DNA of 64,000 nucleotides. Source: Myxococcota bacterium (GTDB lineage: Bacteria; Myxococcota_A; Bradymonadia; UBA7976; UBA1532). This document shows, piece after piece, positions 1-64,000 of this stretch. The translations under genes and the position numbers were made by a program. The notes under the pieces were generated by a model, which searched no databases, was not told the origin of the DNA, and worked only from the letters and a program-made list of their open reading frames with translations. Location of the stretch: NCBI GenBank assembly GCA_036337435.1, contig JAYZEG010000028.1, forward strand, positions 32,001 through 96,000, given 5' to 3'. The first letter of the stretch is position 1. Each line of letters begins with the position of its first letter.

Positions 1-26
1 AAGCGGCCTAAGGCCATTTCCCTGAG

Positions 27-3000
27 TTGATGGTGGACTCATCGGAGACAAAGTCGGGAACTCCGCGCGCGAGCGCGGTTTTGCCCGGGACAGAGCAACT
101 TATCGATGGTTGGCCTGCTGCCGAACCGTTCTTTCGTGGAATTGATCGCGCCGTCGATGCGCTTTCAGAGAACCAAACACGAGGGATCGCACAACTCGGG
201 CGGCGAATTGGTCGGTTTATTCGGTTTAATCGGACTCGTCTTGCACGTTTGTTTGAGTCCTTGGATGACCGAGCGAGGACAGCATTTGCGCTGGTGCCCT
301 ATTTACTGCATGTCAATGAACCCGACCTTCCGGGCTATGTTTCATCTGGTCGCCTCACATCCCATGGTGTGAGTCAATTTGAGTTTAATGAAACCATTCA
401 GAGTGCCTTAATGTCGGTCACTCGCCGTAATTCAGTGCGTTCCCCGGCAACTGAGTTTCGACCCGTCATCAGGAGTATCTTCGCTGTAACTGACATTGGC
501 ACACTCGCACAGCGGCCGGGTGACACGGTAACCCTCTTCTTGGTCGCGGACCTGAGGGGCATGGGCGAGCCACTCAGGCGGCAGCTGACCCGAAAATTGG
601 AAGAAATTATTGCGTGGAGTTCGCAGCAAGGTCTCAATTTAGGGTTTGAGCTCATCGACCCAGCCTGGTCTAAGGAGGGGGATTTCGGCAATCTACGTGG
701 GGAAAGAGCGATCGGTATGCTCTTACTCGAACGATTCTATCGAAACGCGATTTTCCTTGCGGGTGAAATTCCTGTTTTCTGGTGCACAACACCTGGTAGC
801 GATTCGGACAAACACGAAAAAACTGCACGGTTGGCTGCACGGATGGACTTCGACGAAGCGATTTCCTTTGTCGACCTCGGTTTTGTTGAACTGCCCAAGG
901 TTCGAGTTCGTCGCAGGGCAATGCTGGGTGTATTGAATCACCACCCAGTCTCCCCCCTCTGCACGATTCTTGAACTTGTTTTATTGCTTAACGGTGCGAA
1001 TGCATCGTCATTGCTATGTGATCATATGAAGAGTCGGATCTTTAAGGGCTCTGAAGCGGTTCACTTTATCGATCCCTACATTCTCTTGTTTGATGCAGCA
1101 TCTGTTGCCTTGGGTCATCATGGTGGTTGGCAGAGGCTCGATTTACTTCGGCGTCTTTTCATACTCAAGTCAGCACTTGTAAGCCGCCGATCTACCCGTG
1201 GACGCCGAGCCTTTATCAAGAAACTGCGGGACATGTCAGGGTACATCGTCAGATGGGGTTGGCAGAGGGAGGTCTTGCAGGACGCAGAACGCTTCCAGCG
1301 GAACAATCGGTCTGACTCAGACATCCTCGACAAATTGTTTCGGGAGCAAATTCTCGGGATGTATCGGGAACTGGCGGAGCTTGCAGCGAGTACCCCTGGA
1401 CGGTTTGATGATGAAGAGGTCGCACTTCTTGGCCGCCGACTCGTCGCCTGCTTCGGCCGTAACGGCGGCCAGGTTCCGCCGCGGTATACGTATCTTCTCC
1501 ACGAAAACCCGATGCTCGAAACATTTTTCGTTTTCGACGACGCGAATCCCGAAGCAAGGCGGCGTTGGGGCGTTCATAAAGAATTGGCGGGCCGAAGGCC
1601 TGTCGAGGGGGCCGAACCGGTATTTTCGGCAGATTCTTTGTCAGCTGTTTTAACTTGGGCTGCCGTCAATGTAGTGACGAGAAATCGCACCGAGGTCAAG
1701 ATGGTGAGCTCCGATTCTCTCGTTGGAACAGCCCTTTTAAAGGACGCTCTCAAAGAAGTTGAGACGGCGATTAAAGTTGTTGACCCGCTGACCTTGCCCT
1801 CCTTGCGTTTTTCCAAGCCACGTCGAATTGAACGGGCAATCTTATTGGCGAATTTTGAGCAAAAACGCACCGATGAGCAACAAATGGAGAGAGACCGTCG
1901 GCAGTATCTGCCGAGCAACTGGGATATACTCAACTACGGACGTGATAGAAATAGTCGAGTCCGGGATGTCTCGGTGATTACTCGAGATAGTTGGGATCAG
2001 GTTCAGTGCCGGCGTTCGAGGGGCAGAGATGCGGTTCGTCTCGCCATGAAATACGTCTTTCATGACCGAACGCCTGAGTCATTGCAAGATGCGCCACTGA
2101 CCGTGTTGGTGCCTGATGGTCGTACTCAGCGCGCCGTTCATGACAGACTTCAGCAGTTAATTAATTCCGTCGAGGACGTTGCCTCGACGCCTATCAAAAC
2201 CGGAAGCTTCAGAGCGTTTGCGTATGAAGTGGGCGGTCGTTTCCAAGTAGTGCGACGCGATAACGACCGAATTCGTCTCTTCAACACGCGGTCTCTGGAT
2301 GGGGTGGTGCGACTCCTAAGCCCGTCTGGACTGGGGAATGCGGGTATTCTTTATGACGGATTATCTCCAGCTCTTTCTGATTTGAGAGCGATTACGAAGC
2401 GCATGGAAACGGATTCATCGCTGCAGTTTGCGCTCGGCTGGAGGACGTCGCAGGGCCTTGCTCAGATTACTTTACTCGATCAAACAGGCCGTATTTACCG
2501 CAGGAAAGTCAATCCTAAGCAGCTTGACGACGCTCTTGTAAGAATTGCCCGGCGCATCATTCATAGCATCAGGCATCGGGTTCGAGATATGCGAACCTTG
2601 AGGCGAGTCGTCCGTGTTTTCGAACTGCGAGATGGTGAGACGCAAGGAGGTCAATCTCACCTCTACGAAGATACGGTTCGAATTCTACGCTTACTCGGCG
2701 AGCCCAGACCATCTCACCCTGAAATATTTTTGCGGGGTGATCTTGTTGATGGACGTGACGGGATTTTCTTCGAGTACGATGATCAGACCTTTCATCCTCG
2801 GGAACAGGGGCGAACGTTCATCATGAATCTGGTGAAGAAGTTATTATCCGATAAATCAAAGTACAGTCAGGTCAATTTATTCATCGAAGCCTCGACCGTC
2901 GATTTTCCGGATAGCGATAATTCACGCCACATTACAAGCGTCGTTCGGCAGCTGAGATTGATCGACTTGTACGAACGACTTTTGGCCCGGGCACTGCTAT

Positions 3001-3062
3001 CCCTGAGGGGACGGCCGAGCGTTCCCTTGAGCAGCACCTCAAGTTACAGGAGCCAAGAATGA
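27..3062 (+). CDS. Class I adenylate cyclase (CyaA)-like protein, catalytic motif apparently degenerate
   Basis: Collinear matches to class I AC motifs: LVPYLLHVN, LLLERFYRNAIFLAG, FVDLG, DPYILLFD, RLDLLRRLFILK, WGW, ILNYG..ITRDSWDQV. The expected GS...SDLD nucleotidyltransferase motif reads TD...GDTVTL. Confidence 0.75.
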   Translation: MMVDSSETKSGTPRASAVLPGTEQLIDGWPAAEPFFRGIDRAVDALSENQTRGIAQLGRRIGRFIRFNRTRLARLFESLDDRARTAFALVPYLLHVNEPDLPGYVSSGRLTSHGVSQFEFNETIQSALMSVTRRNSVRSPATEFRPVIRSIFAVTDIGTLAQRPGDTVTLFLVADLRGMGEPLRRQLTRKLEEIIAWSSQQGLNLGFELIDPAWSKEGDFGNLRGERAIGMLLLERFYRNAIFLAGEIPVFWCTTPGSDSDKHEKTARLAARMDFDEAISFVDLGFVELPKVRVRRRAMLGVLNHHPVSPLCTILELVLLLNGANASSLLCDHMKSRIFKGSEAVHFIDPYILLFDAASVALGHHGGWQRLDLLRRLFILKSALVSRRSTRGRRAFIKKLRDMSGYIVRWGWQREVLQDAERFQRNNRSDSDILDKLFREQILGMYRELAELAASTPGRFDDEEVALLGRRLVACFGRNGGQVPPRYTYLLHENPMLETFFVFDDANPEARRRWGVHKELAGRRPVEGAEPVFSADSLSAVLTWAAVNVVTRNRTEVKMVSSDSLVGTALLKDALKEVETAIKVVDPLTLPSLRFSKPRRIERAILLANFEQKRTDEQQMERDRRQYLPSNWDILNYGRDRNSRVRDVSVITRDSWDQVQCRRSRGRDAVRLAMKYVFHDRTPESLQDAPLTVLVPDGRTQRAVHDRLQQLINSVEDVASTPIKTGSFRAFAYEVGGRFQVVRRDNDRIRLFNTRSLDGVVRLLSPSGLGNAGILYDGLSPALSDLRAITKRMETDSSLQFALGWRTSQGLAQITLLDQTGRIYRRKVNPKQLDDALVRIARRIIHSIRHRVRDMRTLRRVVRVFELRDGETQGGQSHLYEDTVRILRLLGEPRPSHPEIFLRGDLVDGRDGIFFEYDDQTFHPREQGRTFIMNLVKKLLSDKSKYSQVNLFIEASTVDFPDSDNSRHITSVVRQLRLIDLYERLLARALLSLRGRPSVPLSSTSSYRSQE

Positions 3063-3877
3063 AACCCATAACGGCTTTTCTAGTCACGGTCTTTACCTTG
3101 GGTGTGGCGGCAGCCTCCGCGAAGACAGAACTCGACCCACTTATGGTCGTCGGTGTTTATAGACCCCTTGAAATGGATGGTCGGCGTGTTCACACACCTC
3201 GAATTGTCTACTTGAAAACGGCTGAGGGCAGAAAAAAACCGTCGGTTGGCGATGTCTTAGGCATTTTTAGGATGAACGGTCAGCCGCATCAATTTGGTGC
3301 ATCGTATTTCGAACAGCCTGCTTTTAACCCATTTTCGGAGATAAACTCAGATTCTCGTTTTGTCGTTCAAAGATCTGAGTCAATCTCTCGACGTCAAATC
3401 CGCCGCGGTTCAAAATTTAGATTACAACCGGCCGGACGACTTGACGATACGGATGTGGGTCGGCCAGCAGGCTTTTCCACCGACCGGTCCGCTTCACCGA
3501 CCAAGCCGGCCGACCCTCCCGTGCGTATGCCCGGTGGGCAGGTTTTCCCGGGTCTCGATGCAGTAATGCTTAGAGTCGGTGCAGTTCGAGTAAGCCATGT
3601 TCGTGGTGAGACGATCGTGGGTGAGATCTTAGAAGACGGTCTCTCTAAAAGCACCACCGACGAAAAGCGTGAAGAATTGAGAGCCCTCGCGATCATGGTC
3701 GGGGATGTGGCAAAGTTAGAAAAAGGGCAGGTTGCATCTAAATCGGTGGTGACGATTTTAAAACCCATAAATCAAAAGCAGCTCAAACGTGAACGAGATC
3801 GGTTGTCTCGCGATCTAAAACGCAAAGCTCGAAAACCAAAACCGTATAGACGTGCGGTCATGAAATGGGATCTTTAG
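3059..3877 (+). CDS. Exported hypothetical protein
   Basis: Signal peptide (MKPITAFLVTVFTLGVAAASA). ATGA overlap with the upstream stop suggests translational coupling. Confidence 0.65.
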   Translation: MKPITAFLVTVFTLGVAAASAKTELDPLMVVGVYRPLEMDGRRVHTPRIVYLKTAEGRKKPSVGDVLGIFRMNGQPHQFGASYFEQPAFNPFSEINSDSRFVVQRSESISRRQIRRGSKFRLQPAGRLDDTDVGRPAGFSTDRSASPTKPADPPVRMPGGQVFPGLDAVMLRVGAVRVSHVRGETIVGEILEDGLSKSTTDEKREELRALAIMVGDVAKLEKGQVASKSVVTILKPINQKQLKRERDRLSRDLKRKARKPKPYRRAVMKWDL

Positions 3878-3986
3878 GGCAAAAAATGGACAATATTTGG
3901 TGCTCTATGTAAGTGGAACGTACGGGCCGGACAGTCGCCTGATAATGGCGCTTGATCATGATTCCGGTTTTTTCGTTATTTTTGAT

Positions 3987-4013
3987 TAAAGTTCTCTCTG
4001 AAGAGGACGATGA
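3987..4013 (+). promoter_or_regulatory. Sigma-28 (FliA) promoter of fliS
   Basis: TAAA-N15-GACGATGA, compared with consensus TAAA-N15-GCCGATAA. Confidence 0.65.
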
Positions 4014-4099
4014 ATTTATAGGGGACGGGCGTAACGCCTGACGTCTGTTTGGTTTATGCCGAGCAGCACCCGGCTTTATTTGGTTTCGAGGGAGAGCAA

Positions 4100-4576
4100 A
4101 TGTACGCGAAAAACGGCTACGGACAGAGCAGCTTTCAGCGTTATCGTGCTGTTAAGATTCAGACGGCATCGCCCGCTCAGATCATGCTTATGCTCTACGA
4201 TGGCGCAATTCGATTTGCTCTGATTGCGAAGAAAAAGATAGATGAGAAAGACTATGCCGGGAAGGGGACTTACATCGGTAAAGTCCAAGCGATCGTCAGC
4301 GAATTGATGAGCAGCCTCGATTTCTCAATGGCCCCTGAATTGTGTGAACGTTTAGAGCAATTGTACCTCTACATGCTCGAGCGCTTGACAGAAGCAAATC
4401 TTGATCTGAAGACCGAACCACTTGACGAAGTGGTCAAATTATTGAAAACCTTGCGCGAGGGCTGGAACGAAGCCTTGACCAGCTTGCCGAATGACCCGAC
4501 TAAGAATCGGGCGCCGACAGGTGGTTCTCGGGCAAGTATCCAACGGCCGCCCTCTGGAGGGTCAGGCAAGAGTTGA
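4100..4576 (+). CDS. fliS: Flagellin export chaperone FliS
   Basis: TASPAQIMLMLYDGAIRF, LSSLDF-like segment, LEQLYLYM, LREGW. ATG at 4100 follows GAGGGAG. Confidence 0.95.
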   Translation: MYAKNGYGQSSFQRYRAVKIQTASPAQIMLMLYDGAIRFALIAKKKIDEKDYAGKGTYIGKVQAIVSELMSSLDFSMAPELCERLEQLYLYMLERLTEANLDLKTEPLDEVVKLLKTLREGWNEALTSLPNDPTKNRAPTGGSRASIQRPPSGGSGKS

Positions 4577-4935
4577 GCAGAGCTCACATCGAAGAGTTAA
4601 AGACGCTTGGTGATGAATGCAGGCGTGTTTTAAAAGAAGTCCGCTCGGGTACACCGGCGGACTTTTTACATTTCAGCGAGGAGTTCGATGCCATTCTCGC
4701 GCGTCTTCCCGCGCCCGCTGAGCTCAAGAAACTTTCTCAATCAGAAGAGCAAGAACTTAAACGCGTTTTGCGTGATGTGGAGCGAATACGGAAACAGTTG
4801 GCGTCGGAACTTATGAATATTCGCGGGGATTTAGTCAACAAGTTGACGGATATGAGCAAGGGCCAAATTGGTCTAGATGCGTACCGTAAAGCACTGGTTG
4901 GTACCAAAAGCGGTACCCGCCGCGGATCGGGGTAA
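4573..4935 (+). CDS. Small helical protein, FliT/FlgN-like chaperone candidate
   Basis: 120 aa coiled-coil overlapping the fliS stop, with a C-terminal GLDAY motif. Occupies the usual fliT position. Confidence 0.5.
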   Translation: MSRAHIEELKTLGDECRRVLKEVRSGTPADFLHFSEEFDAILARLPAPAELKKLSQSEEQELKRVLRDVERIRKQLASELMNIRGDLVNKLTDMSKGQIGLDAYRKALVGTKSGTRRGSG

Positions 4936-4958
4936 TGTTTAGTTCAAAGTAGGCCGTT

Positions 4959-7214
4959 CTACTTCTTCTTCGTACTCCCGCTGATGGCTTCCATCTGCTG
5001 GGTTATATAGCTGCCCAATGCGTCTAATTTACCCATGGTCACTTCCATATTGGTAAATTGTCGGCGCAACCGTTCCTCTTGCATTGACATTCGGCGCTGC
5101 TGTTTAAGAATTTCACCTTCTAGGCTTTCGATCCGGGTCGTGACACCTTCTGCCCGGCTCTTGAGAACTCCACGAAAACCGATCAACCCATTGATGATGC
5201 CCGGGAATTTCTCGGCAAGACCATCCACAATCCGGACTTTACCCATTGGGCCGGATGTATCATCGGGGATTGTGACCTCGATCCCCTCGACGCTAAACCC
5301 CATTCCACCCTTGAGCCGGTTACCTTCAACTATGGTCGCTGGTACACCCCCGATCAATCCTTCAAGATCGGTTCCAATCGCTTCTTGTTCTGCGTTTCCA
5401 ATTCGGCTTGTGCCGGCGGCTGCAGCAAGGTTAGATTGCACCGCTATCTTGTAGTCGTCACCGTACTCTGTGCTGCGGAAAGTAATCGCACCTGTTGCAT
5501 CCAGAAATGCCGTCATGTCGAGAGAACTTTGCTCGAAACGGTCATTGAACTTGGTGATTTGCTGTTCTGGGGTGTCCCCGGCGAGCAATGAGACACTGAA
5601 TTCGAAGGGGTTACCATCGGTTTGTGCACGGCGATTGAAGGTCAACGAGATCTCTTCATCGGCAGCCAGCACCTCCGCGGGTGCTGCAGCTGTCAGTTGC
5701 GCGCGGGTTCGTGCCTGAGTGACGTTCACATCGTAGGTGCCAGGCTTTGTTGACGAAGTTCTCTTGGTGAACTTGAAGTCGCCAGACATTCGCTCGCCAA
5801 ATCGAGTCAAGACCCGTTCGACGGCCGTGGGGTCGTCCCTCATCAACGTACTGAGCTTCATCGGATTAAAGCTAACAATCCCCGTTTTCTCGTTCGAGTC
5901 TATGCCTAGCTCAGAAAGTGAGCTCACTTCAGAGCTTCCGAGGCCATCCATACGAGCAGAGATAATTCGCTTTATGTCACGGTCGACTTGACGCGCCGCT
6001 GAATCGCCATTGAGGGGTGGTGCTAGGCCGCCTTTAGACGGATCAAAAGCAAAATGTTGTCGGAGAAAACCGACAACACCATTGTAGGCACCGATAAACG
6101 CGGTGAGCGTTTCCTCAACGCTACCGGAATCCTTTTCAACAGTTATATTGACGGTTTCATTCGGGGAGGCTGACGCAAGGTCAAATGTCAGCCCCTCAAA
6201 GACATCATTCACCACGTTGGAGTTTTTTCTCACAGTGATTCCATTGACTTCAATGATGGAATCTTGCGGTGTTCTTAATTCAGGATTGAACACGTCTATC
6301 GTGAACGTATCGCCTTCCCTGAGTGTGCCATCGTCTTCAAAATTTATGGTCACGCCATCTGCCAAGGCGATAGGGCCTCCACTTGTCACGTCAAACCCAA
6401 GTCCACCATTGTCGTCAAACGTCAAACCACCGTCGGTTGATAACCGATATTTGGCGGTTCCATCGGCTAATCCCTCTGTGATCACCTCCACGATGAAGCT
6501 GGTGTTTGCTGTGCCTGTATACGTACCAGCGGAGGTCACAGAACCTTCGTAATCGCCCGCGTTATCTTTATCGGCAACGGCTTCTTCGATCTGTGTATTG
6601 CCGAAATCGAGGGTGGTATCGTTTTGGGTGATGATGATTGTACCGGCTTCACCCTCTTTGGTCGCTGTCAGAACAAGGCGTTGGGAATTCGTACTCGTGC
6701 CATCGTCTACAATGGTTGCTGTCACACCTTTTTTGGCATCATTTATCGCATTGGCAAAACTTTGAAGTGATGTTGATGGTCCGACATCCAGCTCGACCTC
6801 GCTGCCTGTCGTGCCGAGTTTGAAGGCGAACACCCCATCTTCAGCGGCAACGCCCGTCCCGGTTTTGTCGACGAAACCTTGAGCTGCAATACGGTGCGAC
6901 GTCGCGATCTGCTTTACTTTGACCGCATACGTACCAGGCTCAACGTCGCCGGAACGACTTCTGGCCGAGAGGACAGCCGTATTGCTTGAATTAACTTGAA
7001 GCTCCCCAAAAATATTATCATCACTGAATTTCGACGCTGCTCTCTTGAGCCCGTCTAATCGGCCAGTCAGGTCATCATAGGCCGCTTTCTTTTGTTCTTC
7101 TAAAGCGATTCGTCTTTGAATCTGGAATATGCGCTGCTCTTCCAGCGCCATGAGCTGCGCAATAATGCTATCGGAATCAATTCCACTGGCGAGGCCGCCA
7201 ACTGCAATTCCCAT
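4959..7214 (-). CDS. fliD: Flagellar filament cap protein FliD
   Basis: N-terminal GLASGIDSDSIIAQLM, NVVNDVFEGLTFDL, LSELGI, C-terminal RLRRQFTNME. Confidence 0.95.
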   Translation of the reverse strand: MGIAVGGLASGIDSDSIIAQLMALEEQRIFQIQRRIALEEQKKAAYDDLTGRLDGLKRAASKFSDDNIFGELQVNSSNTAVLSARSRSGDVEPGTYAVKVKQIATSHRIAAQGFVDKTGTGVAAEDGVFAFKLGTTGSEVELDVGPSTSLQSFANAINDAKKGVTATIVDDGTSTNSQRLVLTATKEGEAGTIIITQNDTTLDFGNTQIEEAVADKDNAGDYEGSVTSAGTYTGTANTSFIVEVITEGLADGTAKYRLSTDGGLTFDDNGGLGFDVTSGGPIALADGVTINFEDDGTLREGDTFTIDVFNPELRTPQDSIIEVNGITVRKNSNVVNDVFEGLTFDLASASPNETVNITVEKDSGSVEETLTAFIGAYNGVVGFLRQHFAFDPSKGGLAPPLNGDSAARQVDRDIKRIISARMDGLGSSEVSSLSELGIDSNEKTGIVSFNPMKLSTLMRDDPTAVERVLTRFGERMSGDFKFTKRTSSTKPGTYDVNVTQARTRAQLTAAAPAEVLAADEEISLTFNRRAQTDGNPFEFSVSLLAGDTPEQQITKFNDRFEQSSLDMTAFLDATGAITFRSTEYGDDYKIAVQSNLAAAAGTSRIGNAEQEAIGTDLEGLIGGVPATIVEGNRLKGGMGFSVEGIEVTIPDDTSGPMGKVRIVDGLAEKFPGIINGLIGFRGVLKSRAEGVTTRIESLEGEILKQQRRMSMQEERLRRQFTNMEVTMGKLDALGSYITQQMEAISGSTKKK

Positions 7215-7288
7215 TTTTCAACCCTCCTAAATCTTCAATGACCATGATTCGCTTTCGCTAAATAAGTCATTTTTCACCGATCTACACA

Positions 7289-7304
7289 TGCACACATTGT
7301 GCCA
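7289..7304 (-). promoter_or_regulatory. Sigma-54 promoter of fliD
   Basis: Minus strand TGGCAC-AATGT-GTGCA (-24/-12), about 75 nt upstream of the fliD ATG and just downstream of a terminator. Confidence 0.7.
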
Positions 7305-7314
7305 TTTTTCGCGT

Positions 7315-7350
7315 AAAAAGGTGGCGGAACGGGGAAACCCCGTTCCGCCA
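7315..7350 (-). terminator. Intrinsic terminator upstream of the fliD promoter
   Basis: Perfect 13-bp stem TGGCGGAACGGGG/CCCCGTTCCGCCA followed by CCTTTTT on the minus strand. Confidence 0.75.
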
Positions 7351-7497
7351 ATTGCGACGATCAGTTTACCAAGTCTACGCACCCCCCGCTCGGGCGTCAC
7401 GTAGTCGTTTTATTTGGACCGCTCCTTAGTCCATAATATTCGCATAGTGCTCGAATGCGACCACTACTTTTCAGCCAGGGCGGAAGGCCACCAATAA

Positions 7498-7769
7498 GTG
7501 ACTCTCACGGACCCAATCGTCAGTCTTAGCGCCACACTAGACTGACATAGCCGCGCGGAGCGACGTCTCGACTGAAGGGAACGCTGGGCCTGGATGGCGT
7601 ATGCACCCCGGCCTGGTTTCCTCCTGGTAACGAAGTATGAGGAGGGCACACTTCATTACTCATTCGCCAAGCAAGCCAGCGACATCTCCTGAAGAGGTTC
7701 GCTGCGCGCGGCCGCAGGGTAGAAACCCATGCTGCTGCTCCGCAGTTTGTGCTCCAAGTGAAGAGTCAC
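7498..7769. ncRNA. Candidate structured RNA of about 270 nt, unassigned
   Basis: Nested stems: 7498-7505/7762-7769, 7519-7526/7539-7546, 7550-7557/7705-7712, 7677-7682/7699-7704. No convincing ORF. Confidence 0.45.
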
Positions 7770-7834
7770 CGACTGATCGAGTTTTAACAGGCCAGCCAAA
7801 ACTCGCGTCCTGATTTGGCAAACCAATCATCACG

Positions 7835-7875
7835 ATGGGTTCCTATTGAGGATGGAGCCCTCTATAGGAACCCAT
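7835..7875. terminator. Hairpin just 3' of flagellin 1 (terminator or stabiliser)
   Basis: 12-bp stem ATGGGTTCCTAT/ATAGGAACCCAT. No clear U-tract. Confidence 0.5.
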
Positions 7876-7882
7876 TATGCTG

Positions 7883-9325
7883 CTAGCCTAACAAGGACAG
7901 AGCGATGTTTGGCTGCTGGTTCGCCTGTGCCAAGACACTGACACCAGCCTGCTGCACAATCTTGTTCTTCGAGAACACCGCTGTCTCTGAGGCAAAATCC
8001 GCATCTTGGATTCGGCTTCGGGACGCACTCAAGTTCTCAGAACTAACCTCTAAGTTTCTGACGGTCGATGCGAGTCGGTTTTGAACCGCACCCAGCTCAC
8101 TTCGGAACGACGACACTTGACTGATTGCAATATCGAGTGTCGATATCGCATCATTAGCACCTTCTCGTGATGTCACGTCGAGATTACTCACCGAGAACTC
8201 GTCGTTTACACCGAACAAAGACGCTCCAGCACCACCGACATCACCGAGCTTACTGATCGCCGCTCCAGTGAGATCGAATTGTTGCTCCGATTGAAGTGTC
8301 AATCGACCACCAGTAACAGTTGTTCCTGCAGCACCAAGACCCACTCGCGAACCATTTCCAGACACGGTCAGCTCGATGTTGCGTCCATCTTCTGCGGTCA
8401 AAACCATCCTGTTGTCTACGTCGAGACTGGCAACAACACCTGTCTCGTCACTGACAGCATTGATTTGGTTGACCAATGTGTCATCAGCGTCGTTGTCCTG
8501 AACAGCAAAGCCCGTCAGAACAGTCCCATTTATGGAGATGTTGTTTGTTGAGTCCATCGTCACAGCGGTGATGTCTGATTCAGCAACAATCTCTGTCTTC
8601 TCCACGATGGCGGTAACACCGGTGAATTCAGACGAATCATTAATCGCAGCCGCTTTTGAAATTGCGGATGCTGCGTTAAGTGTCGTCGACAAAGAGTCAT
8701 CAGCGGCTACAGTCGAACGGACTGTAACACCTCTAATGACAACGTCTCCATCGGACAGTGCATCTCCAGCTCCACCCACTGTAATGTCGGTTGAACTTTC
8801 GTACTTGGCCTGACGACCAAGAGACGTTGATCGAGCATCTTTGACAGAAATCGACAAATTTTCTCGGAAGTTTGCACCAATGTGAAATTTCGCACCGGTG
8901 AAGCTGCCGTCGAGCAATGTCTGATTATTGAATGTCGTCTTTGTCGCAATGCGGTCAAGCTCGTCTACCAGAGCAGTAACTTCTTCCTGGATAGACTCTC
9001 TGTCTGCATCTGTGTTGGTATCATTGGCCGATTGAACGGACAGCTCGCGCATTCTTTGCAGAATTGCACCGCTCTCTTGCAAACCACCTTCCGCGGTTTG
9101 TGCGAGCGAAACGCCGTCGTTTGTATTTCGAATGGCTTGGTTGAGACCACGGATTTGTGTACTGAAGCGCTCCGAAATGGCAAGCCCTGCAGCATCATCT
9201 TTAGCGCTGTTGATCCGAAGACCAGAAGACAATCGCTGAAAGGATTGTCCCAAAGAGCGCGTAGTTTCATTCATATTACGACGCGCATTAATAGACGCGA
9301 CGTTAGTATTAACGTAAAGACCCAT
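7883..9325 (-). CDS. fliC: Flagellin paralog 1
   Basis: RLSSGLRINSAKDDAAGLAIS, LGAVQNRL, SRIQDADFA, LAQANQ. Confidence 0.97.
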   Translation of the reverse strand: MGLYVNTNVASINARRNMNETTRSLGQSFQRLSSGLRINSAKDDAAGLAISERFSTQIRGLNQAIRNTNDGVSLAQTAEGGLQESGAILQRMRELSVQSANDTNTDADRESIQEEVTALVDELDRIATKTTFNNQTLLDGSFTGAKFHIGANFRENLSISVKDARSTSLGRQAKYESSTDITVGGAGDALSDGDVVIRGVTVRSTVAADDSLSTTLNAASAISKAAAINDSSEFTGVTAIVEKTEIVAESDITAVTMDSTNNISINGTVLTGFAVQDNDADDTLVNQINAVSDETGVVASLDVDNRMVLTAEDGRNIELTVSGNGSRVGLGAAGTTVTGGRLTLQSEQQFDLTGAAISKLGDVGGAGASLFGVNDEFSVSNLDVTSREGANDAISTLDIAISQVSSFRSELGAVQNRLASTVRNLEVSSENLSASRSRIQDADFASETAVFSKNKIVQQAGVSVLAQANQQPNIALSLLG

Positions 9326-9661
9326 CTTTATTCACTCCATGAATCGTCAGCTAAGTAGCTATCCGTAGCCACTCACGTCCACAGCCAGAAATTGACTGAG
9401 TTCGAACTTGTACGCAGACCCATCTTTGCGCATCACCAAGTTGCTGGATTGGTCGATTGGATCACCATCTTGGTTGATCCTAAATCATTAAAATGTTTCG
9501 CCGACTACCCATCGGCCCCAAAAGTCATTTTGTCGTTCATCTCGTCGCATATAAACCTACCCCTAGGCCATATTACTCGGGATGAAGCACCTCCTTTCAT
9601 CAGTCCGTCCTAAACGAACAGTCTTAAAGTCCGTGCCGGTAATTCCGGCGCGTCACCTACG

Positions 9662-9688
9662 ACATCGGACGGAAAACTACATACTTGA
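9662..9688 (-). promoter_or_regulatory. Sigma-28 promoter of flagellin 1
   Basis: Minus strand TCAA-N15-TCCGATGT, preceded by an AT-rich tract. Confidence 0.85.
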
Positions 9689-9969
9689 GAGAAAAATAAA
9701 GGAATAGTGTATTTTTTATTGTGCTGGGGCTGTTTTTTTAAACTCTTTTTGTTGATTTTTTGAGTTTATATTCAACAAATACAGCTATTTAGAAAAAAAT
9801 CTTTTAGTAAGACTGTTTTTTTAAATATCTGTAAAAAAATGAGTGGGCGCGCAATCCGATTGCGCAATACACCTCAATTGCCAGCAGGGAATTGGTTGCG
9901 ATCTCGAGATTGCTCAGTTGAGTCTGTGACGCCGACTGACCAGGATCTGAATCTTGCAGACGTTGAGAA

Positions 9970-10005
9970 TAATCCTCCGCTATCCAGCTGGACAGCGGAG
10001 GATTA
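9970..10005 (-). terminator. Terminator-like hairpin after flaG
   Basis: Stem TAATCCTCCGCT/AGCGGAGGATTA extended by a minus-strand G-U pair. Confidence 0.65.
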
Positions 10006-10010
10006 AGGAC

Positions 10011-10475
10011 TTAACCGTCTAAGTTGAGTAGGGTACCTTTTGGCAAATCGCCGTCCTCGCTATAACCCTTCAGGCGGTCTACCATTTCCAAGAATTCCAT
10101 GGGAGGTATTTGACGGGTCACCTCTTTTCCATTTCTTTCCTCAGTGATGGTCATGGTCACTCGCCCAGAACCGGAATCAAATCCAAAATGAACGGATCGA
10201 TTCTTAGCTCTAAGGACTGACTCAGCAATGGCGTTTGCCTGTTCTACCTCTCGCGTCACGAGAGCTGGATCGACTGACGACATTGCAACCGCCTCAAGTC
10301 CACTCTCCGGACCTGGGGTTCCAAGGGTTTGAGCAACTTGCTCTCCTTTTGGTGCTTCTACTTTACTTACGGCAGCGGTTGTCTCTTGCGATTGACCGCG
10401 GCGTCCGGGTGACTCTCCGACCGATGACGGACGGATCGGTTGACCCGCATACGCCTGATAAACATTAATGGCCAT
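10011..10475 (-). CDS. flaG: FlaG family protein
   Basis: NRSVHFGFDSGSGRVTMTI..EVTRQIPPMEFLEMVDRL..GTLLN. Directly downstream of a flagellin. Confidence 0.85.
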   Translation of the reverse strand: MAINVYQAYAGQPIRPSSVGESPGRRGQSQETTAAVSKVEAPKGEQVAQTLGTPGPESGLEAVAMSSVDPALVTREVEQANAIAESVLRAKNRSVHFGFDSGSGRVTMTITEERNGKEVTRQIPPMEFLEMVDRLKGYSEDGDLPKGTLLNLDG

Positions 10476-10542
10476 ATTATCACCTCTCTCGATCTGTGGA
10501 TGCCATCACCTAATTGGTGTACTGGTCTCCTCGATCGTCTTC

Positions 10543-11985
10543 CTAAGCAAGCAACGCCAGAGCGATCTGAGGTTGCTGATTGGCCTGTGCCAAAACCGAA
10601 ATACCAGCCTGCTGAATGATCTGATTCCGTGAGAAATCAGCCGTTTCAACGGCGAAGTCAGCGTCTCGAATTCGACTTCGAGCAGCCGTTACATTTTCGG
10701 CAGCAACAGAGAGGTTGTTGACCGTTGATTCAAGACGATTTTGAGTGGCACCCAACTCGGCTCGAATACCCGACACTTGCTTGATCGCAACATCGGCGAT
10801 ATCGATTGCTCGGTTTGCGCCTTCTCTTGTCGTCACGTCTATCGTGCCAACAGCGTTGTTTGCATTCACCCCGAAGAGTTGTTGGGCTGCAGCAAAACCA
10901 AGTTTTGTTGCCCCACCGACATTTCCTGTCAGGCTGAATTGCTCCTCCGATTGGAGAGTGATACGACCACCGGTCACAAACGTACCAGCTCCACCACCCA
11001 GACCACCGATTGCAGCCCCCGCCATGGTGACTTCGATGTTTCGACCATCTTCAGCGGTCAACTCCAATCGATTGTCCTGGTTTAAGCTCGCGACAACACC
11101 AGTATCATCCGTCGCCGCATTAATGGCATTGACGAGCGTATCTGTTGCATCGTTGGCTTCGACCCGGAAACCGGTAATCATTGCGCCGTTGATAGTAAGG
11201 TTGGTGGTTGAATCTAGCGTGACGGCACCGATATCAGCAGTACCCACGACGATCGTGTCGTCTACGATTGCCCGAACGCCCGAGAACTCGGTCGCATCAT
11301 TGATCGCAGCCGCCTTTGCAAGTGCAGATGCAGCATTGAGTGTTGTTGATAAGGCATCGTCAGCTGCATTTGTCGCTCGAATAGTGACACCGTTGAAAAC
11401 AATGTCATTTTGTTGGAGCGCATCCGCTGCTGCAGCCACCGTGATGTCTGTTGTACTCGACTCGCGAACTTGGCGTCCAAGGCTCGAAGCACGTGCATCT
11501 TTGATCGACACTGTGATGGTATCATCCGCGTTAGCGCCAATATGAAACTTGGCGCCGATGAATGAACCGTCTAGAACTGTCTGGTTGTTGAATGTTGTTT
11601 TTTCAGCAATCCGATCCAGTTCTGTCACAAGCGCATCAACTTCTTGTTGCAGTGACGTTCGATCAGTTTCGGTGTTTGTATCATTCGCTGACTGAACAGA
11701 CAGCTCACGGATACGCTGTAGAAGCGACGTACTCTCAGCCAAGCCACCTTCAGCGGTTTGTGCCAACGAGATACCGTCGTTTGTATTACGGATAGCCTGA
11801 TTAATGCCTCTGACCTGAGCGGTCATGCGGTCTGAGATACCCAAACCAGCAGCATCATCTTTAGCAGAGTTGATCCGAAGACCAGAAGAAAGACGCTCAA
11901 AAGAACGCCCGAGTGAACGATTAGCACCGTTCACGTTTCGCTTCGCGTTAAGCGACGCGATATTTGTATTAACGTATAGACCCAT
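10543..11985 (-). CDS. fliC: Flagellin paralog 2
   Basis: Conserved flagellin termini. MGLYVNTN start at 11985 with AAGGAG SD. Confidence 0.97.
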   Translation of the reverse strand: MGLYVNTNIASLNAKRNVNGANRSLGRSFERLSSGLRINSAKDDAAGLGISDRMTAQVRGINQAIRNTNDGISLAQTAEGGLAESTSLLQRIRELSVQSANDTNTETDRTSLQQEVDALVTELDRIAEKTTFNNQTVLDGSFIGAKFHIGANADDTITVSIKDARASSLGRQVRESSTTDITVAAAADALQQNDIVFNGVTIRATNAADDALSTTLNAASALAKAAAINDATEFSGVRAIVDDTIVVGTADIGAVTLDSTTNLTINGAMITGFRVEANDATDTLVNAINAATDDTGVVASLNQDNRLELTAEDGRNIEVTMAGAAIGGLGGGAGTFVTGGRITLQSEEQFSLTGNVGGATKLGFAAAQQLFGVNANNAVGTIDVTTREGANRAIDIADVAIKQVSGIRAELGATQNRLESTVNNLSVAAENVTAARSRIRDADFAVETADFSRNQIIQQAGISVLAQANQQPQIALALLA

Positions 11986-12304
11986 TTTGTTCGCTCCTTG
12001 AAACAAATGCGGAATAGCTTTCCTTAGCCATTCCCGAAAACACCACCCATGGTGTTTTCAACCCCCAAAGGCAGACCCTCTGCCAGTTCGGGGAGCGTTA
12101 TTAACGAATCCTTACCCCTAAGGAATCGCTTGGGTGCCGACTTTCGTCGGCCTATGTAGTTTTTCTACCGTACCGTTGTTTAGACACTAACTGCCGACAC
12201 TACCCCTGCGTCCGTCCAGCGAAACAACCTAACCTCCAATCAAGCCCATGTTAGGGCCAATGGTTTGAAGTATGTTTGGAAACAGTTGCTTGCCTCCACC
12301 CACG

Positions 12305-12331
12305 ACATCGGACATCCCCGACAAAACTTGA
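12305..12331 (-). promoter_or_regulatory. Sigma-28 promoter of flagellin 2-flaG
   Basis: Minus strand TCAA-N15-TCCGATGT, with boxes identical to the 9662-9688 promoter. Confidence 0.85.
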
Positions 12332-12501
12332 AAAAAAAATGATATTTTTTCGAAGTTTTTTTGTTTTTTGTTTAATTACAGGCGTTTGCGGTTTTCATAT
12401 GGGCGGTTTATCTGGCTTCATGCGTCTGCGATACGCGCAGAATTTAAAAAATTAATGATAGGTTGTCGGGAGGGGGGGCTGAAGAGCCAAAAGAGGTCGA
12501 A

Positions 12502-12536
12502 GGACCCGAGATAATATGCGCAATTATCTCGGATCC
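12502..12536 (-). terminator. Terminator-like hairpin after flagellin 3
   Basis: CCGAGATAAT/ATTATCTCGG stem extended by GGA/TCC with a minus-strand G-U pair. Confidence 0.55.
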
Positions 12537-12664
12537 CCCTATTTTTTTTGCAGTCTTGGTCACCCACTCTAGCGCGTGAGACCGACTACCTTAGTTGAGG
12601 TGCCTCGTCACTCAGCGACCCGCCGCGATTCGGATCGATGCTGAAAGACGAGATACCTTATTTA

Positions 12665-14104
12665 TTAACCGAGCAACTGAAGAACGTTGTTCGGTGCTTG
12701 GTTCGCTTGGGCAAGAATTGAGATACCTGCATTTTGCAAGATCTGATTTCGAGCCATCGATGCTGTCTCGGTTGCAAAGTCCGCATCTTGAATACGGCTT
12801 CTTGCTGCAGAGACGTTTTCTTGTGTCGCACTGAGATTGTTGACCGTAGATTGAAGACGGTTCTGAACCGCACCAAGGTCACTCCGAATGTCCGACACCT
12901 GAGCGATAGCAACGTCGAGAATTTGGAGGGCGACATTCGCACCCTCCCGACTTGTCACATCAATGGTGTCGACAGCGAAGTCACTGTTGGTTCCGAGTAG
13001 TGTATCACCACCAGCCGGGTCGGCACCTAGGCCCAACTTTTCGACACCAGCGTCAGTCTGAGTCATGAAGATAGCCTCTTCTGACTGTAAGGTGACCGTA
13101 CCAGCCTGAACCTGGTTGCCTGCAGCAAAACCGAGGTTTGTCGCGAGACCATTCACTGTCAGCTCAATGTTACGACCATCTTCAGCTTCAAGTGTCAGCT
13201 GAAGGTTTTCATCCAGTCGAGCGATCACACCCGTTTCGTTAGAGAAAGAGTTAATCGTATCGATCAGTGCATTGTTTGCATCATCATCTTCAACGCGGAA
13301 ACCGGAGATGACCGCACCGTTGATGATCATATAGTTTGTGCTGTCCAAAGTAACGGCACTGAGCGGATTGAGGTCCGCGACAAATTCCGTTTTGCCAACG
13401 GTGGCAGTCACACCAGTGTAAATGGACATATCGTTTATTGCGGCAGCCTTTGCGATTGCAGACCCTGCAGCAAGCGATGTACTCACAGTATCATCACTGG
13501 CGACGGTGCCACGAATGGTTGTCGAGTTTAAGACCAGGTCACCATTGTCGAATGCCTCGGCATTCATGGTACCACCATCGTAGCGCGCTTGACGTCCAAG
13601 GATGTTCGCTCGAGCGTCCATAGTTTTAATGGAAATCGTATCATTCGATTTGTAGCCGATATGAAACTTCGATCCTGCGAATTCTCCATTGAGCACTTTC
13701 TGGTCATTAAAACGCGTCGTTTGGGCGATGCGGTTTATCTCTTCGATGAGATTCGTTACTTCCAGTTGAATGGCTTCACGGTCCGACAGCGTGTTGGTGT
13801 CACTCGCTGCTTGGATGGACAGTTCACGCATACGCTGCAAGATTGCGCCGGTTTCATCTAGCGCGCCTTCAACGGTCTGCGCCAAAGAAATACCATCATT
13901 GGTGTTCCGAACCGCTTGATTCAAACCTCTGATTTGGGATGTGAATCGTGTTGCGATAGCCATACCGGCGGCGTCACCTCGAGCTGAATTAATTCGCATA
14001 CCCGATGACAGCCGTTCGAACTGTCTTTCGAGTCCACGAGTTGAGCCATTCAAGTGGCGTCTAGCATTTAATGAAGCAGTATTAGTGTTTACAAAAAGTC
14101 CCAT
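12665..14104 (-). CDS. fliC: Flagellin paralog 3
   Basis: RLSSGMRINSARGDAAG, LGAVQNRL, SRIQDADFA. Confidence 0.97.
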   Translation of the reverse strand: MGLFVNTNTASLNARRHLNGSTRGLERQFERLSSGMRINSARGDAAGMAIATRFTSQIRGLNQAVRNTNDGISLAQTVEGALDETGAILQRMRELSIQAASDTNTLSDREAIQLEVTNLIEEINRIAQTTRFNDQKVLNGEFAGSKFHIGYKSNDTISIKTMDARANILGRQARYDGGTMNAEAFDNGDLVLNSTTIRGTVASDDTVSTSLAAGSAIAKAAAINDMSIYTGVTATVGKTEFVADLNPLSAVTLDSTNYMIINGAVISGFRVEDDDANNALIDTINSFSNETGVIARLDENLQLTLEAEDGRNIELTVNGLATNLGFAAGNQVQAGTVTLQSEEAIFMTQTDAGVEKLGLGADPAGGDTLLGTNSDFAVDTIDVTSREGANVALQILDVAIAQVSDIRSDLGAVQNRLQSTVNNLSATQENVSAARSRIQDADFATETASMARNQILQNAGISILAQANQAPNNVLQLLG

Positions 14105-14265
14105 AATTATTCACTCCTTGAAATTAATAGCGGTCAACCCTGACCACCATTTCTTCAATGATTCGTTTAGATAAGGTTCAGCGGCGAAGTAACCGCCAAC
14201 AATTAAAGTCCCATTCACACCACCGTGAACGGTGGGCATCGATATGTTTTCGATGCATGTTCGAT

Positions 14266-15258
14266 TCATGAATCTACCTCCACCGTTGGTGGCCCATCAC
14301 GGGCAGTTCTAATTGCAGGACCGCGTGTCACCATCGTCTTGGCAACACCCTTGGATCCTGGATTAAGGCGTCTCACAACCTTTTGGGTTGCTCTGCGAGG
14401 CACCTTAGGCCTTATCATCTGCATCCGCGGTCTGGCGTCGCCTGACTCACTGGATGTACGTCTGTTTAAATTGACCGCGACACGCTGTGTTTCATCATCC
14501 CTCTGGATGTAGAGAATGGCTGATTCAGTCCAACATCTTAGCTGTCCATATCGGTCACTCTCTTTTTCCACTGACACCTTCGGTGGTCTCAGAATGCGCG
14601 GTCTCAAAATTCTCGTTTCTCGGTTCTCATTTTCGGGTTTGCTCACTGAGTCACTGTCGCAAACAAACTCCGTTGCGCAGCAACCGTACTTCCAACGTAA
14701 CGACTTATCATCGGTCGTCAGGCTAGCAATCGGCTCTGGCGGAGACCCCCTCGTCAGTCTGATACTTTTCATGCGGTGAGCATTTGCTTGCTCCGCATAA
14801 CCAGCAGACGAAATCGTTTGATTACACTTTGGTGGACCGGCTCCCGAACCACCCGTCGAGCAGTAATCGTTTTCTTCCCTTGCTGTATCCATGTCTTCCC
14901 GACGCTGGCGCCGCCAATGTCGACCTTCATGGTCATTAAATATCCGATGCAATCGGTCTGTATGACGTGAGCGCATCGAACCACGTTGTTTTTGGCCGAG
15001 TCGCAAGGTCCGTCTGGGCCTCGACTCGGAACGAACCAGGCGTCTCGCCCGCTCCGCTGAATCGGCCTCGGCTTGCGCGACGACCCCAAAGAATTCACCT
15101 AACTCCGTATCGCCATAGGCTTGGACAAGGTTTGCATCTAAGGTCACTGCAATCTCATGCAGCTTTCGCCACCCTGTTGGGACTCCGGGCTTTTCCCGCC
15201 TTCGGGGTGCCTTCGCAGGCCGAAGCATTTTTTGCGGTTGTCTAGCTAAGTTATTCAT
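14266..15258 (-). CDS. Arg-rich unrecognised ORF (330 aa) between flagellins 4 and 3
   Basis: ATG lies 8 nt after the flagellin 4 stop with a GGGGG SD-like run. No recognisable motif. Overlies a hairpin-rich sequence. Confidence 0.4.
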   Translation of the reverse strand: MNNLARQPQKMLRPAKAPRRREKPGVPTGWRKLHEIAVTLDANLVQAYGDTELGEFFGVVAQAEADSAERARRLVRSESRPRRTLRLGQKQRGSMRSRHTDRLHRIFNDHEGRHWRRQRREDMDTAREENDYCSTGGSGAGPPKCNQTISSAGYAEQANAHRMKSIRLTRGSPPEPIASLTTDDKSLRWKYGCCATEFVCDSDSVSKPENENRETRILRPRILRPPKVSVEKESDRYGQLRCWTESAILYIQRDDETQRVAVNLNRRTSSESGDARPRMQMIRPKVPRRATQKVVRRLNPGSKGVAKTMVTRGPAIRTARDGPPTVEVDS

Positions 15259-15266
15259 CAGACCCC

Positions 15267-16688
15267 CTAACCCAACAACTGCGTTGCAAGCTGCGGGCTT
15301 TGGTTTGCCTGCGCTAGAATGGAAACACCCGCCTGCTGCAAAACTTGCCCTCGTGCCAGCATGGCGGATTCGACTGCGAAATCAGCATCGACAATACGGC
15401 TGCGCGCCTGTGATGCATTTTCAGAAATATTGGCTAAGTTATTCGCCGTTGATTCCAATCGATTGAGTAATGCACCGTAGTCAGACCTGTCTTTGGATAG
15501 CTGTTCGAGTGCCCTGTCCACGATTGTAATGGCATTATTGGCACCGGCACGGTCTAGAACATTGACTGTGGAGACCGATGCCAGCGAGTCAACACCGACG
15601 ATTTGCTCTCCGGTCAAACCAAGATAGTCAACCTGGCCACCGCTCACTCGGAACTGTTCGCCAGACGAAAACTCCAGCGATCCCGTCGAAACCCCGGATG
15701 TCAAGCCAGTGACCGCTGTAGCAGCAGCGTCCGAGACATTGACTTCGATGTTTCGCCCGTCCCCAGCTGTTAGAATGAGCCGGGAGTTTTCGTCGTAACT
15801 CGCGAGCACGCCTGTTCTATCTGCGACCGCATTGATCTGATTTTTGAGTTCATGATCTGCGTCATCGACTGCGACATCGAAGGTCGTTAATGTCACGCCG
15901 TTGATTTCGATAAAAGAGGTATTCGTGAGCGACCCCCCCGCGATGTCAAGGTCGGTTCTTGCCTCTGTAGCTAACACACGAGCCGATACCCCTGTGTAGT
16001 TCGTGGCATCATTTATAGCCGCTGCTTTTGCAATTGCGGAGCCCGCTGCAAATGAGGTCGACAATTGGTCATCTGCCGCGGAGGTCGTTCGAATTGTAAT
16101 TGAATTGATTAAGATGTCGCCGCCGTTTTTACTCAATGCATGCGTTGAGACGACGGCAGTCTGCTTGATCGCTGACCGACCGAGTGCCTTGGCATGAGCA
16201 TCTCGTACATTAACTTCGACTACATCATCGGCTTTTGCGCCGACATGGAAATAACCTTGCATGAAGTCGCCACTCAGCACCTTCTTGTCATTGAAGAGGG
16301 TCGTGTCGGCGATTCGGTCAAGTTCCCTTATGAGACTTTGGATCTCAAAGTTGATCGATTGTCGATCTTGTGTCGTGTTGATATCATTGGCCGCTTGCAC
16401 AGACAGCTCACGCATGCGCTGCAATAAGGCCATTGATTCTTGTAAAGCACCTTCTACGGTCTGCACGAGCGATATGCCATCATTCGTGTTACGGACAGCC
16501 GTATTTAGACCACGGATTTGTGCTGTAAATCGTGTAGATATTGACAACCCGGCCGCATCATCTTTAGCACTATTGATACGCTTGCCGCTTGCAAGCCGTT
16601 GGAACGAACGATCCAACGCTTTCGTGCTATAGTTGAGCGACCTTTGAGTGTTCAAAGATCTCACGTTCGTATTAACGAACATACCCAT
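15267..16688 (-). CDS. fliC: Flagellin paralog 4
   Basis: RLASGKRINSAKDDAAG, YGALLNRL, SRIVDADFA. Confidence 0.97.
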   Translation of the reverse strand: MGMFVNTNVRSLNTQRSLNYSTKALDRSFQRLASGKRINSAKDDAAGLSISTRFTAQIRGLNTAVRNTNDGISLVQTVEGALQESMALLQRMRELSVQAANDINTTQDRQSINFEIQSLIRELDRIADTTLFNDKKVLSGDFMQGYFHVGAKADDVVEVNVRDAHAKALGRSAIKQTAVVSTHALSKNGGDILINSITIRTTSAADDQLSTSFAAGSAIAKAAAINDATNYTGVSARVLATEARTDLDIAGGSLTNTSFIEINGVTLTTFDVAVDDADHELKNQINAVADRTGVLASYDENSRLILTAGDGRNIEVNVSDAAATAVTGLTSGVSTGSLEFSSGEQFRVSGGQVDYLGLTGEQIVGVDSLASVSTVNVLDRAGANNAITIVDRALEQLSKDRSDYGALLNRLESTANNLANISENASQARSRIVDADFAVESAMLARGQVLQQAGVSILAQANQSPQLATQLLG

Positions 16689-17813
16689 TTTCTAACTCCA
16701 TGAAAAACCAAGAACGTTACCGCTCAAGGCTGGGCATCCTTGCCCAAAAAACGCTTGATAAGTTTTGGATGCACTCCGAGTGTTGTGACCGATCGATCCG
16801 CAAGCGCGCGTTCATAGGAATCTACGAATTCACACGGATGACCTGTCACCGGACTACAGACCTAACTCACCAAATTTACTCAACAGCTGTTACCAACTGT
16901 TCCGAGGGTGTCGACCGAAGTCGACATGAGCTAAGTTCCCACAACTTGCCCATCGTGCGTCCGGCGCACGACCCTCTAAAATCAACAAGACCCACTGTTT
17001 GTTGGCATCAGAGAAATACCAACCATGTCCAACACAGTTCCTTGAGACTCATAAAAACCCTGCTCAAAGACCGTAACTACACTCAGTAGTCGGACATGTT
17101 TTGTTAACTCCGTGACTCAACAAACAGACCTAGTCGCTTAATAGGCAGTTGTCAGCTTGCCTATAGCGTTACAATCGTATCACTTACCCTTCCAGCCTAA
17201 ACACGTAGGCATTTTCAAAACTCTCTTCGTCAATTTCGCTGACCAGCATGTATTTGCAATACACAGTGGTGAGCGCGTACCGGTTTCTCACAACATCGGT
17301 GACCTATGCTGTCGCACGGACAGGTCTTAACCTCGTTGCTCGACAGTTTTGACCCCCCGGCCAAACTGACTTCGAGCAAGGGTAAAAAATCCCCGCTGAC
17401 ATCTGTTTAAGGTCATCCCGATGGTTCAAAACCGACCTCCACTTCCGCCCATCCCCCCTGGGACGGGCTGCTGACGATGGTGTCAATCCATCGACAATCA
17501 ATCCTTGTCATTCCCGGCAGGTGCGGTCTTTGCCTGACCCGCTGTGTCCTGCCATCGGTACCCGGTGTGAGTCGTTCCCAACCCACAGAGTAAAAATCAT
17601 TTTGTCGCACTAACCCGGACTCGCTAGGCGGTCTATGCACGCCCGTCAGAGTCAATGGTTTATTCTTTCGATAGCGTTCGAAAAACCGCGTCACTTGAAC
17701 TATTCCGTTTGCTACTTCCAGAGCTTTGACACCGGAGGAAAACGCTTCCCAAGGGTGGCCATCGGCTCGTCGTCCTGGCCGCTTCACGACCCTTCCTTTG
17801 CTTACGACTGTCT

Positions 17814-19736
17814 TCACGGCGCAGAACTCCTGTTGACAGAGTTCCATTCGCCTCGGCGACGCGTTCCGTGCAGATAATCTGGGCTGACTGTGCCTCTGTT
17901 CCGTGACAGACGGCAGTCGTTGTCAGTGACTGGTCTAGACGGACCTGTCTTCGTCCATCTACTCACCGAGCAAACCCTGACCTGTCGACCACTTTGCATC
18001 ACGTAGTGGCCATCGCCTGCGTCGTCTTGCAAGCAACCGACAGTGGGTTTCGACCGCTGACCTACACATGCCCCGTTTCTATATTCCATGGGCACGGCGG
18101 GGCGTGTAGAGGCGTGCCATTGTCTGAGCGTTACCTCGAGTTTGTCACCCTTGTTGAGCAGACAATGGTCCCATTCAGTCAGGGGCAGCCAGATCGAGTC
18201 CATAAGACCGGGCTCTGCAACAGTGCGACCTGAAAGCATGTGAGCTCCGATTAGCCTAAAAGACGTCCAACGATGTTGCGCGTTGTACATGCCTTTATCC
18301 CATCGTATTGGTGTCAAAGGACCGACGGGTGTGCGCAGTATGGAGTCCCTGTTTTTGTCAATTGGTCCATTGGTTGGTGCATCATCACCATCAGTGGACG
18401 TCTTGTTTAGGCGACCGAGCCAGAACCGTGCTTTGGAGGGGGACTCATCCCCGAGGCTCCTCGGTCGTCTGCTCCTACGACAATTGATGCATCCAGGACA
18501 TGCTCCGGCCTGCGCAGTCGAACTGAGAGTCGATATGGGGTCTCTTATGGACCCGCCGACGACGGTTTTGCTCAAATCTATATCTCGCCAACGGTCGTGC
18601 TGCAGTTGCCTTTCAGGTTTGTGTTTTGCAGGCGGCAAAAAGCCATCCATTTTTATACAGTTTCGATCATCGAATCGTTTTTTCCGTATGGGCTTGGTCG
18701 TACCGCGCAATGGTCGTCCAAGCGATGAACAATCGTTCCTTAGATTCGCTCCTGGGTGTTCGTTTATACCGCTCGAGCTCACTCCTGCTTTAAACCTGCC
18801 CCGATAAACGTCAAACGGGGTCTTAAACCGTCTAAATTGAGATGGGAGCCGGCTCATATGGAGTGGTCCTGGTTTGAAGTCTTCCGACAAACGTCCCTTG
18901 GTCAATGGTTTTACTGGAGGGGGCTCGTTTCCCAGCGTCCCTGCAGGCGTCCACAAGTGCAGGTTTTCCGCACTCTTTGCTGTGACATGACCAGCGCGAA
19001 TGATGGCTCCATCTCTTTGATCTTGCTCCGGGAGTCCGTTTGTAGCTCGGTTACCAGAGCCTGTTTTCCCTGCCGTGAGCAACCGAGGTTGTCGTTCGCA
19101 TCCTTGTCTGAAGTTCGCTAGGGGTTGACTGCTCGCACAATCGCCGAGACCAATTGCGTTGGCCGCGACCCCAAATACATCTGTCACTGCTCCCTGGTTA
19201 TCCTTGTTGTTGAAGACATCAAGGCACTTGCCAGTACGAGAATCAGAGTTTTCGATACAGAGTTGGCTTCCATAGAAACCCTGCTCGGGTATGGTCGACT
19301 CGCGGAGCTCCGTTCGGTCTAACTCCTTGACAGAGGGTTGGACCGAGTTCGTCAAAACTGGTGGTCCATAAACGCCCTCTCGTTTTCTCCAAAGCCTGAG
19401 CTTATTACCTGCTGAGTACGGTGATACCTCGATATTGAAAAGTGAATTGGACAGTTGGTTCTCATCTTTGTTGTGAGCCGATAATCGTGTCCGCTTCAAG
19501 TATGTGTAACCAGCAACAGCTTTGCCGGTAAGCTCCGCTGGGCGATCGGCACGATGACTGCTGCTGAATGCCAACCTTCCTGTGATCGAGTGTTCCGATG
19601 ACACGAAGTGAGCAGTCGAGTAAAGTGGCTCCTCGATGCTTAAATCAAGGGCCTTTAACTCAAACTTGAGCTGGCTTGATTTTTCCTGTTGTCGTTTCAT
19701 CTTATCTAAACACTCTTCTATTGTTCGGTCACTCAT
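17814..19736 (-). CDS. Unrecognised ORF (640 aa) between flagellins 5 and 4
   Basis: 640 stop-free codons with no long opposite-strand gene to explain them. Low-hydrophobicity, R/S/G/P-rich composition and no recognisable domain. Confidence 0.45.
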   Translation of the reverse strand: MSDRTIEECLDKMKRQQEKSSQLKFELKALDLSIEEPLYSTAHFVSSEHSITGRLAFSSSHRADRPAELTGKAVAGYTYLKRTRLSAHNKDENQLSNSLFNIEVSPYSAGNKLRLWRKREGVYGPPVLTNSVQPSVKELDRTELRESTIPEQGFYGSQLCIENSDSRTGKCLDVFNNKDNQGAVTDVFGVAANAIGLGDCASSQPLANFRQGCERQPRLLTAGKTGSGNRATNGLPEQDQRDGAIIRAGHVTAKSAENLHLWTPAGTLGNEPPPVKPLTKGRLSEDFKPGPLHMSRLPSQFRRFKTPFDVYRGRFKAGVSSSGINEHPGANLRNDCSSLGRPLRGTTKPIRKKRFDDRNCIKMDGFLPPAKHKPERQLQHDRWRDIDLSKTVVGGSIRDPISTLSSTAQAGACPGCINCRRSRRPRSLGDESPSKARFWLGRLNKTSTDGDDAPTNGPIDKNRDSILRTPVGPLTPIRWDKGMYNAQHRWTSFRLIGAHMLSGRTVAEPGLMDSIWLPLTEWDHCLLNKGDKLEVTLRQWHASTRPAVPMEYRNGACVGQRSKPTVGCLQDDAGDGHYVMQSGRQVRVCSVSRWTKTGPSRPVTDNDCRLSRNRGTVSPDYLHGTRRRGEWNSVNRSSAP

Positions 19737-20055
19737 CCGAGCGACCCCGTCTATACAAAGTTGTTCTTACGTTTGGACCGTTGTTTCCGACTCTTCGACC
19801 TGCCCATGGCGTGCGATAGCGAGCGTTTTTTGACTCGCTATCCGCCACAAACTCCCAGGCGTTTCTATCTTTCTCCATCACAGAAGGAGGAGGGGAGTCG
19901 CTGCCTGGGCGTTTTTTCAGTCTCGTGTCTTCAAAGTGGTCATCCTTAACCGACCTACTCGGGACCGTCTCCACCCGCCCGGGACAGAGAGCAGTCCGTT
20001 ATAGGGTCTCAAGTAGCGTCTTCTAGAACGCCACCTGAGACGTCTACCCGTCCTA

Positions 20056-21480
20056 TTAACCGAGTAGTGAGAGCGCTGCCTGGCCGGCTTGGTTCGCCTG
20101 CGCCAAGATTGATGTACCGGCCTGTTGAAGGACCGATGAACGGGCCATGTTCGCCGATTCAGATGCGAAGTCTGCATCGAGAATCCGGCTACGGCTCGCA
20201 GACGCGTTCTCTGTGATTGAGCTAAGGTTGTTGATTGTTGATTCGAGGCGATTCTGCATCGCACCGAGTTCGCCTCGTTGCGCAGAGATTTGCTCCAGAG
20301 AGCGATCGATGATCTCGATGGCTCTATTCGCCGTATCTCTGGTCAGAACGTCCACCGTTGCGACAGATGAGTTTACCGAGTTGACACCAACAATTTGCGG
20401 ATTGTTAAATCCGACGAAACCGAGATTGGCACCGTCAACCGTAAACGCAAGGTCGCTTTCTAGGTCGAGTGTCGCCGTTGTAACGTCGGTAGAAAGGCCT
20501 GTAATGAGTTGCGCATTAGCGTCAGATGCCGATACTTCAATGTTACGGCCATCGACGGCTGTCAGTACCAAACGAAAGTCAGTATCGACGGATGCGACGA
20601 CGCCCGTTGCTGCTGAATGGGCATTGATCTGAGCAGCGAGTTCACCGTTAGAATCGTCAGCCGTGACAGCAAAACCTGTGATGATTGTGCCGTTGATTGT
20701 CACGTAACTATTTTCATTCAACGTACCAGCGGTGACATCTCCATTATTGCTGACAACGGTTGCGTTGACACGTGCAGTGACACCGGTGTGTTGAGTCGCA
20801 TCATTGATAGCTGCAGCCTTTGCGATGGCAGACCCTGTTGCAAATGATGTTGACACTCTGTCGTCGGCACTTGTCGTTTGGCGAATGGTGATGTCGTTAA
20901 TGACGACACTACCACCGGCTTTGCTCAGCGCACTCGTAGCGACGGTTCCAGTCTGCACCAGTGCCGTTCGTCCTAACGCCGTTGCACGTGCATCACTGAT
21001 TGTAATGTCAACGCGCTCTCGGGCTGCAGCCCCCACGTGTACAAAGTTTTGAATGTAGTCCCCATTCAAAATCTTATGGGAGTTAAAGGTTGTTGTATCT
21101 CCGATTCGGTTGAGCTCTTGAATCAGCTGGTCAATTTCATCGTTGATAGAACGTCGGTCGGCGTTCGTGTTCACGTCATTCGCTGCTTGTACAGACAGCT
21201 CGCGCATCCGTTGAAGAATCGCTGTGCTCTCTTGCAAAGCACCTTCGGCAGTTTGAGCTAAACTCACACCGTCGTTGGCGTTTCGGATTGCCATGTTGAG
21301 ACCTCGAATTTGGCTTGTGAAGCGCGTCGAGATTGCGAGTCCAGCAGCATCGTCAGCTGCGGAGTTAATACGTAGCCCTGAAGAAAGGCGTTGGTAGGTC
21401 GTCTTCATACCCCGACTATTGGTGGTCAGGTTGCGTTGTGCGTTAAGTGAAGACGCATTGGTCATAACAAAAAGGCCCAT
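20056..21480 (-). CDS. fliC: Flagellin paralog 5
   Basis: MGLFVMTN start at 21480, RLSSGLRINSAADDAAG, LGAMQNRL, SRILDADFA. Confidence 0.97.
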   Translation of the reverse strand: MGLFVMTNASSLNAQRNLTTNSRGMKTTYQRLSSGLRINSAADDAAGLAISTRFTSQIRGLNMAIRNANDGVSLAQTAEGALQESTAILQRMRELSVQAANDVNTNADRRSINDEIDQLIQELNRIGDTTTFNSHKILNGDYIQNFVHVGAAARERVDITISDARATALGRTALVQTGTVATSALSKAGGSVVINDITIRQTTSADDRVSTSFATGSAIAKAAAINDATQHTGVTARVNATVVSNNGDVTAGTLNENSYVTINGTIITGFAVTADDSNGELAAQINAHSAATGVVASVDTDFRLVLTAVDGRNIEVSASDANAQLITGLSTDVTTATLDLESDLAFTVDGANLGFVGFNNPQIVGVNSVNSSVATVDVLTRDTANRAIEIIDRSLEQISAQRGELGAMQNRLESTINNLSSITENASASRSRILDADFASESANMARSSVLQQAGTSILAQANQAGQAALSLLG

Positions 21481-21674
21481 AATCATCTCTCCCTGAGATT
21501 CACTGCGGTGCCATCGTGGCTGTGCAGGTCGGCATCCATGCCGTAGTTGCTTTTTGGTAGGAACGACGTGGGCTATCTGCCTCACTCATCACCTTGATGA
21601 ATCAGGCTCCCGTTTAAGCACCCCTTTCTCGCCTTCGAGAGTGAGTGCCGAGTCGCTCCTGGCGTTCACCCAAG

Positions 21675-21701
21675 ACATCGGATCGCATCTGCTCGACTTA
21701 A
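21675..21701 (-). promoter_or_regulatory. Sigma-28 promoter of flagellin 5 (possibly of a 5-4-3 operon)
   Basis: Minus strand TTAA-N15-TCCGATGT, preceded by about 280 bp of very AT-rich DNA. Confidence 0.85.
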
Positions 21702-22314
21702 GCTATTTTCTCTTATTCAGTAAAGGATGGTAATCATTGTTTTTAAACAGTAAATATATCATGTATTCCATAATGTTATGCGTTTTTAATGATGTAATAT
21801 TTACGGTTTTTTTTTACTTTTAATTATGCCAATAACTCGATTGTTAAGACAGTATTGAATTAAAGGTGATATTTAATGAATATAAATGAGTTTTTAATGA
21901 CTAGTTAATAATTAAGTTCGATAATTTTATGTAATTTTTTAGGAATAATATTTCTTGTAAGTACACATGGTTTTGTTCCATTAAACTGCGCATTGATAAT
22001 TTGTTGTGACCGCGCTGTTTTGGATGCGCTGCCAAAGTGGACGGGAGTTAGGTCGCCATCAATTGGAATGCGTCATTGTTTCAGATAGGTTGAGGGTATG
22101 ACCTCGGAGCCTGCGGCGTGTTTAATCTCTATTTTGGAGCGAGTGTTCGCCGGGTCATTTGTAGGAAACCTCGGGTCGGATGCTTTGTTGACATACTTTT
22201 GTCTGTTACGTCGTGTCGACAACGTGTCAAGGTTCCAGACAGTTCGCGTCATCTCCCTGACGATTTGGCAGAAAAACACCGGAAAAAGCGGCTGTCAGAC
22301 GCTGTCGAAAAAGT

Positions 22315-22329
22315 TGGCACACTGCTTGA
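22315..22329 (+). promoter_or_regulatory. Sigma-54 promoter candidate
   Basis: TGGCAC-ACTGC-TTGA about 40 nt upstream of ATG 22368. Confidence 0.6.
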
Positions 22330-22367
22330 ATAGGTGTTGGGTTGCACAGATGCAAGGGAGATTGCCA

Positions 22368-23378
22368 ATGCGCCATAACGCGATTAGTAGCGATGAATTT
22401 GAAGATTTACAGCGCAAAGTTGCTTGCGCTGAAGCGTGTGCGGACCCGATCAATTTCGATCAAATGTTAAATCGGGTTTGTTCTTTATTAAATAAATGGG
22501 CTCAAGCCGATGTTGTGACCCTCATTCTTCCACCGGAAGAAGAGGGACTAGAGCCAATGTTACATGTCTTTGGGCAGCAGCCGCTTTTGCCGATTTCTGA
22601 ACGGAGTGTACGCGACGATTGCGCCTCACTGCTCACGAGTCTCGAATATGCTGAGCTTCCAGGCGAGGCATTGAGATTGAGACGCGGTGCAGAATTGACT
22701 CCGATTAACGGTGTTCTGAGAGACGATTACATGTATCGCTTCTGGTGGCATGAAATGAAGCTCGATGGACAGACGGTTGGAATTGTTGCCCTGTATGGTT
22801 TTGTGGACTGGGTTTTATCGCCTCGAGTGAGGCGCCTGCTCGCCAGCCTGATGCCAATGTTAGCAGCCGGCATAAATAATGCGGCTGCCATCGAAAATCT
22901 CAGGATGCAATCAGATCGCGACGAAATGACGGGCCTGATTAATCAACGAGGGGTGTTCGACCAGCTTGACCGAGAATGTAATCGAGCATTTTCGACGGAA
23001 CGCGAACTTGCCGTACTCTTGTGCGAGATCGAAGATTTCGACGCTTTCGCTGGTACTGTTGAGGGTGCAGGAGCCCTACAGACATTCTCAGAGCTGGCAC
23101 TCAGCTTGGACAGAGGATTCGATATCGTGGGACGCATTGCGACAAATGAGTTTGTCTTCATTCTACCCGAGATCGAACCAATTGATGCCCTCAAGCTGGT
23201 GGACTCAATTACGACAAATGCAACACAGATCACGCTTGGTGGTCGACCGCTGTCCGTGTCTATTGGACACGCTCAGTATGAAGCAGGCATGTCGTCAGAC
23301 ACTTTGCTTCATAATGCCGATGAGGCACTGTTTGAAGTTCGGCGTCGGCGCGCTTTGAGCCAAAGTAGTGTCGGCTAG
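22368..23378 (+). CDS. GAF-like plus degenerate GGDEF domain protein
   Basis: DEMTGLINQR, RGFDIVGRIATNEFVFILP, LSVSIG, LLHNADEALF. AGGGAG SD precedes ATG 22368. Confidence 0.85.
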   Translation: MRHNAISSDEFEDLQRKVACAEACADPINFDQMLNRVCSLLNKWAQADVVTLILPPEEEGLEPMLHVFGQQPLLPISERSVRDDCASLLTSLEYAELPGEALRLRRGAELTPINGVLRDDYMYRFWWHEMKLDGQTVGIVALYGFVDWVLSPRVRRLLASLMPMLAAGINNAAAIENLRMQSDRDEMTGLINQRGVFDQLDRECNRAFSTERELAVLLCEIEDFDAFAGTVEGAGALQTFSELALSLDRGFDIVGRIATNEFVFILPEIEPIDALKLVDSITTNATQITLGGRPLSVSIGHAQYEAGMSSDTLLHNADEALFEVRRRRALSQSSVG

Positions 23379-23442
23379 TCAGTTTATAGGCCGACAGCAG
23401 GTACCTTGAGCCCGCAGGCATTCAATCAAATGCCTGCGAGGC

Positions 23443-23724
23443 CTAGCGCCGCTGCAGCTCTAACTCTTCTGCGTTTTCTGTCTGCGGTGCCTCGCTGCTT
23501 TGTTGGCATCGGTTTTCAGTACAGCTATACCCGACCTCGCAGTCCTTATGGCTGCGACAAACCAACGCCTCACATCGCTTGCTTGCAACGTTGCAAATGA
23601 GTGTGCCTGGACAATCGTAGTCCTCTTCACACTCACCGCACCCATGAGTAGACAGGCAGGCAATGAGCAAAATAGCCCTCCAAAACCCGCTCGGCAGTTT
23701 ATTTTCGGGTGCTATTGACACCAA
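23443..23724 (-). CDS. Small Cys-rich lipoprotein
   Basis: Hydrophobic leader plus GC, then two CxxxxDC..C..C repeats. Confidence 0.6.
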   Translation of the reverse strand: MVSIAPENKLPSGFWRAILLIACLSTHGCGECEEDYDCPGTLICNVASKRCEALVCRSHKDCEVGYSCTENRCQQSSEAPQTENAEELELQRR

Positions 23725-23914
23725 AGTCTCCAGAGAATTTTCACCGACTCGTCAGATTAATCAAGACTGTGCCTTGATTCTAAGGCAGAGGTCAAAATAG
23801 TATTTCGCAAACAGAACATGGAATACGCCGTGTCGTTATTTGTTATGGGATTGCCACATCGGTTTGTCCCATTAGTTGTTCGCGACAGCGAACTCAGCGA
23901 AAAGGAGCGCCAAG

Positions 23915-25360
23915 ATGCGCAAAATAGTGACTTCGACTGTTGTAATGGCAGCTTTCTTCATCTCCGGATGTGGGGAAGAAAGCAGCACAGGAGATGTGCG
24001 CCTGGACCAGCGGGTGATTGGTGGCGACAGTCAGACTGATGGCGGTGTCGCGAACGATGGGTCTGGTCCAGTTGGGCCGACGGAAAAGCAATTACGCCTA
24101 TCCTACATCAAGCAGGTTACGCCAAACGGGGGGGGAACGCCGCGTCTCGATTTAGTCGCGTATGATTTTGTTGACGACGAAGAAATAAACTTAACTGCTG
24201 GGCAAGGAGACGGTGGCGTCGATTGTGCAACCAGCTTATGTCGATTGAATTCAGACATGACGTGGGTCGGCTGGATCGGCACGGGCGGCTCCTTGAAGGT
24301 TGCCCCCGTGGATATTGGACAGAAGAGGATTCGAATTGAAGAAACGCGCGTTGTGGCCGAACGACTGGCACGTAATTTCGAATTCACAGAGTACGTACCT
24401 AATCCGGACACACCGGATGTCGGGGTGATCCCGCAGATTGTCTATAGCCAGGGGCAACAAATGGGCGGCACCGGAACCATCGATGTCTACACGGAGCCGG
24501 TCGCAGGCTACGATGAAGCCAACTGCGGTGACGCAAGTCCTAACTGTAAAAATTTAGCCGGAGTGATCACAACCAATGGCGGCTTTCGGGTTACATCTGA
24601 AGGGTCGTTGATCATCTTAATTGAAACCACTCTGTCGACGATGACACTTAAGTTCTTTAATATCGGTACGACCGCTCAACAAACCCTCTACACCTTTGGA
24701 GAGCAGAACCAGACTGGGTCACAATTCTCGGGTCGTCTTCCCATCGGGCTCTCTCCTGATGCGGGTTATTTAGCCGTGTTTACAAACGATTCATTCTTAT
24801 GGCGCCTCAACACATTACAGGCAGTCCCATCGCCTCCACCTCCGCAGGCAATCTCCCTGTTTGAGGGAGAAACCCATCCGGATGGTGACTGTCGCAGAAT
24901 GGGTAACCTGGCGTTCAATGAGGTGCGCTTTAACCCTGTTTTTTCTTCCGATTCAGAATGGATCTATTTTCTCGCCCACGGGCCTTGCAGCCGCCGCGGC
25001 GATCCGCCAACCAATCGCGACGATTATGACATTCTGAGAGTCAATCGATTACTGGAGGGTGATGTAGAGAATGTGACGAATAATCTCAGGGCGAGTCACT
25101 GGAGCAACCATAACATCGGTGACTTTGCGCTTTCCAAAGATGGAACAAAAATCGCATTTACCGCAGAGAGAATGAACAATGTGGGCAGTAAGGCGATTTG
25201 GGTCATCGACCCAGAAACAGGTGCTTACGATTGTACTCGGAAGGACCCGTTACCTGTGCTTGACGGCCGCGAACGATGCGAATTTATCTCGGATGACAGC
25301 ACGGGTGCTGATGCCACCTACCGCGACCTGAGGTTTCACATTGTCGACGTTCCTCGCTAA
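23915..25360 (+). CDS. Lipoprotein with TolB/PD40-like beta-propeller
   Basis: Lipobox ISGC after AAGGAG SD. PVFSSDSEWIYF and LSKDGTKIAF repeats. Confidence 0.7.
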   Translation: MRKIVTSTVVMAAFFISGCGEESSTGDVRLDQRVIGGDSQTDGGVANDGSGPVGPTEKQLRLSYIKQVTPNGGGTPRLDLVAYDFVDDEEINLTAGQGDGGVDCATSLCRLNSDMTWVGWIGTGGSLKVAPVDIGQKRIRIEETRVVAERLARNFEFTEYVPNPDTPDVGVIPQIVYSQGQQMGGTGTIDVYTEPVAGYDEANCGDASPNCKNLAGVITTNGGFRVTSEGSLIILIETTLSTMTLKFFNIGTTAQQTLYTFGEQNQTGSQFSGRLPIGLSPDAGYLAVFTNDSFLWRLNTLQAVPSPPPPQAISLFEGETHPDGDCRRMGNLAFNEVRFNPVFSSDSEWIYFLAHGPCSRRGDPPTNRDDYDILRVNRLLEGDVENVTNNLRASHWSNHNIGDFALSKDGTKIAFTAERMNNVGSKAIWVIDPETGAYDCTRKDPLPVLDGRERCEFISDDSTGADATYRDLRFHIVDVPR

Positions 25361-25789
25361 TACGCGGGAATGTACTGCAAACGGACTGCTCCCGAGGTCC
25401 GACTCAATCGAAATTGGTTGGTCGGGCGGGTGCAGTCTGGTGCAATCGATATCCGAAAGTTTGACTAGCCGTCTGGTAAGTCGTTGATCGATGGATATTT
25501 TTTAATTTCACTGCGAGCAATTTTCCACGCTTTTTGCACAATCCAAGACAAGGATCGGTCTTGCCGTGCAGCTTCAGCTTGGATTTCCTTGAGCATATCC
25601 TCAGGGAAATAAAGACTCTGTTTTCTTTTATCAGAACCGGACATTTACCTACTCCCCAAAATCTAGGGTCCGCTTATGATTGTCTGCGTGTATCGCAAAG
25701 TGTCAAGTTTGGTTACGATTACCTACTTAGACGCATGTTGTGTACAGAGGTCTTACCTGTTGAATTTACTGGTTTTTTTAGTCTTTTTT

Positions 25790-27184
25790 TTAGTTTTTTG
25801 GTGGGGGCCCACTCGAGGGCTTTAAAGTCGGTATAGGTCGCTTTGGCAAGGTTTCTTTAAATGTTCGTATGAGGCCTTTTCCCGGTTTGCCCAACTTGAT
25901 GGTGCGTTTTTTCTCGCCAAATTTAATGGTGCCAAAGGCGTTCAATTCATGAAAATCGGGTACGATGGGCGGTGAAAACGAAGCAGCACTTTGGCGCTTC
26001 TGTGTTTTTGGCCAGTCGAAGCGAAATAGATTTACTTTCCACTCATGCCCAGCAGCGATGGGATGCTTTGCACCGGGTACTTCGGATGCAGGAATCACCA
26101 TTTCGACCGTCCAAGCATTATCTTTATCGTCTCGTTGATTGAGCGTCCCGTCGACGTGGACAGCCGTCTTGAATCCCTCCATATTCCAGGCTCTTGCTGG
26201 TCCGAGCGGACTCCGGTGACGCGTAAATTTTGCGTCGAATACAACGTTTGCAGGCGTGACTTGGAGCTCGAGGTAATCTTTTTTGTCGCCATCCGCATCA
26301 ATAAACAATTCGATGACCTCTTGTTCCCATGTATTGGAATCCCGTTTGGTAAGCGTCCCCCAGACATCGTCATCGATGCTTTCTACAGCGACGTAAAGGT
26401 TGTCTTTATCCCACGCAAACTTGGCTCGAGTTTTGGGGGCTCCAATCTTTTTTCCACTTGGATGTCGCCACCAAGCCGTCCAACGAGCTCGTTTCCAAAC
26501 AGGTTCCTCGAGCTTGCCATCAAGGCGAATGCCTTCTACATCCGACATTTTTGCAGCCCTTGCCACAGGTTTAGGCTTTGGTTTGGCCCCGATCACGCTC
26601 AGTTCTGCGACGATAACACGGCCTTCACGATCTTGTTTAGCCGACCCGATGCTTGACACCTTCAGTCTATGATTTCCACGAAATAGTCCCCAATAGATAG
26701 AGGCTTTACCCGATGGGAAGCCTGCCTTTACAACAACCTTTTGGATATCCTTTACGACTTGACCCTTTTTTAGCTTTCTTAAGGGCAGCAAGCCTTCGAT
26801 GGGGTGATGGTCTAAGTTCATCCATGCGTTTCGATTGCCGCGCTTCCCTTGGAAGTGCACGAACATGTTGTTGTCGGCCATTTGGTCAGCCAGTGCTTCT
26901 AAATAATAGGTTACTGTGAAGCTCTCACCCACTTTAACGCTTGCTTTATCAAGGTCGTACCCGATCAGTTTAAGCTGGTCTTCAATGATGACATCTAAGC
27001 GATGCTGTGGATTGGGCGCGTCGACCAGTATGTGTTCATCCACCTTTTTCTGCTGGGCGGGTGTGAGGGCGAATTCTGCGTGTTCTTGACAGGAAATCGC
27101 ACACATAACGGTACATAAAAACATCAAAACTACATGCACATGCTTCATCTTATATTTGCCTACTTTGGGTGTTCTTGGCGCCAC
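25790..27184 (-). CDS. Lipoprotein with CBM9/DOMON-like sugar-binding domain
   Basis: LDGKLEEPVW, FAWDKDNLYVA, ELFIDADGD..YLELQVTP, WTVEMVIP, WKVNLFR. Confidence 0.8.
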   Translation of the reverse strand: MAPRTPKVGKYKMKHVHVVLMFLCTVMCAISCQEHAEFALTPAQQKKVDEHILVDAPNPQHRLDVIIEDQLKLIGYDLDKASVKVGESFTVTYYLEALADQMADNNMFVHFQGKRGNRNAWMNLDHHPIEGLLPLRKLKKGQVVKDIQKVVVKAGFPSGKASIYWGLFRGNHRLKVSSIGSAKQDREGRVIVAELSVIGAKPKPKPVARAAKMSDVEGIRLDGKLEEPVWKRARWTAWWRHPSGKKIGAPKTRAKFAWDKDNLYVAVESIDDDVWGTLTKRDSNTWEQEVIELFIDADGDKKDYLELQVTPANVVFDAKFTRHRSPLGPARAWNMEGFKTAVHVDGTLNQRDDKDNAWTVEMVIPASEVPGAKHPIAAGHEWKVNLFRFDWPKTQKRQSAASFSPPIVPDFHELNAFGTIKFGEKKRTIKLGKPGKGLIRTFKETLPKRPIPTLKPSSGPPPKN

Positions 27185-27207
27185 TCTCGCTCAAAATGAG
27201 ATGCGCT

Positions 27208-27873
27208 TCAAGGGGTGCTTGGAGCCGTCGGGTCAAAACGGCCGCGTCTTGAAAATACGAGTTCTACGCTCTTATCGGTCTGGTCCGTTCTGATTTGGAC
27301 CGCATAGTCGATGAGGGACCATATTCTCCCGACCTTTTCCTTCTTCTTTTCAAGAGCCTTCCCCTTGCCCAACTTCTTAGATGCAACTTCAATTAACGCA
27401 TCTCTTCGCTCTTTGACGGCGTAAGCTGGGTGTAGGGTCGCAACGATTGTTTCGACATGGGTTTGCTCTTTGTTCAGCTGAAAATGAATCATTTTGAATT
27501 CGGGTGATGGATTCATCGCGACCAACCAACGAGACGAGTACGAGGATGGTCGAACACCTTTCCTAGCCTTGAGTGCCTTGAGTGTTGTCCCTGGTTCGGC
27601 GAGTAGGTTGTTTGGCGGTTTTGGTAAGCTTTTAAGCATGTCATAAGGTGACAAGGGCGCGGCAAGCGTGGTGCTTGAATCAACAGCCTTTGCAACGCTG
27701 GCGTCCTTGTTCGCCACCTCTTCGACTTTTTTTTCGTCCTTGGAACACCCGGCAGGTAGCCAGCAAAACACCAGGATGAGTAGACTCGAGACAATTCTCT
27801 TACCAGCCCCATTGAAAAGACGTTCACCCATCTCTATGCTCCAAACGCAGATAATAAAACCCCAGGTTTTCAT
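27208..27873 (-). CDS. Hypothetical lipoprotein
   Basis: Hydrophobic stretch ending PAGC. Start uncertain. Confidence 0.6.
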   Translation of the reverse strand: MKTWGFIICVWSIEMGERLFNGAGKRIVSSLLILVFCWLPAGCSKDEKKVEEVANKDASVAKAVDSSTTLAAPLSPYDMLKSLPKPPNNLLAEPGTTLKALKARKGVRPSSYSSRWLVAMNPSPEFKMIHFQLNKEQTHVETIVATLHPAYAVKERRDALIEVASKKLGKGKALEKKKEKVGRIWSLIDYAVQIRTDQTDKSVELVFSRRGRFDPTAPSTP

Positions 27874-27890
27874 ACGACAAAGGATTTTTC

Positions 27891-29270
27891 ATGTGGTCGC
27901 GTGACCTAATTTATCACTTTATTGGCATTGGTGGCATTGGCGTCAGTGCCGTCGCTCGTGTCCTTCACCAACAGGGCGTTAGGGTACAGGGTTCGGACGT
28001 GCGTGCAAGTCAATTAACCGAGGCTCTCGAGCAACTGGGCATTTCGGTTACCATTGGTCACAGCGCGGCTAATATCGACGGTGCAGATGTCGTCGTTCAC
28101 TCGACCGCCGTTCCATTCGATAATGTCGAACGTCAGGCAGCTCGCGATGCGGGTATTCCGGAAGCGCACCGCTCTGAAATGTTGGGCCTATGCATGCAAG
28201 GAAGTCGAGCCGTCGGAGTGACTGGTACGCATGGTAAGGGTACGGTGTCGGCTATGATCACCCATTCGCTTGTAAAGGCTGGATTAGACCCGACTTTTAT
28301 TATCGGCGGGTTATTGAACAACTATCGGTTGAATGCCCAAAATGGCACCCAGCCCTTTGCTGTTGCGGAGGTGGATGAAAGTGATCGAAGTCATTTGAAT
28401 TTGCGCCCAGAGATTGTCGTTGTGAACAACTTAGAGGTCGACCATCTCAATTTCTATGATGGGCTGGGTGATATCATTGAGACGATGGCGACTTTCATCA
28501 ATCAGAATGAGTCATTGACGGGCCTTGCACTCAATTGGGATGACCAAGGTGTCCGACGTCTCGCTGGCAAGATTGACGTACCATTCATCAAATATGGTAC
28601 GTCCGGCGACAATCTCGATTACAAAGTCGACAACATCGTGGACTACGGAAATGAGGTGGCGTTTACCGCGTACCGTCGATCGGAAGAACTGGGCCGGATT
28701 TGCCTCCCAATCCCAGGCAATTACAATGCTGACAATGCCGCGGGTGCAATCTCTGTTCTGCTCGAATATCTCGACCAACCATTTGAAAAAATTGCAGCGG
28801 CTCTCAACACCTACAAAGGCCTTGAGAATCGGTTCACCGTCGACCGCTCGAGCGGCATAACAATTGTGAAAGATTATATTTCGCATCCGACAGGCATGCG
28901 CCGTGTCCTTGAAAGTGCGAAAAAAATGGAACACAACAAGATTTGGTGTGTATTCAAACCGTATCGGTTCACGCTCATGAAATATCACGGTTATGAGTAC
29001 GGTGATGCATTGAGCACTGCCGATGAAATTGTCATTACACGCATGTATGCGGCCGAAGAACGGCCGCTTGATGGGATTGATACACCCTGGTTCTGCGACG
29101 TTCTGCGTCAGGCGAACAATGTGGTTAATTATGTGCCCGAAAATCATGACGTGGTGCCCTTTTTGACGGGCACAGTAAAAGATGGAGATATGGTCATTTT
29201 TTTTGGGGGTGATGACTTTTTCAGGATGGCTGACCAATGGGTCAACGATAGAAATTGTTCGAATCAGTGA
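27891..29270 (+). CDS. murC: UDP-N-acetylmuramate--L-alanine ligase
   Basis: HFIGIGGIGVSAVA, GTHGKGT, EVDESD, NLEVDHL. Confidence 0.9.
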   Translation: MWSRDLIYHFIGIGGIGVSAVARVLHQQGVRVQGSDVRASQLTEALEQLGISVTIGHSAANIDGADVVVHSTAVPFDNVERQAARDAGIPEAHRSEMLGLCMQGSRAVGVTGTHGKGTVSAMITHSLVKAGLDPTFIIGGLLNNYRLNAQNGTQPFAVAEVDESDRSHLNLRPEIVVVNNLEVDHLNFYDGLGDIIETMATFINQNESLTGLALNWDDQGVRRLAGKIDVPFIKYGTSGDNLDYKVDNIVDYGNEVAFTAYRRSEELGRICLPIPGNYNADNAAGAISVLLEYLDQPFEKIAAALNTYKGLENRFTVDRSSGITIVKDYISHPTGMRRVLESAKKMEHNKIWCVFKPYRFTLMKYHGYEYGDALSTADEIVITRMYAAEERPLDGIDTPWFCDVLRQANNVVNYVPENHDVVPFLTGTVKDGDMVIFFGGDDFFRMADQWVNDRNCSNQ

Positions 29271-30586
29271 ATCTAAAAGGTCGCACAGTCGCTGTTTGGG
29301 GTGCCGCACGAAGCGGCGTCGCTGCCGCCAATTTATTGGTCACACTCGGTGCTGAAGTCATCCTGAGCGACAACCGAAGTTTTGATGCTCTGAGCCTCGA
29401 TACCTTAGACGCCCGCGTGTCGTTGGAATGTGGTGGAAATGTTCTAGCAGACGCGGACATACTGATACCAAGTCCGGGCATCAAGCCAAGCACTCGAGCC
29501 CTTCAAAACGCATTGATCAGTGGCGTGACTCTATGCAGTGAGATCGAACTCGCAGCCGCGTTTGCGAAATGCCCTATCGTTGCGATAACGGGAACGGATG
29601 GTAAGAGTACAACCACCGAAATGATCGGGTCACTGGTCGAGGGCACGGGTCGACGCGCCATTGTTGCTGGCAATATTGGTGTGCCGTTTTGTGAGCGAGT
29701 TTTGAGTGGTCGCGGAGATGATGTCTTTGTCGTCGAAGTGAGTGCATTTCAACTTTGGTCCTGCTCGAATTTTTCACCCCAAATTGCAGTGATCACGAAC
29801 ATCGCAGAGGATCATGCCGAATACTTCGATCATGATACGGCCGCATACATCGCCGCCAAGGAACGTATTCTGCAGGACATGGTGCCAGGCAGTCACGCGA
29901 TTCTGAGGGGGGACGACCCGTCCGTTGCCCAGTTCACAACCAAAGAAGGCGTACATCGAATCCTTTTTGGACCGAATCAGGTCAGCACAGGCTGGGGCTT
30001 CGACGGTCAGTGCTTGCTGCGGAATGGTGTTCGGGTCATGGATGCTAAAATGCTCTCGGTTCCCGGTCGACACAACGTTTACATTGCCCTCGCAGCCTTG
30101 GCGGTGGGAGACTCTCTTGGCTTGGATCGGGAGGCGGCGATTCGGGGGCTTACCTCTTTCCAGGGACTGCCACATCGGCTCCAACTCGTGTGCCAGAAAC
30201 GTGGGGTCTACTGGTATAACGACTCCAAAGCGACCAACCCACATGCGGCAAGTGTCGGCCTTAAGGCCATTGAACGCGACCAGATCGTAATCACAGGCGG
30301 CTACGAGAAGAATCTTGACCTATCCCCGTTCATCGGTGCTTTGGGTCGTGCAAGACAGGTTTACACTGTCGGGCCGACAAGCGACCGACTGACCCGTGCT
30401 GTCGACGGGCAAGTTCCTATCAAAACCTGTAAAACCCTTTTTGACGCTGTACAAGAAGCGGCGTCCCTTGCGCGGCCTAATGATGCTGTCATTTTATCGC
30501 CAGCCGCCTCATCGTTTGATGCCTACAAAAGCTATGCCCATCGAGGAGAGTGCTTCAACGAGTTTGTTCTTGGGCTGCCGGGCTAA
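29255..30586 (+). CDS. murD: UDP-MurNAc-L-Ala--D-glutamate ligase
   Basis: SPGI, ITGTDGKSTTT, EVSAFQL, NDSKATN, LSPAASSFD. Confidence 0.95.
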   Translation: MFESVNLKGRTVAVWGAARSGVAAANLLVTLGAEVILSDNRSFDALSLDTLDARVSLECGGNVLADADILIPSPGIKPSTRALQNALISGVTLCSEIELAAAFAKCPIVAITGTDGKSTTTEMIGSLVEGTGRRAIVAGNIGVPFCERVLSGRGDDVFVVEVSAFQLWSCSNFSPQIAVITNIAEDHAEYFDHDTAAYIAAKERILQDMVPGSHAILRGDDPSVAQFTTKEGVHRILFGPNQVSTGWGFDGQCLLRNGVRVMDAKMLSVPGRHNVYIALAALAVGDSLGLDREAAIRGLTSFQGLPHRLQLVCQKRGVYWYNDSKATNPHAASVGLKAIERDQIVITGGYEKNLDLSPFIGALGRARQVYTVGPTSDRLTRAVDGQVPIKTCKTLFDAVQEAASLARPNDAVILSPAASSFDAYKSYAHRGECFNEFVLGLPG

Positions 30587-30602
30587 GGACGCAAATCCGT
30601 TT

Positions 30603-30818
30603 TCAGTCTTCGGTCATCCGAGCGACAACCTGGCCTTCTTGGACGGATTCGTTGGGTTCGACCAAAACCTCAGTCAAGACACCATCAGCCGGTGCTTCGA
30701 TGGGCATTTCCATTTTCATTGATTCTAGGATCATCACGACATCTTCTTCGTCTAGTTCATCCCCAACCTGAGCTTCGATCTTCCAAACTGTACCTGTGAT
30801 GTGAGCTTTAATATCCAT
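30603..30818 (-). CDS. Biotin carboxyl carrier protein
   Basis: ESMKME biotinylation motif, 71 aa. Confidence 0.9.
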   Translation of the reverse strand: MDIKAHITGTVWKIEAQVGDELDEEDVVMILESMKMEMPIEAPADGVLTEVLVEPNESVQEGQVVARMTED

Positions 30819-30827
30819 TTGTTCTCC

Positions 30828-32192
30828 TCAGTCCAACTTTCCCTTCGCGAAGCGCTCCAGCCACTTTGTGTCAAACTCAGCCCTTTGAACCGCTGGATGC
30901 CGCAGCACCTTACTCAGGAAAACACGATTTGTGGTCAGCTTTTCGATGGTAAATGCGTCGAGTGCTCTGGCTGCCAGAGCCAAAGCCTCCTCTCGCGATT
31001 CGCTATGTGCCGTCAATTTTGCGATCATTGGGTCGTAATACTGGGTGACAGTTGCCCCACTCTCTACGCCGCTATCCACCCGGACACCCTCCATCTCTGG
31101 TGGGCTGAAGTGACCGATTTCACCCGGTCTTGGCAGAAACATATTCTCTGGTTCTTCGGCATAGAGTCGACATTCGACAGCAGCACCGCTGATTTCAAGC
31201 TCATCCTGCTCGATTGACAACTTATCACCCGATGCGATTTTTAATTGCCAGGTGATGAGGTCAACGCCCGTAATGGCTTCTGTGACGGGGTGTTCGACCT
31301 GGAGGCGCGTATTCATTTCAATGAAGTAGAATTCACCGGTTGGTGCCATTACAAATTCGACTGTTCCGGCGTTGCGGTACCCAATGGCGTGAGCCGCCTT
31401 TAGGGCTGCATTGCAAAGGTCATCGCGCAGACCTACTTGGGTGGATACAAAAGGAGAGGGCGCTTCCTCTATTACCTTCTGGTGCCTCCGTTGGAGGGTG
31501 CATTCGCGTTCGAAAAGATGAACCCCATGCCCATGCTGATCAAATAGAATCTGGACTTCGATGTGACGGGGTGACTCGATGTACTTCTCCAAATAAACGG
31601 AAGAGTTCCCAAAGCTACTCTCCCCTCTATCTCGGCAGCTTTCGATGGCTCGTGCGAGTTTGGACTCTCGTTTCACAAGTGCCATACCAATACCACCGCC
31701 CCCTCCTGCAGCTTTGACAAGCACTGGGTAACCAATCTGTTTGGCGATAGCGTGTGCTTCATCTAAGTCGGTGATAGGGCCTTTTGAGCCTGGCACGACT
31801 GGAACGCCCGCTCGCTCAGCGGACTCGCGTGCGATTACCTTATCACCCATGGCCTCGATCACTTCAGGCGTCGGGCCGATGAACCGTATGCCCGCATCTT
31901 CACATCGTCGGGCAAAGCCCGCATTCTCTGACAAAAGCCCGTAACCCGGATGAATGGCGTCCACGGCTTCGGCAATGGCGACTTGTATAATGGCATCCTG
32001 GTTCAGATAGCTGTCTCCGACAGGTGCAGGCCCAATGCAAACTGCTTTGTCAGCCCGCTTCACGTGAGGCGACTCGGCATCAGCTTCCGAGTAGACCGCG
32101 ATGCTTTTGACCTGATTTTGCCTCAGCACATCCACTATCCGCGCTGCAATCTCGCCTCTGTTGGCGACCAGGACCGTCTCAAACATAGTCAA
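30828..32192 (-). CDS. accC: Biotin carboxylase (AccC-type)
   Basis: LVANRGEIA, HPGYGLLSEN, GGGGIGM, EMNTRLQVEHPVTE, YYDPMIAK. Confidence 0.9.
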   Translation of the reverse strand: MTMFETVLVANRGEIAARIVDVLRQNQVKSIAVYSEADAESPHVKRADKAVCIGPAPVGDSYLNQDAIIQVAIAEAVDAIHPGYGLLSENAGFARRCEDAGIRFIGPTPEVIEAMGDKVIARESAERAGVPVVPGSKGPITDLDEAHAIAKQIGYPVLVKAAGGGGGIGMALVKRESKLARAIESCRDRGESSFGNSSVYLEKYIESPRHIEVQILFDQHGHGVHLFERECTLQRRHQKVIEEAPSPFVSTQVGLRDDLCNAALKAAHAIGYRNAGTVEFVMAPTGEFYFIEMNTRLQVEHPVTEAITGVDLITWQLKIASGDKLSIEQDELEISGAAVECRLYAEEPENMFLPRPGEIGHFSPPEMEGVRVDSGVESGATVTQYYDPMIAKLTAHSESREEALALAARALDAFTIEKLTTNRVFLSKVLRHPAVQRAEFDTKWLERFAKGKLD

Positions 32193-32291
32193 CTAACCCA
32201 CTTTGGTTTCTTATTCACTCCGATCTAGCAGACACTACCACAAGAGCAAAGCTGATTTGAGTCTCTGTCCATCATCCGCATTCGTATCTGC

Positions 32292-32855
32292 TCAAAGGTT
32301 TCCCAGAATTCCATATACAAATCGGTGCGGGTCATAAGGTGGCATCGTGCTTAAATAATCGTACGTACAGCCTAACTGGCCCGTCGCTTGGCTCACTACG
32401 TTGCACGATTTCAGCGAGAGCTTCCACCATTCCGAACCCACCTTCACATCGGTATTCGATCGATTTGACCGAGTTTCAACGACAATTCGAAATTGATATC
32501 GACACTCCGATTGAACCCGCTTTTGGTCCGCTTCGTCGCCTTCGACTACGAATAACCTCAGCCCCCGGCTATCGAGGCCGAATGCCGTTGGCCACTGGAC
32601 GCCCCGAAACTGGTCAAGCTTGAAGCAAACGATTCGCGTTCGCACTCGGTCAGTTCTTGGATACGCCTGATCCACTGGGAGACCTTGCTCGGTCAGACGC
32701 GCTTTGATTTTGCCGACAACATGCGCCTGCTGCCCTCTCACCGACAGCGATGTTGGTGTGCAGCCCGCTACGCAGCTCAAAGACACCAGCACGAGGCCAA
32801 GGGATGATAAAAAGTGATGGCTCATCAGAGAAGAGACTCTTGTCTGCTGCCCCAT
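32292..32855 (-). CDS. Hypothetical lipoprotein
   Basis: Lipobox VAGC. Probable start at 32825, overlapping the ruvB stop. Confidence 0.55.
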
Positions 32856-33838
32856 GGCCGCCCAAAGTGTGTGTATGCTAAGCGCGTTGCCAATCGGCCC
32901 CTCTGAGTTCGTTTAATGTAGCCTTCCTTAAGCAGATAGGGTTCGTACACATCTTCGACGGTTTGTTTTTCCTCTCCGATTGCCGCGGCAATCGTATCCA
33001 AGCCGACTGGACCCCCATCGAATTTGTCGATCATAGTCAGTAATAAACGCCTGTCCATCCGGTCGAACCCTGCTTGATCGATATCTAGTTGCTCTAATGC
33101 AGCTTCGGCAACATCGACGGTGACAATCCCCTCAGCCCGGACCTCTGCGATATCTCGAATGCGCCGGAGCAACCGATTCGCGATTCGAGGGGTGCCGCGC
33201 GACCGTTGCGCAATGACCAAATTTGCCCCGTTTCTGAGTTCAACACCTAAGAGACCTGCAGAGCGAGACACAATACGGCCAAGCTCATCGGGCGTATAGA
33301 ATTCAAGATGCTCAACCACTCCGAAGCGGTCTCTCATGGGCGATGTAAGCAGGCCCGCTCGAGTTGTTGCACCAACCAGTGTGAACGGACGCAATTCAAT
33401 GGGTACACTGCGTGCATAAACGCCATCACCCACCACCACGTCGAATCGCAGATCTTCCATAGCTGGGTATAAGTTTTCTTCAACAACTGCGCTCAACCTA
33501 TGAATTTCATCAATGAAGAGAACATCGTGCTCCTCTAAATTGGTTAGAATACCAGCCAGATCCCCTTTTTTCTCAAGGGCTGGCCCGCTGGTCACGTGAA
33601 GCCTGCTGCCCAGTTCTTGCGCAATAATATGTGCCAGTGTTGTTTTGCCAAGACCCGGGGGACCACTGAGCAATACGTGGTCGAGGGCTTCACCACGCCG
33701 TCGAGCAGCCTCCACGAAAATGCGTAGGTTCTCTTTGACGCGTTCCTGTCCGATGTACTCGTCGAAATCAGCCGGCCGCAGACCATATTCGGCACCCGCG
33801 TCTTCAATTTCGATGGAATCTACAATGCGATTTTCCAT
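32825..33838 (-). CDS. ruvB: Holliday junction helicase RuvB
   Basis: [39 protein letters not shown]. Confidence 0.98.
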
Positions 33839-33878
33839 AACCTGCTTTCTATCGTCTTACTAAACAGGTGTCCAGTAA

Positions 33879-34460
33879 TCATTTCGATCTGAGCCGCTTG
33901 AGAGCCTCCTTGAGAAGACCTTCGAAACTGGCATCCTTGCTGTCACTCGCCAAATCTGAACAGAGTTGGTCAACCTCTTTGGCTTTGTATCCTAGGTTTT
34001 TCAAAGCACTCTCTAAATCATCAAGAATTCGATTCGGTTGTCGAGCTGCCACAGCGAGGCCCCCTACCTTCTCTCGGAGTTCGAGTATGATTCTTTCAGA
34101 TGTCCGTTTTCCAAGCCCGGGTACGGTGGTGAGGGTTTTTACATCTCCACCACCGATTGCAGCAATCAAAGTACTGGCGTTCAGTCCCGACAAACAGGCT
34201 AAGCCAATCTTTGGTCCGACGCCGCTGATTGAGATCAATTGTCTGAAGAGCCGTCGCTCATCTAAATTGGCAAAACCAAAAAGTGTAATTTGGTCTTCTC
34301 TGACGTGGGTATGAATGCACACGACCGCTGTGCCACCCGCTGGTGGGAGTTGGTCGAGAACAGTCAATGGGCAAGACACTTCATAGCCGACGCCACTGAC
34401 GTCGAGCAGGATACTCTCCATATCCTTTGAAATTACGATACCTTTCAGTTGTCCAATCAT
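33879..34460 (-). CDS. ruvA: Holliday junction DNA-binding protein RuvA
   Basis: GVGYEV, VREDQITLFGF, ISGVGPK, PGLGKRTSERIILEL. Confidence 0.97.
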   Translation of the reverse strand: MIGQLKGIVISKDMESILLDVSGVGYEVSCPLTVLDQLPPAGGTAVVCIHTHVREDQITLFGFANLDERRLFRQLISISGVGPKIGLACLSGLNASTLIAAIGGGDVKTLTTVPGLGKRTSERIILELREKVGGLAVAARQPNRILDDLESALKNLGYKAKEVDQLCSDLASDSKDASFEGLLKEALKRLRSK

Positions 34461-35071
34461 TTTAATTCCATGCCTCTTTCTCTCGCGATGGCGAGTAATG
34501 CTGCGTCCATGCTCTTTTTGCTTCTTTTCTTCGATTTAGTGGTCGGTAGACGGGGAGAATTGAGCATTTGCGCATGACAAATAGCAGCCGCGACGGCATC
34601 AGCAGCATCTTCCTGAGGAATCGATTTAAGACCCAGTCTCAGCGCGATCATTTCCTGGATTTGCGTTTTATTTGCTCGGCCTGTCCCGGTCACGGATTTC
34701 TTGATTTGCAGGGGCGAATACTCGGTTACGGAGAGGCCGCGAACGGCACAGGTCGCGATCGCGACGCCCCGAGCGTGACCGAGGATTAGGGCACTGCGCG
34801 CGTTTCTGTGTTGAAAGACACCTTCGACCGCGACCGCCTCAGGTTTGTATCGCTCTAAGACATCTTCGAGGGATTGCATGAGCAGGCCTAGTCGCTGTGG
34901 TAGTGACTCCAAACTCGTAAGAACGAATACTCCATTGTCGACATGCTCTATCTTGGAGCCTTGGGATGCAACGAGGCCCCAGCCGCAGAATCGCGAACCG
35001 GGATCGATCCCGAGAATCCGTTTCGGTCTTTTATCCAACGTCCAAATCCAATGAAGTACCTTTGAATACAC
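34457..35071 (-). CDS. ruvC: Holliday junction resolvase RuvC
   Basis: ILGIDPGS, LGHARG, DAADAVAAAICHA. True start probably near 35038. Confidence 0.97.
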   Translation of the reverse strand: MYSKVLHWIWTLDKRPKRILGIDPGSRFCGWGLVASQGSKIEHVDNGVFVLTSLESLPQRLGLLMQSLEDVLERYKPEAVAVEGVFQHRNARSALILGHARGVAIATCAVRGLSVTEYSPLQIKKSVTGTGRANKTQIQEMIALRLGLKSIPQEDAADAVAAAICHAQMLNSPRLPTTKSKKRSKKSMDAALLAIARERGMELK

Positions 35072-35456
35072 TAACGTACTTGTAGACTGGAGAAAAGGGG
35101 GGCGGGCCGTTCTCGGCCGTAATAGTGTTCTATTTTCACCTTGTGTGGTGTCTTGACGGCTTCACCCCGATGGACGCAAAGAAAATCGGACCGTCTCCTG
35201 AGCCAGGGCCGCACTGAGAATCCAATGGAATGGATGTAACCGATCCCTATTCGAGCGGCATCTACGGGCATCGGGTCGCTTTATCGGCAGTCCTTCTGAC
35301 CGACGCTCCACCATGTGTGCATCGGTCGGCTGTTTCATTGACGCCTTCATGAGAGAGGCATAGTGTAAGCCATCGCGTTGAGCTGTGCTCGCCGGATGAC
35401 GAATGGCGACGATGGGTACAGCACAACAGTGTCCACGAGAAAGTGTAGGGTTTGAG

Positions 35457-36134
35457 ATGAGTATTATTGCCCAGGTATTGCCGAGTCAAGGCGAGGGCTT
35501 TTCGATCATCGAGGCGTTTATGCGCTTCTCCGAGTTGGGAGCTGAGTGGGTCATGTATTTACTCATGATCCTCGGTGCTGTCATGGTCGGCCTATTTGTA
35601 CAGCGTTACCGATTCTTTCAGAAACGGCGGATTGATGTTGGCACCTTGGGTGCACAACTGATCGACGCATTGAAGAATAATGATATCGATGCGGCGAAAC
35701 GTTTGGTTGCAAACGGCGACTCGATGGAGGCTCGTGTCCTCAGTGACGCCCTGGATGATTTTCACGACGGTCCAGCTGTCGTCGAACAAAAAATTACGAG
35801 TGCCCTGGCTGCTCAAAAGCAGGAATATGACCGATATCTGAACTTCTTCGGCACCTTGGGAAACAACGCGCCTTTTATCGGTCTTTTTGGCACTGTCATC
35901 GGGATCATCGTTGCGTTTCAAGCTCTTGGAAATAATCCAAAGGGTGGTCTGGAAGTGGTCGGTCCCGGTATTGCTGAGGCACTGGTCGCAACGGCTGTCG
36001 GCTTGATGATTGCGATTCCTTCAGTGGTTATATTTAACGTGTTTAAAGGCCGCGTAAAGAGCCATGTCAGCAACACAGTCTCCTTGTCGGGGATTGTCAA
36101 GGCATGGGCTGAGCGTCGCTCCGGTGACGCCTGA
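35457..36134 (+). CDS. exbB: MotA/TolQ/ExbB proton channel protein
   Basis: GNNAPFIGLFGTVIGII, GIAEALVATAVGL. Confidence 0.9.
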   Translation: MSIIAQVLPSQGEGFSIIEAFMRFSELGAEWVMYLLMILGAVMVGLFVQRYRFFQKRRIDVGTLGAQLIDALKNNDIDAAKRLVANGDSMEARVLSDALDDFHDGPAVVEQKITSALAAQKQEYDRYLNFFGTLGNNAPFIGLFGTVIGIIVAFQALGNNPKGGLEVVGPGIAEALVATAVGLMIAIPSVVIFNVFKGRVKSHVSNTVSLSGIVKAWAERRSGDA

Positions 36135-36604
36135 TGGCTGGCGGTGCTGATCTGAACGATGATGATGATGGTATCGTCGGGATCAATGTGACCCCGCTTG
36201 TCGATGTGATGTTGGTTCTCTTGATCATTTTCATGGTCGCATCAACCTACATCGTAAAAAACAGCATCGAGGTAGATCTTCCGAAAGCAGCGACGGGCGG
36301 GGATGTCTTAGATACAACTTTGTCCATCGTTGTGAGCAAAGGCGGCAGTTTGTTTCTCAATGGTGAGCCGTCGACGGAACAAGAGATTGCAGCCCGGTGT
36401 CAACTGGTTTCAAAAGCTGATCCGAAAGCACAGGCTATCATCGCCGCCGATAAGGCGACGATTCATGGAAATGTTGTAAAAGTGATCGATCTCATTCGGA
36501 AAAATGGCGTTAAAAAATTTGCGATTAATGTCGAACCGGACACCGCGCTGGTTCAACCCGTGCCGGTCAATCCGTCGGCCGAAACCACGCCGCAGTCTCC
36601 GTAG
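36134..36604 (+). CDS. exbD: ExbD/TolR family protein
   Basis: INVTPLVDVMLVLLIIFMV. Confidence 0.92.
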   Translation: MAGGADLNDDDDGIVGINVTPLVDVMLVLLIIFMVASTYIVKNSIEVDLPKAATGGDVLDTTLSIVVSKGGSLFLNGEPSTEQEIAARCQLVSKADPKAQAIIAADKATIHGNVVKVIDLIRKNGVKKFAINVEPDTALVQPVPVNPSAETTPQSP

Positions 36605-37431
36605 TGCGATCCCTACCCTCCAGCAGCGAGCGTAATGGACGCTTTGGCTTAATCATCGGTGGAACTCTGTTCGGGTTTGCAATTCAAGCTGGTGGGTTGT
36701 ACGCGGCGCACCAATACGTTGTGCCCAAAAAAGTCGATAAAAATCTGGTCGTCGAAATGGAGTTTTTTACACCACCGCCGCCTCCACCGCCGCCTCCACC
36801 GCCGCCACCACCTCCAGAACAGCCCAAGCCCAAGCCCAACCCAAAGCCCAAGCCGAAGCCAAAGCCCAAGCCGAAGCCCAAGCCAAAGCCGAAGCCGAAG
36901 CCAAAGCCAAAGCCGAAGCCGAAGCCGAAGCCGAAGCCGAAGCCGAAGCCGAAACCACAGCCGAAGCCGGAACCGCCCAAGAAAAAGCCAGTTCCGCTTG
37001 TGACCGGGATTACTCTTGGCAGCACCATCAAGGGGGGCAAGGGACCGGCCTTGCAAGTGGGAAACACGCAGATGGGGGACGTCGGGCGCAAGGCTGTAAA
37101 CCCAGTGACGGAGCGCGCAACGCCTGTGCCAGAGGTTACCCCAGCTAAAAAAGTTGTTCGACGCAAAGCCAAGCTTATCAAGCGCGTTAAACCGAGGTAT
37201 CCAAAGGCTGCCCTGCGCGCAGGGATTGAGGGCAAGATTATCTTTTTGTTAACCGTTGGCGTGGACGGACACGTCAAGAAGGCGAAAGCATTGGGCAAAA
37301 AGCTGGGTTATGGGTTAGACGACGCGGCGATGAAGGCGGTTAAAAAGTTCAAATACAGACCAGCAACAGTCGATGGGACGCCGGTGGTCAGTACTGTCCG
37401 TTTCACCTGCACCTTCGTACTCGAGAATTGA
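36604..37431 (+). CDS. tonB: TonB family energy transducer
   Basis: Single TM, poly-Pro and (KP)n linker, C-terminal PRYPKAALRAGIEG..YRPA domain. Confidence 0.9.
   Translation: MRSLPSSSERNGRFGLIIGGTLFGFAIQAGGLYAAHQYVVPKKVDKNLVVEMEFFTPPPPPPPPPPPPPPPEQPKPKPNPKPKPKPKPKPKPKPKPKPKPKPKPKPKPKPKPKPKPKPQPKPEPPKKKPVPLVTGITLGSTIKGGKGPALQVGNTQMGDVGRKAVNPVTERATPVPEVTPAKKVVRRKAKLIKRVKPRYPKAALRAGIEGKIIFLLTVGVDGHVKKAKALGKKLGYGLDDAAMKAVKKFKYRPATVDGTPVVSTVRFTCTFVLEN
36772..36969 (+). repeat. Coding low-complexity repeat: Pro15 then about 24 Pro-X dipeptides, mostly CCNAAG hexamers
   Basis: Directly visible tandem ccgaag/ccaaag/cccaag units. Confidence 0.95.
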
Positions 37432-37432
37432 G

Positions 37433-40063
37433 ATGGTCAACTCTAGGTCAGCCATGTGGCGATTCTGTCTCTCAGTTATTTTCTTTGTCAGCTTTTTGAC
37501 CGGGGATAGTCTTGCCACTGACGATGACGCAGGGCCAAAATTAACGAAAGAGCCAACCGTTTTAGAGATGGTGGAAGCAACCTATCCGAAGGCTCTTTTT
37601 GACAGTGGTACGACTGGGCGGGTTGAACTCAAGATTACAATTGATGAGACCGGTTCGGTCACGGAGGCTGAGATCCACAAGAGCTCCGGGTTTGCCGAGT
37701 TCGACAGTGCGGCACAAGAAGCTCTATATCAATTCAAGTTTAGTCCGGCTTACATAGACAATGAACCTGGCGCGGTACAGATAATCTACGGGTATGCGTT
37801 CACCATCGAAAGTGCGCTCGACGAGCGGCCCGTAGATACCTCACGGTTGTCTCAGCCCACGGGACGTCTAGCGGGAACAGTTCTGCGGAAAGGGACTCGC
37901 GACCCCGTTGTCGGTTTGACTATACGTCTTCCTAAGCTTGGACTTGAAAGTATGACCGACGAAAATGGCCAGTTTGCTTTTGATGACCTACCAGAGGGGC
38001 CATTAATCATCGAGCTGAATGACCCTGATCACTACAATTTGGAGGACGAGGAGCCCATTGAAGCCGGAAAAGAATTGAACGTGAGATACTATCTCGAACC
38101 GACAGGCTTGAACGAAAATCAGGTCACCGTCGTCGGGCGGAGGGTCAAGAAGGAAGTTGCCAAACGGACACTCACGGTCCAAGAGATTAGGAAAATTCCC
38201 GGCGCAAGTGGAGATGCTCTCAAAGTCATTGAAAATTTACCAGGTGTTGCAAGAACTGCCTTGGGTTTAGGCGGGCTCATCGTCCGCGGCAGCAACTTTG
38301 GCGATTCTGCAGCCGTAGTCGATCGACATTTGATTCCCATTCCTTTCCATTTTGGCGGACTGAGAAGTGTTATTGCTAGTGAAATGATCGACACAATCGA
38401 TTTTTACCCAGGTAACTTTGGTGCTGAGTATGGGCGTTTTAGTGGAGGCCTTATCGACATCCGGTTGCGTAGACCTCGCGCTGACCGTTTCTCTGGTCGA
38501 TTTGAGGCAGATGTTTTCGATTCCGGGGTCTTTGTCGAAGGGCCATTAACCGATGAACTGACAATCGCTGTTGGGGCGCGTCGCAGCTATGTAGACTTTC
38601 TCATCGGCGCTGCTCTCAAAGACATTGACGATATCAATTTTCAGACCGTCCCGAGATACTATGATTACCAATTGATTCTAGATTACCGTTCTGGGCGTCA
38701 TCAAGTACGCACGTTTCTGATGGGCTCTGATGACGAAATGGTCTTTGTTCTCAATGAACCACCCGCTGGTAATGCGGCACTCAGGGGTCAACTTGAAAAT
38801 AAGGTTGGCTTTGCGCGGGGCTATTTGAGCTGGATTTGGCGCGCGAGTGACCGGTTCACCAACGACCTGAGCGTCGCACTTGGCCGCAACACACTCGTCC
38901 TCAATTTTGGGCCGGATATCCGTGTCGATAATCTTGCGTGGCAGCTGACAGTCCGAGAAGACATGGCATACGTCTTTTCAGACAAGATAAAATGGCGAGC
39001 CGGATTGGACTATGATGGTTTCTTTGGAACACTTGATTTAAACCTACCGCTCCCACCTAAAGAAGGCGGTGGTGGTCAACAGGGACGCAGTTATTCAAGC
39101 GTTGACTTCATCGAGGTCAGACGTGATTTTTTACTCAAAAATCCGGCCATTTGGACCGAACTCCAAATCTCACTTCTAGATAAGCATATTCTGATCATTC
39201 CAGGTTTTCGCTCTGAATATGATCTTGTGATTGATGACTATATCTTAGACCCTCGGCTGACAGCGCGCTACGCCATTGTCAAAGACGTCACAACAGTCAA
39301 AGCCGGCATTGGGCTTTTCTCCCAGAGACCAAGTCCGGACGAGACCGATGCTGACTTTGGCGACCCGGACATAAATTTTGAGCGTGCGATACATTTTTCT
39401 GCTGGAATTGAACAGCAGCTGAGCGAGTTCATTGAACTCGACCTCGTGGGTTTCTATAAGCACCTTTACGACCTCATTCGTCCAATCGACCAGACGGGTG
39501 TTGGCACGAGTTTGGATTCGGCCCCTGAGCGCCGGTTGGCCAACAGCGGGACTGGGCGTGTTTACGGTATGGAGGTTCTCCTGCGTCATGCGCCGTCAGA
39601 GCGATTTTTCGGTTGGCTGAGCTATACCCTCATGCGCTCGGAACGGCGGCGTAGCGATGGGCCTGGTTATCGGCCATTTGATTTTGATCAAACTCACGTT
39701 TTGACTGTTCTTGGTCAATACAAACTCACCAACGCTTGGGAGTTTGGAGCGAGATTTCAATACAGTACGGGTCGACCTCAAACACCCTTTGTCGGTTCTG
39801 TTTACAATTCTGATTCCGATAGCTACGAGGGCATCCCCGGAGAGGTCAACAGCGTACGCATCCCATCGTATCATCGTTTAGACATTCGACTCGATCGAAA
39901 CTGGATCTTCAACACATGGATATTAAGTGCCTATTTCGAGATTCAAAATGTCTACAATCGTGCAAATCCGGAGCGTTTAAACCCCAATTACGACTTTTCG
40001 AGTGCAAGTTATACCAGTGGGCTTCCCATCATTCCGTCTCTCGGTATAAGGGGGCAATTCTAG
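37433..40063 (+). CDS. TonB-dependent receptor with N-terminal TonB_C and carboxypeptidase-regulatory-like domains
   Basis: ATYPKA..GRVELKITIDETG..FSPA, plug motif LPGVAR..IVRGS, FYPGNFGAEYG, C-terminal GIRGQF. Confidence 0.9.
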   Translation: MVNSRSAMWRFCLSVIFFVSFLTGDSLATDDDAGPKLTKEPTVLEMVEATYPKALFDSGTTGRVELKITIDETGSVTEAEIHKSSGFAEFDSAAQEALYQFKFSPAYIDNEPGAVQIIYGYAFTIESALDERPVDTSRLSQPTGRLAGTVLRKGTRDPVVGLTIRLPKLGLESMTDENGQFAFDDLPEGPLIIELNDPDHYNLEDEEPIEAGKELNVRYYLEPTGLNENQVTVVGRRVKKEVAKRTLTVQEIRKIPGASGDALKVIENLPGVARTALGLGGLIVRGSNFGDSAAVVDRHLIPIPFHFGGLRSVIASEMIDTIDFYPGNFGAEYGRFSGGLIDIRLRRPRADRFSGRFEADVFDSGVFVEGPLTDELTIAVGARRSYVDFLIGAALKDIDDINFQTVPRYYDYQLILDYRSGRHQVRTFLMGSDDEMVFVLNEPPAGNAALRGQLENKVGFARGYLSWIWRASDRFTNDLSVALGRNTLVLNFGPDIRVDNLAWQLTVREDMAYVFSDKIKWRAGLDYDGFFGTLDLNLPLPPKEGGGGQQGRSYSSVDFIEVRRDFLLKNPAIWTELQISLLDKHILIIPGFRSEYDLVIDDYILDPRLTARYAIVKDVTTVKAGIGLFSQRPSPDETDADFGDPDINFERAIHFSAGIEQQLSEFIELDLVGFYKHLYDLIRPIDQTGVGTSLDSAPERRLANSGTGRVYGMEVLLRHAPSERFFGWLSYTLMRSERRRSDGPGYRPFDFDQTHVLTVLGQYKLTNAWEFGARFQYSTGRPQTPFVGSVYNSDSDSYEGIPGEVNSVRIPSYHRLDIRLDRNWIFNTWILSAYFEIQNVYNRANPERLNPNYDFSSASYTSGLPIIPSLGIRGQF

Positions 40064-41106
40064 TGGCACAGCGATATTTTTGGATATGTACTGTTGGCTT
40101 ATTTTTGCTGGCCTGCGGTGCTCAGGATAAGGATGGGCCATCTAAACTCAATGACCTGCGTATTCTCGGTCTTGTTACCGAAACGCCTGAGTTCAAACTC
40201 GCGTCGCTCATCGATACATCCGGTCAGGCTCTTGAGGTCTCTGCGATCGATTTCCATCCCGGTGATATCGATGGCAGACAAATTGATCGGCTTTACGTCT
40301 GGCAGCTTTGCTTCTCCCTCGGTGCCCTTGCAAAATTTGAATGCTTGGCCGAGGACAAAGTCGTTGAGATGACGACCGATTCACCATCGATGGATTTAAC
40401 CCTCGATGCTGCGACCCTTCTAGCGTTGATTCCTGAAGAGTTTCTCACTGCAGAACAATCACCATTCTCAACAATGATGACGGTTAATTCTCCCCCTGAT
40501 GAGGTCTGCCCTGAGGGTCTCGGTGTCGGTTGCTCAGTCGATGACGATTGTCCGCCCAGTTTATCTTGTTCGTCTGAGGTTTGCGAGCCAGTGCCCGCAA
40601 CCAGCCCCGTGCCGTTGATCGTCCGAGTGACCGTCTCTTCTGCAGATGAGCAGACGGTGACCGCTGCACGAACAATTGGTCTGAGATTCGCAGGCGAGCT
40701 CAATCAAAATCCGCAATTCGGTGAATTTGAAATTGGAATGGGTCGATTAGATGCTCCTGAACTCACAACAACCGATGATGACTGCGTTCAGCTTGGGCCC
40801 TTCGACGCGGCCGTTCTTAGCCTGCCAATCAAGGCGACTTTTGAGGAGTCGTCTTTGCAAGCATTTCCTTATGTTGACGAAGGTCGCTGCCGGGAGGGTG
40901 ATGAATTTGAGTCAGCTTTTGTGAGTTGGTACAGCAGCAGTGGAACGTTCGATAATCAAGTGATAACAACCGACTATTCGGACAACAAACTTAAGTTTGA
41001 GAGTGCTACGGCTGAAACCGTGCGCGTCTACGCATCGCTTCGAGATGGTCGTAACGGGCTTGCAATGAGCTGCTTCGAATTTGAACGGGTTGTGGTGCCT
41101 CAATAA
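40063..41106 (+). CDS. TBDR-associated lipoprotein
   Basis: GTG start overlapping the TBDR stop, lipobox LLAC, LRILGL..E.PE, LRDGRNG. Confidence 0.7.
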   Translation: MAQRYFWICTVGLFLLACGAQDKDGPSKLNDLRILGLVTETPEFKLASLIDTSGQALEVSAIDFHPGDIDGRQIDRLYVWQLCFSLGALAKFECLAEDKVVEMTTDSPSMDLTLDAATLLALIPEEFLTAEQSPFSTMMTVNSPPDEVCPEGLGVGCSVDDDCPPSLSCSSEVCEPVPATSPVPLIVRVTVSSADEQTVTAARTIGLRFAGELNQNPQFGEFEIGMGRLDAPELTTTDDDCVQLGPFDAAVLSLPIKATFEESSLQAFPYVDEGRCREGDEFESAFVSWYSSSGTFDNQVITTDYSDNKLKFESATAETVRVYASLRDGRNGLAMSCFEFERVVVPQ

Positions 41107-41173
41107 ACGCCTGAAAAAAATGCAACACACGTAGCCCACTGCCGAGTGGAAGATTTACCTCGTTCCATCTGAG

Positions 41174-41494
41174 TTGGAGACACGGGTTGATTTTAGCCAT
41201 GTGGAGTTTGTTGTTGTGAAAATACCAGTCATCATTTGCCTCCTTATTTTAACGTCCGGCATTGCTCGCAGCGAGCGCGATAGCGGGTTGTCGACCCCTT
41301 TAAATCAATTGTCATTGACCCACGAAAGTGAGCGTCTAAACCCATTGAAGCGGTGGCATGATTACCTACCAGAATTGCGTCTAAAACTATATTTTCAAGG
41401 AAGCGGTGCCGGCTCATCAATGACCGAAAAAAGGGTTGGTTTTACTGTGCTGTTGAGATGGTACGTGGCTGGTCAAACTGGGCTAACTCGATGA
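41174..41494 (+). CDS. Small exported hypothetical protein
   Basis: Signal-like segment, LPELRLKL and terminal amphipathic strands. Start uncertain. Confidence 0.4.
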   Translation: METRVDFSHVEFVVVKIPVIICLLILTSGIARSERDSGLSTPLNQLSLTHESERLNPLKRWHDYLPELRLKLYFQGSGAGSSMTEKRVGFTVLLRWYVAGQTGLTR

Positions 41495-42099
41495 TGCCTT
41501 CAGCTCTCGTTGCGTTCTTCCTTTGGATCGGAATGCCCTTAAAACAGACGGAACCAACCTTGTACAAAAGTCACTGGGCAGTCCTGGAAAAGTTGCACAA
41601 TTACGTAGACTCAAAGAAGACAGCTCACGCTCACGACCTGACCGGTATGGGGCGACGAGCTCGTTCATCTGCTTGGATTCCAACAGTCGGAGCGACCTAC
41701 CGTTTCGTCCAAGATGACTGGAATCGAACAACCGTCGAAGACAGTCAGCGTTTGACCGATTTGTCTGTCGACAACAGCATTCGTTTTGGGCGTCGATATC
41801 AGGTCGGGTTTGAGGTTTCATGGAAACTCTCAGACCTTCTATATCATCCCGATGAGTTAAGAATTGCCGACTCGGCGCGTCGTTTTGATGCCAAGCGTAA
41901 AGCGCAAAAGGCCGCTTTGACAGAGGCGTACATCAACTGGATTAAGGCAAGTCCGACCCGCGTCATTACACCAACCATTGAATCACTTCGGGCTGCCCAA
42001 CAGAAACGACTGCATTGGGCTTTAATCCTTAATTCGCTCACCGGGGGAGAATTCTCAAAGATGGGCAAACAAACGTTTGGATATGGTGTCTCAAAATGA
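41458..42099 (+). CDS. Hypothetical protein resembling a TolC half-repeat
   Basis: RARSSAWIPTV..VSWKLSDLLY..LTEAY..LNSLTGG pattern. Confidence 0.55.
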   Translation: MVRGWSNWANSMMPSALVAFFLWIGMPLKQTEPTLYKSHWAVLEKLHNYVDSKKTAHAHDLTGMGRRARSSAWIPTVGATYRFVQDDWNRTTVEDSQRLTDLSVDNSIRFGRRYQVGFEVSWKLSDLLYHPDELRIADSARRFDAKRKAQKAALTEAYINWIKASPTRVITPTIESLRAAQQKRLHWALILNSLTGGEFSKMGKQTFGYGVSK

Positions 42100-43286
42100 C
42101 CAATCATATTGTTTTGGGTCTCGTTGTGCTGGCGTCTGTCAGCTGTGGTTCTGTGTGTCCTACAGGCGAGACTTGTGAACGCACCTGTCCAAATGGAACC
42201 GAGCCTGTTTGTGCGGCAGACAACCTGTGTGTTTGTTCTGGGGCGAAACGGGGCGATCGGTTGCCCACAGAGGCATCCTGTTTACGTCCACAGCCTGGAG
42301 AATTGGTCATCACAGAGGTTCTTATTGACGGAGAGCCAACGGAGAAGGAGGAGTTTGTGGAATTTGTCAACTCGGCTGCACATCCGATCTCATTGGATGG
42401 CATTTCCTTGCTGAGTGAACGCGGTGGACGAATCCGTAAGCACGTTCTTTTTGGCTCCGGCTGTCTACCAGCCGGCGCAGCCATTGCGGTCTATGCCGAT
42501 GTTCACCGCTGGATATACAGTCTAGAACTGCCAACTCAACCGGTTGTGGCAACTCAATCTTTTGGGTTTTCCAATGAGAGAGACTTTCACATTATTTTGG
42601 AGTCTGGGCAGAGGCAGACGCTGGATAGTGTTCGAGGTGGTCGTGGTCAGATTCAACCCGGCATTAGCATTGGTCGTGAAAGTCCAGAGCTCGGCAAGCC
42701 ATTTGTGCTCCATAATTCCATTGGAAACGGCAGTGACAGTTCGCCGGGTGGGTGTCCGAATGGCGGGGCATATCACACCGGGTGCGAGCAAAACGTTGTT
42801 CATAACTGTCGTTTTCCTGCTCGAGGTGACCTCATTGTGAATGAAGTGCTTATCGATGGTGACCCCGATGCCACAGAAGAATTTGTCGAAATCCATAATA
42901 CGACGAGTGAACGGATCAATTTGGCAGGACTCGAAATATTATCCAACCGAGGCAACGAGTTGGCGATGCGAGTCAAATTCAAGCAAGGGTGTATTGAAAA
43001 AAAAGGGTATGTTGCTCTCTTCGCGGAACCCGACAGGTGGATTTGGACGCCGAGCCCCGTTTATGCGCCTGAATTTATCTTGAAACGGTTTGGCTTTCCA
43101 AATACCCGCGATTTTCTGTTTGTACTACAAACACCGGCCGAGTTAGAAATCGACCGATTCGCTGGTTCAAGACGTCTGATTAGAGAAGGGGAGAGTGTCA
43201 GGCGCAGCTTCGTCGGCTTAAATCCGCGATTGGTTCGTCACAGTCATGGAGCAAAGACCAAGACATCTCCCGGTATTGCCCCCTAA
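42096..43286 (+). CDS. Lipoprotein with two lamin-tail-like domains
   Basis: Lipobox SVSC. Duplicated GELVITEVLIDG..EEFVEF.N and GDLIVNEVLIDG..EEFVEIHN. Confidence 0.75.
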   Translation: MTNHIVLGLVVLASVSCGSVCPTGETCERTCPNGTEPVCAADNLCVCSGAKRGDRLPTEASCLRPQPGELVITEVLIDGEPTEKEEFVEFVNSAAHPISLDGISLLSERGGRIRKHVLFGSGCLPAGAAIAVYADVHRWIYSLELPTQPVVATQSFGFSNERDFHIILESGQRQTLDSVRGGRGQIQPGISIGRESPELGKPFVLHNSIGNGSDSSPGGCPNGGAYHTGCEQNVVHNCRFPARGDLIVNEVLIDGDPDATEEFVEIHNTTSERINLAGLEILSNRGNELAMRVKFKQGCIEKKGYVALFAEPDRWIWTPSPVYAPEFILKRFGFPNTRDFLFVLQTPAELEIDRFAGSRRLIREGESVRRSFVGLNPRLVRHSHGAKTKTSPGIAP

Positions 43287-43583
43287 AATATTGATTCACC
43301 GCGGGGAGACAAGATCCCCAAAAAAGCACAGGCTTTTGAGTCAATTCATCTCAAATTTCGGCCCGAGAACAAAAAAAATGAAGTTTTACGAGCATAACCT
43401 ATCCGACCTGTAAGTTTTATGCACACCTGTGGATATCTTTGTTTACATGTATCCTAAATAACCGATATTAAAGTAAAAAGGGCACAATGTAAGACCTTTA
43501 CCTATCTATGTATACAGGTGAGTAGAGGGTATAGGAATTGCTAATGTTCCAACAAAATCAATATGTTCAGTAACATTTGGTGA

Positions 43584-43613
43584 TTGACACGCTTCCACGT
43601 CCACTTCTATAAG
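43584..43613 (+). promoter_or_regulatory. Sigma-70-type promoter candidate for the parA-like gene
   Basis: TTGACA-N18-TATAAG. Confidence 0.45.
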
Positions 43614-43668
43614 TAAGACATTGACAGGTGGTTTTTGTCGGCCTGTTTTGTAGGGGGGGATAAACTCC

Positions 43669-44802
43669 ATGAGTGGTTCAGATCATACTTGTTCTGTTTG
43701 TTCTACAGTCTTTGAACTGCAATTCGCTTACCAGGCACAGCGTACAGCTGACGCTCAATTCTATTTCTGCAGCCAACGGTGTCACGAAGAACACTTACTC
43801 TCAGCGAATAAGAAAACGTGTTCGGTTTGCTCCAAACGTTTTGATATGCAATTTGCATATCAGCAGTCTCAGTCTGATGGTGAAACGAAGTATTATTGCT
43901 CCAACGACTGTCGGAGTATGTCGATCACCAAGTCGGCACCGGTCATCCGAAACACAAGACGAATTGCGGTCTTAAATCAAAAGGGCGGAACGGGTAAGAC
44001 GACGACGAGCGTGAATCTAGCCGCCGGTCTCGCGGAAGCCGGCTACAAAACGCTTCTCATCGATTTAGACGCTCAAGGAAACGTCGCTGTTTCTCTTGGG
44101 TTATCATCGAAGCGAACGATCTACCACGTCTTGGTGGAGGGTGCACACCCATCCGATTGTGTTGTTAATGTGTCGAACAACTTCGACGCGCTTGTGAGTA
44201 ATACGAGTTTGGCACAAGCGGAGGTTCGCCTGGTCAATACCCCAAGAAATAGATTCAAGGTTCTCGCTAATCGCATGGTCAGTATGACCAACTACGATTA
44301 TATCATTATGGACTGCGGCCCGAGTTTGTCCGTTTTGAATCAGAATGCTTTGACCTACGCGGATAACATCATCATTCCGGTATCGTGTGATTATTTGTCT
44401 TTGGTTGGCGTGAAGCAGATCTTGAGAACCCTCAAAAAAGTCAATGAGTTGTTACTTCATCCGGTCAGTATTCTCGGTGTTATTCCGACATTCTTCGATG
44501 TGCGAACCCGAATTTCAGTGGAGGCCGTCAATACCCTAAAGAGTTACTTTAAGGACCGGGTGCTCCCGCCGATAAGAATCAACACGCGGCTTAGAGAAGC
44601 ACCGGGGCACAAAAAGACGATTTTTGAATATGCGCCCGATTCGAGGGGGTCACAAGATTATCGACGCCTGGTCGAATCGGTGGTGGAATTCTATTCGCGC
44701 GATACTATCGAAGACGAAAGTGCCGATGTTGACATGAGCATGCCCCCAAAAGACATTGAGAGTAATCCAGAGGAGGAGCACCGTGGTACAACCCACCTCT
44801 GA
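43669..44802 (+). CDS. ParA/Soj-family ATPase with two N-terminal TRASH/YHS-like Cys repeats
   Basis: [27 protein letters not shown]. Two copies of CSVC..FAYQ..YFCS/YYCS..C. Confidence 0.9.
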
Positions 44803-45094
44803 AGACGATATTGTCGGCGCAATCAAAGGGTTCTTTGACGACGAAGAACGTGCCGTGGAGGAATTTTTTGATCCTCGGTTGCCGCGCCGAATAGATGCTC
44901 GTTCGAATGCAAAGAACGATAAGCCTACCCACTACAAGGTGGTGTCGATTAGTCTCTATACTGAGGATATCGAGCGGTTGAACGAACTTGTTAAGGAACT
45001 TAAAAGCCGAGGTCATTCCAGAGCCAGCAAATCCATGCTCATACGCGAAGCCCTTCGACAATTAGACTTGGACGACGTGCCCCGGCAACGCTAG
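44783..45094 (+). CDS. Small ParA partner with C-terminal ribbon-helix-helix-like domain
   Basis: GAGGAGG SD before GTG 44783. [33 protein letters not shown]. Confidence 0.7.
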
Positions 45095-45132
45095 CCCCGT
45101 GCTTTAGTCTGCCCAGAGCTGTTGGCAATCCC

Positions 45133-46875
45133 TTATTGTGGTTCAGGGATATTACGGACGGTCGCTGGTTCAATAGAAAAACGTGCGCACAAACCCATAC
45201 TCTCTGGGATACCGTCCCCATTGAGGTCAAGATCGGCATCGAAAGCATCTATGATTCCGACGAATGCCGGTGCAACCATCAAAATCGCTTCGCGCAAAGA
45301 AGCGCGTTCCAGACCAGCGGTCAAAATTCCATTGGAAACTCGGACGCCAGTAAGTCCATTTACCTCGACTGGAAACACTGTATCGCCCGTGATTGTAGCT
45401 GATTGCGTTGGTAATGCGATGAGTTCCCCATTGATGACCGGCAATTGGAGGATGAATGGGCGTGGGCCAGCCGTGAGGAGACCATCGTTCATTTGTGCAC
45501 CCGGGAAGATGTTGATTGGCACACCATTCTCATCGACAGACGCTGGCGCAACGGCACCATCGAGTCCATAGACGATGGCAAACTCGAAACGGGCACTCAC
45601 AGCAGAACTGTCCAATCCGTAAAACAGCCCATATAAGTTCAAGCTGTTGTTATCGATCTCTCGCTCGACTTGTGGGTTGATGATGCCGGCTAGGCGCCCA
45701 AAGCCATTGTCTGGCTCGCCATCACCATCGATATCTCTACAGCCTTCGTCACCAGCTGGGACGATTTCAAACGAGACGATTCTCCCGGTGTGGACAGCGC
45801 AGGCGTTGTCTTGGCCATCGCAGTTTTGGTCGATGGTATCACCACAAATGTCTATGGCTAGGGGGTTGATGTTGCGGTCAGTATCATCACAGTCAATATT
45901 GCGGCAGACGATGTCACAATTGATGTTAGGAGGACATGGTTGCCCACAATCTACGGCCGGGCACGAAAAAGCCCCATCGCCATCCTGATCGTAGTCTTCA
46001 TCTACACTGCCGTCACAATCGTCATCATATCCATTACAGACTTCTTGCCCGCTCTCTTGGGGTGTGGCGTTGCAAACGACGTCCGCATTATCCCCGCAAA
46101 CGAAAATGCCATTTGTAGCGCACGTTCCAACGCCGGACGAACAGTCTGCCCCGACAGGGAATGTTTCATCTATCCGTCCATCACAATCGTCATCGATATC
46201 GTTACAGGTTTCTTGACCATTGTTTGTCAACTGACACTCACATCCATCAGATGAGTCTTCGTTCGTATCGACGAAGCCATCAGCGCAGCCGGTAACGAGG
46301 CAGCCTCCACCAACACACTCGACTTGCGCATTGGGCCGCTCGCAAACCAATCCGCATTCGCCGCAATTTTGCTCATCCGAATTGAGATCGATTCCCTCGT
46401 CGATCGTTTCATCGCAATCGTTGTCTAGTCCGTCACAAATTTCCGAGATCCCAACCGGAGACGGTCCATCACAGAGGGCAATGTTGTTTTCAAGGTCGCA
46501 TGCCCAGGTGCCTTCGCTACTACATCCGCCCATTTGAATTACACAACTCTGCCCAACAGAGAACTCTTCATCGATCGCGTCATCACAATCGTTATCTAAG
46601 CCATCGCAGAGTTCACTTGTCGGAATACAAGCTGCTTCACCGCCGTCCATTGACCCATCGTTCGATTGGACCGCACGTCCATCGGTTATGGATTCAGTAG
46701 GATTCGCAGGCGTTTGATCATCCATGCATGAGAGGCTTGCTAAGCTTGCGCAAAGCAGAGTGACGTACTGGATAAGAGTGTTGTTTCGTTTTTGGTCAAC
46801 AAGCATGTGCGAAATCCCTCGTTTGAGCCATCGAGCACTGAACATCGTTCGTAATCGTGTTCGCCGACTATGCAC
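45133..46875 (-). CDS. Cys-rich lipoprotein with repeated putative metal-binding (MopE-related) motifs
   Basis: Repeats of E.C[DN]G.D[ND]DCD..[IV]DE. Lipobox SLSC. Start likely near 46807. Confidence 0.8.
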   Translation of the reverse strand: MHSRRTRLRTMFSARWLKRGISHMLVDQKRNNTLIQYVTLLCASLASLSCMDDQTPANPTESITDGRAVQSNDGSMDGGEAACIPTSELCDGLDNDCDDAIDEEFSVGQSCVIQMGGCSSEGTWACDLENNIALCDGPSPVGISEICDGLDNDCDETIDEGIDLNSDEQNCGECGLVCERPNAQVECVGGGCLVTGCADGFVDTNEDSSDGCECQLTNNGQETCNDIDDDCDGRIDETFPVGADCSSGVGTCATNGIFVCGDNADVVCNATPQESGQEVCNGYDDDCDGSVDEDYDQDGDGAFSCPAVDCGQPCPPNINCDIVCRNIDCDDTDRNINPLAIDICGDTIDQNCDGQDNACAVHTGRIVSFEIVPAGDEGCRDIDGDGEPDNGFGRLAGIINPQVEREIDNNSLNLYGLFYGLDSSAVSARFEFAIVYGLDGAVAPASVDENGVPINIFPGAQMNDGLLTAGPRPFILQLPVINGELIALPTQSATITGDTVFPVEVNGLTGVRVSNGILTAGLERASLREAILMVAPAFVGIIDAFDADLDLNGDGIPESMGLCARFSIEPATVRNIPEPQ

Positions 46876-46887
46876 AAGGCTCAGGGA

Positions 46888-47163
46888 TCAAGGCAAATAT
46901 TTTGATTTCTCAAGAACGATCGTGACTTCAATAGACCGGATCTGCGACATCAGGGATTCGCTGAGGGTTTGCCCCGATTGCATCGCCGCTTCAAGCATTG
47001 AGCCACACCGTTCATATTGGCTGAGTTGGATTTGAAACTCTTCCCGATTTAGTCGTTTGACCAAGCGTCCCTTAAATTGGCCAAATTGACCGGGCTTGAT
47101 GTCACCGACAAGCTGTTGGAAACGAGTCTCATATTGTTCGAATCCATCATTTGCTGCGCTCAT
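46888..47163 (-). CDS. Small hypothetical protein
   Basis: GGGAG SD before ATG 47163. Helical 91 aa. Confidence 0.55.
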   Translation of the reverse strand: MSAANDGFEQYETRFQQLVGDIKPGQFGQFKGRLVKRLNREEFQIQLSQYERCGSMLEAAMQSGQTLSESLMSQIRSIEVTIVLEKSKYLP

Positions 47164-47244
47164 TGTGGCGTTCTCCCTTTCCATAACGACGCTCTCGGTG
47201 AGCGTGTCCTTGACATGTGCCGACGCTGGGATAGGGTAACTGAG

Positions 47245-48705
47245 ATGAAACTTTGTGTACATTATGGTCTCTGTCGATTTTTGGTTTCCGCCTTGCTTGC
47301 CGGCATAGTTCTGACAACGACCGCTCAAGCAGACTCGGATCAAACGAAACGCTATTCCCTCGATGATCTCTTGCGTGCCGCGCGCGAATCGAGTCCTGTC
47401 ATGACCATCGCGAGAGCTAAACTTAAGAAATATGAGGCCATATTTGATCGCGCATATTATGCCTGGTCTCCGGTTTTGAAAATTGATGCTTTGATGGCAC
47501 CACTTCCAGAGCGGAGAGTTCTCGATCGATGTGTTGATCCGGGTGCCGTTGATCCGATGACTGGATTAGCCCCCGTTGTGGCATGTCCGGGACAAAATAT
47601 CCAAACAGACGAACGGATTACAGCGGATACAGAGATAGGCCTCTTGGTCAGGACTGATGTTGATATCACCTTTCCGATTTACACGTTTGGTAAGATCGAA
47701 CACGGGCAAAAAGCTGCCCGTGCAGGCATCGCTGTTGGTCGGTCAGGCATAAATTATGCTCGTGGAAGATTGGACTTTCTCGTGAAAAAGGCCTATTACG
47801 GCGCGCAAATGGCTGAAACAGCCTTGGGCGTTCTAAAAGATGGTCGGAAGCGGTTCTCGAAAGCGAAACGGTCCATCGAGAAAGAATTGGCCAAAGACAC
47901 AGGTCGCTTCACAAGTAATGATCTCCGGAAGCTATTGGTCGATGAGGCAGAACTGGAGTCAAGATTTCTTGAGACTGAAGCCTTAAATAAGCAGGCCTGG
48001 TCTGGGATTCGACTGGCGGCATCGGCGCCACCGACTGGGAAAATCTCTCTCGACACACTCAAGTTAAAGCCTGTTATCGTCGAGCAGCGCACTGAGGCGG
48101 AATATATCGAATTAGCCCTTGATGCGAGGCCAGACATCCGGATGGCTCGGGCAGCAATTCGAGCCCGACAGAGTGAAGTGAATATGGCCGTTGCCAACTT
48201 TTTTCCCGACATCGCTCTCGTGGGCGGCCTAAGATACGCGAAGGGGACGACGGCTGATGATCCAGTAGACCCATTTGCCAATGACGGCTACAACTACGTT
48301 GGCTGGGGGATCGTGATTGGAGCTAAATGGAAAATTGACTATTCAGTGCTCGTAAGTCGATTGAAAGAAAAACAAGCAAAAGCGCTACAGCAACGGGCCG
48401 AATACGATGCCCTTGCCCAAAAAGTTCGACTGGAAATGATCACATTGGTGAGTGAGATGGAGCGACGCAAAGCGGAGACAGATGTCCGTCGAATTGCCAT
48501 GAAAGCCGGTAAAGCGTGGCTGATCTCAAATACATTAAATTTCGGCCTTGGGGTCGCCACTGTAGACCAGTTACTGAGAAGCTTGATAGCGTATAGTAAA
48601 GCTCGGTTGACGTATTACCGTGTAATATATGAGTACAATTTAGCGGTTGCTCGCCTTTCTCAGGCGGTTGGTATTGAACTCAGTATTCCAAATCCAAATG
48701 AATAG
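47245..48705 (+). CDS. TolC family outer membrane protein
   Basis: SLDDLLRAA, FPIYTFGKI, VKKAYY, RPDI, NFFPDI, YEYNLAVARLSQAVG. Confidence 0.88.
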   Translation: MKLCVHYGLCRFLVSALLAGIVLTTTAQADSDQTKRYSLDDLLRAARESSPVMTIARAKLKKYEAIFDRAYYAWSPVLKIDALMAPLPERRVLDRCVDPGAVDPMTGLAPVVACPGQNIQTDERITADTEIGLLVRTDVDITFPIYTFGKIEHGQKAARAGIAVGRSGINYARGRLDFLVKKAYYGAQMAETALGVLKDGRKRFSKAKRSIEKELAKDTGRFTSNDLRKLLVDEAELESRFLETEALNKQAWSGIRLAASAPPTGKISLDTLKLKPVIVEQRTEAEYIELALDARPDIRMARAAIRARQSEVNMAVANFFPDIALVGGLRYAKGTTADDPVDPFANDGYNYVGWGIVIGAKWKIDYSVLVSRLKEKQAKALQQRAEYDALAQKVRLEMITLVSEMERRKAETDVRRIAMKAGKAWLISNTLNFGLGVATVDQLLRSLIAYSKARLTYYRVIYEYNLAVARLSQAVGIELSIPNPNE

Positions 48706-48745
48706 TTGCTGACGCCTGAGCGTAGCTTCACTGTTAAACAGAAAA

Positions 48746-49489
48746 ATGAATGGAAACCAAGACATGGTTAAACACTTTTTACTGGCTAGTTTTAGTCTTT
48801 TGTTGATGGTCACCCAAGGATGGGCTGGACCGCCTACCGACAGTTTGAAAGCCAAGGTCAGCGAGGCGAGACAGCTGTTAAAACAGAAGGTGGTCGATGG
48901 GTCTGAGGAGGCCAAGAAAGTTGATGCCAAACTTAAGTCCGTCATAGAGCCTGTATTGGATTTTCAGCGCATGAGTGAGAATGCGCTCAGAGCACATTGG
49001 TCCAACCTGACACCCGGAAACCGTACGGAGTTTGTTGCTCTCTTTCGCGCCTTACTGTTTCGGAGTTATTTGACCCGAATCCGAAAAGCGAATGAAGACT
49101 ATACGCTTCAATACGAGGGGGAAGAGGCAAAGGGCCGTAAAGCGGCAGCCGTCACTGTCATTGCGCAAACACCAAAGGCCGAAATTGAGCTGGTTTTTCA
49201 CGTTATTACGCAGGATGGTAAGAAATGGATTACCGAGGACGTCGTCATTGATGAAGTGAGCTTGGTTCAGAATTACCGCGAGCAATTTACACGAATCATA
49301 AAAAAAGATGGTTACCCGGTCTTACTTAAAAAAATGGCCGATAAGCTCCGAGAGTTAGGCGGTGAAGTCCCCGTTGAGGTAAAGTCCATTCCAAAGTCGA
49401 CTGAAGTGAAATCAAAACCGACGACCGAGGAACAAAAAAACACGGGCAATACAGCCAAGAAAAGGGTGCCGACGGCGCCCCAAAAATAA
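48746..49489 (+). CDS. MlaC/Ttg2D family periplasmic lipid-binding protein
   Basis: LDFQRMS..L..HW..LT..EFVALF, WITEDVVIDEVSLVQNYREQF. Confidence 0.85.
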   Translation: MNGNQDMVKHFLLASFSLLLMVTQGWAGPPTDSLKAKVSEARQLLKQKVVDGSEEAKKVDAKLKSVIEPVLDFQRMSENALRAHWSNLTPGNRTEFVALFRALLFRSYLTRIRKANEDYTLQYEGEEAKGRKAAAVTVIAQTPKAEIELVFHVITQDGKKWITEDVVIDEVSLVQNYREQFTRIIKKDGYPVLLKKMADKLRELGGEVPVEVKSIPKSTEVKSKPTTEEQKNTGNTAKKRVPTAPQK

Positions 49490-49601
49490 GTGCCTGTGCG
49501 TTATGATTTGGCCGCTCGAATGAGGCGGTCTCCAAGCCGCTGTCCAAACGGCCGCATCGTTTGAAAAGCAGTGATGATTTGACCGCGGCCGTTGCGAGTC
49601 G

Positions 49602-50351
49602 TCAGTCGAACCAGAGAAGTGACGCGGCGGATCCTAGAATGGCGGACAGGACCGCTAACACAGTAAAGATGAGCCACTGTCCAAACGATTTGCTCCCCGT
49701 ATTTTGTGCATTGGCCGGCGTTAGCAGACACTCAATTTGTCCAAAAGTGATGCGGTCTCCATGGCTAACCCGTGTCGGTCTATTTATGCGTCGACCAAGG
49801 ACGAAGACACCGTTGCTCGAACCCAAATCAGTTAGGGCGTAGGAGCCATCATCCTGTCGCTTTAATTGTGCATGCTGCCTCGAGACTGATGGATCTTGAA
49901 TCGAGAGGTCATTTTCATCGATTCGACCGACGGATATAATCGGCTCGTAGAGCAGCACTTCGCGGCCGGCATCATGACCTGTCAGAATCACAAATTTTCC
50001 GTGAGCCTGATCTGGGGCAACCGTTGCTGTCTTTATACCGCTTCCATTCTGACCTTGCTCATGGAATTCAAGTTGAAAAAGATATTCGGAGACGCGGATC
50101 CTAGATGTTTCATCAACGGCCGTGTCACGACTGATTCTTTGTTCATTGACGTACACTCCGTTGGCACTGCCCATATCAGAGACGAACACTTGGCCATTTT
50201 CTATGTAGAAACATGCGTGTTGTCGAGAGACTGAAGTGCTGTCTAGAGCGACGTCACAGTCGTCTAGCCGACCGACAGTGACTTCGTCCGCCGCAATGCG
50301 GTGTTCGCTGACCAGTGCGCCGCGTTCGTTCTTTACGGCCAGTACATACAT
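49602..50351 (-). CDS. Tandem FHA domain protein with C-terminal TM anchor
   Basis: Two copies of VGR..SVSRQHA..D.GS.NG. Confidence 0.9.
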   Translation of the reverse strand: MYVLAVKNERGALVSEHRIAADEVTVGRLDDCDVALDSTSVSRQHACFYIENGQVFVSDMGSANGVYVNEQRISRDTAVDETSRIRVSEYLFQLEFHEQGQNGSGIKTATVAPDQAHGKFVILTGHDAGREVLLYEPIISVGRIDENDLSIQDPSVSRQHAQLKRQDDGSYALTDLGSSNGVFVLGRRINRPTRVSHGDRITFGQIECLLTPANAQNTGSKSFGQWLIFTVLAVLSAILGSAASLLWFD

Positions 50352-50372
50352 CGATCAGGTTCGCCTGTCTGT

Positions 50373-52103
50373 TCAGCCAAAGATACTCGTGGATAGATCA
50401 TGGCCGAGACTAATTGCGTTCTCATACCAGCGTGGGGTCTGACCTGAAGCCGAAAAACCATCAAATCCAGAAAATGTTTCCCCAATTTCACCATCAACAT
50501 CCATGACTTGAGTGACCCGATGTGAGCCGTCCCCGAATGAATGGAGTTGCACAATGATATCGATTCGGTTTTTGACGAGCTCCGTCAGCCGTTCTTCCGA
50601 TTGATTTGAACGTGCAGCACTTTGTTTCACAATTCTTGAAAGTGCATCCTCGGGAGAGTCGGCCGAAACTCCCAGGACTCCGCCTCTCGTTGTCGAGCCC
50701 ATCGCCGAGAGTGCATCGGATGGTGATGAACATGCGATGTCGGCTACAACTAAATAGTCAGGCCGCATCAACAACGCTTGTCGCAGACCAGAGCCTGAAC
50801 TGGCCGTTAGTTGAACTGATTGCTCATTGGGCTTAGCAAGTCGGCCACCAGAGTCGATGCTGGCTACTCTGGTGCTTGCATCCACCTCGGCTAAAAGAGC
50901 TGAGACAAATTCAAATCTTGCATCGAGTTCATTGCTAGAGACAACGACCACTCGACCCAATCGAACCGCAGTTGAAAGATAAGCGGCCATGTTCGCACTC
51001 AATATGCTCTGGCCGGTCAGTTGCTCAAGATCGACCTGACTCCGATTCGGTCGGTCAATGGTCACATAGGGGCCGCCAGCTGAGCTGCTTACGTAATGTA
51101 ATCGACTGCCGTCCGACAGATAGCCTTGCGCATAGGGCGAGACTGACTCGCAGCTGAGCAACCTGCGGACTGCGATGTCCATTGCATGGCTACAGGAAAA
51201 AGAAGCACTGCTGCGTGTCGACGATCCCCCGCGCGTGATCCAAACGGAGTCCGTATCGTTAAAGTAAATTCGCTCGATGCTGGAGTCGCCAAGCAGTTCT
51301 CCGAGTGAACCGGCACCCAATGCTTCTGCAGCTCCCCTCTCGGCAACAGCTCTCGCATCAATTCCCGATATTTGGCTACAGGCTGACTCAGCCGCCTGAA
51401 CCAGTTGTTCGGTCAAACTCTTGTTTGTGCCGGACTCCACATAATACGTGGGTGGGCTCTCAATTCCGTTTGTGCGCATGTATTGTCGCAGCCAACGGTA
51501 AATGGCTACCGGAGCCTCATCTGCCGATGCAGTGATTTGACTCGGCAACTCAGCAGCATGTGCGCCCAGATCATTTTGGCCGAACTCAGGCTGTGCTGCG
51601 GCAGGTTCTTGTGGCCGCCGTGCTTCTGGGGCGGCAGCAGGTGCCGGTGCCGGCGCGGGCCGCGGCGTCCTTGGTCGAGGTGCTGGCGCAGCGGAGCTCG
51701 GTTTTGGTGCTGCCGCCGGTCGCTGCGGTGGCGGTGCGGGCCGTCTCGGTGGTGGCGGTGGCGATTTTTGAGCTGGCTCAACGGCAGCAGCACTGGCCTC
51801 AGTTCCTGTGCTGGCCGGTTCTGCTGACAAAATGAAATCGCCTATATAGATTTTGTCAGTCTCCTTAATCACCATTGGTGAGGCGATTTTCCGACCGTTT
51901 ACATAGGTTCCATTGGTCGACTTGAGGTCGACAATGATGAATTTGCCGTCCTTGACGACAATCCGACTGTGACGCTTGGACACGTTCTGCTTGGGTAGAA
52001 TGATATCGTTACCCTGAACACGACCAATCGTGACTTCAGTCTTATCGAATTCCTGGCGGCGTGGTTGGCCACCCTTTTCATGGATTGTGACTGCGAACGG
52101 CAT
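50373..52103 (-). CDS. FHA domain fused to degenerate CpaF/TadA-like ATPase
   Basis: FHA (IGR..NVSKRH..STNGT), Pro/Ala linker, GAGSLGELLGD, DGSR, ALLMRPDYLVV. Walker A lost. Confidence 0.8.
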   Translation of the reverse strand: MPFAVTIHEKGGQPRRQEFDKTEVTIGRVQGNDIILPKQNVSKRHSRIVVKDGKFIIVDLKSTNGTYVNGRKIASPMVIKETDKIYIGDFILSAEPASTGTEASAAAVEPAQKSPPPPPRRPAPPPQRPAAAPKPSSAAPAPRPRTPRPAPAPAPAAAPEARRPQEPAAAQPEFGQNDLGAHAAELPSQITASADEAPVAIYRWLRQYMRTNGIESPPTYYVESGTNKSLTEQLVQAAESACSQISGIDARAVAERGAAEALGAGSLGELLGDSSIERIYFNDTDSVWITRGGSSTRSSASFSCSHAMDIAVRRLLSCESVSPYAQGYLSDGSRLHYVSSSAGGPYVTIDRPNRSQVDLEQLTGQSILSANMAAYLSTAVRLGRVVVVSSNELDARFEFVSALLAEVDASTRVASIDSGGRLAKPNEQSVQLTASSGSGLRQALLMRPDYLVVADIACSSPSDALSAMGSTTRGGVLGVSADSPEDALSRIVKQSAARSNQSEERLTELVKNRIDIIVQLHSFGDGSHRVTQVMDVDGEIGETFSGFDGFSASGQTPRWYENAISLGHDLSTSIFG

Positions 52104-52263
52104 GCTCTGTCCTCGAAAGTCGACTTGGCGAATTACAACTCAATAAGATTTTTAAGTCGGTCGGGTCTGGGGTGTCAAGGTTCGCAGCGGAAAAGGGTGC
52201 AAATAGATCAAAACAAGTCCCTTTTTTTAACGCGGGTGCGGCTCTCTCAAATTTTTCGGAGTT

Positions 52264-53451
52264 TCATTCAGGGGAGGCCGGTGAGAAGTTGTGTTCCAGC
52301 CAGACCCAAGCTGCACAGCATGATGTCGCAACGACTGCTGCTGAAGAAAACATCACTGCTTGGCCGTACCAGTCCGAAATTAAACCATACAGCGGCGTCA
52401 TTCCCACCGATGTCAGTTCCCATATTGCGGTGAATGTTGCTAGACCTATGCCTCTCAACTGATCATCCATGCGGCTTACGACCTGACTGGTGAGAACTGG
52501 GAAACAATATCCATGGCCGAGGCCAGCCAAGAAACCGGCCAAGCAGAATTGGCTGTAGGTTTGAGCATCAGCTGCGAGGATGAATGCCAGAACGTAAGTA
52601 GATAGCGCGGGGACAACGATGTTTGACGGGCCAATCTTATCGGGCAATCGGCCGCCCAATAGACGTACCCCGACAGCACCTGTTGCGTAATAGGCCCATA
52701 GATCGGGCGCAGATTCAACGCCACGGTGACTTGCCGTCACGGTGACGTAGGTCATCAACACGGCGACTAAAGTTGAGAAAATTATAGTCGCAAACCATGT
52801 CGGAAGAAGAGTTCTTTGCGTCAGCGATGTCTTGACTTCCCCCAAGTTCGGGGACGAATCGTCCACAGTTTTTTTTCTCGACTCGGGCACCCCCAACAGG
52901 AGAATTATGGATGCGATAACCAGACCTGAGACGGCCGGATAAATGTCGTTCATACGCTCAACTGGAATCTCGAGGCGGTAAACGAACGCATTGAAGCCGA
53001 CTGGCAGGAGTCCGGATACGCCGAACAATGCGAGACCCTCTGTTCGCCTGGATGATGGAATGAAGTCGGCAACATAGGTGAAATACCCTGTAAATAAGGT
53101 GCCGGCACCGACTCCGATCAGAACACGCGCTAGATAAATTTCAACACCTAACGAATCGATCCATCCGAGCATAAACATGCCAACCGTCAATAGAACTGTT
53201 CCGGCAATAAGGGTCGGGCGTCGCCCGACATAATCCAAAGACCAGCCAACCAACGGTCTTAACAAGAGGCCGCCAACCGATGCGATGGCCATGATCGTAC
53301 CCAGCTGTGCTTCGGTTGAGCCGAGATGTTTGATGTAAATAGGCAGCAGTAGCATCGATGACCAGCCCAGTGCCTGCATGAAATGTGCGAGTACAAGCAG
53401 TATGAAAGGACGGGTAAAAAGGGGGTCCTTCGGGCTCGGGGATATCGTCAT
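52264..53451 (-). CDS. MFS transporter
   Basis: About 12 TM. Motif A copies GWSLDYVGRR and GRLPDKIG. ATGA overlap with the upstream gene. Confidence 0.9.
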   Translation of the reverse strand: MTISPSPKDPLFTRPFILLVLAHFMQALGWSSMLLLPIYIKHLGSTEAQLGTIMAIASVGGLLLRPLVGWSLDYVGRRPTLIAGTVLLTVGMFMLGWIDSLGVEIYLARVLIGVGAGTLFTGYFTYVADFIPSSRRTEGLALFGVSGLLPVGFNAFVYRLEIPVERMNDIYPAVSGLVIASIILLLGVPESRKKTVDDSSPNLGEVKTSLTQRTLLPTWFATIIFSTLVAVLMTYVTVTASHRGVESAPDLWAYYATGAVGVRLLGGRLPDKIGPSNIVVPALSTYVLAFILAADAQTYSQFCLAGFLAGLGHGYCFPVLTSQVVSRMDDQLRGIGLATFTAIWELTSVGMTPLYGLISDWYGQAVMFSSAAVVATSCCAAWVWLEHNFSPASPE

Positions 53452-54089
53452 GTTTGGGTCAGAAACCATGGCAGTGCGTTCGTTAGTCCAATACAAAAGG
53501 CCGTGCAGAGGACGCAGGTTCTCATGCGGGGCAGGCGTCGTAGGTTCACTAACCACAAGAGGAGAGACGCCTTCAAGAGACAACGCAAAAAGGGGAGTAG
53601 ATAGGTCGAGTCAATTTTTGCCGACGCCGGCATTTTTGGTTCGGTGAACGAACCTCCGAGCCATGTTTGTCCATCGGTCGTCTGAGACACGATCCCATTA
53701 TTCCATGTAAATTTGTAGGTCTTCGAGCCCATGACCGTTACTAGCTCACCTGGTGTTGGCCCAAACTGGATGGTTTGATTTTTCTGTACTTCGCTCGCTT
53801 GAATTGCGAAGGGCGGCACGGCGACGAGGAAGACCCATGGAATTAAGACCCAGGGCGAGCAGCCACTTGCAGACAGGGCGATGATGCCGCCCTGTCTGCG
53901 CCAATCTAGAACCGTCCAAACGGCCGCGATGCAGGCTGCATTTGGTAATGCCCGAAGGATTTGTTGCCAAAGTTTAACTGTTCGAAGGTCGATCCAGCTT
54001 GAAACAGCTAGTATTGTGGCGATGGACAATGTAAGGACGACCAAGCGCGTGCCGTAGGCTAACGTGAGCCATTTGTAGAGAGCTGACAT
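53448..54089 (-). CDS. Short LptF/LptG-like membrane protein
   Basis: ALPNAACIAAVWTVLDWRRQGGIIALSASGCSPW resembles the LptF/G coupling-helix region. Confidence 0.5.
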   Translation of the reverse strand: MSALYKWLTLAYGTRLVVLTLSIATILAVSSWIDLRTVKLWQQILRALPNAACIAAVWTVLDWRRQGGIIALSASGCSPWVLIPWVFLVAVPPFAIQASEVQKNQTIQFGPTPGELVTVMGSKTYKFTWNNGIVSQTTDGQTWLGGSFTEPKMPASAKIDSTYLLPFLRCLLKASLLLWLVNLRRLPRMRTCVLCTAFCIGLTNALPWFLTQT

Positions 54090-54151
54090 ATTGGGATGGT
54101 GCCAATCACTGGAGCGAAGTACAATCCATCAACACGCTAGATCACACGACC

Positions 54152-55594
54152 TTGAGGATAAAAGCCGTGAGAAAGACGAAAATTATCGCGACAATTGGGC
54201 CGGCAACCAGTTCGAGGGACATGCTTAGTAAGCTCTTTGATGCAGGCTGCAACGTCGTTCGAATCAACATGAGCCATTCGTCACAGGATGAAGCAGCCCA
54301 GATCATTGCGTCCGTTCGGAGTATATCGAGTCGTATCGGTATTTTACTCGATACCCGAGGACCCGAGGTCCGAACGACAGAAGTGGATGGGGAGATTGAA
54401 CTCGTCGCTGGTCGAGATGTGATTGTACGTGGGGAAGAAGGCCCTACGACGACCGAAATCGTTCGTGTTAATTACTCGAGTTTTCACAGAGCGATGGAAG
54501 CCGGCAGCACGATTTTGTTAGCCGATGGCCGGATTCAACTTGAGGTTTTGGCGGCATCCAATGACCAGCTACACTGCCAAGTCGTTGCTGGCGGAACCCT
54601 CGGGTCTAAGAAAGGTGTCAATGTTCCGGGCGTGAAATTGCCCATGCCATTTTTGTCCGACCAGGATATTTCGGACATTCAATTCGGTGTGGCGCAAAAA
54701 GTCGATTTCATTGCAGCATCTTTTGTGAGCGAGCCGGAGGATGTACTTCGAATCCGCGAGCTCGTCGCCGACGAGGGCGGTCGCGTTTCGATTATTTCTA
54801 AGATAGAAGCTCGCTACGCGATCAAAAACTTAGCGGATATTATTGCTGTCTCAGAGGGCATCATGGTTGCTCGCGGGGATCTTGGTGTTGAGATCGCCGC
54901 GGAAGAAGTACCTGTTGTCCAAAAGCAAATGATCGATGCTTGTCGAGGGGCAGGAAAGGTTGTGATCGTTGCGACCGAGATGATGGAAAGCATGATCCAC
55001 AATCCGCGCCCGACGCGAGCTGAGACATCTGATGTTGCGAATGCGGTTTTCGAGGGCGCGGATGCAATTATGTTATCCGCTGAGACGAGCGTCGGTGCAT
55101 ATCCAACAGAAGCTGTTGCAACAATGGCTAGAATTGCGCAGACATGCGAGGCAGAGGTGGCTCGACGGCAGAAGACGTGGCCAGGCGATCGCCGCGCACA
55201 CAATATCAGCGACATCATGTGTAAGGGGGCCTGGTTAGCTGCTCGAGAGCTGAATATGCAGGCCATTCTTGTGCCAACATCAACCGGCCGAACGGCGCGC
55301 AGAATGAGTCGCTATCGGCCGGCCGTCCCGATTCTCGTGACCACGCCTGATATGGCCGTCGCTCGAGGACTTGCCCTCAATTTCGGCGTCTATGCCTTGT
55401 CGACTCGCCACTACGGCCGAATGGAAAATATGATCCGACGTTCATGCCAAGTCATGGTTGACGAAGAGTGGCTCACAGAACAGGACCTCATAGCGGTTGT
55501 TTGTGGCGTTCCGGTGGGCCGGTCCGGCAACACCAATCTGATGACACTTCAGCACGTATCAGCACTCCTTGGTCAGCAAAAATTTGACCAATAA
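54152..55594 (+). CDS. pyk: Pyruvate kinase
   Basis: KTKIIATIGP, LDTRGPEVR, MVARGDLGVE, PTRAETSDVANA. Confidence 0.97.
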   Translation: MRIKAVRKTKIIATIGPATSSRDMLSKLFDAGCNVVRINMSHSSQDEAAQIIASVRSISSRIGILLDTRGPEVRTTEVDGEIELVAGRDVIVRGEEGPTTTEIVRVNYSSFHRAMEAGSTILLADGRIQLEVLAASNDQLHCQVVAGGTLGSKKGVNVPGVKLPMPFLSDQDISDIQFGVAQKVDFIAASFVSEPEDVLRIRELVADEGGRVSIISKIEARYAIKNLADIIAVSEGIMVARGDLGVEIAAEEVPVVQKQMIDACRGAGKVVIVATEMMESMIHNPRPTRAETSDVANAVFEGADAIMLSAETSVGAYPTEAVATMARIAQTCEAEVARRQKTWPGDRRAHNISDIMCKGAWLAARELNMQAILVPTSTGRTARRMSRYRPAVPILVTTPDMAVARGLALNFGVYALSTRHYGRMENMIRRSCQVMVDEEWLTEQDLIAVVCGVPVGRSGNTNLMTLQHVSALLGQQKFDQ

Positions 55595-55630
55595 CGCGCA
55601 GACTGTGTAGCGTGTAGTTAGTTTACCTAC

Positions 55631-56047
55631 ATGCACTCGCGGAGGAATGGGATGCAGCGTCAGCATCCACGCGCATTCGCGTGGTTTTATCTAAATCATT
55701 ATATCGACGGCGCACCGTTTCTTGCCCGAGCCTACAATTTGAGTCCAGGCGGCCTTGCCATCGATGGACTGAGTTGTCCGCAAAATGGTCATGCGCAGCG
55801 AGTTTTTGTGGAATTTGAGTTGCCCAACTGCACTGAACTCATTTTTTCTGATGTCGATGTCGTTTGGCGCAATCCCACGGGTGGGTTCGGACTTAAGTTC
55901 ACATCCTTAGCGCCTCGATTTGCGAGGAAAATAAGAGAATATTTGAAATCTCGACAGGTGAGACGTGAAAACATTTTGATGGAACCTGATTCAACGTGTA
56001 ATGCTTATGACCAGTTCATCCCTAACCCAAGCCAGGTAAACCTATAG
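55631..56047 (+). CDS. PilZ domain protein
   Basis: RQHPR (RxxxR) and NLSPGG ([DN]xSxxG), then VVW..GLKF. Confidence 0.85.
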   Translation: MHSRRNGMQRQHPRAFAWFYLNHYIDGAPFLARAYNLSPGGLAIDGLSCPQNGHAQRVFVEFELPNCTELIFSDVDVVWRNPTGGFGLKFTSLAPRFARKIREYLKSRQVRRENILMEPDSTCNAYDQFIPNPSQVNL

Positions 56048-56051
56048 AAAT

Positions 56052-56375
56052 ATGCGTGTGTTAACCCCCTTGGTCAAGCCAGGCCAGCGGCTCAGAAAGC
56101 CAATCATGAGCGGAGGTCAACTCCTTTTCGGTGCCGGAACCGAGATGTCGAGACGCTATTTAAGAGTGATTCATGAAGAAGGGGTTCGGGTCGTTGATTT
56201 GGAGACTGATCCGCTCGTGGCAGATTGGGAAACAGTGCCGAGCGTCGATCAATACGTTCGAGGCCTAGATGAGCGCTTCAGTCATCATCAAAGAAACCGA
56301 AAGATGAAGGCACTCAAACAGGCCATAAAAGATGTCTATCTCGATTTTCTATTCGAACTTGAGATCAAAGAGTGA
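56052..56375 (+). CDS. Small hypothetical protein resembling the N-terminal module of HD-GYP/HDOD proteins
   Basis: VKPGQRLRKPI..GQLLFGAGTEM..YLRVI..GV. Overlaps the HDOD gene start. Confidence 0.6.
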   Translation: MRVLTPLVKPGQRLRKPIMSGGQLLFGAGTEMSRRYLRVIHEEGVRVVDLETDPLVADWETVPSVDQYVRGLDERFSHHQRNRKMKALKQAIKDVYLDFLFELEIKE

Positions 56376-57292
56376 ATCGATATGTCGATATAGAGCCCGC
56401 TGTAGACACGCCGGAATCAGCGGCCATTTTGGATCAGATTGGGCGTCGAATGCTCAAGCGACAAGTTGACGCGCTGAAGAGTTTACCAACATTTCCAGAG
56501 TCGATTATGCGGATCAACTCCGTGTTGCTTGAGGACAATTCCAATCAGTCGATGGAGCAAATTGCGCGCGCGATTGAAGTCGATCCGGTTGTCACGGCCC
56601 GGATTCTTCGCTTGGTCAACTCTGCGTTTTATGGGGTTAGTGGCGCGATCGCGTCTGTCTATGACGCCCTGATTATGCTCGGATTAGATGTGGTTCGCGG
56701 CATCGTTTTGTCCAGTGCCGCGATGGACGTTGGTGGTCGACGTCGCAGTATCAATGGCCTTTGGGAACATTCCTTCGGTACGGCTGTTGCTGCATCAGCA
56801 CTGGGTCGTACTCTCGGTATGAGTGGTGTAGAAGAAGCATCGGCTGCGGGACTCATGCACGACATCGGTAAGCTTGTTCTGGCAAGTCAGCTCGGGAGTG
56901 AATACGACCGCGTTATTGCTTATGCGATCGATGAAGGCATTCACATCCGCGAGGCCGAGCTGAAGCTTCTGGGCGTCGGACACGATACCATCGGCCAGTG
57001 GCTCGTGAAGCGGTGGCGTCTACCCAACTCGCTCGCTGAGCCAATCGCTCTCCATCATGAACCTAGCCAGGCGCGGTCACACGCAGATGTCACAGCACTC
57101 GTTCACATGGCGGACCATATGATTCGTGGCTATGGCTTCGGTTTTGCTGGTGACAGAACCATGCCATCACTATGCGAAAAGGCATGGAAGCGATTGGGTC
57201 TAAACGAGCGAAAGCTGCGAAAGGCTGTCCAGAAGATGCACGTCGATCTTCAAGAGGCCATGGTTCATGCAAATCTGTACGTAGGTCAATGA
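56372..57292 (+). CDS. HDOD domain protein
   Basis: [44 protein letters not shown]. Confidence 0.92.
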
Positions 57293-58911
57293 CACGAGAA
57301 CGAAACAAACTGGATCGGTTACGCCAAGAGCGCGACCAGTACGCGCGGTCCGTGTCCGAACTGAGTGAAAAATTCGACGAGAAAGTGGAGGAGTTGTCCT
57401 TCGTTCGTCAGCTCGGTGATGCGCTGGGGTCTAGTCTGGACCTGAATACGCTGTGCCGGCACACGGTGGATATCGTTCAGGAGTCTCTTGGTCCAGAGAA
57501 CTGCTCCATTATGTTGCTCGATGAACAGTCTCTCTATCTGGTCGCGGCCCGGGGGGCTTACGATGACCAAGCTGCGACTTTCGCCTTCGCCGCTCAAGAT
57601 GCGAGTTTTGAATTAGGAGAAGGAGTTGCGGGTATTGCAGCGGCGACACAAACCCCCATTCGAATTGACAATACGGCGGATTATGAGCCGTTTATTGATG
57701 ACCGCGATCATAGAGTAATCCCGAAGAGTCTGCTGACGGTTCCCTTGCAATCCAGGGGAAAAGTTATCGGCGTAATTAACCTATCGGATTCACTCCCGGA
57801 CGCCTTTGAGTCGAAGCATGAACGGATCATCGCCCTGATTACAAATGCTGTCGCCATGGCCATTGAAAATGCAATGTTGTTTTCCGAAGTCACCGAGAGC
57901 CGAGAGCGTCTGGCCAGTGAAAATCTACAGCTCAAGCAACAGTTGTCGGACCGCTTTTCTGTTGATGGGCTTATCGGAAACAGTCCGCCGTTTCGACGCG
58001 CACTGCGTCTGGTGGAGAAGGTTGCCGATACGACAGCGAATGTGTTGATTACTGGGGAGAGTGGTACGGGTAAGGAAGTTGTGGCCCGAACTGTCCATTT
58101 CAGTAGTGCCCGCAAAGATGGGCCGTTTATTGCTGTCAACTGTGCAGCCCTGCCAGAGACGCTTCTCGAAGCTGAACTTTTTGGAATCGAAAAAGGCGTT
58201 GCCACCGGTGTCGATGCACGTGCGGGTACGTTTGAGAAGGCGCATGGTGGTACGCTGTTTTTGGACGAAATTGGTGATATGTCGCCCGCAGTACAAGTCC
58301 GTCTACTGCGCGTGCTGCAAGAGCGACAAGTAACACGTGTTGGCAGTCAACAACCTTTGTCTGTGGATGTGCGAGTTGTCTCTGCCACTCACAGAAATCT
58401 CTTAGAACGCATAAGCGGCGGACATTTTCGGGAAGACCTGTACTACCGGCTCAAAGTCATCGAGATCCAATTACCGGCCTTACGGGAGCGTCGAGAAGAC
58501 ATCCTCCAACTCGCTGCTCATTTTGCAAACCGATTTGCAAAGCGCCATTCTCGACCTCGCAGGGACTTTTCGCGAGCTGCGGCTCGAGCTCTGCTACATC
58601 ATAAGTGGTCTGGAAATGTTCGCGAATTAGAGCATACGATCGAACAGGCCATCTTGCTTGCAGAAGGGGAACAGATTGAGTTGATAGACCTGGGTCTAGA
58701 CGAGCCAACGTCCGATGGTCTCCGTTTAGAATTGCCGGAGCAAATCGGCGAATTTCACGATACTTTAAGTGAAATTCAAGACATTGCTGAACAAGCGATG
58801 ATCCGTAAAGCACTTGCGGAGACAGATGGGAACCGAACTCGCGCAGCCGCGTTGCTGGGTATCGCCCGCCGAACGTTGAATTATAAACTTCGGAAACATG
58901 AGCTTTCCTAA
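57289..58911 (+). CDS. GAF-containing sigma-54 enhancer-binding protein
   Basis: GAF domain, [36 protein letters not shown], Fis-type HTH. ATGA overlap with the HDOD stop. Confidence 0.93.
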
Positions 58912-58999
58912 ATTTTTCCCTTAAAACTGGTTGGAAACCCCATTGCGACCGCGTCTCAAATCAATGAGGCGATGTGGCAATCTTCAAATACGTTCCATG

Positions 59000-59188
59000 T
59001 GTGCAAATGAGTGCACAATGCTTTATGGCGGCTGTGCAATCTGTTGCACTGTGTGTTAAGTATATAATTGTATTTGATTTTATGATTTTTAGGTGTTTGT
59101 TTTTTTTGCTTATGTGTGCATCACTTTGCCCAGTTTTTCTGGGTCGGCATACTTTTTAGGTACAAATTAAACTTGGCACGGCAGGTGC
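59000..59188 (+). promoter_or_regulatory. Sigma-54 promoter with upstream paired palindromes
   Basis: TGGCAC-GGCAG-GTGC at 59174-59188. TGCA-N6-TGCA palindromes at 59000-59017 and 59034-59049, with an AT-rich spacer between. Confidence 0.7.
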
Positions 59189-59238
59189 AAAGTAGTTCTG
59201 GCAGCGGACGAGAAACCCAAGGAACGGGAGAGCTTTTC

Positions 59239-60576
59239 ATGTCAACTTCGAATGCACGTTGTTATCGAATTCTGGGGCTTACCGGTGAAGAGGATATCAA
59301 CCAAATCAAGAGTGCGTACCGAAAACTGGCGCGTAAGCTTCACCCCGATATGCTCGGAGGCGATGAAGAACAATTCAAAGAGGTGACAGCTGCTTATCAA
59401 CAGCTGCAATCATCTCTAGCCAATCGTGCAGCCTACAGGACGTCGGCAACCAATTCACCCAGACGACCCAGACGCCGTAGAGACGAAGCCCGGCCACGAA
59501 GTACGCAGACTCAGTCAGAGACCCCCTGGCGACCGAGTCAGCAGCAGACAGAACCCCAGTCTGCTGAGCGTGCTGACTGGTCCAGCTTCGAAAAACTCTA
59601 CAGAGAGCGACTCAAGAAAAAACGCAAAAAAACTCGGTCTACAGGAACGACCGAACGATCGAAAAAACAAACCAAACAGGCGACGCAGGATACGCCTAAA
59701 CCGACGGCTGGCAAAAGAAATAATGCTCCTTCAAAGCCTTCCGAACGGTCTGCACCAGTATCCGCATCGTCTGCCGCTAAGCCAAACGGTGCACGTTCAT
59801 TTTCCTCGTCATCTAAAGCGAACCCCAAACCGGAGGGAATGGACACGGATTTTGCTGCTGCATGGGAGGCGTGGTGCGAAAATGCTCGTCGCTTTGATGC
59901 TCGCCATGGTTGGCGACGTGTCGAAACTGATTCACCCCAATCAGTAAACGATGAACACCCATCAGCAGACGAATCCGATAACGACCGTGGCTGGCGGCGT
60001 TGGTTTAAGCGCGGTCTGAACAAAATCGGAAGAAATCATCAGAACAATCGCATTGGGCGCGACATTAATCTACGCCTCGCGGTCTCCGTGCCTGCTCTCT
60101 CAGCGGGCATACGAAAAGTGATTGCAGTCAAGCGTTGGGTGCCATGTCCTTCCTGTTCAGCAGAGTCCAATGAGTGCGATGTCTGCAATGGTTCAAAACG
60201 TGTAGAAGTCCGAGATACGCTTCAGGTTGATGTGCCTGCGGGTGCTAAGTACGGTTCGAAACTGAGGCTGGCTGGCAAGGGGTCTGTCCAACAAGGCGGC
60301 TCGAGGCCAGGGGACTTATACCTCGAACTAGAACCGGCCGAATTACCAGGTTTTCGCCGTGACGGTGCTGACATTCACGGAACCTGCCTCATCTCAGCCG
60401 AGCTGGCCAGAAAAGGGGGGCATGTGACCATTACCTTGGCACGAGGTGCTGTGAAAATTAGTGTGCCGGAGAGAACCTGTATCGGTGACCGGTTTAGGCT
60501 CCGCGGGCAAGGCTTGCCCCTAGGGCCAAATGGCGTGTACGGCGACGCGTATCTCACAGTGAAAGTGGAGGGCTAA
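59239..60576 (+). CDS. DnaJ-like protein (J domain, long disordered linker, partial Zn finger, DnaJ_C)
   Basis: IKSAYRKLARKLHPD, CPSC..CDVCNG, VPAG..LRLAGKG..GDLYL. GGGAG SD before ATG 59239. Confidence 0.85.
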   Translation: MSTSNARCYRILGLTGEEDINQIKSAYRKLARKLHPDMLGGDEEQFKEVTAAYQQLQSSLANRAAYRTSATNSPRRPRRRRDEARPRSTQTQSETPWRPSQQQTEPQSAERADWSSFEKLYRERLKKKRKKTRSTGTTERSKKQTKQATQDTPKPTAGKRNNAPSKPSERSAPVSASSAAKPNGARSFSSSSKANPKPEGMDTDFAAAWEAWCENARRFDARHGWRRVETDSPQSVNDEHPSADESDNDRGWRRWFKRGLNKIGRNHQNNRIGRDINLRLAVSVPALSAGIRKVIAVKRWVPCPSCSAESNECDVCNGSKRVEVRDTLQVDVPAGAKYGSKLRLAGKGSVQQGGSRPGDLYLELEPAELPGFRRDGADIHGTCLISAELARKGGHVTITLARGAVKISVPERTCIGDRFRLRGQGLPLGPNGVYGDAYLTVKVEG

Positions 60577-60579
60577 GCT

Positions 60580-60867
60580 TTGAATACCGCTCAACGCGCA
60601 AAAGTCTTAAAGCCGTCAAGAGGGCTCGCTGGTTTTCTCGCTCTACTGATGCCCGTGGTGAGCCAGGGAAATACGGTTGAATTTAAATCTGACGGCGATA
60701 CCTATCATGCAGAGAAAAATGTCATGACAGCCACGCCAAGCATTGCCGACGTTGCCGTGGAGCGACCGAATCAGGTCCAGTATGGTCGTTCGACCACAGT
60801 TCACAGCCGGTATCGAGAGCGGTCACGCTTTGACGGTCGCGGCGCAATCGTCGATTTGGTCACCTAA
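60580..60867 (+). CDS. Small hypothetical protein
   Basis: 95-codon ORF filling the gap before mutS, ending GAIVDLVT. Confidence 0.35.
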   Translation: MNTAQRAKVLKPSRGLAGFLALLMPVVSQGNTVEFKSDGDTYHAEKNVMTATPSIADVAVERPNQVQYGRSTTVHSRYRERSRFDGRGAIVDLVT

Positions 60868-60946
60868 GCGCAACAAAAAATAAAAAAGCAGACAATTTTT
60901 AACGGATCTGTTGAAGGCTTGGCCGGGTTGCAGTAGATGACCAGAC

Positions 60947-63619
60947 ATGGCTCGTGTTGATGTGACTACCGAAGCAAAGAATGGGATTCCGGCCGGCGTT
61001 AAGTTGACGCCGATGATGAAGCAGTATGTCGACGCCAAGTCGAAGTATCCGGATGCGTTGCTTTTCTTCCGTATGGGTGATTTCTACGAGATGTTCTTTG
61101 AGGATGCCGAGTTGGGTGGCCAGCACCTTGAACTGACGGTCACATCCCGAGACAAGGAATCGTCTGTGCCAGCACCGATGTCGGGCTTTCCTCATCATCA
61201 ATTGCCGAGCTATCTGAGTCGTGCACTGGCTGCCGGGTTCAAAGTAGCGGTCTGTGAGCAGCTTGAAGATGCATCGCAAGCGCGTGGACTCGTCCGCAGG
61301 GGCATTACTCAGGTGATTACACCCGGCGTTGTGATCGATTCTGAGAGCCTGGATGCTCGGGCCAATAATTATCTGGTGAGCGTTGTTCCTCATCCAACCG
61401 AGGCTGATGTTTTCGGGCTGGCCGCATTGGATGTGAGCACTGGCGAATTTAAGGTAACTGAATTATTAGGCGCGAGTGCACTGCGTTGTGAAATGAGTCG
61501 AATCGAGCCCCGCGAGCTCATTGTTCGCGACGATAGCCAGGCACTTGAGGCGATTTTGGGCGCGCGCAGCAAAGGGCTGGCTATCTCCCGTCCTGGTGAC
61601 CGTTTCTTTGAAGACTCAACAGCACACCCGCTTCTCGATTCCTTTGTCGGGCCGAGTGGCGAACCGTGCCTCGATGAATTACGCGGATTTGGCTTTGGGG
61701 TACCGGACTTGGTGATTCGAGCGGCGGGTGCCGTTTTGGCTTATGTCAAAGATACCCAGCAACAAATTCCTCAACACACTCGACTGCTGGTGCCCTATCG
61801 AGTTCATGAAACGCTGATCCTAGATGAAACGGCCAAAGCAAACCTTGAGTTGTTTCGAACGCTCATGGACGGGCGCAAACGAGGTGCTTTATTGGGTGTT
61901 CTGGATCGGGCCGGAACCGCTATGGGAGGCCGCAAGATGCGCCAATGGATTTCCTATCCACTGATGGACCCAAAGGCGATTAATGAGCGGCTTGATGGCG
62001 TTGAGTGGCTGAAAGATAACCCAGAGAACCGAGCGCATATCCGAATTAGTTTGCAGGCCATGTACGATTTAGAGCGGCTCAATGCGCGCATCGGTTCGGG
62101 TGCTGCAAGTCCAAGGGATTTATGGTTTCTCAGAGTCAGTCTTGAGCGCATTCCTGAGTTGCTTGAGCAGTTAAGTGGCGTCGACGCTTTGGCATCCGTG
62201 ACTGCGCGCATCGATCCCCTGGTCGACGTAGTTACCACCATCGCCTCGGCACTGGCTGACGATCCACCCGGCCAGCTAAAAGACGGCGGTGTCATTCGCC
62301 CTGGCCACCACGCTGAACTCGATGAATGGACTGAGTTGGCGAGCTCTGGCAAAGAGTATCTCTTGGACCTGGAGCAGCGAGAACGCGAATCCACTGGGAT
62401 CCCAAACCTAAAGGTCCGATATAATCGTGTGTTCGGTTATTACATCGAGGTCAGTCGTTCCCACACCGCGAAAGTGCCGGAGCACTACGTCCGAAAACAA
62501 ACGCTGACGAATGCAGAGCGCTACTTCACCGAAGAATTGAAAGAATTTGAAGAAAAAGTAGTCACTGCGGAAAACCGACGACTCACTCTCGAAAGCGAGC
62601 TTTTTCAGGCACTCAGAACCGAGATCGCCGATGCGGCGAGTGCTATCGCTCAGACGGCGAGTGCCCTGGCCGAACTTGATGCGTTGACGGCACTTGCGGA
62701 AGTTGCCCATCAAAATGACTACTGTCGACCTATAGTAGACGATAGTGATGTCATCGACCTCGTCGATGCAAGGCATCCTGTGGTTGAAGAGGCTGTCGGC
62801 CGAGAAGATTTTGTTCCAAACTCGGTCCGTTTAGATCGGGAAGAACAGGCACTGGTCATATTGACCGGACCAAACATGGCGGGCAAGTCCACGGCGATGC
62901 GTCAGGTTGCTCTGATAACCTTGATGGCCCAGATGGGTAGCTTTGTACCCGCCGCTCGCGCTCAAATCGGCGTGGTCGACCGCATTTTTACACGAGTTGG
63001 CGCTGCAGATGATCTCGCTGCGGGACGCTCGACTTTTATGGTGGAAATGCATGAGACCGCGACGATCCTCCGAGAGGCCACGTCTCGAAGCCTACTGATC
63101 CTGGACGAAATTGGACGAGGGACCAGTACTTTTGATGGTGTCAGTATCGCGTGGTCTGTCGCGGAATACATCCACGATGTGATCGGCGCTAAAACGCTAT
63201 TCGCCACCCATTATCATGAGTTGACAGACATGCAGGCGTCAAAACCTCGGGTCCGGAATTTTACCATCGCCGTGAAAGAATGGAATGACGAGGTAATTTT
63301 CCTGCGCCAACTGGTTGAAGGTGGGGCCAGTCGTTCATATGGGATCCAAGTGGCTCGGCTGGCCGGTCTGCCCAGTTCAGTCGTTGAAAGGTCCAAGGTC
63401 ATCCTCAATGGATTGCAGGGCAGTGAACTTGATGGGCAAATAGTAGGAGATAACTCCCCCAGAACCGGTCACTCTATGCAGCTGAGTTTGTTTTCACCAC
63501 CGCCATTGAATGCAGCACCGTCAAAAGTTGAGAAAGCACTCAAAGCTGCAAATATCGATGAAATGACACCATTACAGGCACTCAACTTTGTCAATTCATT
63601 GCGTGGTCAGCTAGATTGA
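60947..63619 (+). CDS. mutS: DNA mismatch repair protein MutS
   Basis: TPMMKQY, FFRMGDFYEMF, TGPNMAGKST, DEIGRGTST, FATHYHEL. Confidence 0.98.
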   Translation: MARVDVTTEAKNGIPAGVKLTPMMKQYVDAKSKYPDALLFFRMGDFYEMFFEDAELGGQHLELTVTSRDKESSVPAPMSGFPHHQLPSYLSRALAAGFKVAVCEQLEDASQARGLVRRGITQVITPGVVIDSESLDARANNYLVSVVPHPTEADVFGLAALDVSTGEFKVTELLGASALRCEMSRIEPRELIVRDDSQALEAILGARSKGLAISRPGDRFFEDSTAHPLLDSFVGPSGEPCLDELRGFGFGVPDLVIRAAGAVLAYVKDTQQQIPQHTRLLVPYRVHETLILDETAKANLELFRTLMDGRKRGALLGVLDRAGTAMGGRKMRQWISYPLMDPKAINERLDGVEWLKDNPENRAHIRISLQAMYDLERLNARIGSGAASPRDLWFLRVSLERIPELLEQLSGVDALASVTARIDPLVDVVTTIASALADDPPGQLKDGGVIRPGHHAELDEWTELASSGKEYLLDLEQRERESTGIPNLKVRYNRVFGYYIEVSRSHTAKVPEHYVRKQTLTNAERYFTEELKEFEEKVVTAENRRLTLESELFQALRTEIADAASAIAQTASALAELDALTALAEVAHQNDYCRPIVDDSDVIDLVDARHPVVEEAVGREDFVPNSVRLDREEQALVILTGPNMAGKSTAMRQVALITLMAQMGSFVPAARAQIGVVDRIFTRVGAADDLAAGRSTFMVEMHETATILREATSRSLLILDEIGRGTSTFDGVSIAWSVAEYIHDVIGAKTLFATHYHELTDMQASKPRVRNFTIAVKEWNDEVIFLRQLVEGGASRSYGIQVARLAGLPSSVVERSKVILNGLQGSELDGQIVGDNSPRTGHSMQLSLFSPPPLNAAPSKVEKALKAANIDEMTPLQALNFVNSLRGQLD

Positions 63620-63624
63620 ATGAA

Positions 63625-64000
63625 ATGGTCGACAACCAATCGGCACTCGATGCTGCTATCGATGATTATTTAGACTGGCTGCGTGTGGAGCGCGGTCTGT
63701 CAAAGAATACCTTGACGGCCTATCAACGGGACATTGCCTCCTTTGTTCAGCACCTCGATGATGAGATTGATTTGGATGGGGTCAGCGAGCAGCATGTCTT
63801 AAGTTGGTTGAGCAAACGATACAGTGCTGGTATCAGCAAGCGGACTCAATCGAGGCAGTTGATCTCGGTGCGAGGTTTCTTCAAATATTTGAATGCTGAA
63901 GACATCTTGTCGCACAATCCGACATCAAGGATCGACCTTCCGAAGGTCGGTCGACCACTCCCGAAAACCATGACTTTGGATGATGTCGAGCGACTCCTGG
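63625..64000 (+). CDS. xerD: Tyrosine recombinase XerD, N-terminal part (runs off the window)
   Basis: Manual translation: MVDNQSALDAAIDDYLDWLRVERGLSKNTLTAYQRDI..SKRTQSRQLISVRGFFKYL..NPT..LPK..LPKTM. Confidence 0.85.
   Translation, partial: MVDNQSALDAAIDDYLDWLRVERGLSKNTLTAYQRDIASFVQHLDDEIDLDGVSEQHVLSWLSKRYSAGISKRTQSRQLISVRGFFKYLNAEDILSHNPTSRIDLPKVGRPLPKTMTLDDVERLL

What the first reader, a model, noticed from the sequence alone, without database searches (positions are those of the whole stretch)
16700..20050. 3.4-kb hairpin-tiled spacer inside the flagellin array that also carries a chain of long unrecognised ORFs
Seen: between flagellins 5 and 4 there is no recognisable gene, yet stems recur about every 50-100 nt. 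Examples are 16909-16926 (C-UUCG-G loop on the minus strand), 16953-16971, 17336-17379, 17447-17468, 17824-17844, 17886-17918, 18062-18109, 18117-18168 (10 bp perfect), a long-range helix 18254-18269/18395-18412, 19314-19346, 19815-19842 and 20006-20041. The same DNA is covered on the flagellin strand by overlapping ORFs 19729-19974, 17814-19736 (640 aa, 8-nt overlap), 17413-17847 and 17304-17501. By my rough estimate (about 4% stop probability per codon), 640 open codons are far beyond chance, and no antisense gene explains them. The protein is R/S/G/P-rich and motif-free. I found no sigma-28 promoter for flagellin 4, so this region is probably transcribed from the 21675-21701 promoter. G-U wobbles favour the minus strand near 16.7-17.5 kb but the plus strand near 19.1-19.9 kb. 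Inference: a very large structured RNA (scaffold, protein sponge, or processing element that sets flagellin ratios) whose reading frames stay open so ribosomes can cross it, or a dual RNA/disordered-protein locus.
Basis: partly seen in the sequence, partly recalled or inferred. Interest (0 to 1): 0.85.

Follow-up and report, generated by a model that had tools for sequence, protein, structure and literature searches.

The report
Sequence-free open frame between flagellin genes
The stretch is not one giant folded RNA: it holds a very long reading frame that stays free of stop codons in every related species although its sequence drifts like junk DNA, followed by a conserved folded leader RNA for the next flagellin gene.

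Summary
The 640-aa ORF (650 codons stop to stop) cannot be chance (P about 1e-13). The hairpin tiling holds only at the two ends. The ORF body folds no better than shuffles (mean z -0.35) and worse than ordinary coding controls. There is no Rfam, Pfam, NCBIfam, PHROG or PADLOC hit, and the only relative among 1.84 billion representatives is the same-genus ORF. All 5 lineages examined carry a long stop-free frame directly after the orthologous flagellin (513, at least 435, at least 389, at least 148 codons). The frames are mutually unalignable, have the composition of a random translation, and their SNPs look neutral (6 synonymous to 14 non-synonymous, against 10 of 10 synonymous in the flagellin). 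Only the upstream flagellin has a sigma-28-type promoter. Untranslated pieces are C-poor, and a relay of overlapping ORFs carries coverage almost to a conserved 0.5-kb leader. That leader contains a three-way junction with six compensatory pairs. Best reading (about 40%): the frame is kept open so that ribosomes cover a long flagellin polycistron, protecting it from Rho polarity or decay. Main rival: a sequence-insensitive disordered protein. No translation data exist.

The parts
21675..21701 (-). Sigma-28-type promoter of the upstream flagellin (fla509). It is the only such promoter upstream of the whole stretch.
   Evidence: The motif TTAAGT-N14-TCCGATGT is shared with the promoters at 12331-12305 and 9688-9662. 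The same site is kept in G002 (L004 8697-8671) and G001 (L009 3298-3272). Promoter function is inferred from likeness to the sigma-28 consensus, which I recalled.
20056..21483 (-). The ORF listing GTG start at 21585 is probably too far upstream.
   Evidence: Pfam Flagellin_N, Flagellin_C and Flagellin_IN. It is 97% aa identical in G002, with dN/dS 0.03.
19737..20055 (-). Untranslated, structured, C-poor stretch between the flagellin stop and the ORF start. It holds stems at 20006-20041 and 19815-19842.
   Evidence: z is -2.9 to -4.4. C/G is 0.79. No intrinsic terminator was found here. It is not conserved in G002 apart from the last bases.
19727..19746 (-). 8-bp hairpin with a GGAU loop that holds the ATG of the 640-aa ORF. 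Seen in G000 only.
   Evidence: Fold energy -16.3 kcal/mol, z -3.26, 0 of 200 shuffles as good. No GGA-loop hairpin at the ORF start in 0 of 4 other lineages.
17814..19736 (-). 640-aa orphan ORF (open frame 17817-19766, 650 codons). It is kept open but its sequence is unconstrained.
   Evidence: See the full report.
17304..17847 (-). Relay of overlapping ORFs (17413-17847 and 17304-17501). It extends start-to-stop ORF cover from the long ORF's stop almost to the conserved leader.
   Evidence: 97% of 17211-17813 is covered by same-strand ORFs of 40 aa or more. Shuffles give 49 +/- 23%, and 5 of 500 reach the observed value. In G002 the cover is 86% against 42%, with 7 of 500. These may instead be remnants of a longer frame split by frameshifts.
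16689..17210 (-). Conserved, structured, C-poor 5' leader of the downstream flagellin fla473.
   Evidence: 83-86% identical to G002, and over 90% in the proximal 400 nt, while synonymous sites differ at 37-57%. Mean z is -2.8. C/G is 0.66.
16904..16976 (-). Three-way junction in the leader (P1 closing stem plus three hairpins, one with a UUCG loop), preceded by an invariant GGGUCUUGUUGA at 16982-16993.
   Evidence: 27 pairs, 94.9% of cells paired. 6 pairs changed on both sides between G000/G002 and G003. 0 of 500 shuffles reach this, and slid controls give 36-42% paired. Model R1 finds one strong copy each in G000, G002 and G003.
16731..16746 (-). Hairpin with an AGGA loop, about 30 nt upstream of the GGAG Shine-Dalgarno of fla473. 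This is a CsrA-type two-site arrangement.
   Evidence: Fold. The same design appears in 4 of 5 flagellin leaders of the window. csrA and fliW lie just upstream of the window. Binding is inferred, not tested.
15267..16688 (-). It has no promoter motif of its own.
   Evidence: Pfam. 98.5% aa identical in G002, dN/dS 0.02. No sigma-28-type motif upstream in G000 or G002.

Best explanation
The 3.4-kb stretch is a composite inside one flagellin transcription unit. The inferred unit is: sigma-28-type promoter at 21701-21675, fla509, long ORF, leader, fla473, ORF330, fla479, strong terminator at 12539-12499. (1) After a short structured, C-poor stretch comes a very long ORF. It is 640 aa here and 498 aa, at least 435, at least 389 and at least 148 codons in relatives. 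Its amino-acid sequence is essentially free to drift, but its frame is held open by selection. (2) A relay of overlapping shorter ORFs continues ribosome cover to within about 100 nt of (3) a conserved 0.5-kb folded leader. That leader carries a three-way junction and a CsrA-type GGA hairpin plus Shine-Dalgarno pair, and it controls fla473. Proposed mechanism (inferred): what is selected is the act of translation. Ribosomes on this unstructured RNA, whose C/G ratio is like that of coding sequence, keep Rho and RNases off it. RNA polymerase can then reach the three distal genes. A nonsense or frameshift mutation would be polar and is purged, while missense changes are neutral. The stretch may have begun as a real gene whose product became dispensable (a 'polarity-locked' ORF). 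It may also serve as a translation-dependent gate for the distal flagellins.
For: Shown: the frame is open in 5 of 5 lineages directly after the fla509 ortholog. P(open) is 1e-13, 2e-11, 3e-8, 1.5e-7 and 9e-4. Only one frame is affected. In simulation, an unconstrained ORF640 stays open in 2% of runs at 0.05 substitutions per site and in 0 of 300 at 0.1 or more. G000 and G002 differ by dS 0.5-1.1 in neighbouring genes. Sequence is unconstrained: the ORF bodies align no better than shuffles (protein local z 0.07, nucleotide local z -0.54). There is no pairwise BLASTP hit among the 4 genus ORFs except the first ~63 aa of G000 and G002. Even there, dN/dS is ~0.7 over 40 codons, with differences of 28/20/29 at codon positions 1/2/3. 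SNPs: 5 synonymous, 9 non-synonymous and 0 stop of the 14 listed in ORF640, against 10 of 10 synonymous in fla509. L061 against G002 gives 1 synonymous and 5 non-synonymous. The neutral expectation is 24/72/4%. ORF640 has the lowest codon-position signal of 2009 ORFs of 300 aa or more, and the lowest codon-usage score of the 886 of 500 aa or more. The ESM Atlas model has pLDDT 0.22. Operon context: sigma-28-type motifs occur only before fla509, fla487 and fla480 in G000. Only fla509 has one in the 12-kb G002 locus. The only strong terminator (17 bp plus a T-run) follows fla479. rho is present. Composition: untranslated pieces have C/G 0.63-0.83, while the ORF bodies of G000 and G002 have 0.93-0.97, like coding sequence at 0.94-1.11. 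The relay ORFs cover 97% and 86% of the stretch up to the leader, reached by 5 of 500 and 7 of 500 shuffles. RNA-library contigs from 3 runs of 2 studies tile much of the spacer. The promoter gap 21684-22351 has zero depth in 3 of 3 RNA runs, and a DNA run covers part of it. Established knowledge: translation shields intragenic Rut sites, and loss of translation causes Rho polarity on downstream genes (passages of PMC12360218).
Against: No ribosome profiling, proteomics or strand-resolved read data are available, so translation is inferred only from the open frame. Start contexts are weak: an SD-like motif sits near the first start in 2 of 4 genus ORFs. ORF cover of the stretch from the flagellin stop to the ORF start is not above chance in any of 4 genomes. 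A sigma-70 or sigma-54 promoter inside the spacer or leader cannot be excluded. There is a one-mismatch-per-half sigma-54-like site at 19233-19218. An internal promoter would remove the polarity argument. The hypothesis does not explain why 1.2-2 kb of dispensable sequence was not deleted in frame in any lineage. C/G of the G001 and G003 ORFs is intermediate (0.84-0.86). SNP counts are small: 20 in all, and only 40 of 90 differences were shown. The pN/pS of ~0.6-0.8 allows weak protein-level constraint. Rho behaviour in this uncultured lineage is unknown. Contigs cannot show a single 9-kb transcript.
Confidence: 0.4

Rival explanations
1. The ORF encodes a real, fast-evolving, intrinsically disordered protein whose function depends on length or bulk properties rather than on sequence. 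Examples would be a late flagellar export substrate, an entropic spacer, or a decoy. It would be co-expressed with flagellins from the sigma-28-type promoter.
For: The frame-specific open frame in 5 of 5 lineages is what a gene looks like. An ATG lies 11-14 codons after the upstream stop in 3 of 4 genus ORFs, and at codon 37 in G002. The G001 and G003 products are poor in I, F, C and W and rich in A, G, R, S, D and E, as disordered proteins are. pN/pS of ~0.6-0.8 allows weak constraint. G002's ORF was called as a gene by its depositors' pipeline, since it is in the protein library as P0001. This reading explains why the sequence has not been deleted.
Against: No family hit in Pfam, NCBIfam, PHROGs or PADLOC for 4 of 4 ORFs. 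The only relative found is G002's ORF, which matches over ~63 residues at E 4.9e-4 in the 1.84-billion-protein library. The 5.8-billion-sequence search returned no hit at all for ORF640. A search with G002's ORF returned only itself. There is no conserved motif even among congeners. The G000 and G002 compositions, including 2.3-2.7% Cys and 1.7-1.9% Trp, equal a random translation. Codon usage is the least gene-like of all long ORFs in the genome. The one shared segment evolves with dN/dS ~0.7. The ESM Atlas model has pLDDT 0.22. As a control, 3 of 3 other no-Pfam, low-periodicity ORFs of this genome have clear genus orthologs at 32-80% identity.
Confidence: 0.3
2. One reading: a very large structured RNA (scaffold, protein sponge or processing element) spanning 16.7-20.05 kb.
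For: The two ends are truly structured. G000's ORF has twice the expected number of ANGGA motifs (23 against 11.8 +/- 3.2, 0 of 300 shuffles), and csrA and fliW are adjacent. RNA-library contigs cover parts of the stretch.
Against: The ORF body has mean z -0.35, below the coding controls. There are 0 Rfam families at gathering score, and only two sub-threshold matches at E of 2 or more. The body is unalignable between congeners, so no structure is conserved there. ANGGA enrichment is seen in 1 of 5 lineages. A structured RNA does not need one stop-free frame.
Confidence: 0.03
3. A hypervariable island. Each lineage holds a different, recently acquired or recently decayed piece of foreign or mobile DNA (non-orthologous replacement). 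The open frames are young and are not maintained.
For: The bodies share no similarity. Three assemblies (G001, G003, L062) break inside the ORF. 16 of the 28 L061-G002 differences cluster in 220 nt just after the ORF, like a recombination tract.
Against: No similarity to phage or plasmid DNA. No transposase or any other domain in 50 of 50 six-frame segments. No terminal inverted or tandem repeats. Single copy in the genome. GC of 0.52 equals the genome's 0.526. Saturated neutral divergence (dS up to 1.07) is enough to explain unalignable orthologs. Five independent arrivals, each with a long ORF in the same place and orientation, are implausible.
Confidence: 0.1
4. A regulated gate rather than passive protection. 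A regulator such as CsrA blocks translation initiation on the long ORF and so exposes the RNA to Rho. Distal flagellin expression would then depend on translational status.
For: The G000 start codon sits in a GGA-loop hairpin of the same design as the flagellin leaders' hairpins. csrA and fliW are present beside the locus, and rho is present elsewhere in the genome on contig C58. A CsrA-responsive Rho attenuator (pgaA) is mentioned in a passage of PMC12360218.
Against: No GGA-loop hairpin near the ORF start in 0 of 4 other lineages. The conserved 5' block has only a weak consensus fold, -13.7 kcal/mol over 151 nt.
Confidence: 0.1

Closest known systems
Translation-dependent protection from Rho polarity; leader or upstream ORFs in Rho-dependent attenuators (passages of PMC12360218; further examples such as mgtL and corL are recalled)
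   Same: An ORF in the same transcript, upstream of the regulated genes, in which the act of translation matters rather than the peptide. rho is present. The untranslated parts are C-poor.
   Different: Known leader ORFs are a few to a few dozen codons long and lie in 5' leaders. This one is 390-650 codons and sits between two structural genes. No pause or arrest motif is known. Rho dependence was not tested.
CsrA/FliW-controlled flagellin 5' leaders (Hag-FliW-CsrA of Bacillus subtilis; abstract of PMC6529632; the two-site design is recalled)
   Same: A GGA-loop hairpin plus a GGA-containing Shine-Dalgarno in 4 of 5 flagellin leaders here. csrA and fliW lie next to the locus.
   Different: This applies only to the last ~70 nt of the stretch. 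The leader is ~520 nt long and has an additional three-way junction with no Rfam family. Binding was not tested.
Large structured bacterial RNAs (GOLLD, ROOL, OLE, raiA) and CsrB/RsmZ-type sponges (recalled; Rfam models were searched)
   Same: Large size, no recognisable protein family, many visible stems, neighbouring RNA-binding regulator genes.
   Different: No Rfam match. No excess stability in the 2-kb body. No conservation. GGA motif enrichment is not general.
Orphan or de novo genes and fast-evolving disordered proteins such as the flagellar ruler FliK (recalled)
   Same: A lineage-restricted ORF without homologs, variable length, poorly conserved, in a flagellar locus.
   Different: No Flg_hook or any other conserved domain. 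Composition equals a random translation. No aa-level constraint was detected, yet the frame has been retained across saturated divergence, which young orphans have not had time to show.

Membership tests
Large structured non-coding RNA | Match to a curated covariance model | tested here: not met
   0 of 4227 Rfam families at gathering score over the 64-kb window. With permissive filters on 16500-20200, the only matches are snoM1 (21 bits against a 40-bit cut-off) and raiA (14.4 against 101.3).
Large structured non-coding RNA | Folding stability above shuffled and coding controls along its length | tested here: not met
   The body 17814-19736 has mean z -0.35 (24 windows). Four coding controls are -0.59 to -1.66. 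Only 16689-17210 (mean z -2.8) and 19500-20000 exceed the controls.
Large structured non-coding RNA | Sequence or structure conservation with covariation among relatives | tested here: not met
   The body is unalignable between G000 and G002. This feature is met only for the 73-nt junction in the leader, with 6 compensatory pairs.
CsrA-sequestering sponge RNA (CsrB/RsmZ type) | Many GGA/ANGGA motifs, enriched over background, mostly in hairpin loops | tested here: not met
   ANGGA is enriched in G000's ORF only (23 against 11.8). It is not enriched in G002, G001, G003 or L062. The whole G000 spacer holds 4 distinct GGA-loop hairpins.
Ordinary protein-coding gene under purifying selection | Homologs or a domain; dN/dS well below 1; codon periodicity | tested here: not met
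   No family hit. Beyond G002's ORF, no homolog was found. SNPs are 6 synonymous to 14 non-synonymous. dN/dS is ~0.7 in the only alignable part. Periodicity is the lowest of 2009 ORFs.
Ordinary protein-coding gene under purifying selection | Frame kept open across species | tested here: met
   5 of 5 lineages.
Translation-dependent anti-polarity or attenuator ORF | Lies in the same transcript upstream of the dependent genes, with no promoter in between | tested here: inconclusive
   No sigma-28-type motif between 21675 and the terminator at 12539-12499 in G000, or in the G002 locus. RNA-library contigs tile parts of the spacer. Other promoter types and a single long transcript could not be tested.
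Translation-dependent anti-polarity or attenuator ORF | Peptide sequence irrelevant, frame and translation required | tested here: inconclusive
   Irrelevance of the sequence is supported. Retention of the frame is supported. Translation itself and Rho dependence cannot be tested with these tools.
CsrA/FliW-regulated flagellin leader | csrA and fliW present; GGA in a hairpin loop plus GGA in the Shine-Dalgarno of the flagellin mRNA | tested here: met
   csrA lies at C28:31292-31444 and fliW at C28:31596-31952. The AGGA-loop hairpin is at 16731-16746, followed by a GGAG Shine-Dalgarno. Binding cannot be tested here.
Insertion sequence or other mobile element | Transposase or integrase, terminal inverted repeats, multiple copies | tested here: not met
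   No domain found. The longest inverted pair is 22 nt at 73% and lies internally. Single copy in the genome. No phage or plasmid match.

The most novel reading that the evidence does not exclude
A 'polarity-locked' translated spacer. This would be a 400-650-codon reading frame whose only selected property is that ribosomes can run through it. Nonsense and frameshift mutations would be purged because they would silence the distal flagellin genes of the operon. The encoded polypeptide drifts to the composition of random sequence. That would be selection on the act of translation at the scale of a whole gene. It would also be a route by which dispensable genes inside operons escape pseudogenisation and could feed de novo protein evolution.
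Probability: 0.35. Interest if true: 0.75.

Novelty: new variant of a known kind. Interest (0 to 1): 0.6.

Why it matters
If the frame is kept open only for ribosome transit, this is a natural, gene-sized example of selection on translation itself rather than on a product. Until now that idea has rested on short leader ORFs. It would show that operon polarity can freeze a dispensable ORF in an 'undead' state for longer than synonymous sites take to saturate. It would warn that 'conserved ORF' does not mean 'functional protein'. It would also provide a continuously translated pool of random-like polypeptide from which new proteins could arise. If the product is instead functional, it is a protein whose function tolerates complete sequence turnover, which is equally unusual. 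Separately, the leader holds an undescribed structured RNA element (a three-way junction with covariation) in front of a flagellin gene, in a lineage whose flagellar regulation has not been studied.

Tried and rejected
- Rfam at gathering and permissive thresholds: nothing usable.
- Pfam on 6 ORFs and on all 50 stop-to-stop segments of 40 aa or more in six frames: 0 hits at E of 0.01 or less. One hit at E 0.2, MOR2-PAG1_mid, is meaningless.
- NCBIfam, PHROGs and PADLOC on the four genus ORFs, ORF144 and ORF330: 0 hits.
- Word-indexed homolog search with ORF640: none, not even itself. With G002's ORF: itself only.
- Full HMMER over 1.84 billion representatives: only G002's ORF, E 4.9e-4, over residues 3-65.
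- ESM Atlas: no usable feature hit; structure hits have TM of 0.26 or less.
- DNA against phages and plasmids: no match.
- Tandem and dispersed repeats: none of note.
- Other genera of the family: the gaps after their flagellins could not be judged, because those genomes show long overlapping open frames in nearly all six reading frames. I read this as high G+C but did not measure it.
- CsrA-sponge idea: ANGGA enrichment in G000 only.
- CsrA gate at the ORF start: the GGA hairpin is in G000 only.
- ORF cover between the flagellin stop and the ORF start: not above chance in 4 of 4 genomes.
- Consensus fold of the shared 5' block of the ORF: weak.
- Model R1 in the family: strong hits in 3 of 28 genomes. 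Four weak hits (E 2e-4 to 6e-3; G017, G042, G005, G011) were not examined and are probably chance.
- Low codon periodicity as a marker of a genome-wide class: rejected. 11 of 20 lowest-periodicity ORFs have Pfam domains. 3 of 3 no-Pfam ones tested have genus orthologs.
- Parts of the spacer without contig cover in the sequencing runs (for example 17342-18009): not interpreted.
- Literature searches on Rho polarity plus unconserved ORFs, flagellin, sigma-28, orphan and disordered, and 'act of translation' listed no description of such an ORF. This is not proof that none exists.
- Earlier-findings look-ups by place and by words gave nothing on this locus.

Full report
LAYOUT. The window is G000:C28:32001-96000 of a 4.38-Mb, 95-contig assembly that is 87% complete. 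The finding lies in a minus-strand flagellar array. The genes are FliD 4959-7214, flagellin 7883-9325, FlaG 10011-10475, flagellins 10543-12006 and 12665-14104, an unassigned ORF330 at 14266-15258, flagellin fla473 at 15267-16688, the 3367-nt stretch 16689-20055, and flagellin fla509 at 20056-21483. Earlier notes of this scan call the organism an uncultured marine myxobacterium. I did not test that. The stretch occurs in seawater metagenomes and metatranscriptomes of 13 coded studies, with at most 0.40 of its sampled words in any one run.

OBSERVATION, ORFS. One minus-strand frame has no stop between 19769 and 17816 (650 codons). The other two minus frames have 51 and 55 stops in 3367 nt, and the plus frames have 32-42. 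So the effect is specific to one frame and is not a general lack of stop triplets. From local composition, P(open) = 1.3e-13. The three short ORFs are unremarkable in length.

OBSERVATION, HAIRPINS. I folded 150-nt windows with a 75-nt step and 30 dinucleotide shuffles each. The ORF body has mean z -0.35 on the minus strand (24 windows) and -0.64 on the plus strand. Four ordinary coding controls have mean z of -0.59, -0.76, -0.86 and -1.66. Excess structure is confined to three places. These are 16689-17210 (mean z -2.8, single windows down to -5.6), 17250-17500 (-1.9 to -3.0) and 19500-20000 (-2.1 to -4.4). The 5' leaders of other flagellins, such as 12000-12675, are equally structured.

NO KNOWN FAMILY.
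- Rfam gives 0 families at gathering score and two meaningless sub-threshold matches.
- Pfam finds nothing in the ORFs or in any of 50 six-frame segments. NCBIfam, PHROGs and PADLOC also find nothing.
- The 5.8-billion-sequence search returns no hit for ORF640. Full HMMER over 1.84 billion representatives returns a single protein, the ORF of the same-genus genome G002. The match covers residues 3-65 only, at E 4.9e-4. That ORF in turn finds only itself.
- The ESM Atlas holds ORF640 letter for letter, and its model has pLDDT 0.22 and pTM 0.13.
- There is no phage or plasmid DNA match and no repeat structure. The stretch is single copy in the genome.

COMPARATIVE ANATOMY. Of 40 other genomes searched with the DNA, only G002 (same genus) matches, in two pieces. 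Window 16689-17210 matches at 83-86%, and 19629-19744 matches at 76%. The locus is syntenic. G002 has a 3.1-kb stretch between the orthologous flagellins, with a 498-aa ORF (513 codons open) on the same strand.

The two remaining genomes of the genus also have a long open frame directly after their fla509 orthologs. Those orthologs are 92% and 81% aa identical to fla509. G001 has at least 435 codons and G003 at least 389. Both frames run off the contig end.

A metagenome scan with fla509 gave 8 loci. One (L061) is the G002 species at 99.64% identity, with the frame intact. One (L062, flagellin 77% identical) is a fifth lineage with at least 148 open codons from 65 nt after the flagellin stop to the contig end. 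The other six are distant flagellins at 43-46% identity and were not used.

P(open) for these frames is 2e-11, 3e-8, 1.5e-7 and 9e-4. Among the four genus ORFs, the only BLASTP similarity is the first ~63 residues of G000 and G002. Nucleotide alignment of the four 5' regions shows nothing conserved beyond the flagellin's end in G001 and G003. In other genera of the family, long overlapping open frames in nearly every reading frame (which I take as a sign of high G+C, not measured) made the same test meaningless.

HOW IT EVOLVES. Neighbouring genes of G000 and G002 differ by dS 0.52 (fla473), 0.80 (fla509) and 1.07 (ORF330). Their dN/dS values are 0.02, 0.03 and 0.25. Neutral sites are therefore near saturation. 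The ORF bodies, with the shared start removed, align no better than shuffled sequences. The z-scores are 0.07 (protein local), 1.0 (protein global), -0.54 (nucleotide local) and 1.68 (nucleotide global). This is what orthologs drifting neutrally would show.

In the only alignable part, the first 40 codons give dS 0.45 and dN 0.32. Differences fall 28, 20 and 29 times on codon positions 1, 2 and 3 of the 63 aligned codons. That conservation therefore looks like a nucleotide-level constraint. A translation-initiation region is one possibility.

Within populations, 14 differences in ORF640 were listed from contigs of four runs. Five are synonymous, 9 non-synonymous and none is a stop. All 10 listed in fla509 are synonymous third-position changes. 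L061 against G002 adds 1 synonymous and 5 non-synonymous changes in the ORF. It adds one change in fla509 and none in two other genes. The random-mutation expectation for ORF640 is 24% synonymous, 72% non-synonymous and 4% stop. Only 40 of 90 differences were displayed, so these counts are a sample.

In simulation, an unconstrained ORF640 stays open in 2% of runs at 0.05 substitutions per site and in 0 of 300 at 0.1 or more. So the frame has been actively kept open while the sequence has not.

COMPOSITION. The nucleotide make-up of ORF640 is almost identical at the three codon positions. Its amino-acid composition follows codon degeneracy. It has the lowest codon-position information of all 2009 open frames of 300 codons or more in the genome. 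Its codon-usage score is the 23rd lowest of 2009, and the lowest among the 886 frames of 500 codons or more.

Low periodicity alone is weak evidence. Of the 20 lowest, 11 have Pfam domains. The 3 no-Pfam ones I tested have clear genus orthologs at 32-80% identity. That contrast makes ORF640 stand out, because it alone has no alignable ortholog.

TRANSCRIPTION CONTEXT. Three flagellins (fla480, fla487, fla509) share a motif T[CT]AAGT-N14-TCCGATGT, 190-340 nt upstream of their start codons. It resembles the sigma-28 consensus, which I recalled. Nothing like it precedes the long ORF, fla473, ORF330 or fla479. In the 12-kb G002 locus, only the fla509 ortholog has it, and G001's ortholog has it too.

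The consensus scan finds one strong terminator, a 17-bp stem with a T-run at 12539-12499, after fla479. It finds only two 5-bp candidates inside the stretch. The simplest reading is one unit: fla509, long ORF, fla473, ORF330, fla479. A sigma-70 or sigma-54 promoter is not excluded. There is a weak sigma-54-like site at 19233-19218.

Contigs from three RNA libraries (two studies) lie on 16893-17217, 17063-17322, 17616-17796, 18006-18268, 18280-18717, 18894-19069, 18943-19224, 19006-20009, 19201-19998, 19781-19922 and 19953-20199. The divergent promoter gap 21684-22351 has zero depth in 3 of 3 RNA runs. A DNA run covers 21703-21947. Contigs cannot prove one transcript, a strand or a level. In the oligo-dT library, three contigs carry T-rich loose ends at their low-coordinate ends (19953, 19781, 16893). 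These would be non-templated A-tails on minus-strand RNA ends, just 3' of stable stems. This is a hint only.

RIBOSOME COVER AND RHO.
- rho is present.
- On the minus-strand RNA, every untranslated piece is C-poor. C/G is 0.79 between the flagellin stop and the ORF, 0.72 between the ORF stop and the leader, and 0.66 in the leader. G002 gives 0.75, 0.76 and 0.68. The bona fide 5' UTRs of three other flagellins give 0.63-0.83.
- The long ORFs of G000 and G002 have C/G 0.97 and 0.93, like coding sequence at 0.94-1.11. G001 and G003 are intermediate at 0.86 and 0.84.
- That Rho prefers unstructured, C-rich, G-poor RNA is recalled. That translation shields intragenic Rut sites, and that loss of translation is polar, I read in passages of PMC12360218.
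- Start-to-stop ORFs of 40 aa or more cover 97% (G000) and 86% (G002) of the ~600 nt from the long ORF's stop to the conserved leader. Mononucleotide shuffles give 49% and 42%, and 5 of 500 and 7 of 500 reach the observed values. The chain could also be remnants of a longer frame broken by frameshifts.
- The stretch before the long ORF shows no such excess in 4 of 4 genomes.

THE LEADER. 16689-17210 is more conserved than synonymous sites. A three-species alignment (G000, G002, G003) supports a three-way junction at 16904-16976, behind an invariant GGGUCUUGUUGA. Of 27 pairs, 94.9% of cells are paired, and 6 pairs changed on both sides. No shuffle out of 500 reaches this, and slid controls give 36-42% paired. 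With three sequences, two of them close, this is suggestive rather than statistically strong.

A covariance model finds one strong copy each in G000, G002 and G003 among 28 family genomes. Four weak hits were not examined.

Closer to the gene, an AGGA-loop hairpin at 16731-16746 precedes a GGAG Shine-Dalgarno. The same design occurs in 4 of 5 flagellin leaders. csrA and fliW lie immediately upstream of the window. This matches the flagellin-FliW-CsrA circuit (abstract of PMC6529632; the two-site detail is recalled).

MECHANISM AND RIVALS. I commit to selection on ribosome transit, at about 0.4. The open frame keeps ribosomes on an otherwise Rho- and RNase-accessible RNA inside a long flagellin polycistron. 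Nonsense and frameshift changes are therefore polar and are removed, while missense changes are neutral.
- Shown: the frame is retained, the sequence is unconstrained, the only promoter motif lies upstream, untranslated pieces differ in composition from the ORF, and the relay ORFs give excess cover.
- Inferred: translation, co-transcription and Rho dependence.

The main rival, at about 0.3, is a real disordered protein whose function tolerates total sequence turnover. It explains better why the sequence has not been deleted. A regulated CsrA gate and a CsrA sponge were tested and are not general, each being seen in G000 only. Non-orthologous island replacement is unlikely. A giant structured RNA is rejected for the body.

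COMPARISON AND NOVELTY. The closest known logic is that of translated leader ORFs in Rho-dependent attenuation, and of operon polarity in general. The difference is scale and position: hundreds of codons, lying between structural genes. My three literature searches listed no such case, which is not proof of absence. The leader junction has no Rfam family. I rate the whole as a new variant of a known kind, with interest 0.6.

LIMITS. The organism is uncultured and no strand-resolved reads were available. Two of the five frames are cut by contig ends and a third is only 148 codons long. SNP counts are small. The E-values of model R1 are rough. The promoter assignment rests on a motif.

Noticed in passing
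window 9662-9688, 12305-12331, 21675-21701 (minus strand): Three flagellin genes share a promoter-like motif T[CT]AAGT-N14-TCCGATGT, followed by 190-340-nt structured leaders. The other two flagellins and ORF330 have none.
   Followed up: partly
window 16731-16746, about 12020-12040, about 9355-9375, 21530-21543; G000:C28:31292-31952: GGA-loop hairpins plus GGAG Shine-Dalgarno sites occur in 4 of 5 flagellin leaders. csrA and fliW lie just outside the window. This suggests a FliW-CsrA flagellin checkpoint in this lineage.
   Followed up: partly
flagellin coding regions, e.g. window 15267-16688 and 20056-21483; L004 2539-3960: ANGGA motifs are depleted inside flagellin genes, with 0-3 seen where 5-6 are expected. 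For fla473, 500 of 500 shuffles have at least as many. This may be avoidance of stray CsrA sites, or an effect of amino-acid usage.
   Followed up: no
window 14266-15258 (minus strand): ORF330 lies between two flagellins and starts 8 nt after the fla473 stop. It has no Pfam, NCBIfam, PHROG or PADLOC hit. It is conserved in G002 at 64% aa identity with dN/dS 0.25. All 6 listed population differences are non-synonymous.
   Followed up: partly
G000:C82:26422-29541: A 1934-codon open frame contains ten or more tandem segments similar to the middle (Flagellin_IN-type) domain of the flagellins. G003:C267 has a 1445-codon counterpart.
   Followed up: no
L061 7545-7761 (= G002 just after the long ORF's stop): 16 of the 28 differences between two 99.64%-identical assemblies cluster in 220 nt. 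This looks like a recombination tract or a local hypervariable spot.
   Followed up: no
window 19953, 19781, 16893: In an oligo-dT RNA library, contigs end here with non-genomic T-runs on the plus strand. This fits A-tailed minus-strand RNA 3' ends lying 6-53 nt downstream of stable stems.
   Followed up: no
window 16712-16725 (minus strand): A small conserved hairpin followed by UUGGUUUUUC lies directly before the fla473 Shine-Dalgarno. It could be an attenuator or part of the CsrA-site fold.
   Followed up: no
contig ends: G001:C84:1, G003:C222:1, L062 end: Three independent assemblies break inside the long ORF. This would fit high strain-level diversity there.
   Followed up: no
whole genome and family: The genome carries at least 8 full-length flagellin paralogs, and family members carry up to 11 strong matches. 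If the earlier label 'myxobacterium' is right, this is a flagellated member of a phylum known for gliding. A class-I adenylate cyclase lies at window 27-3062.
   Followed up: no
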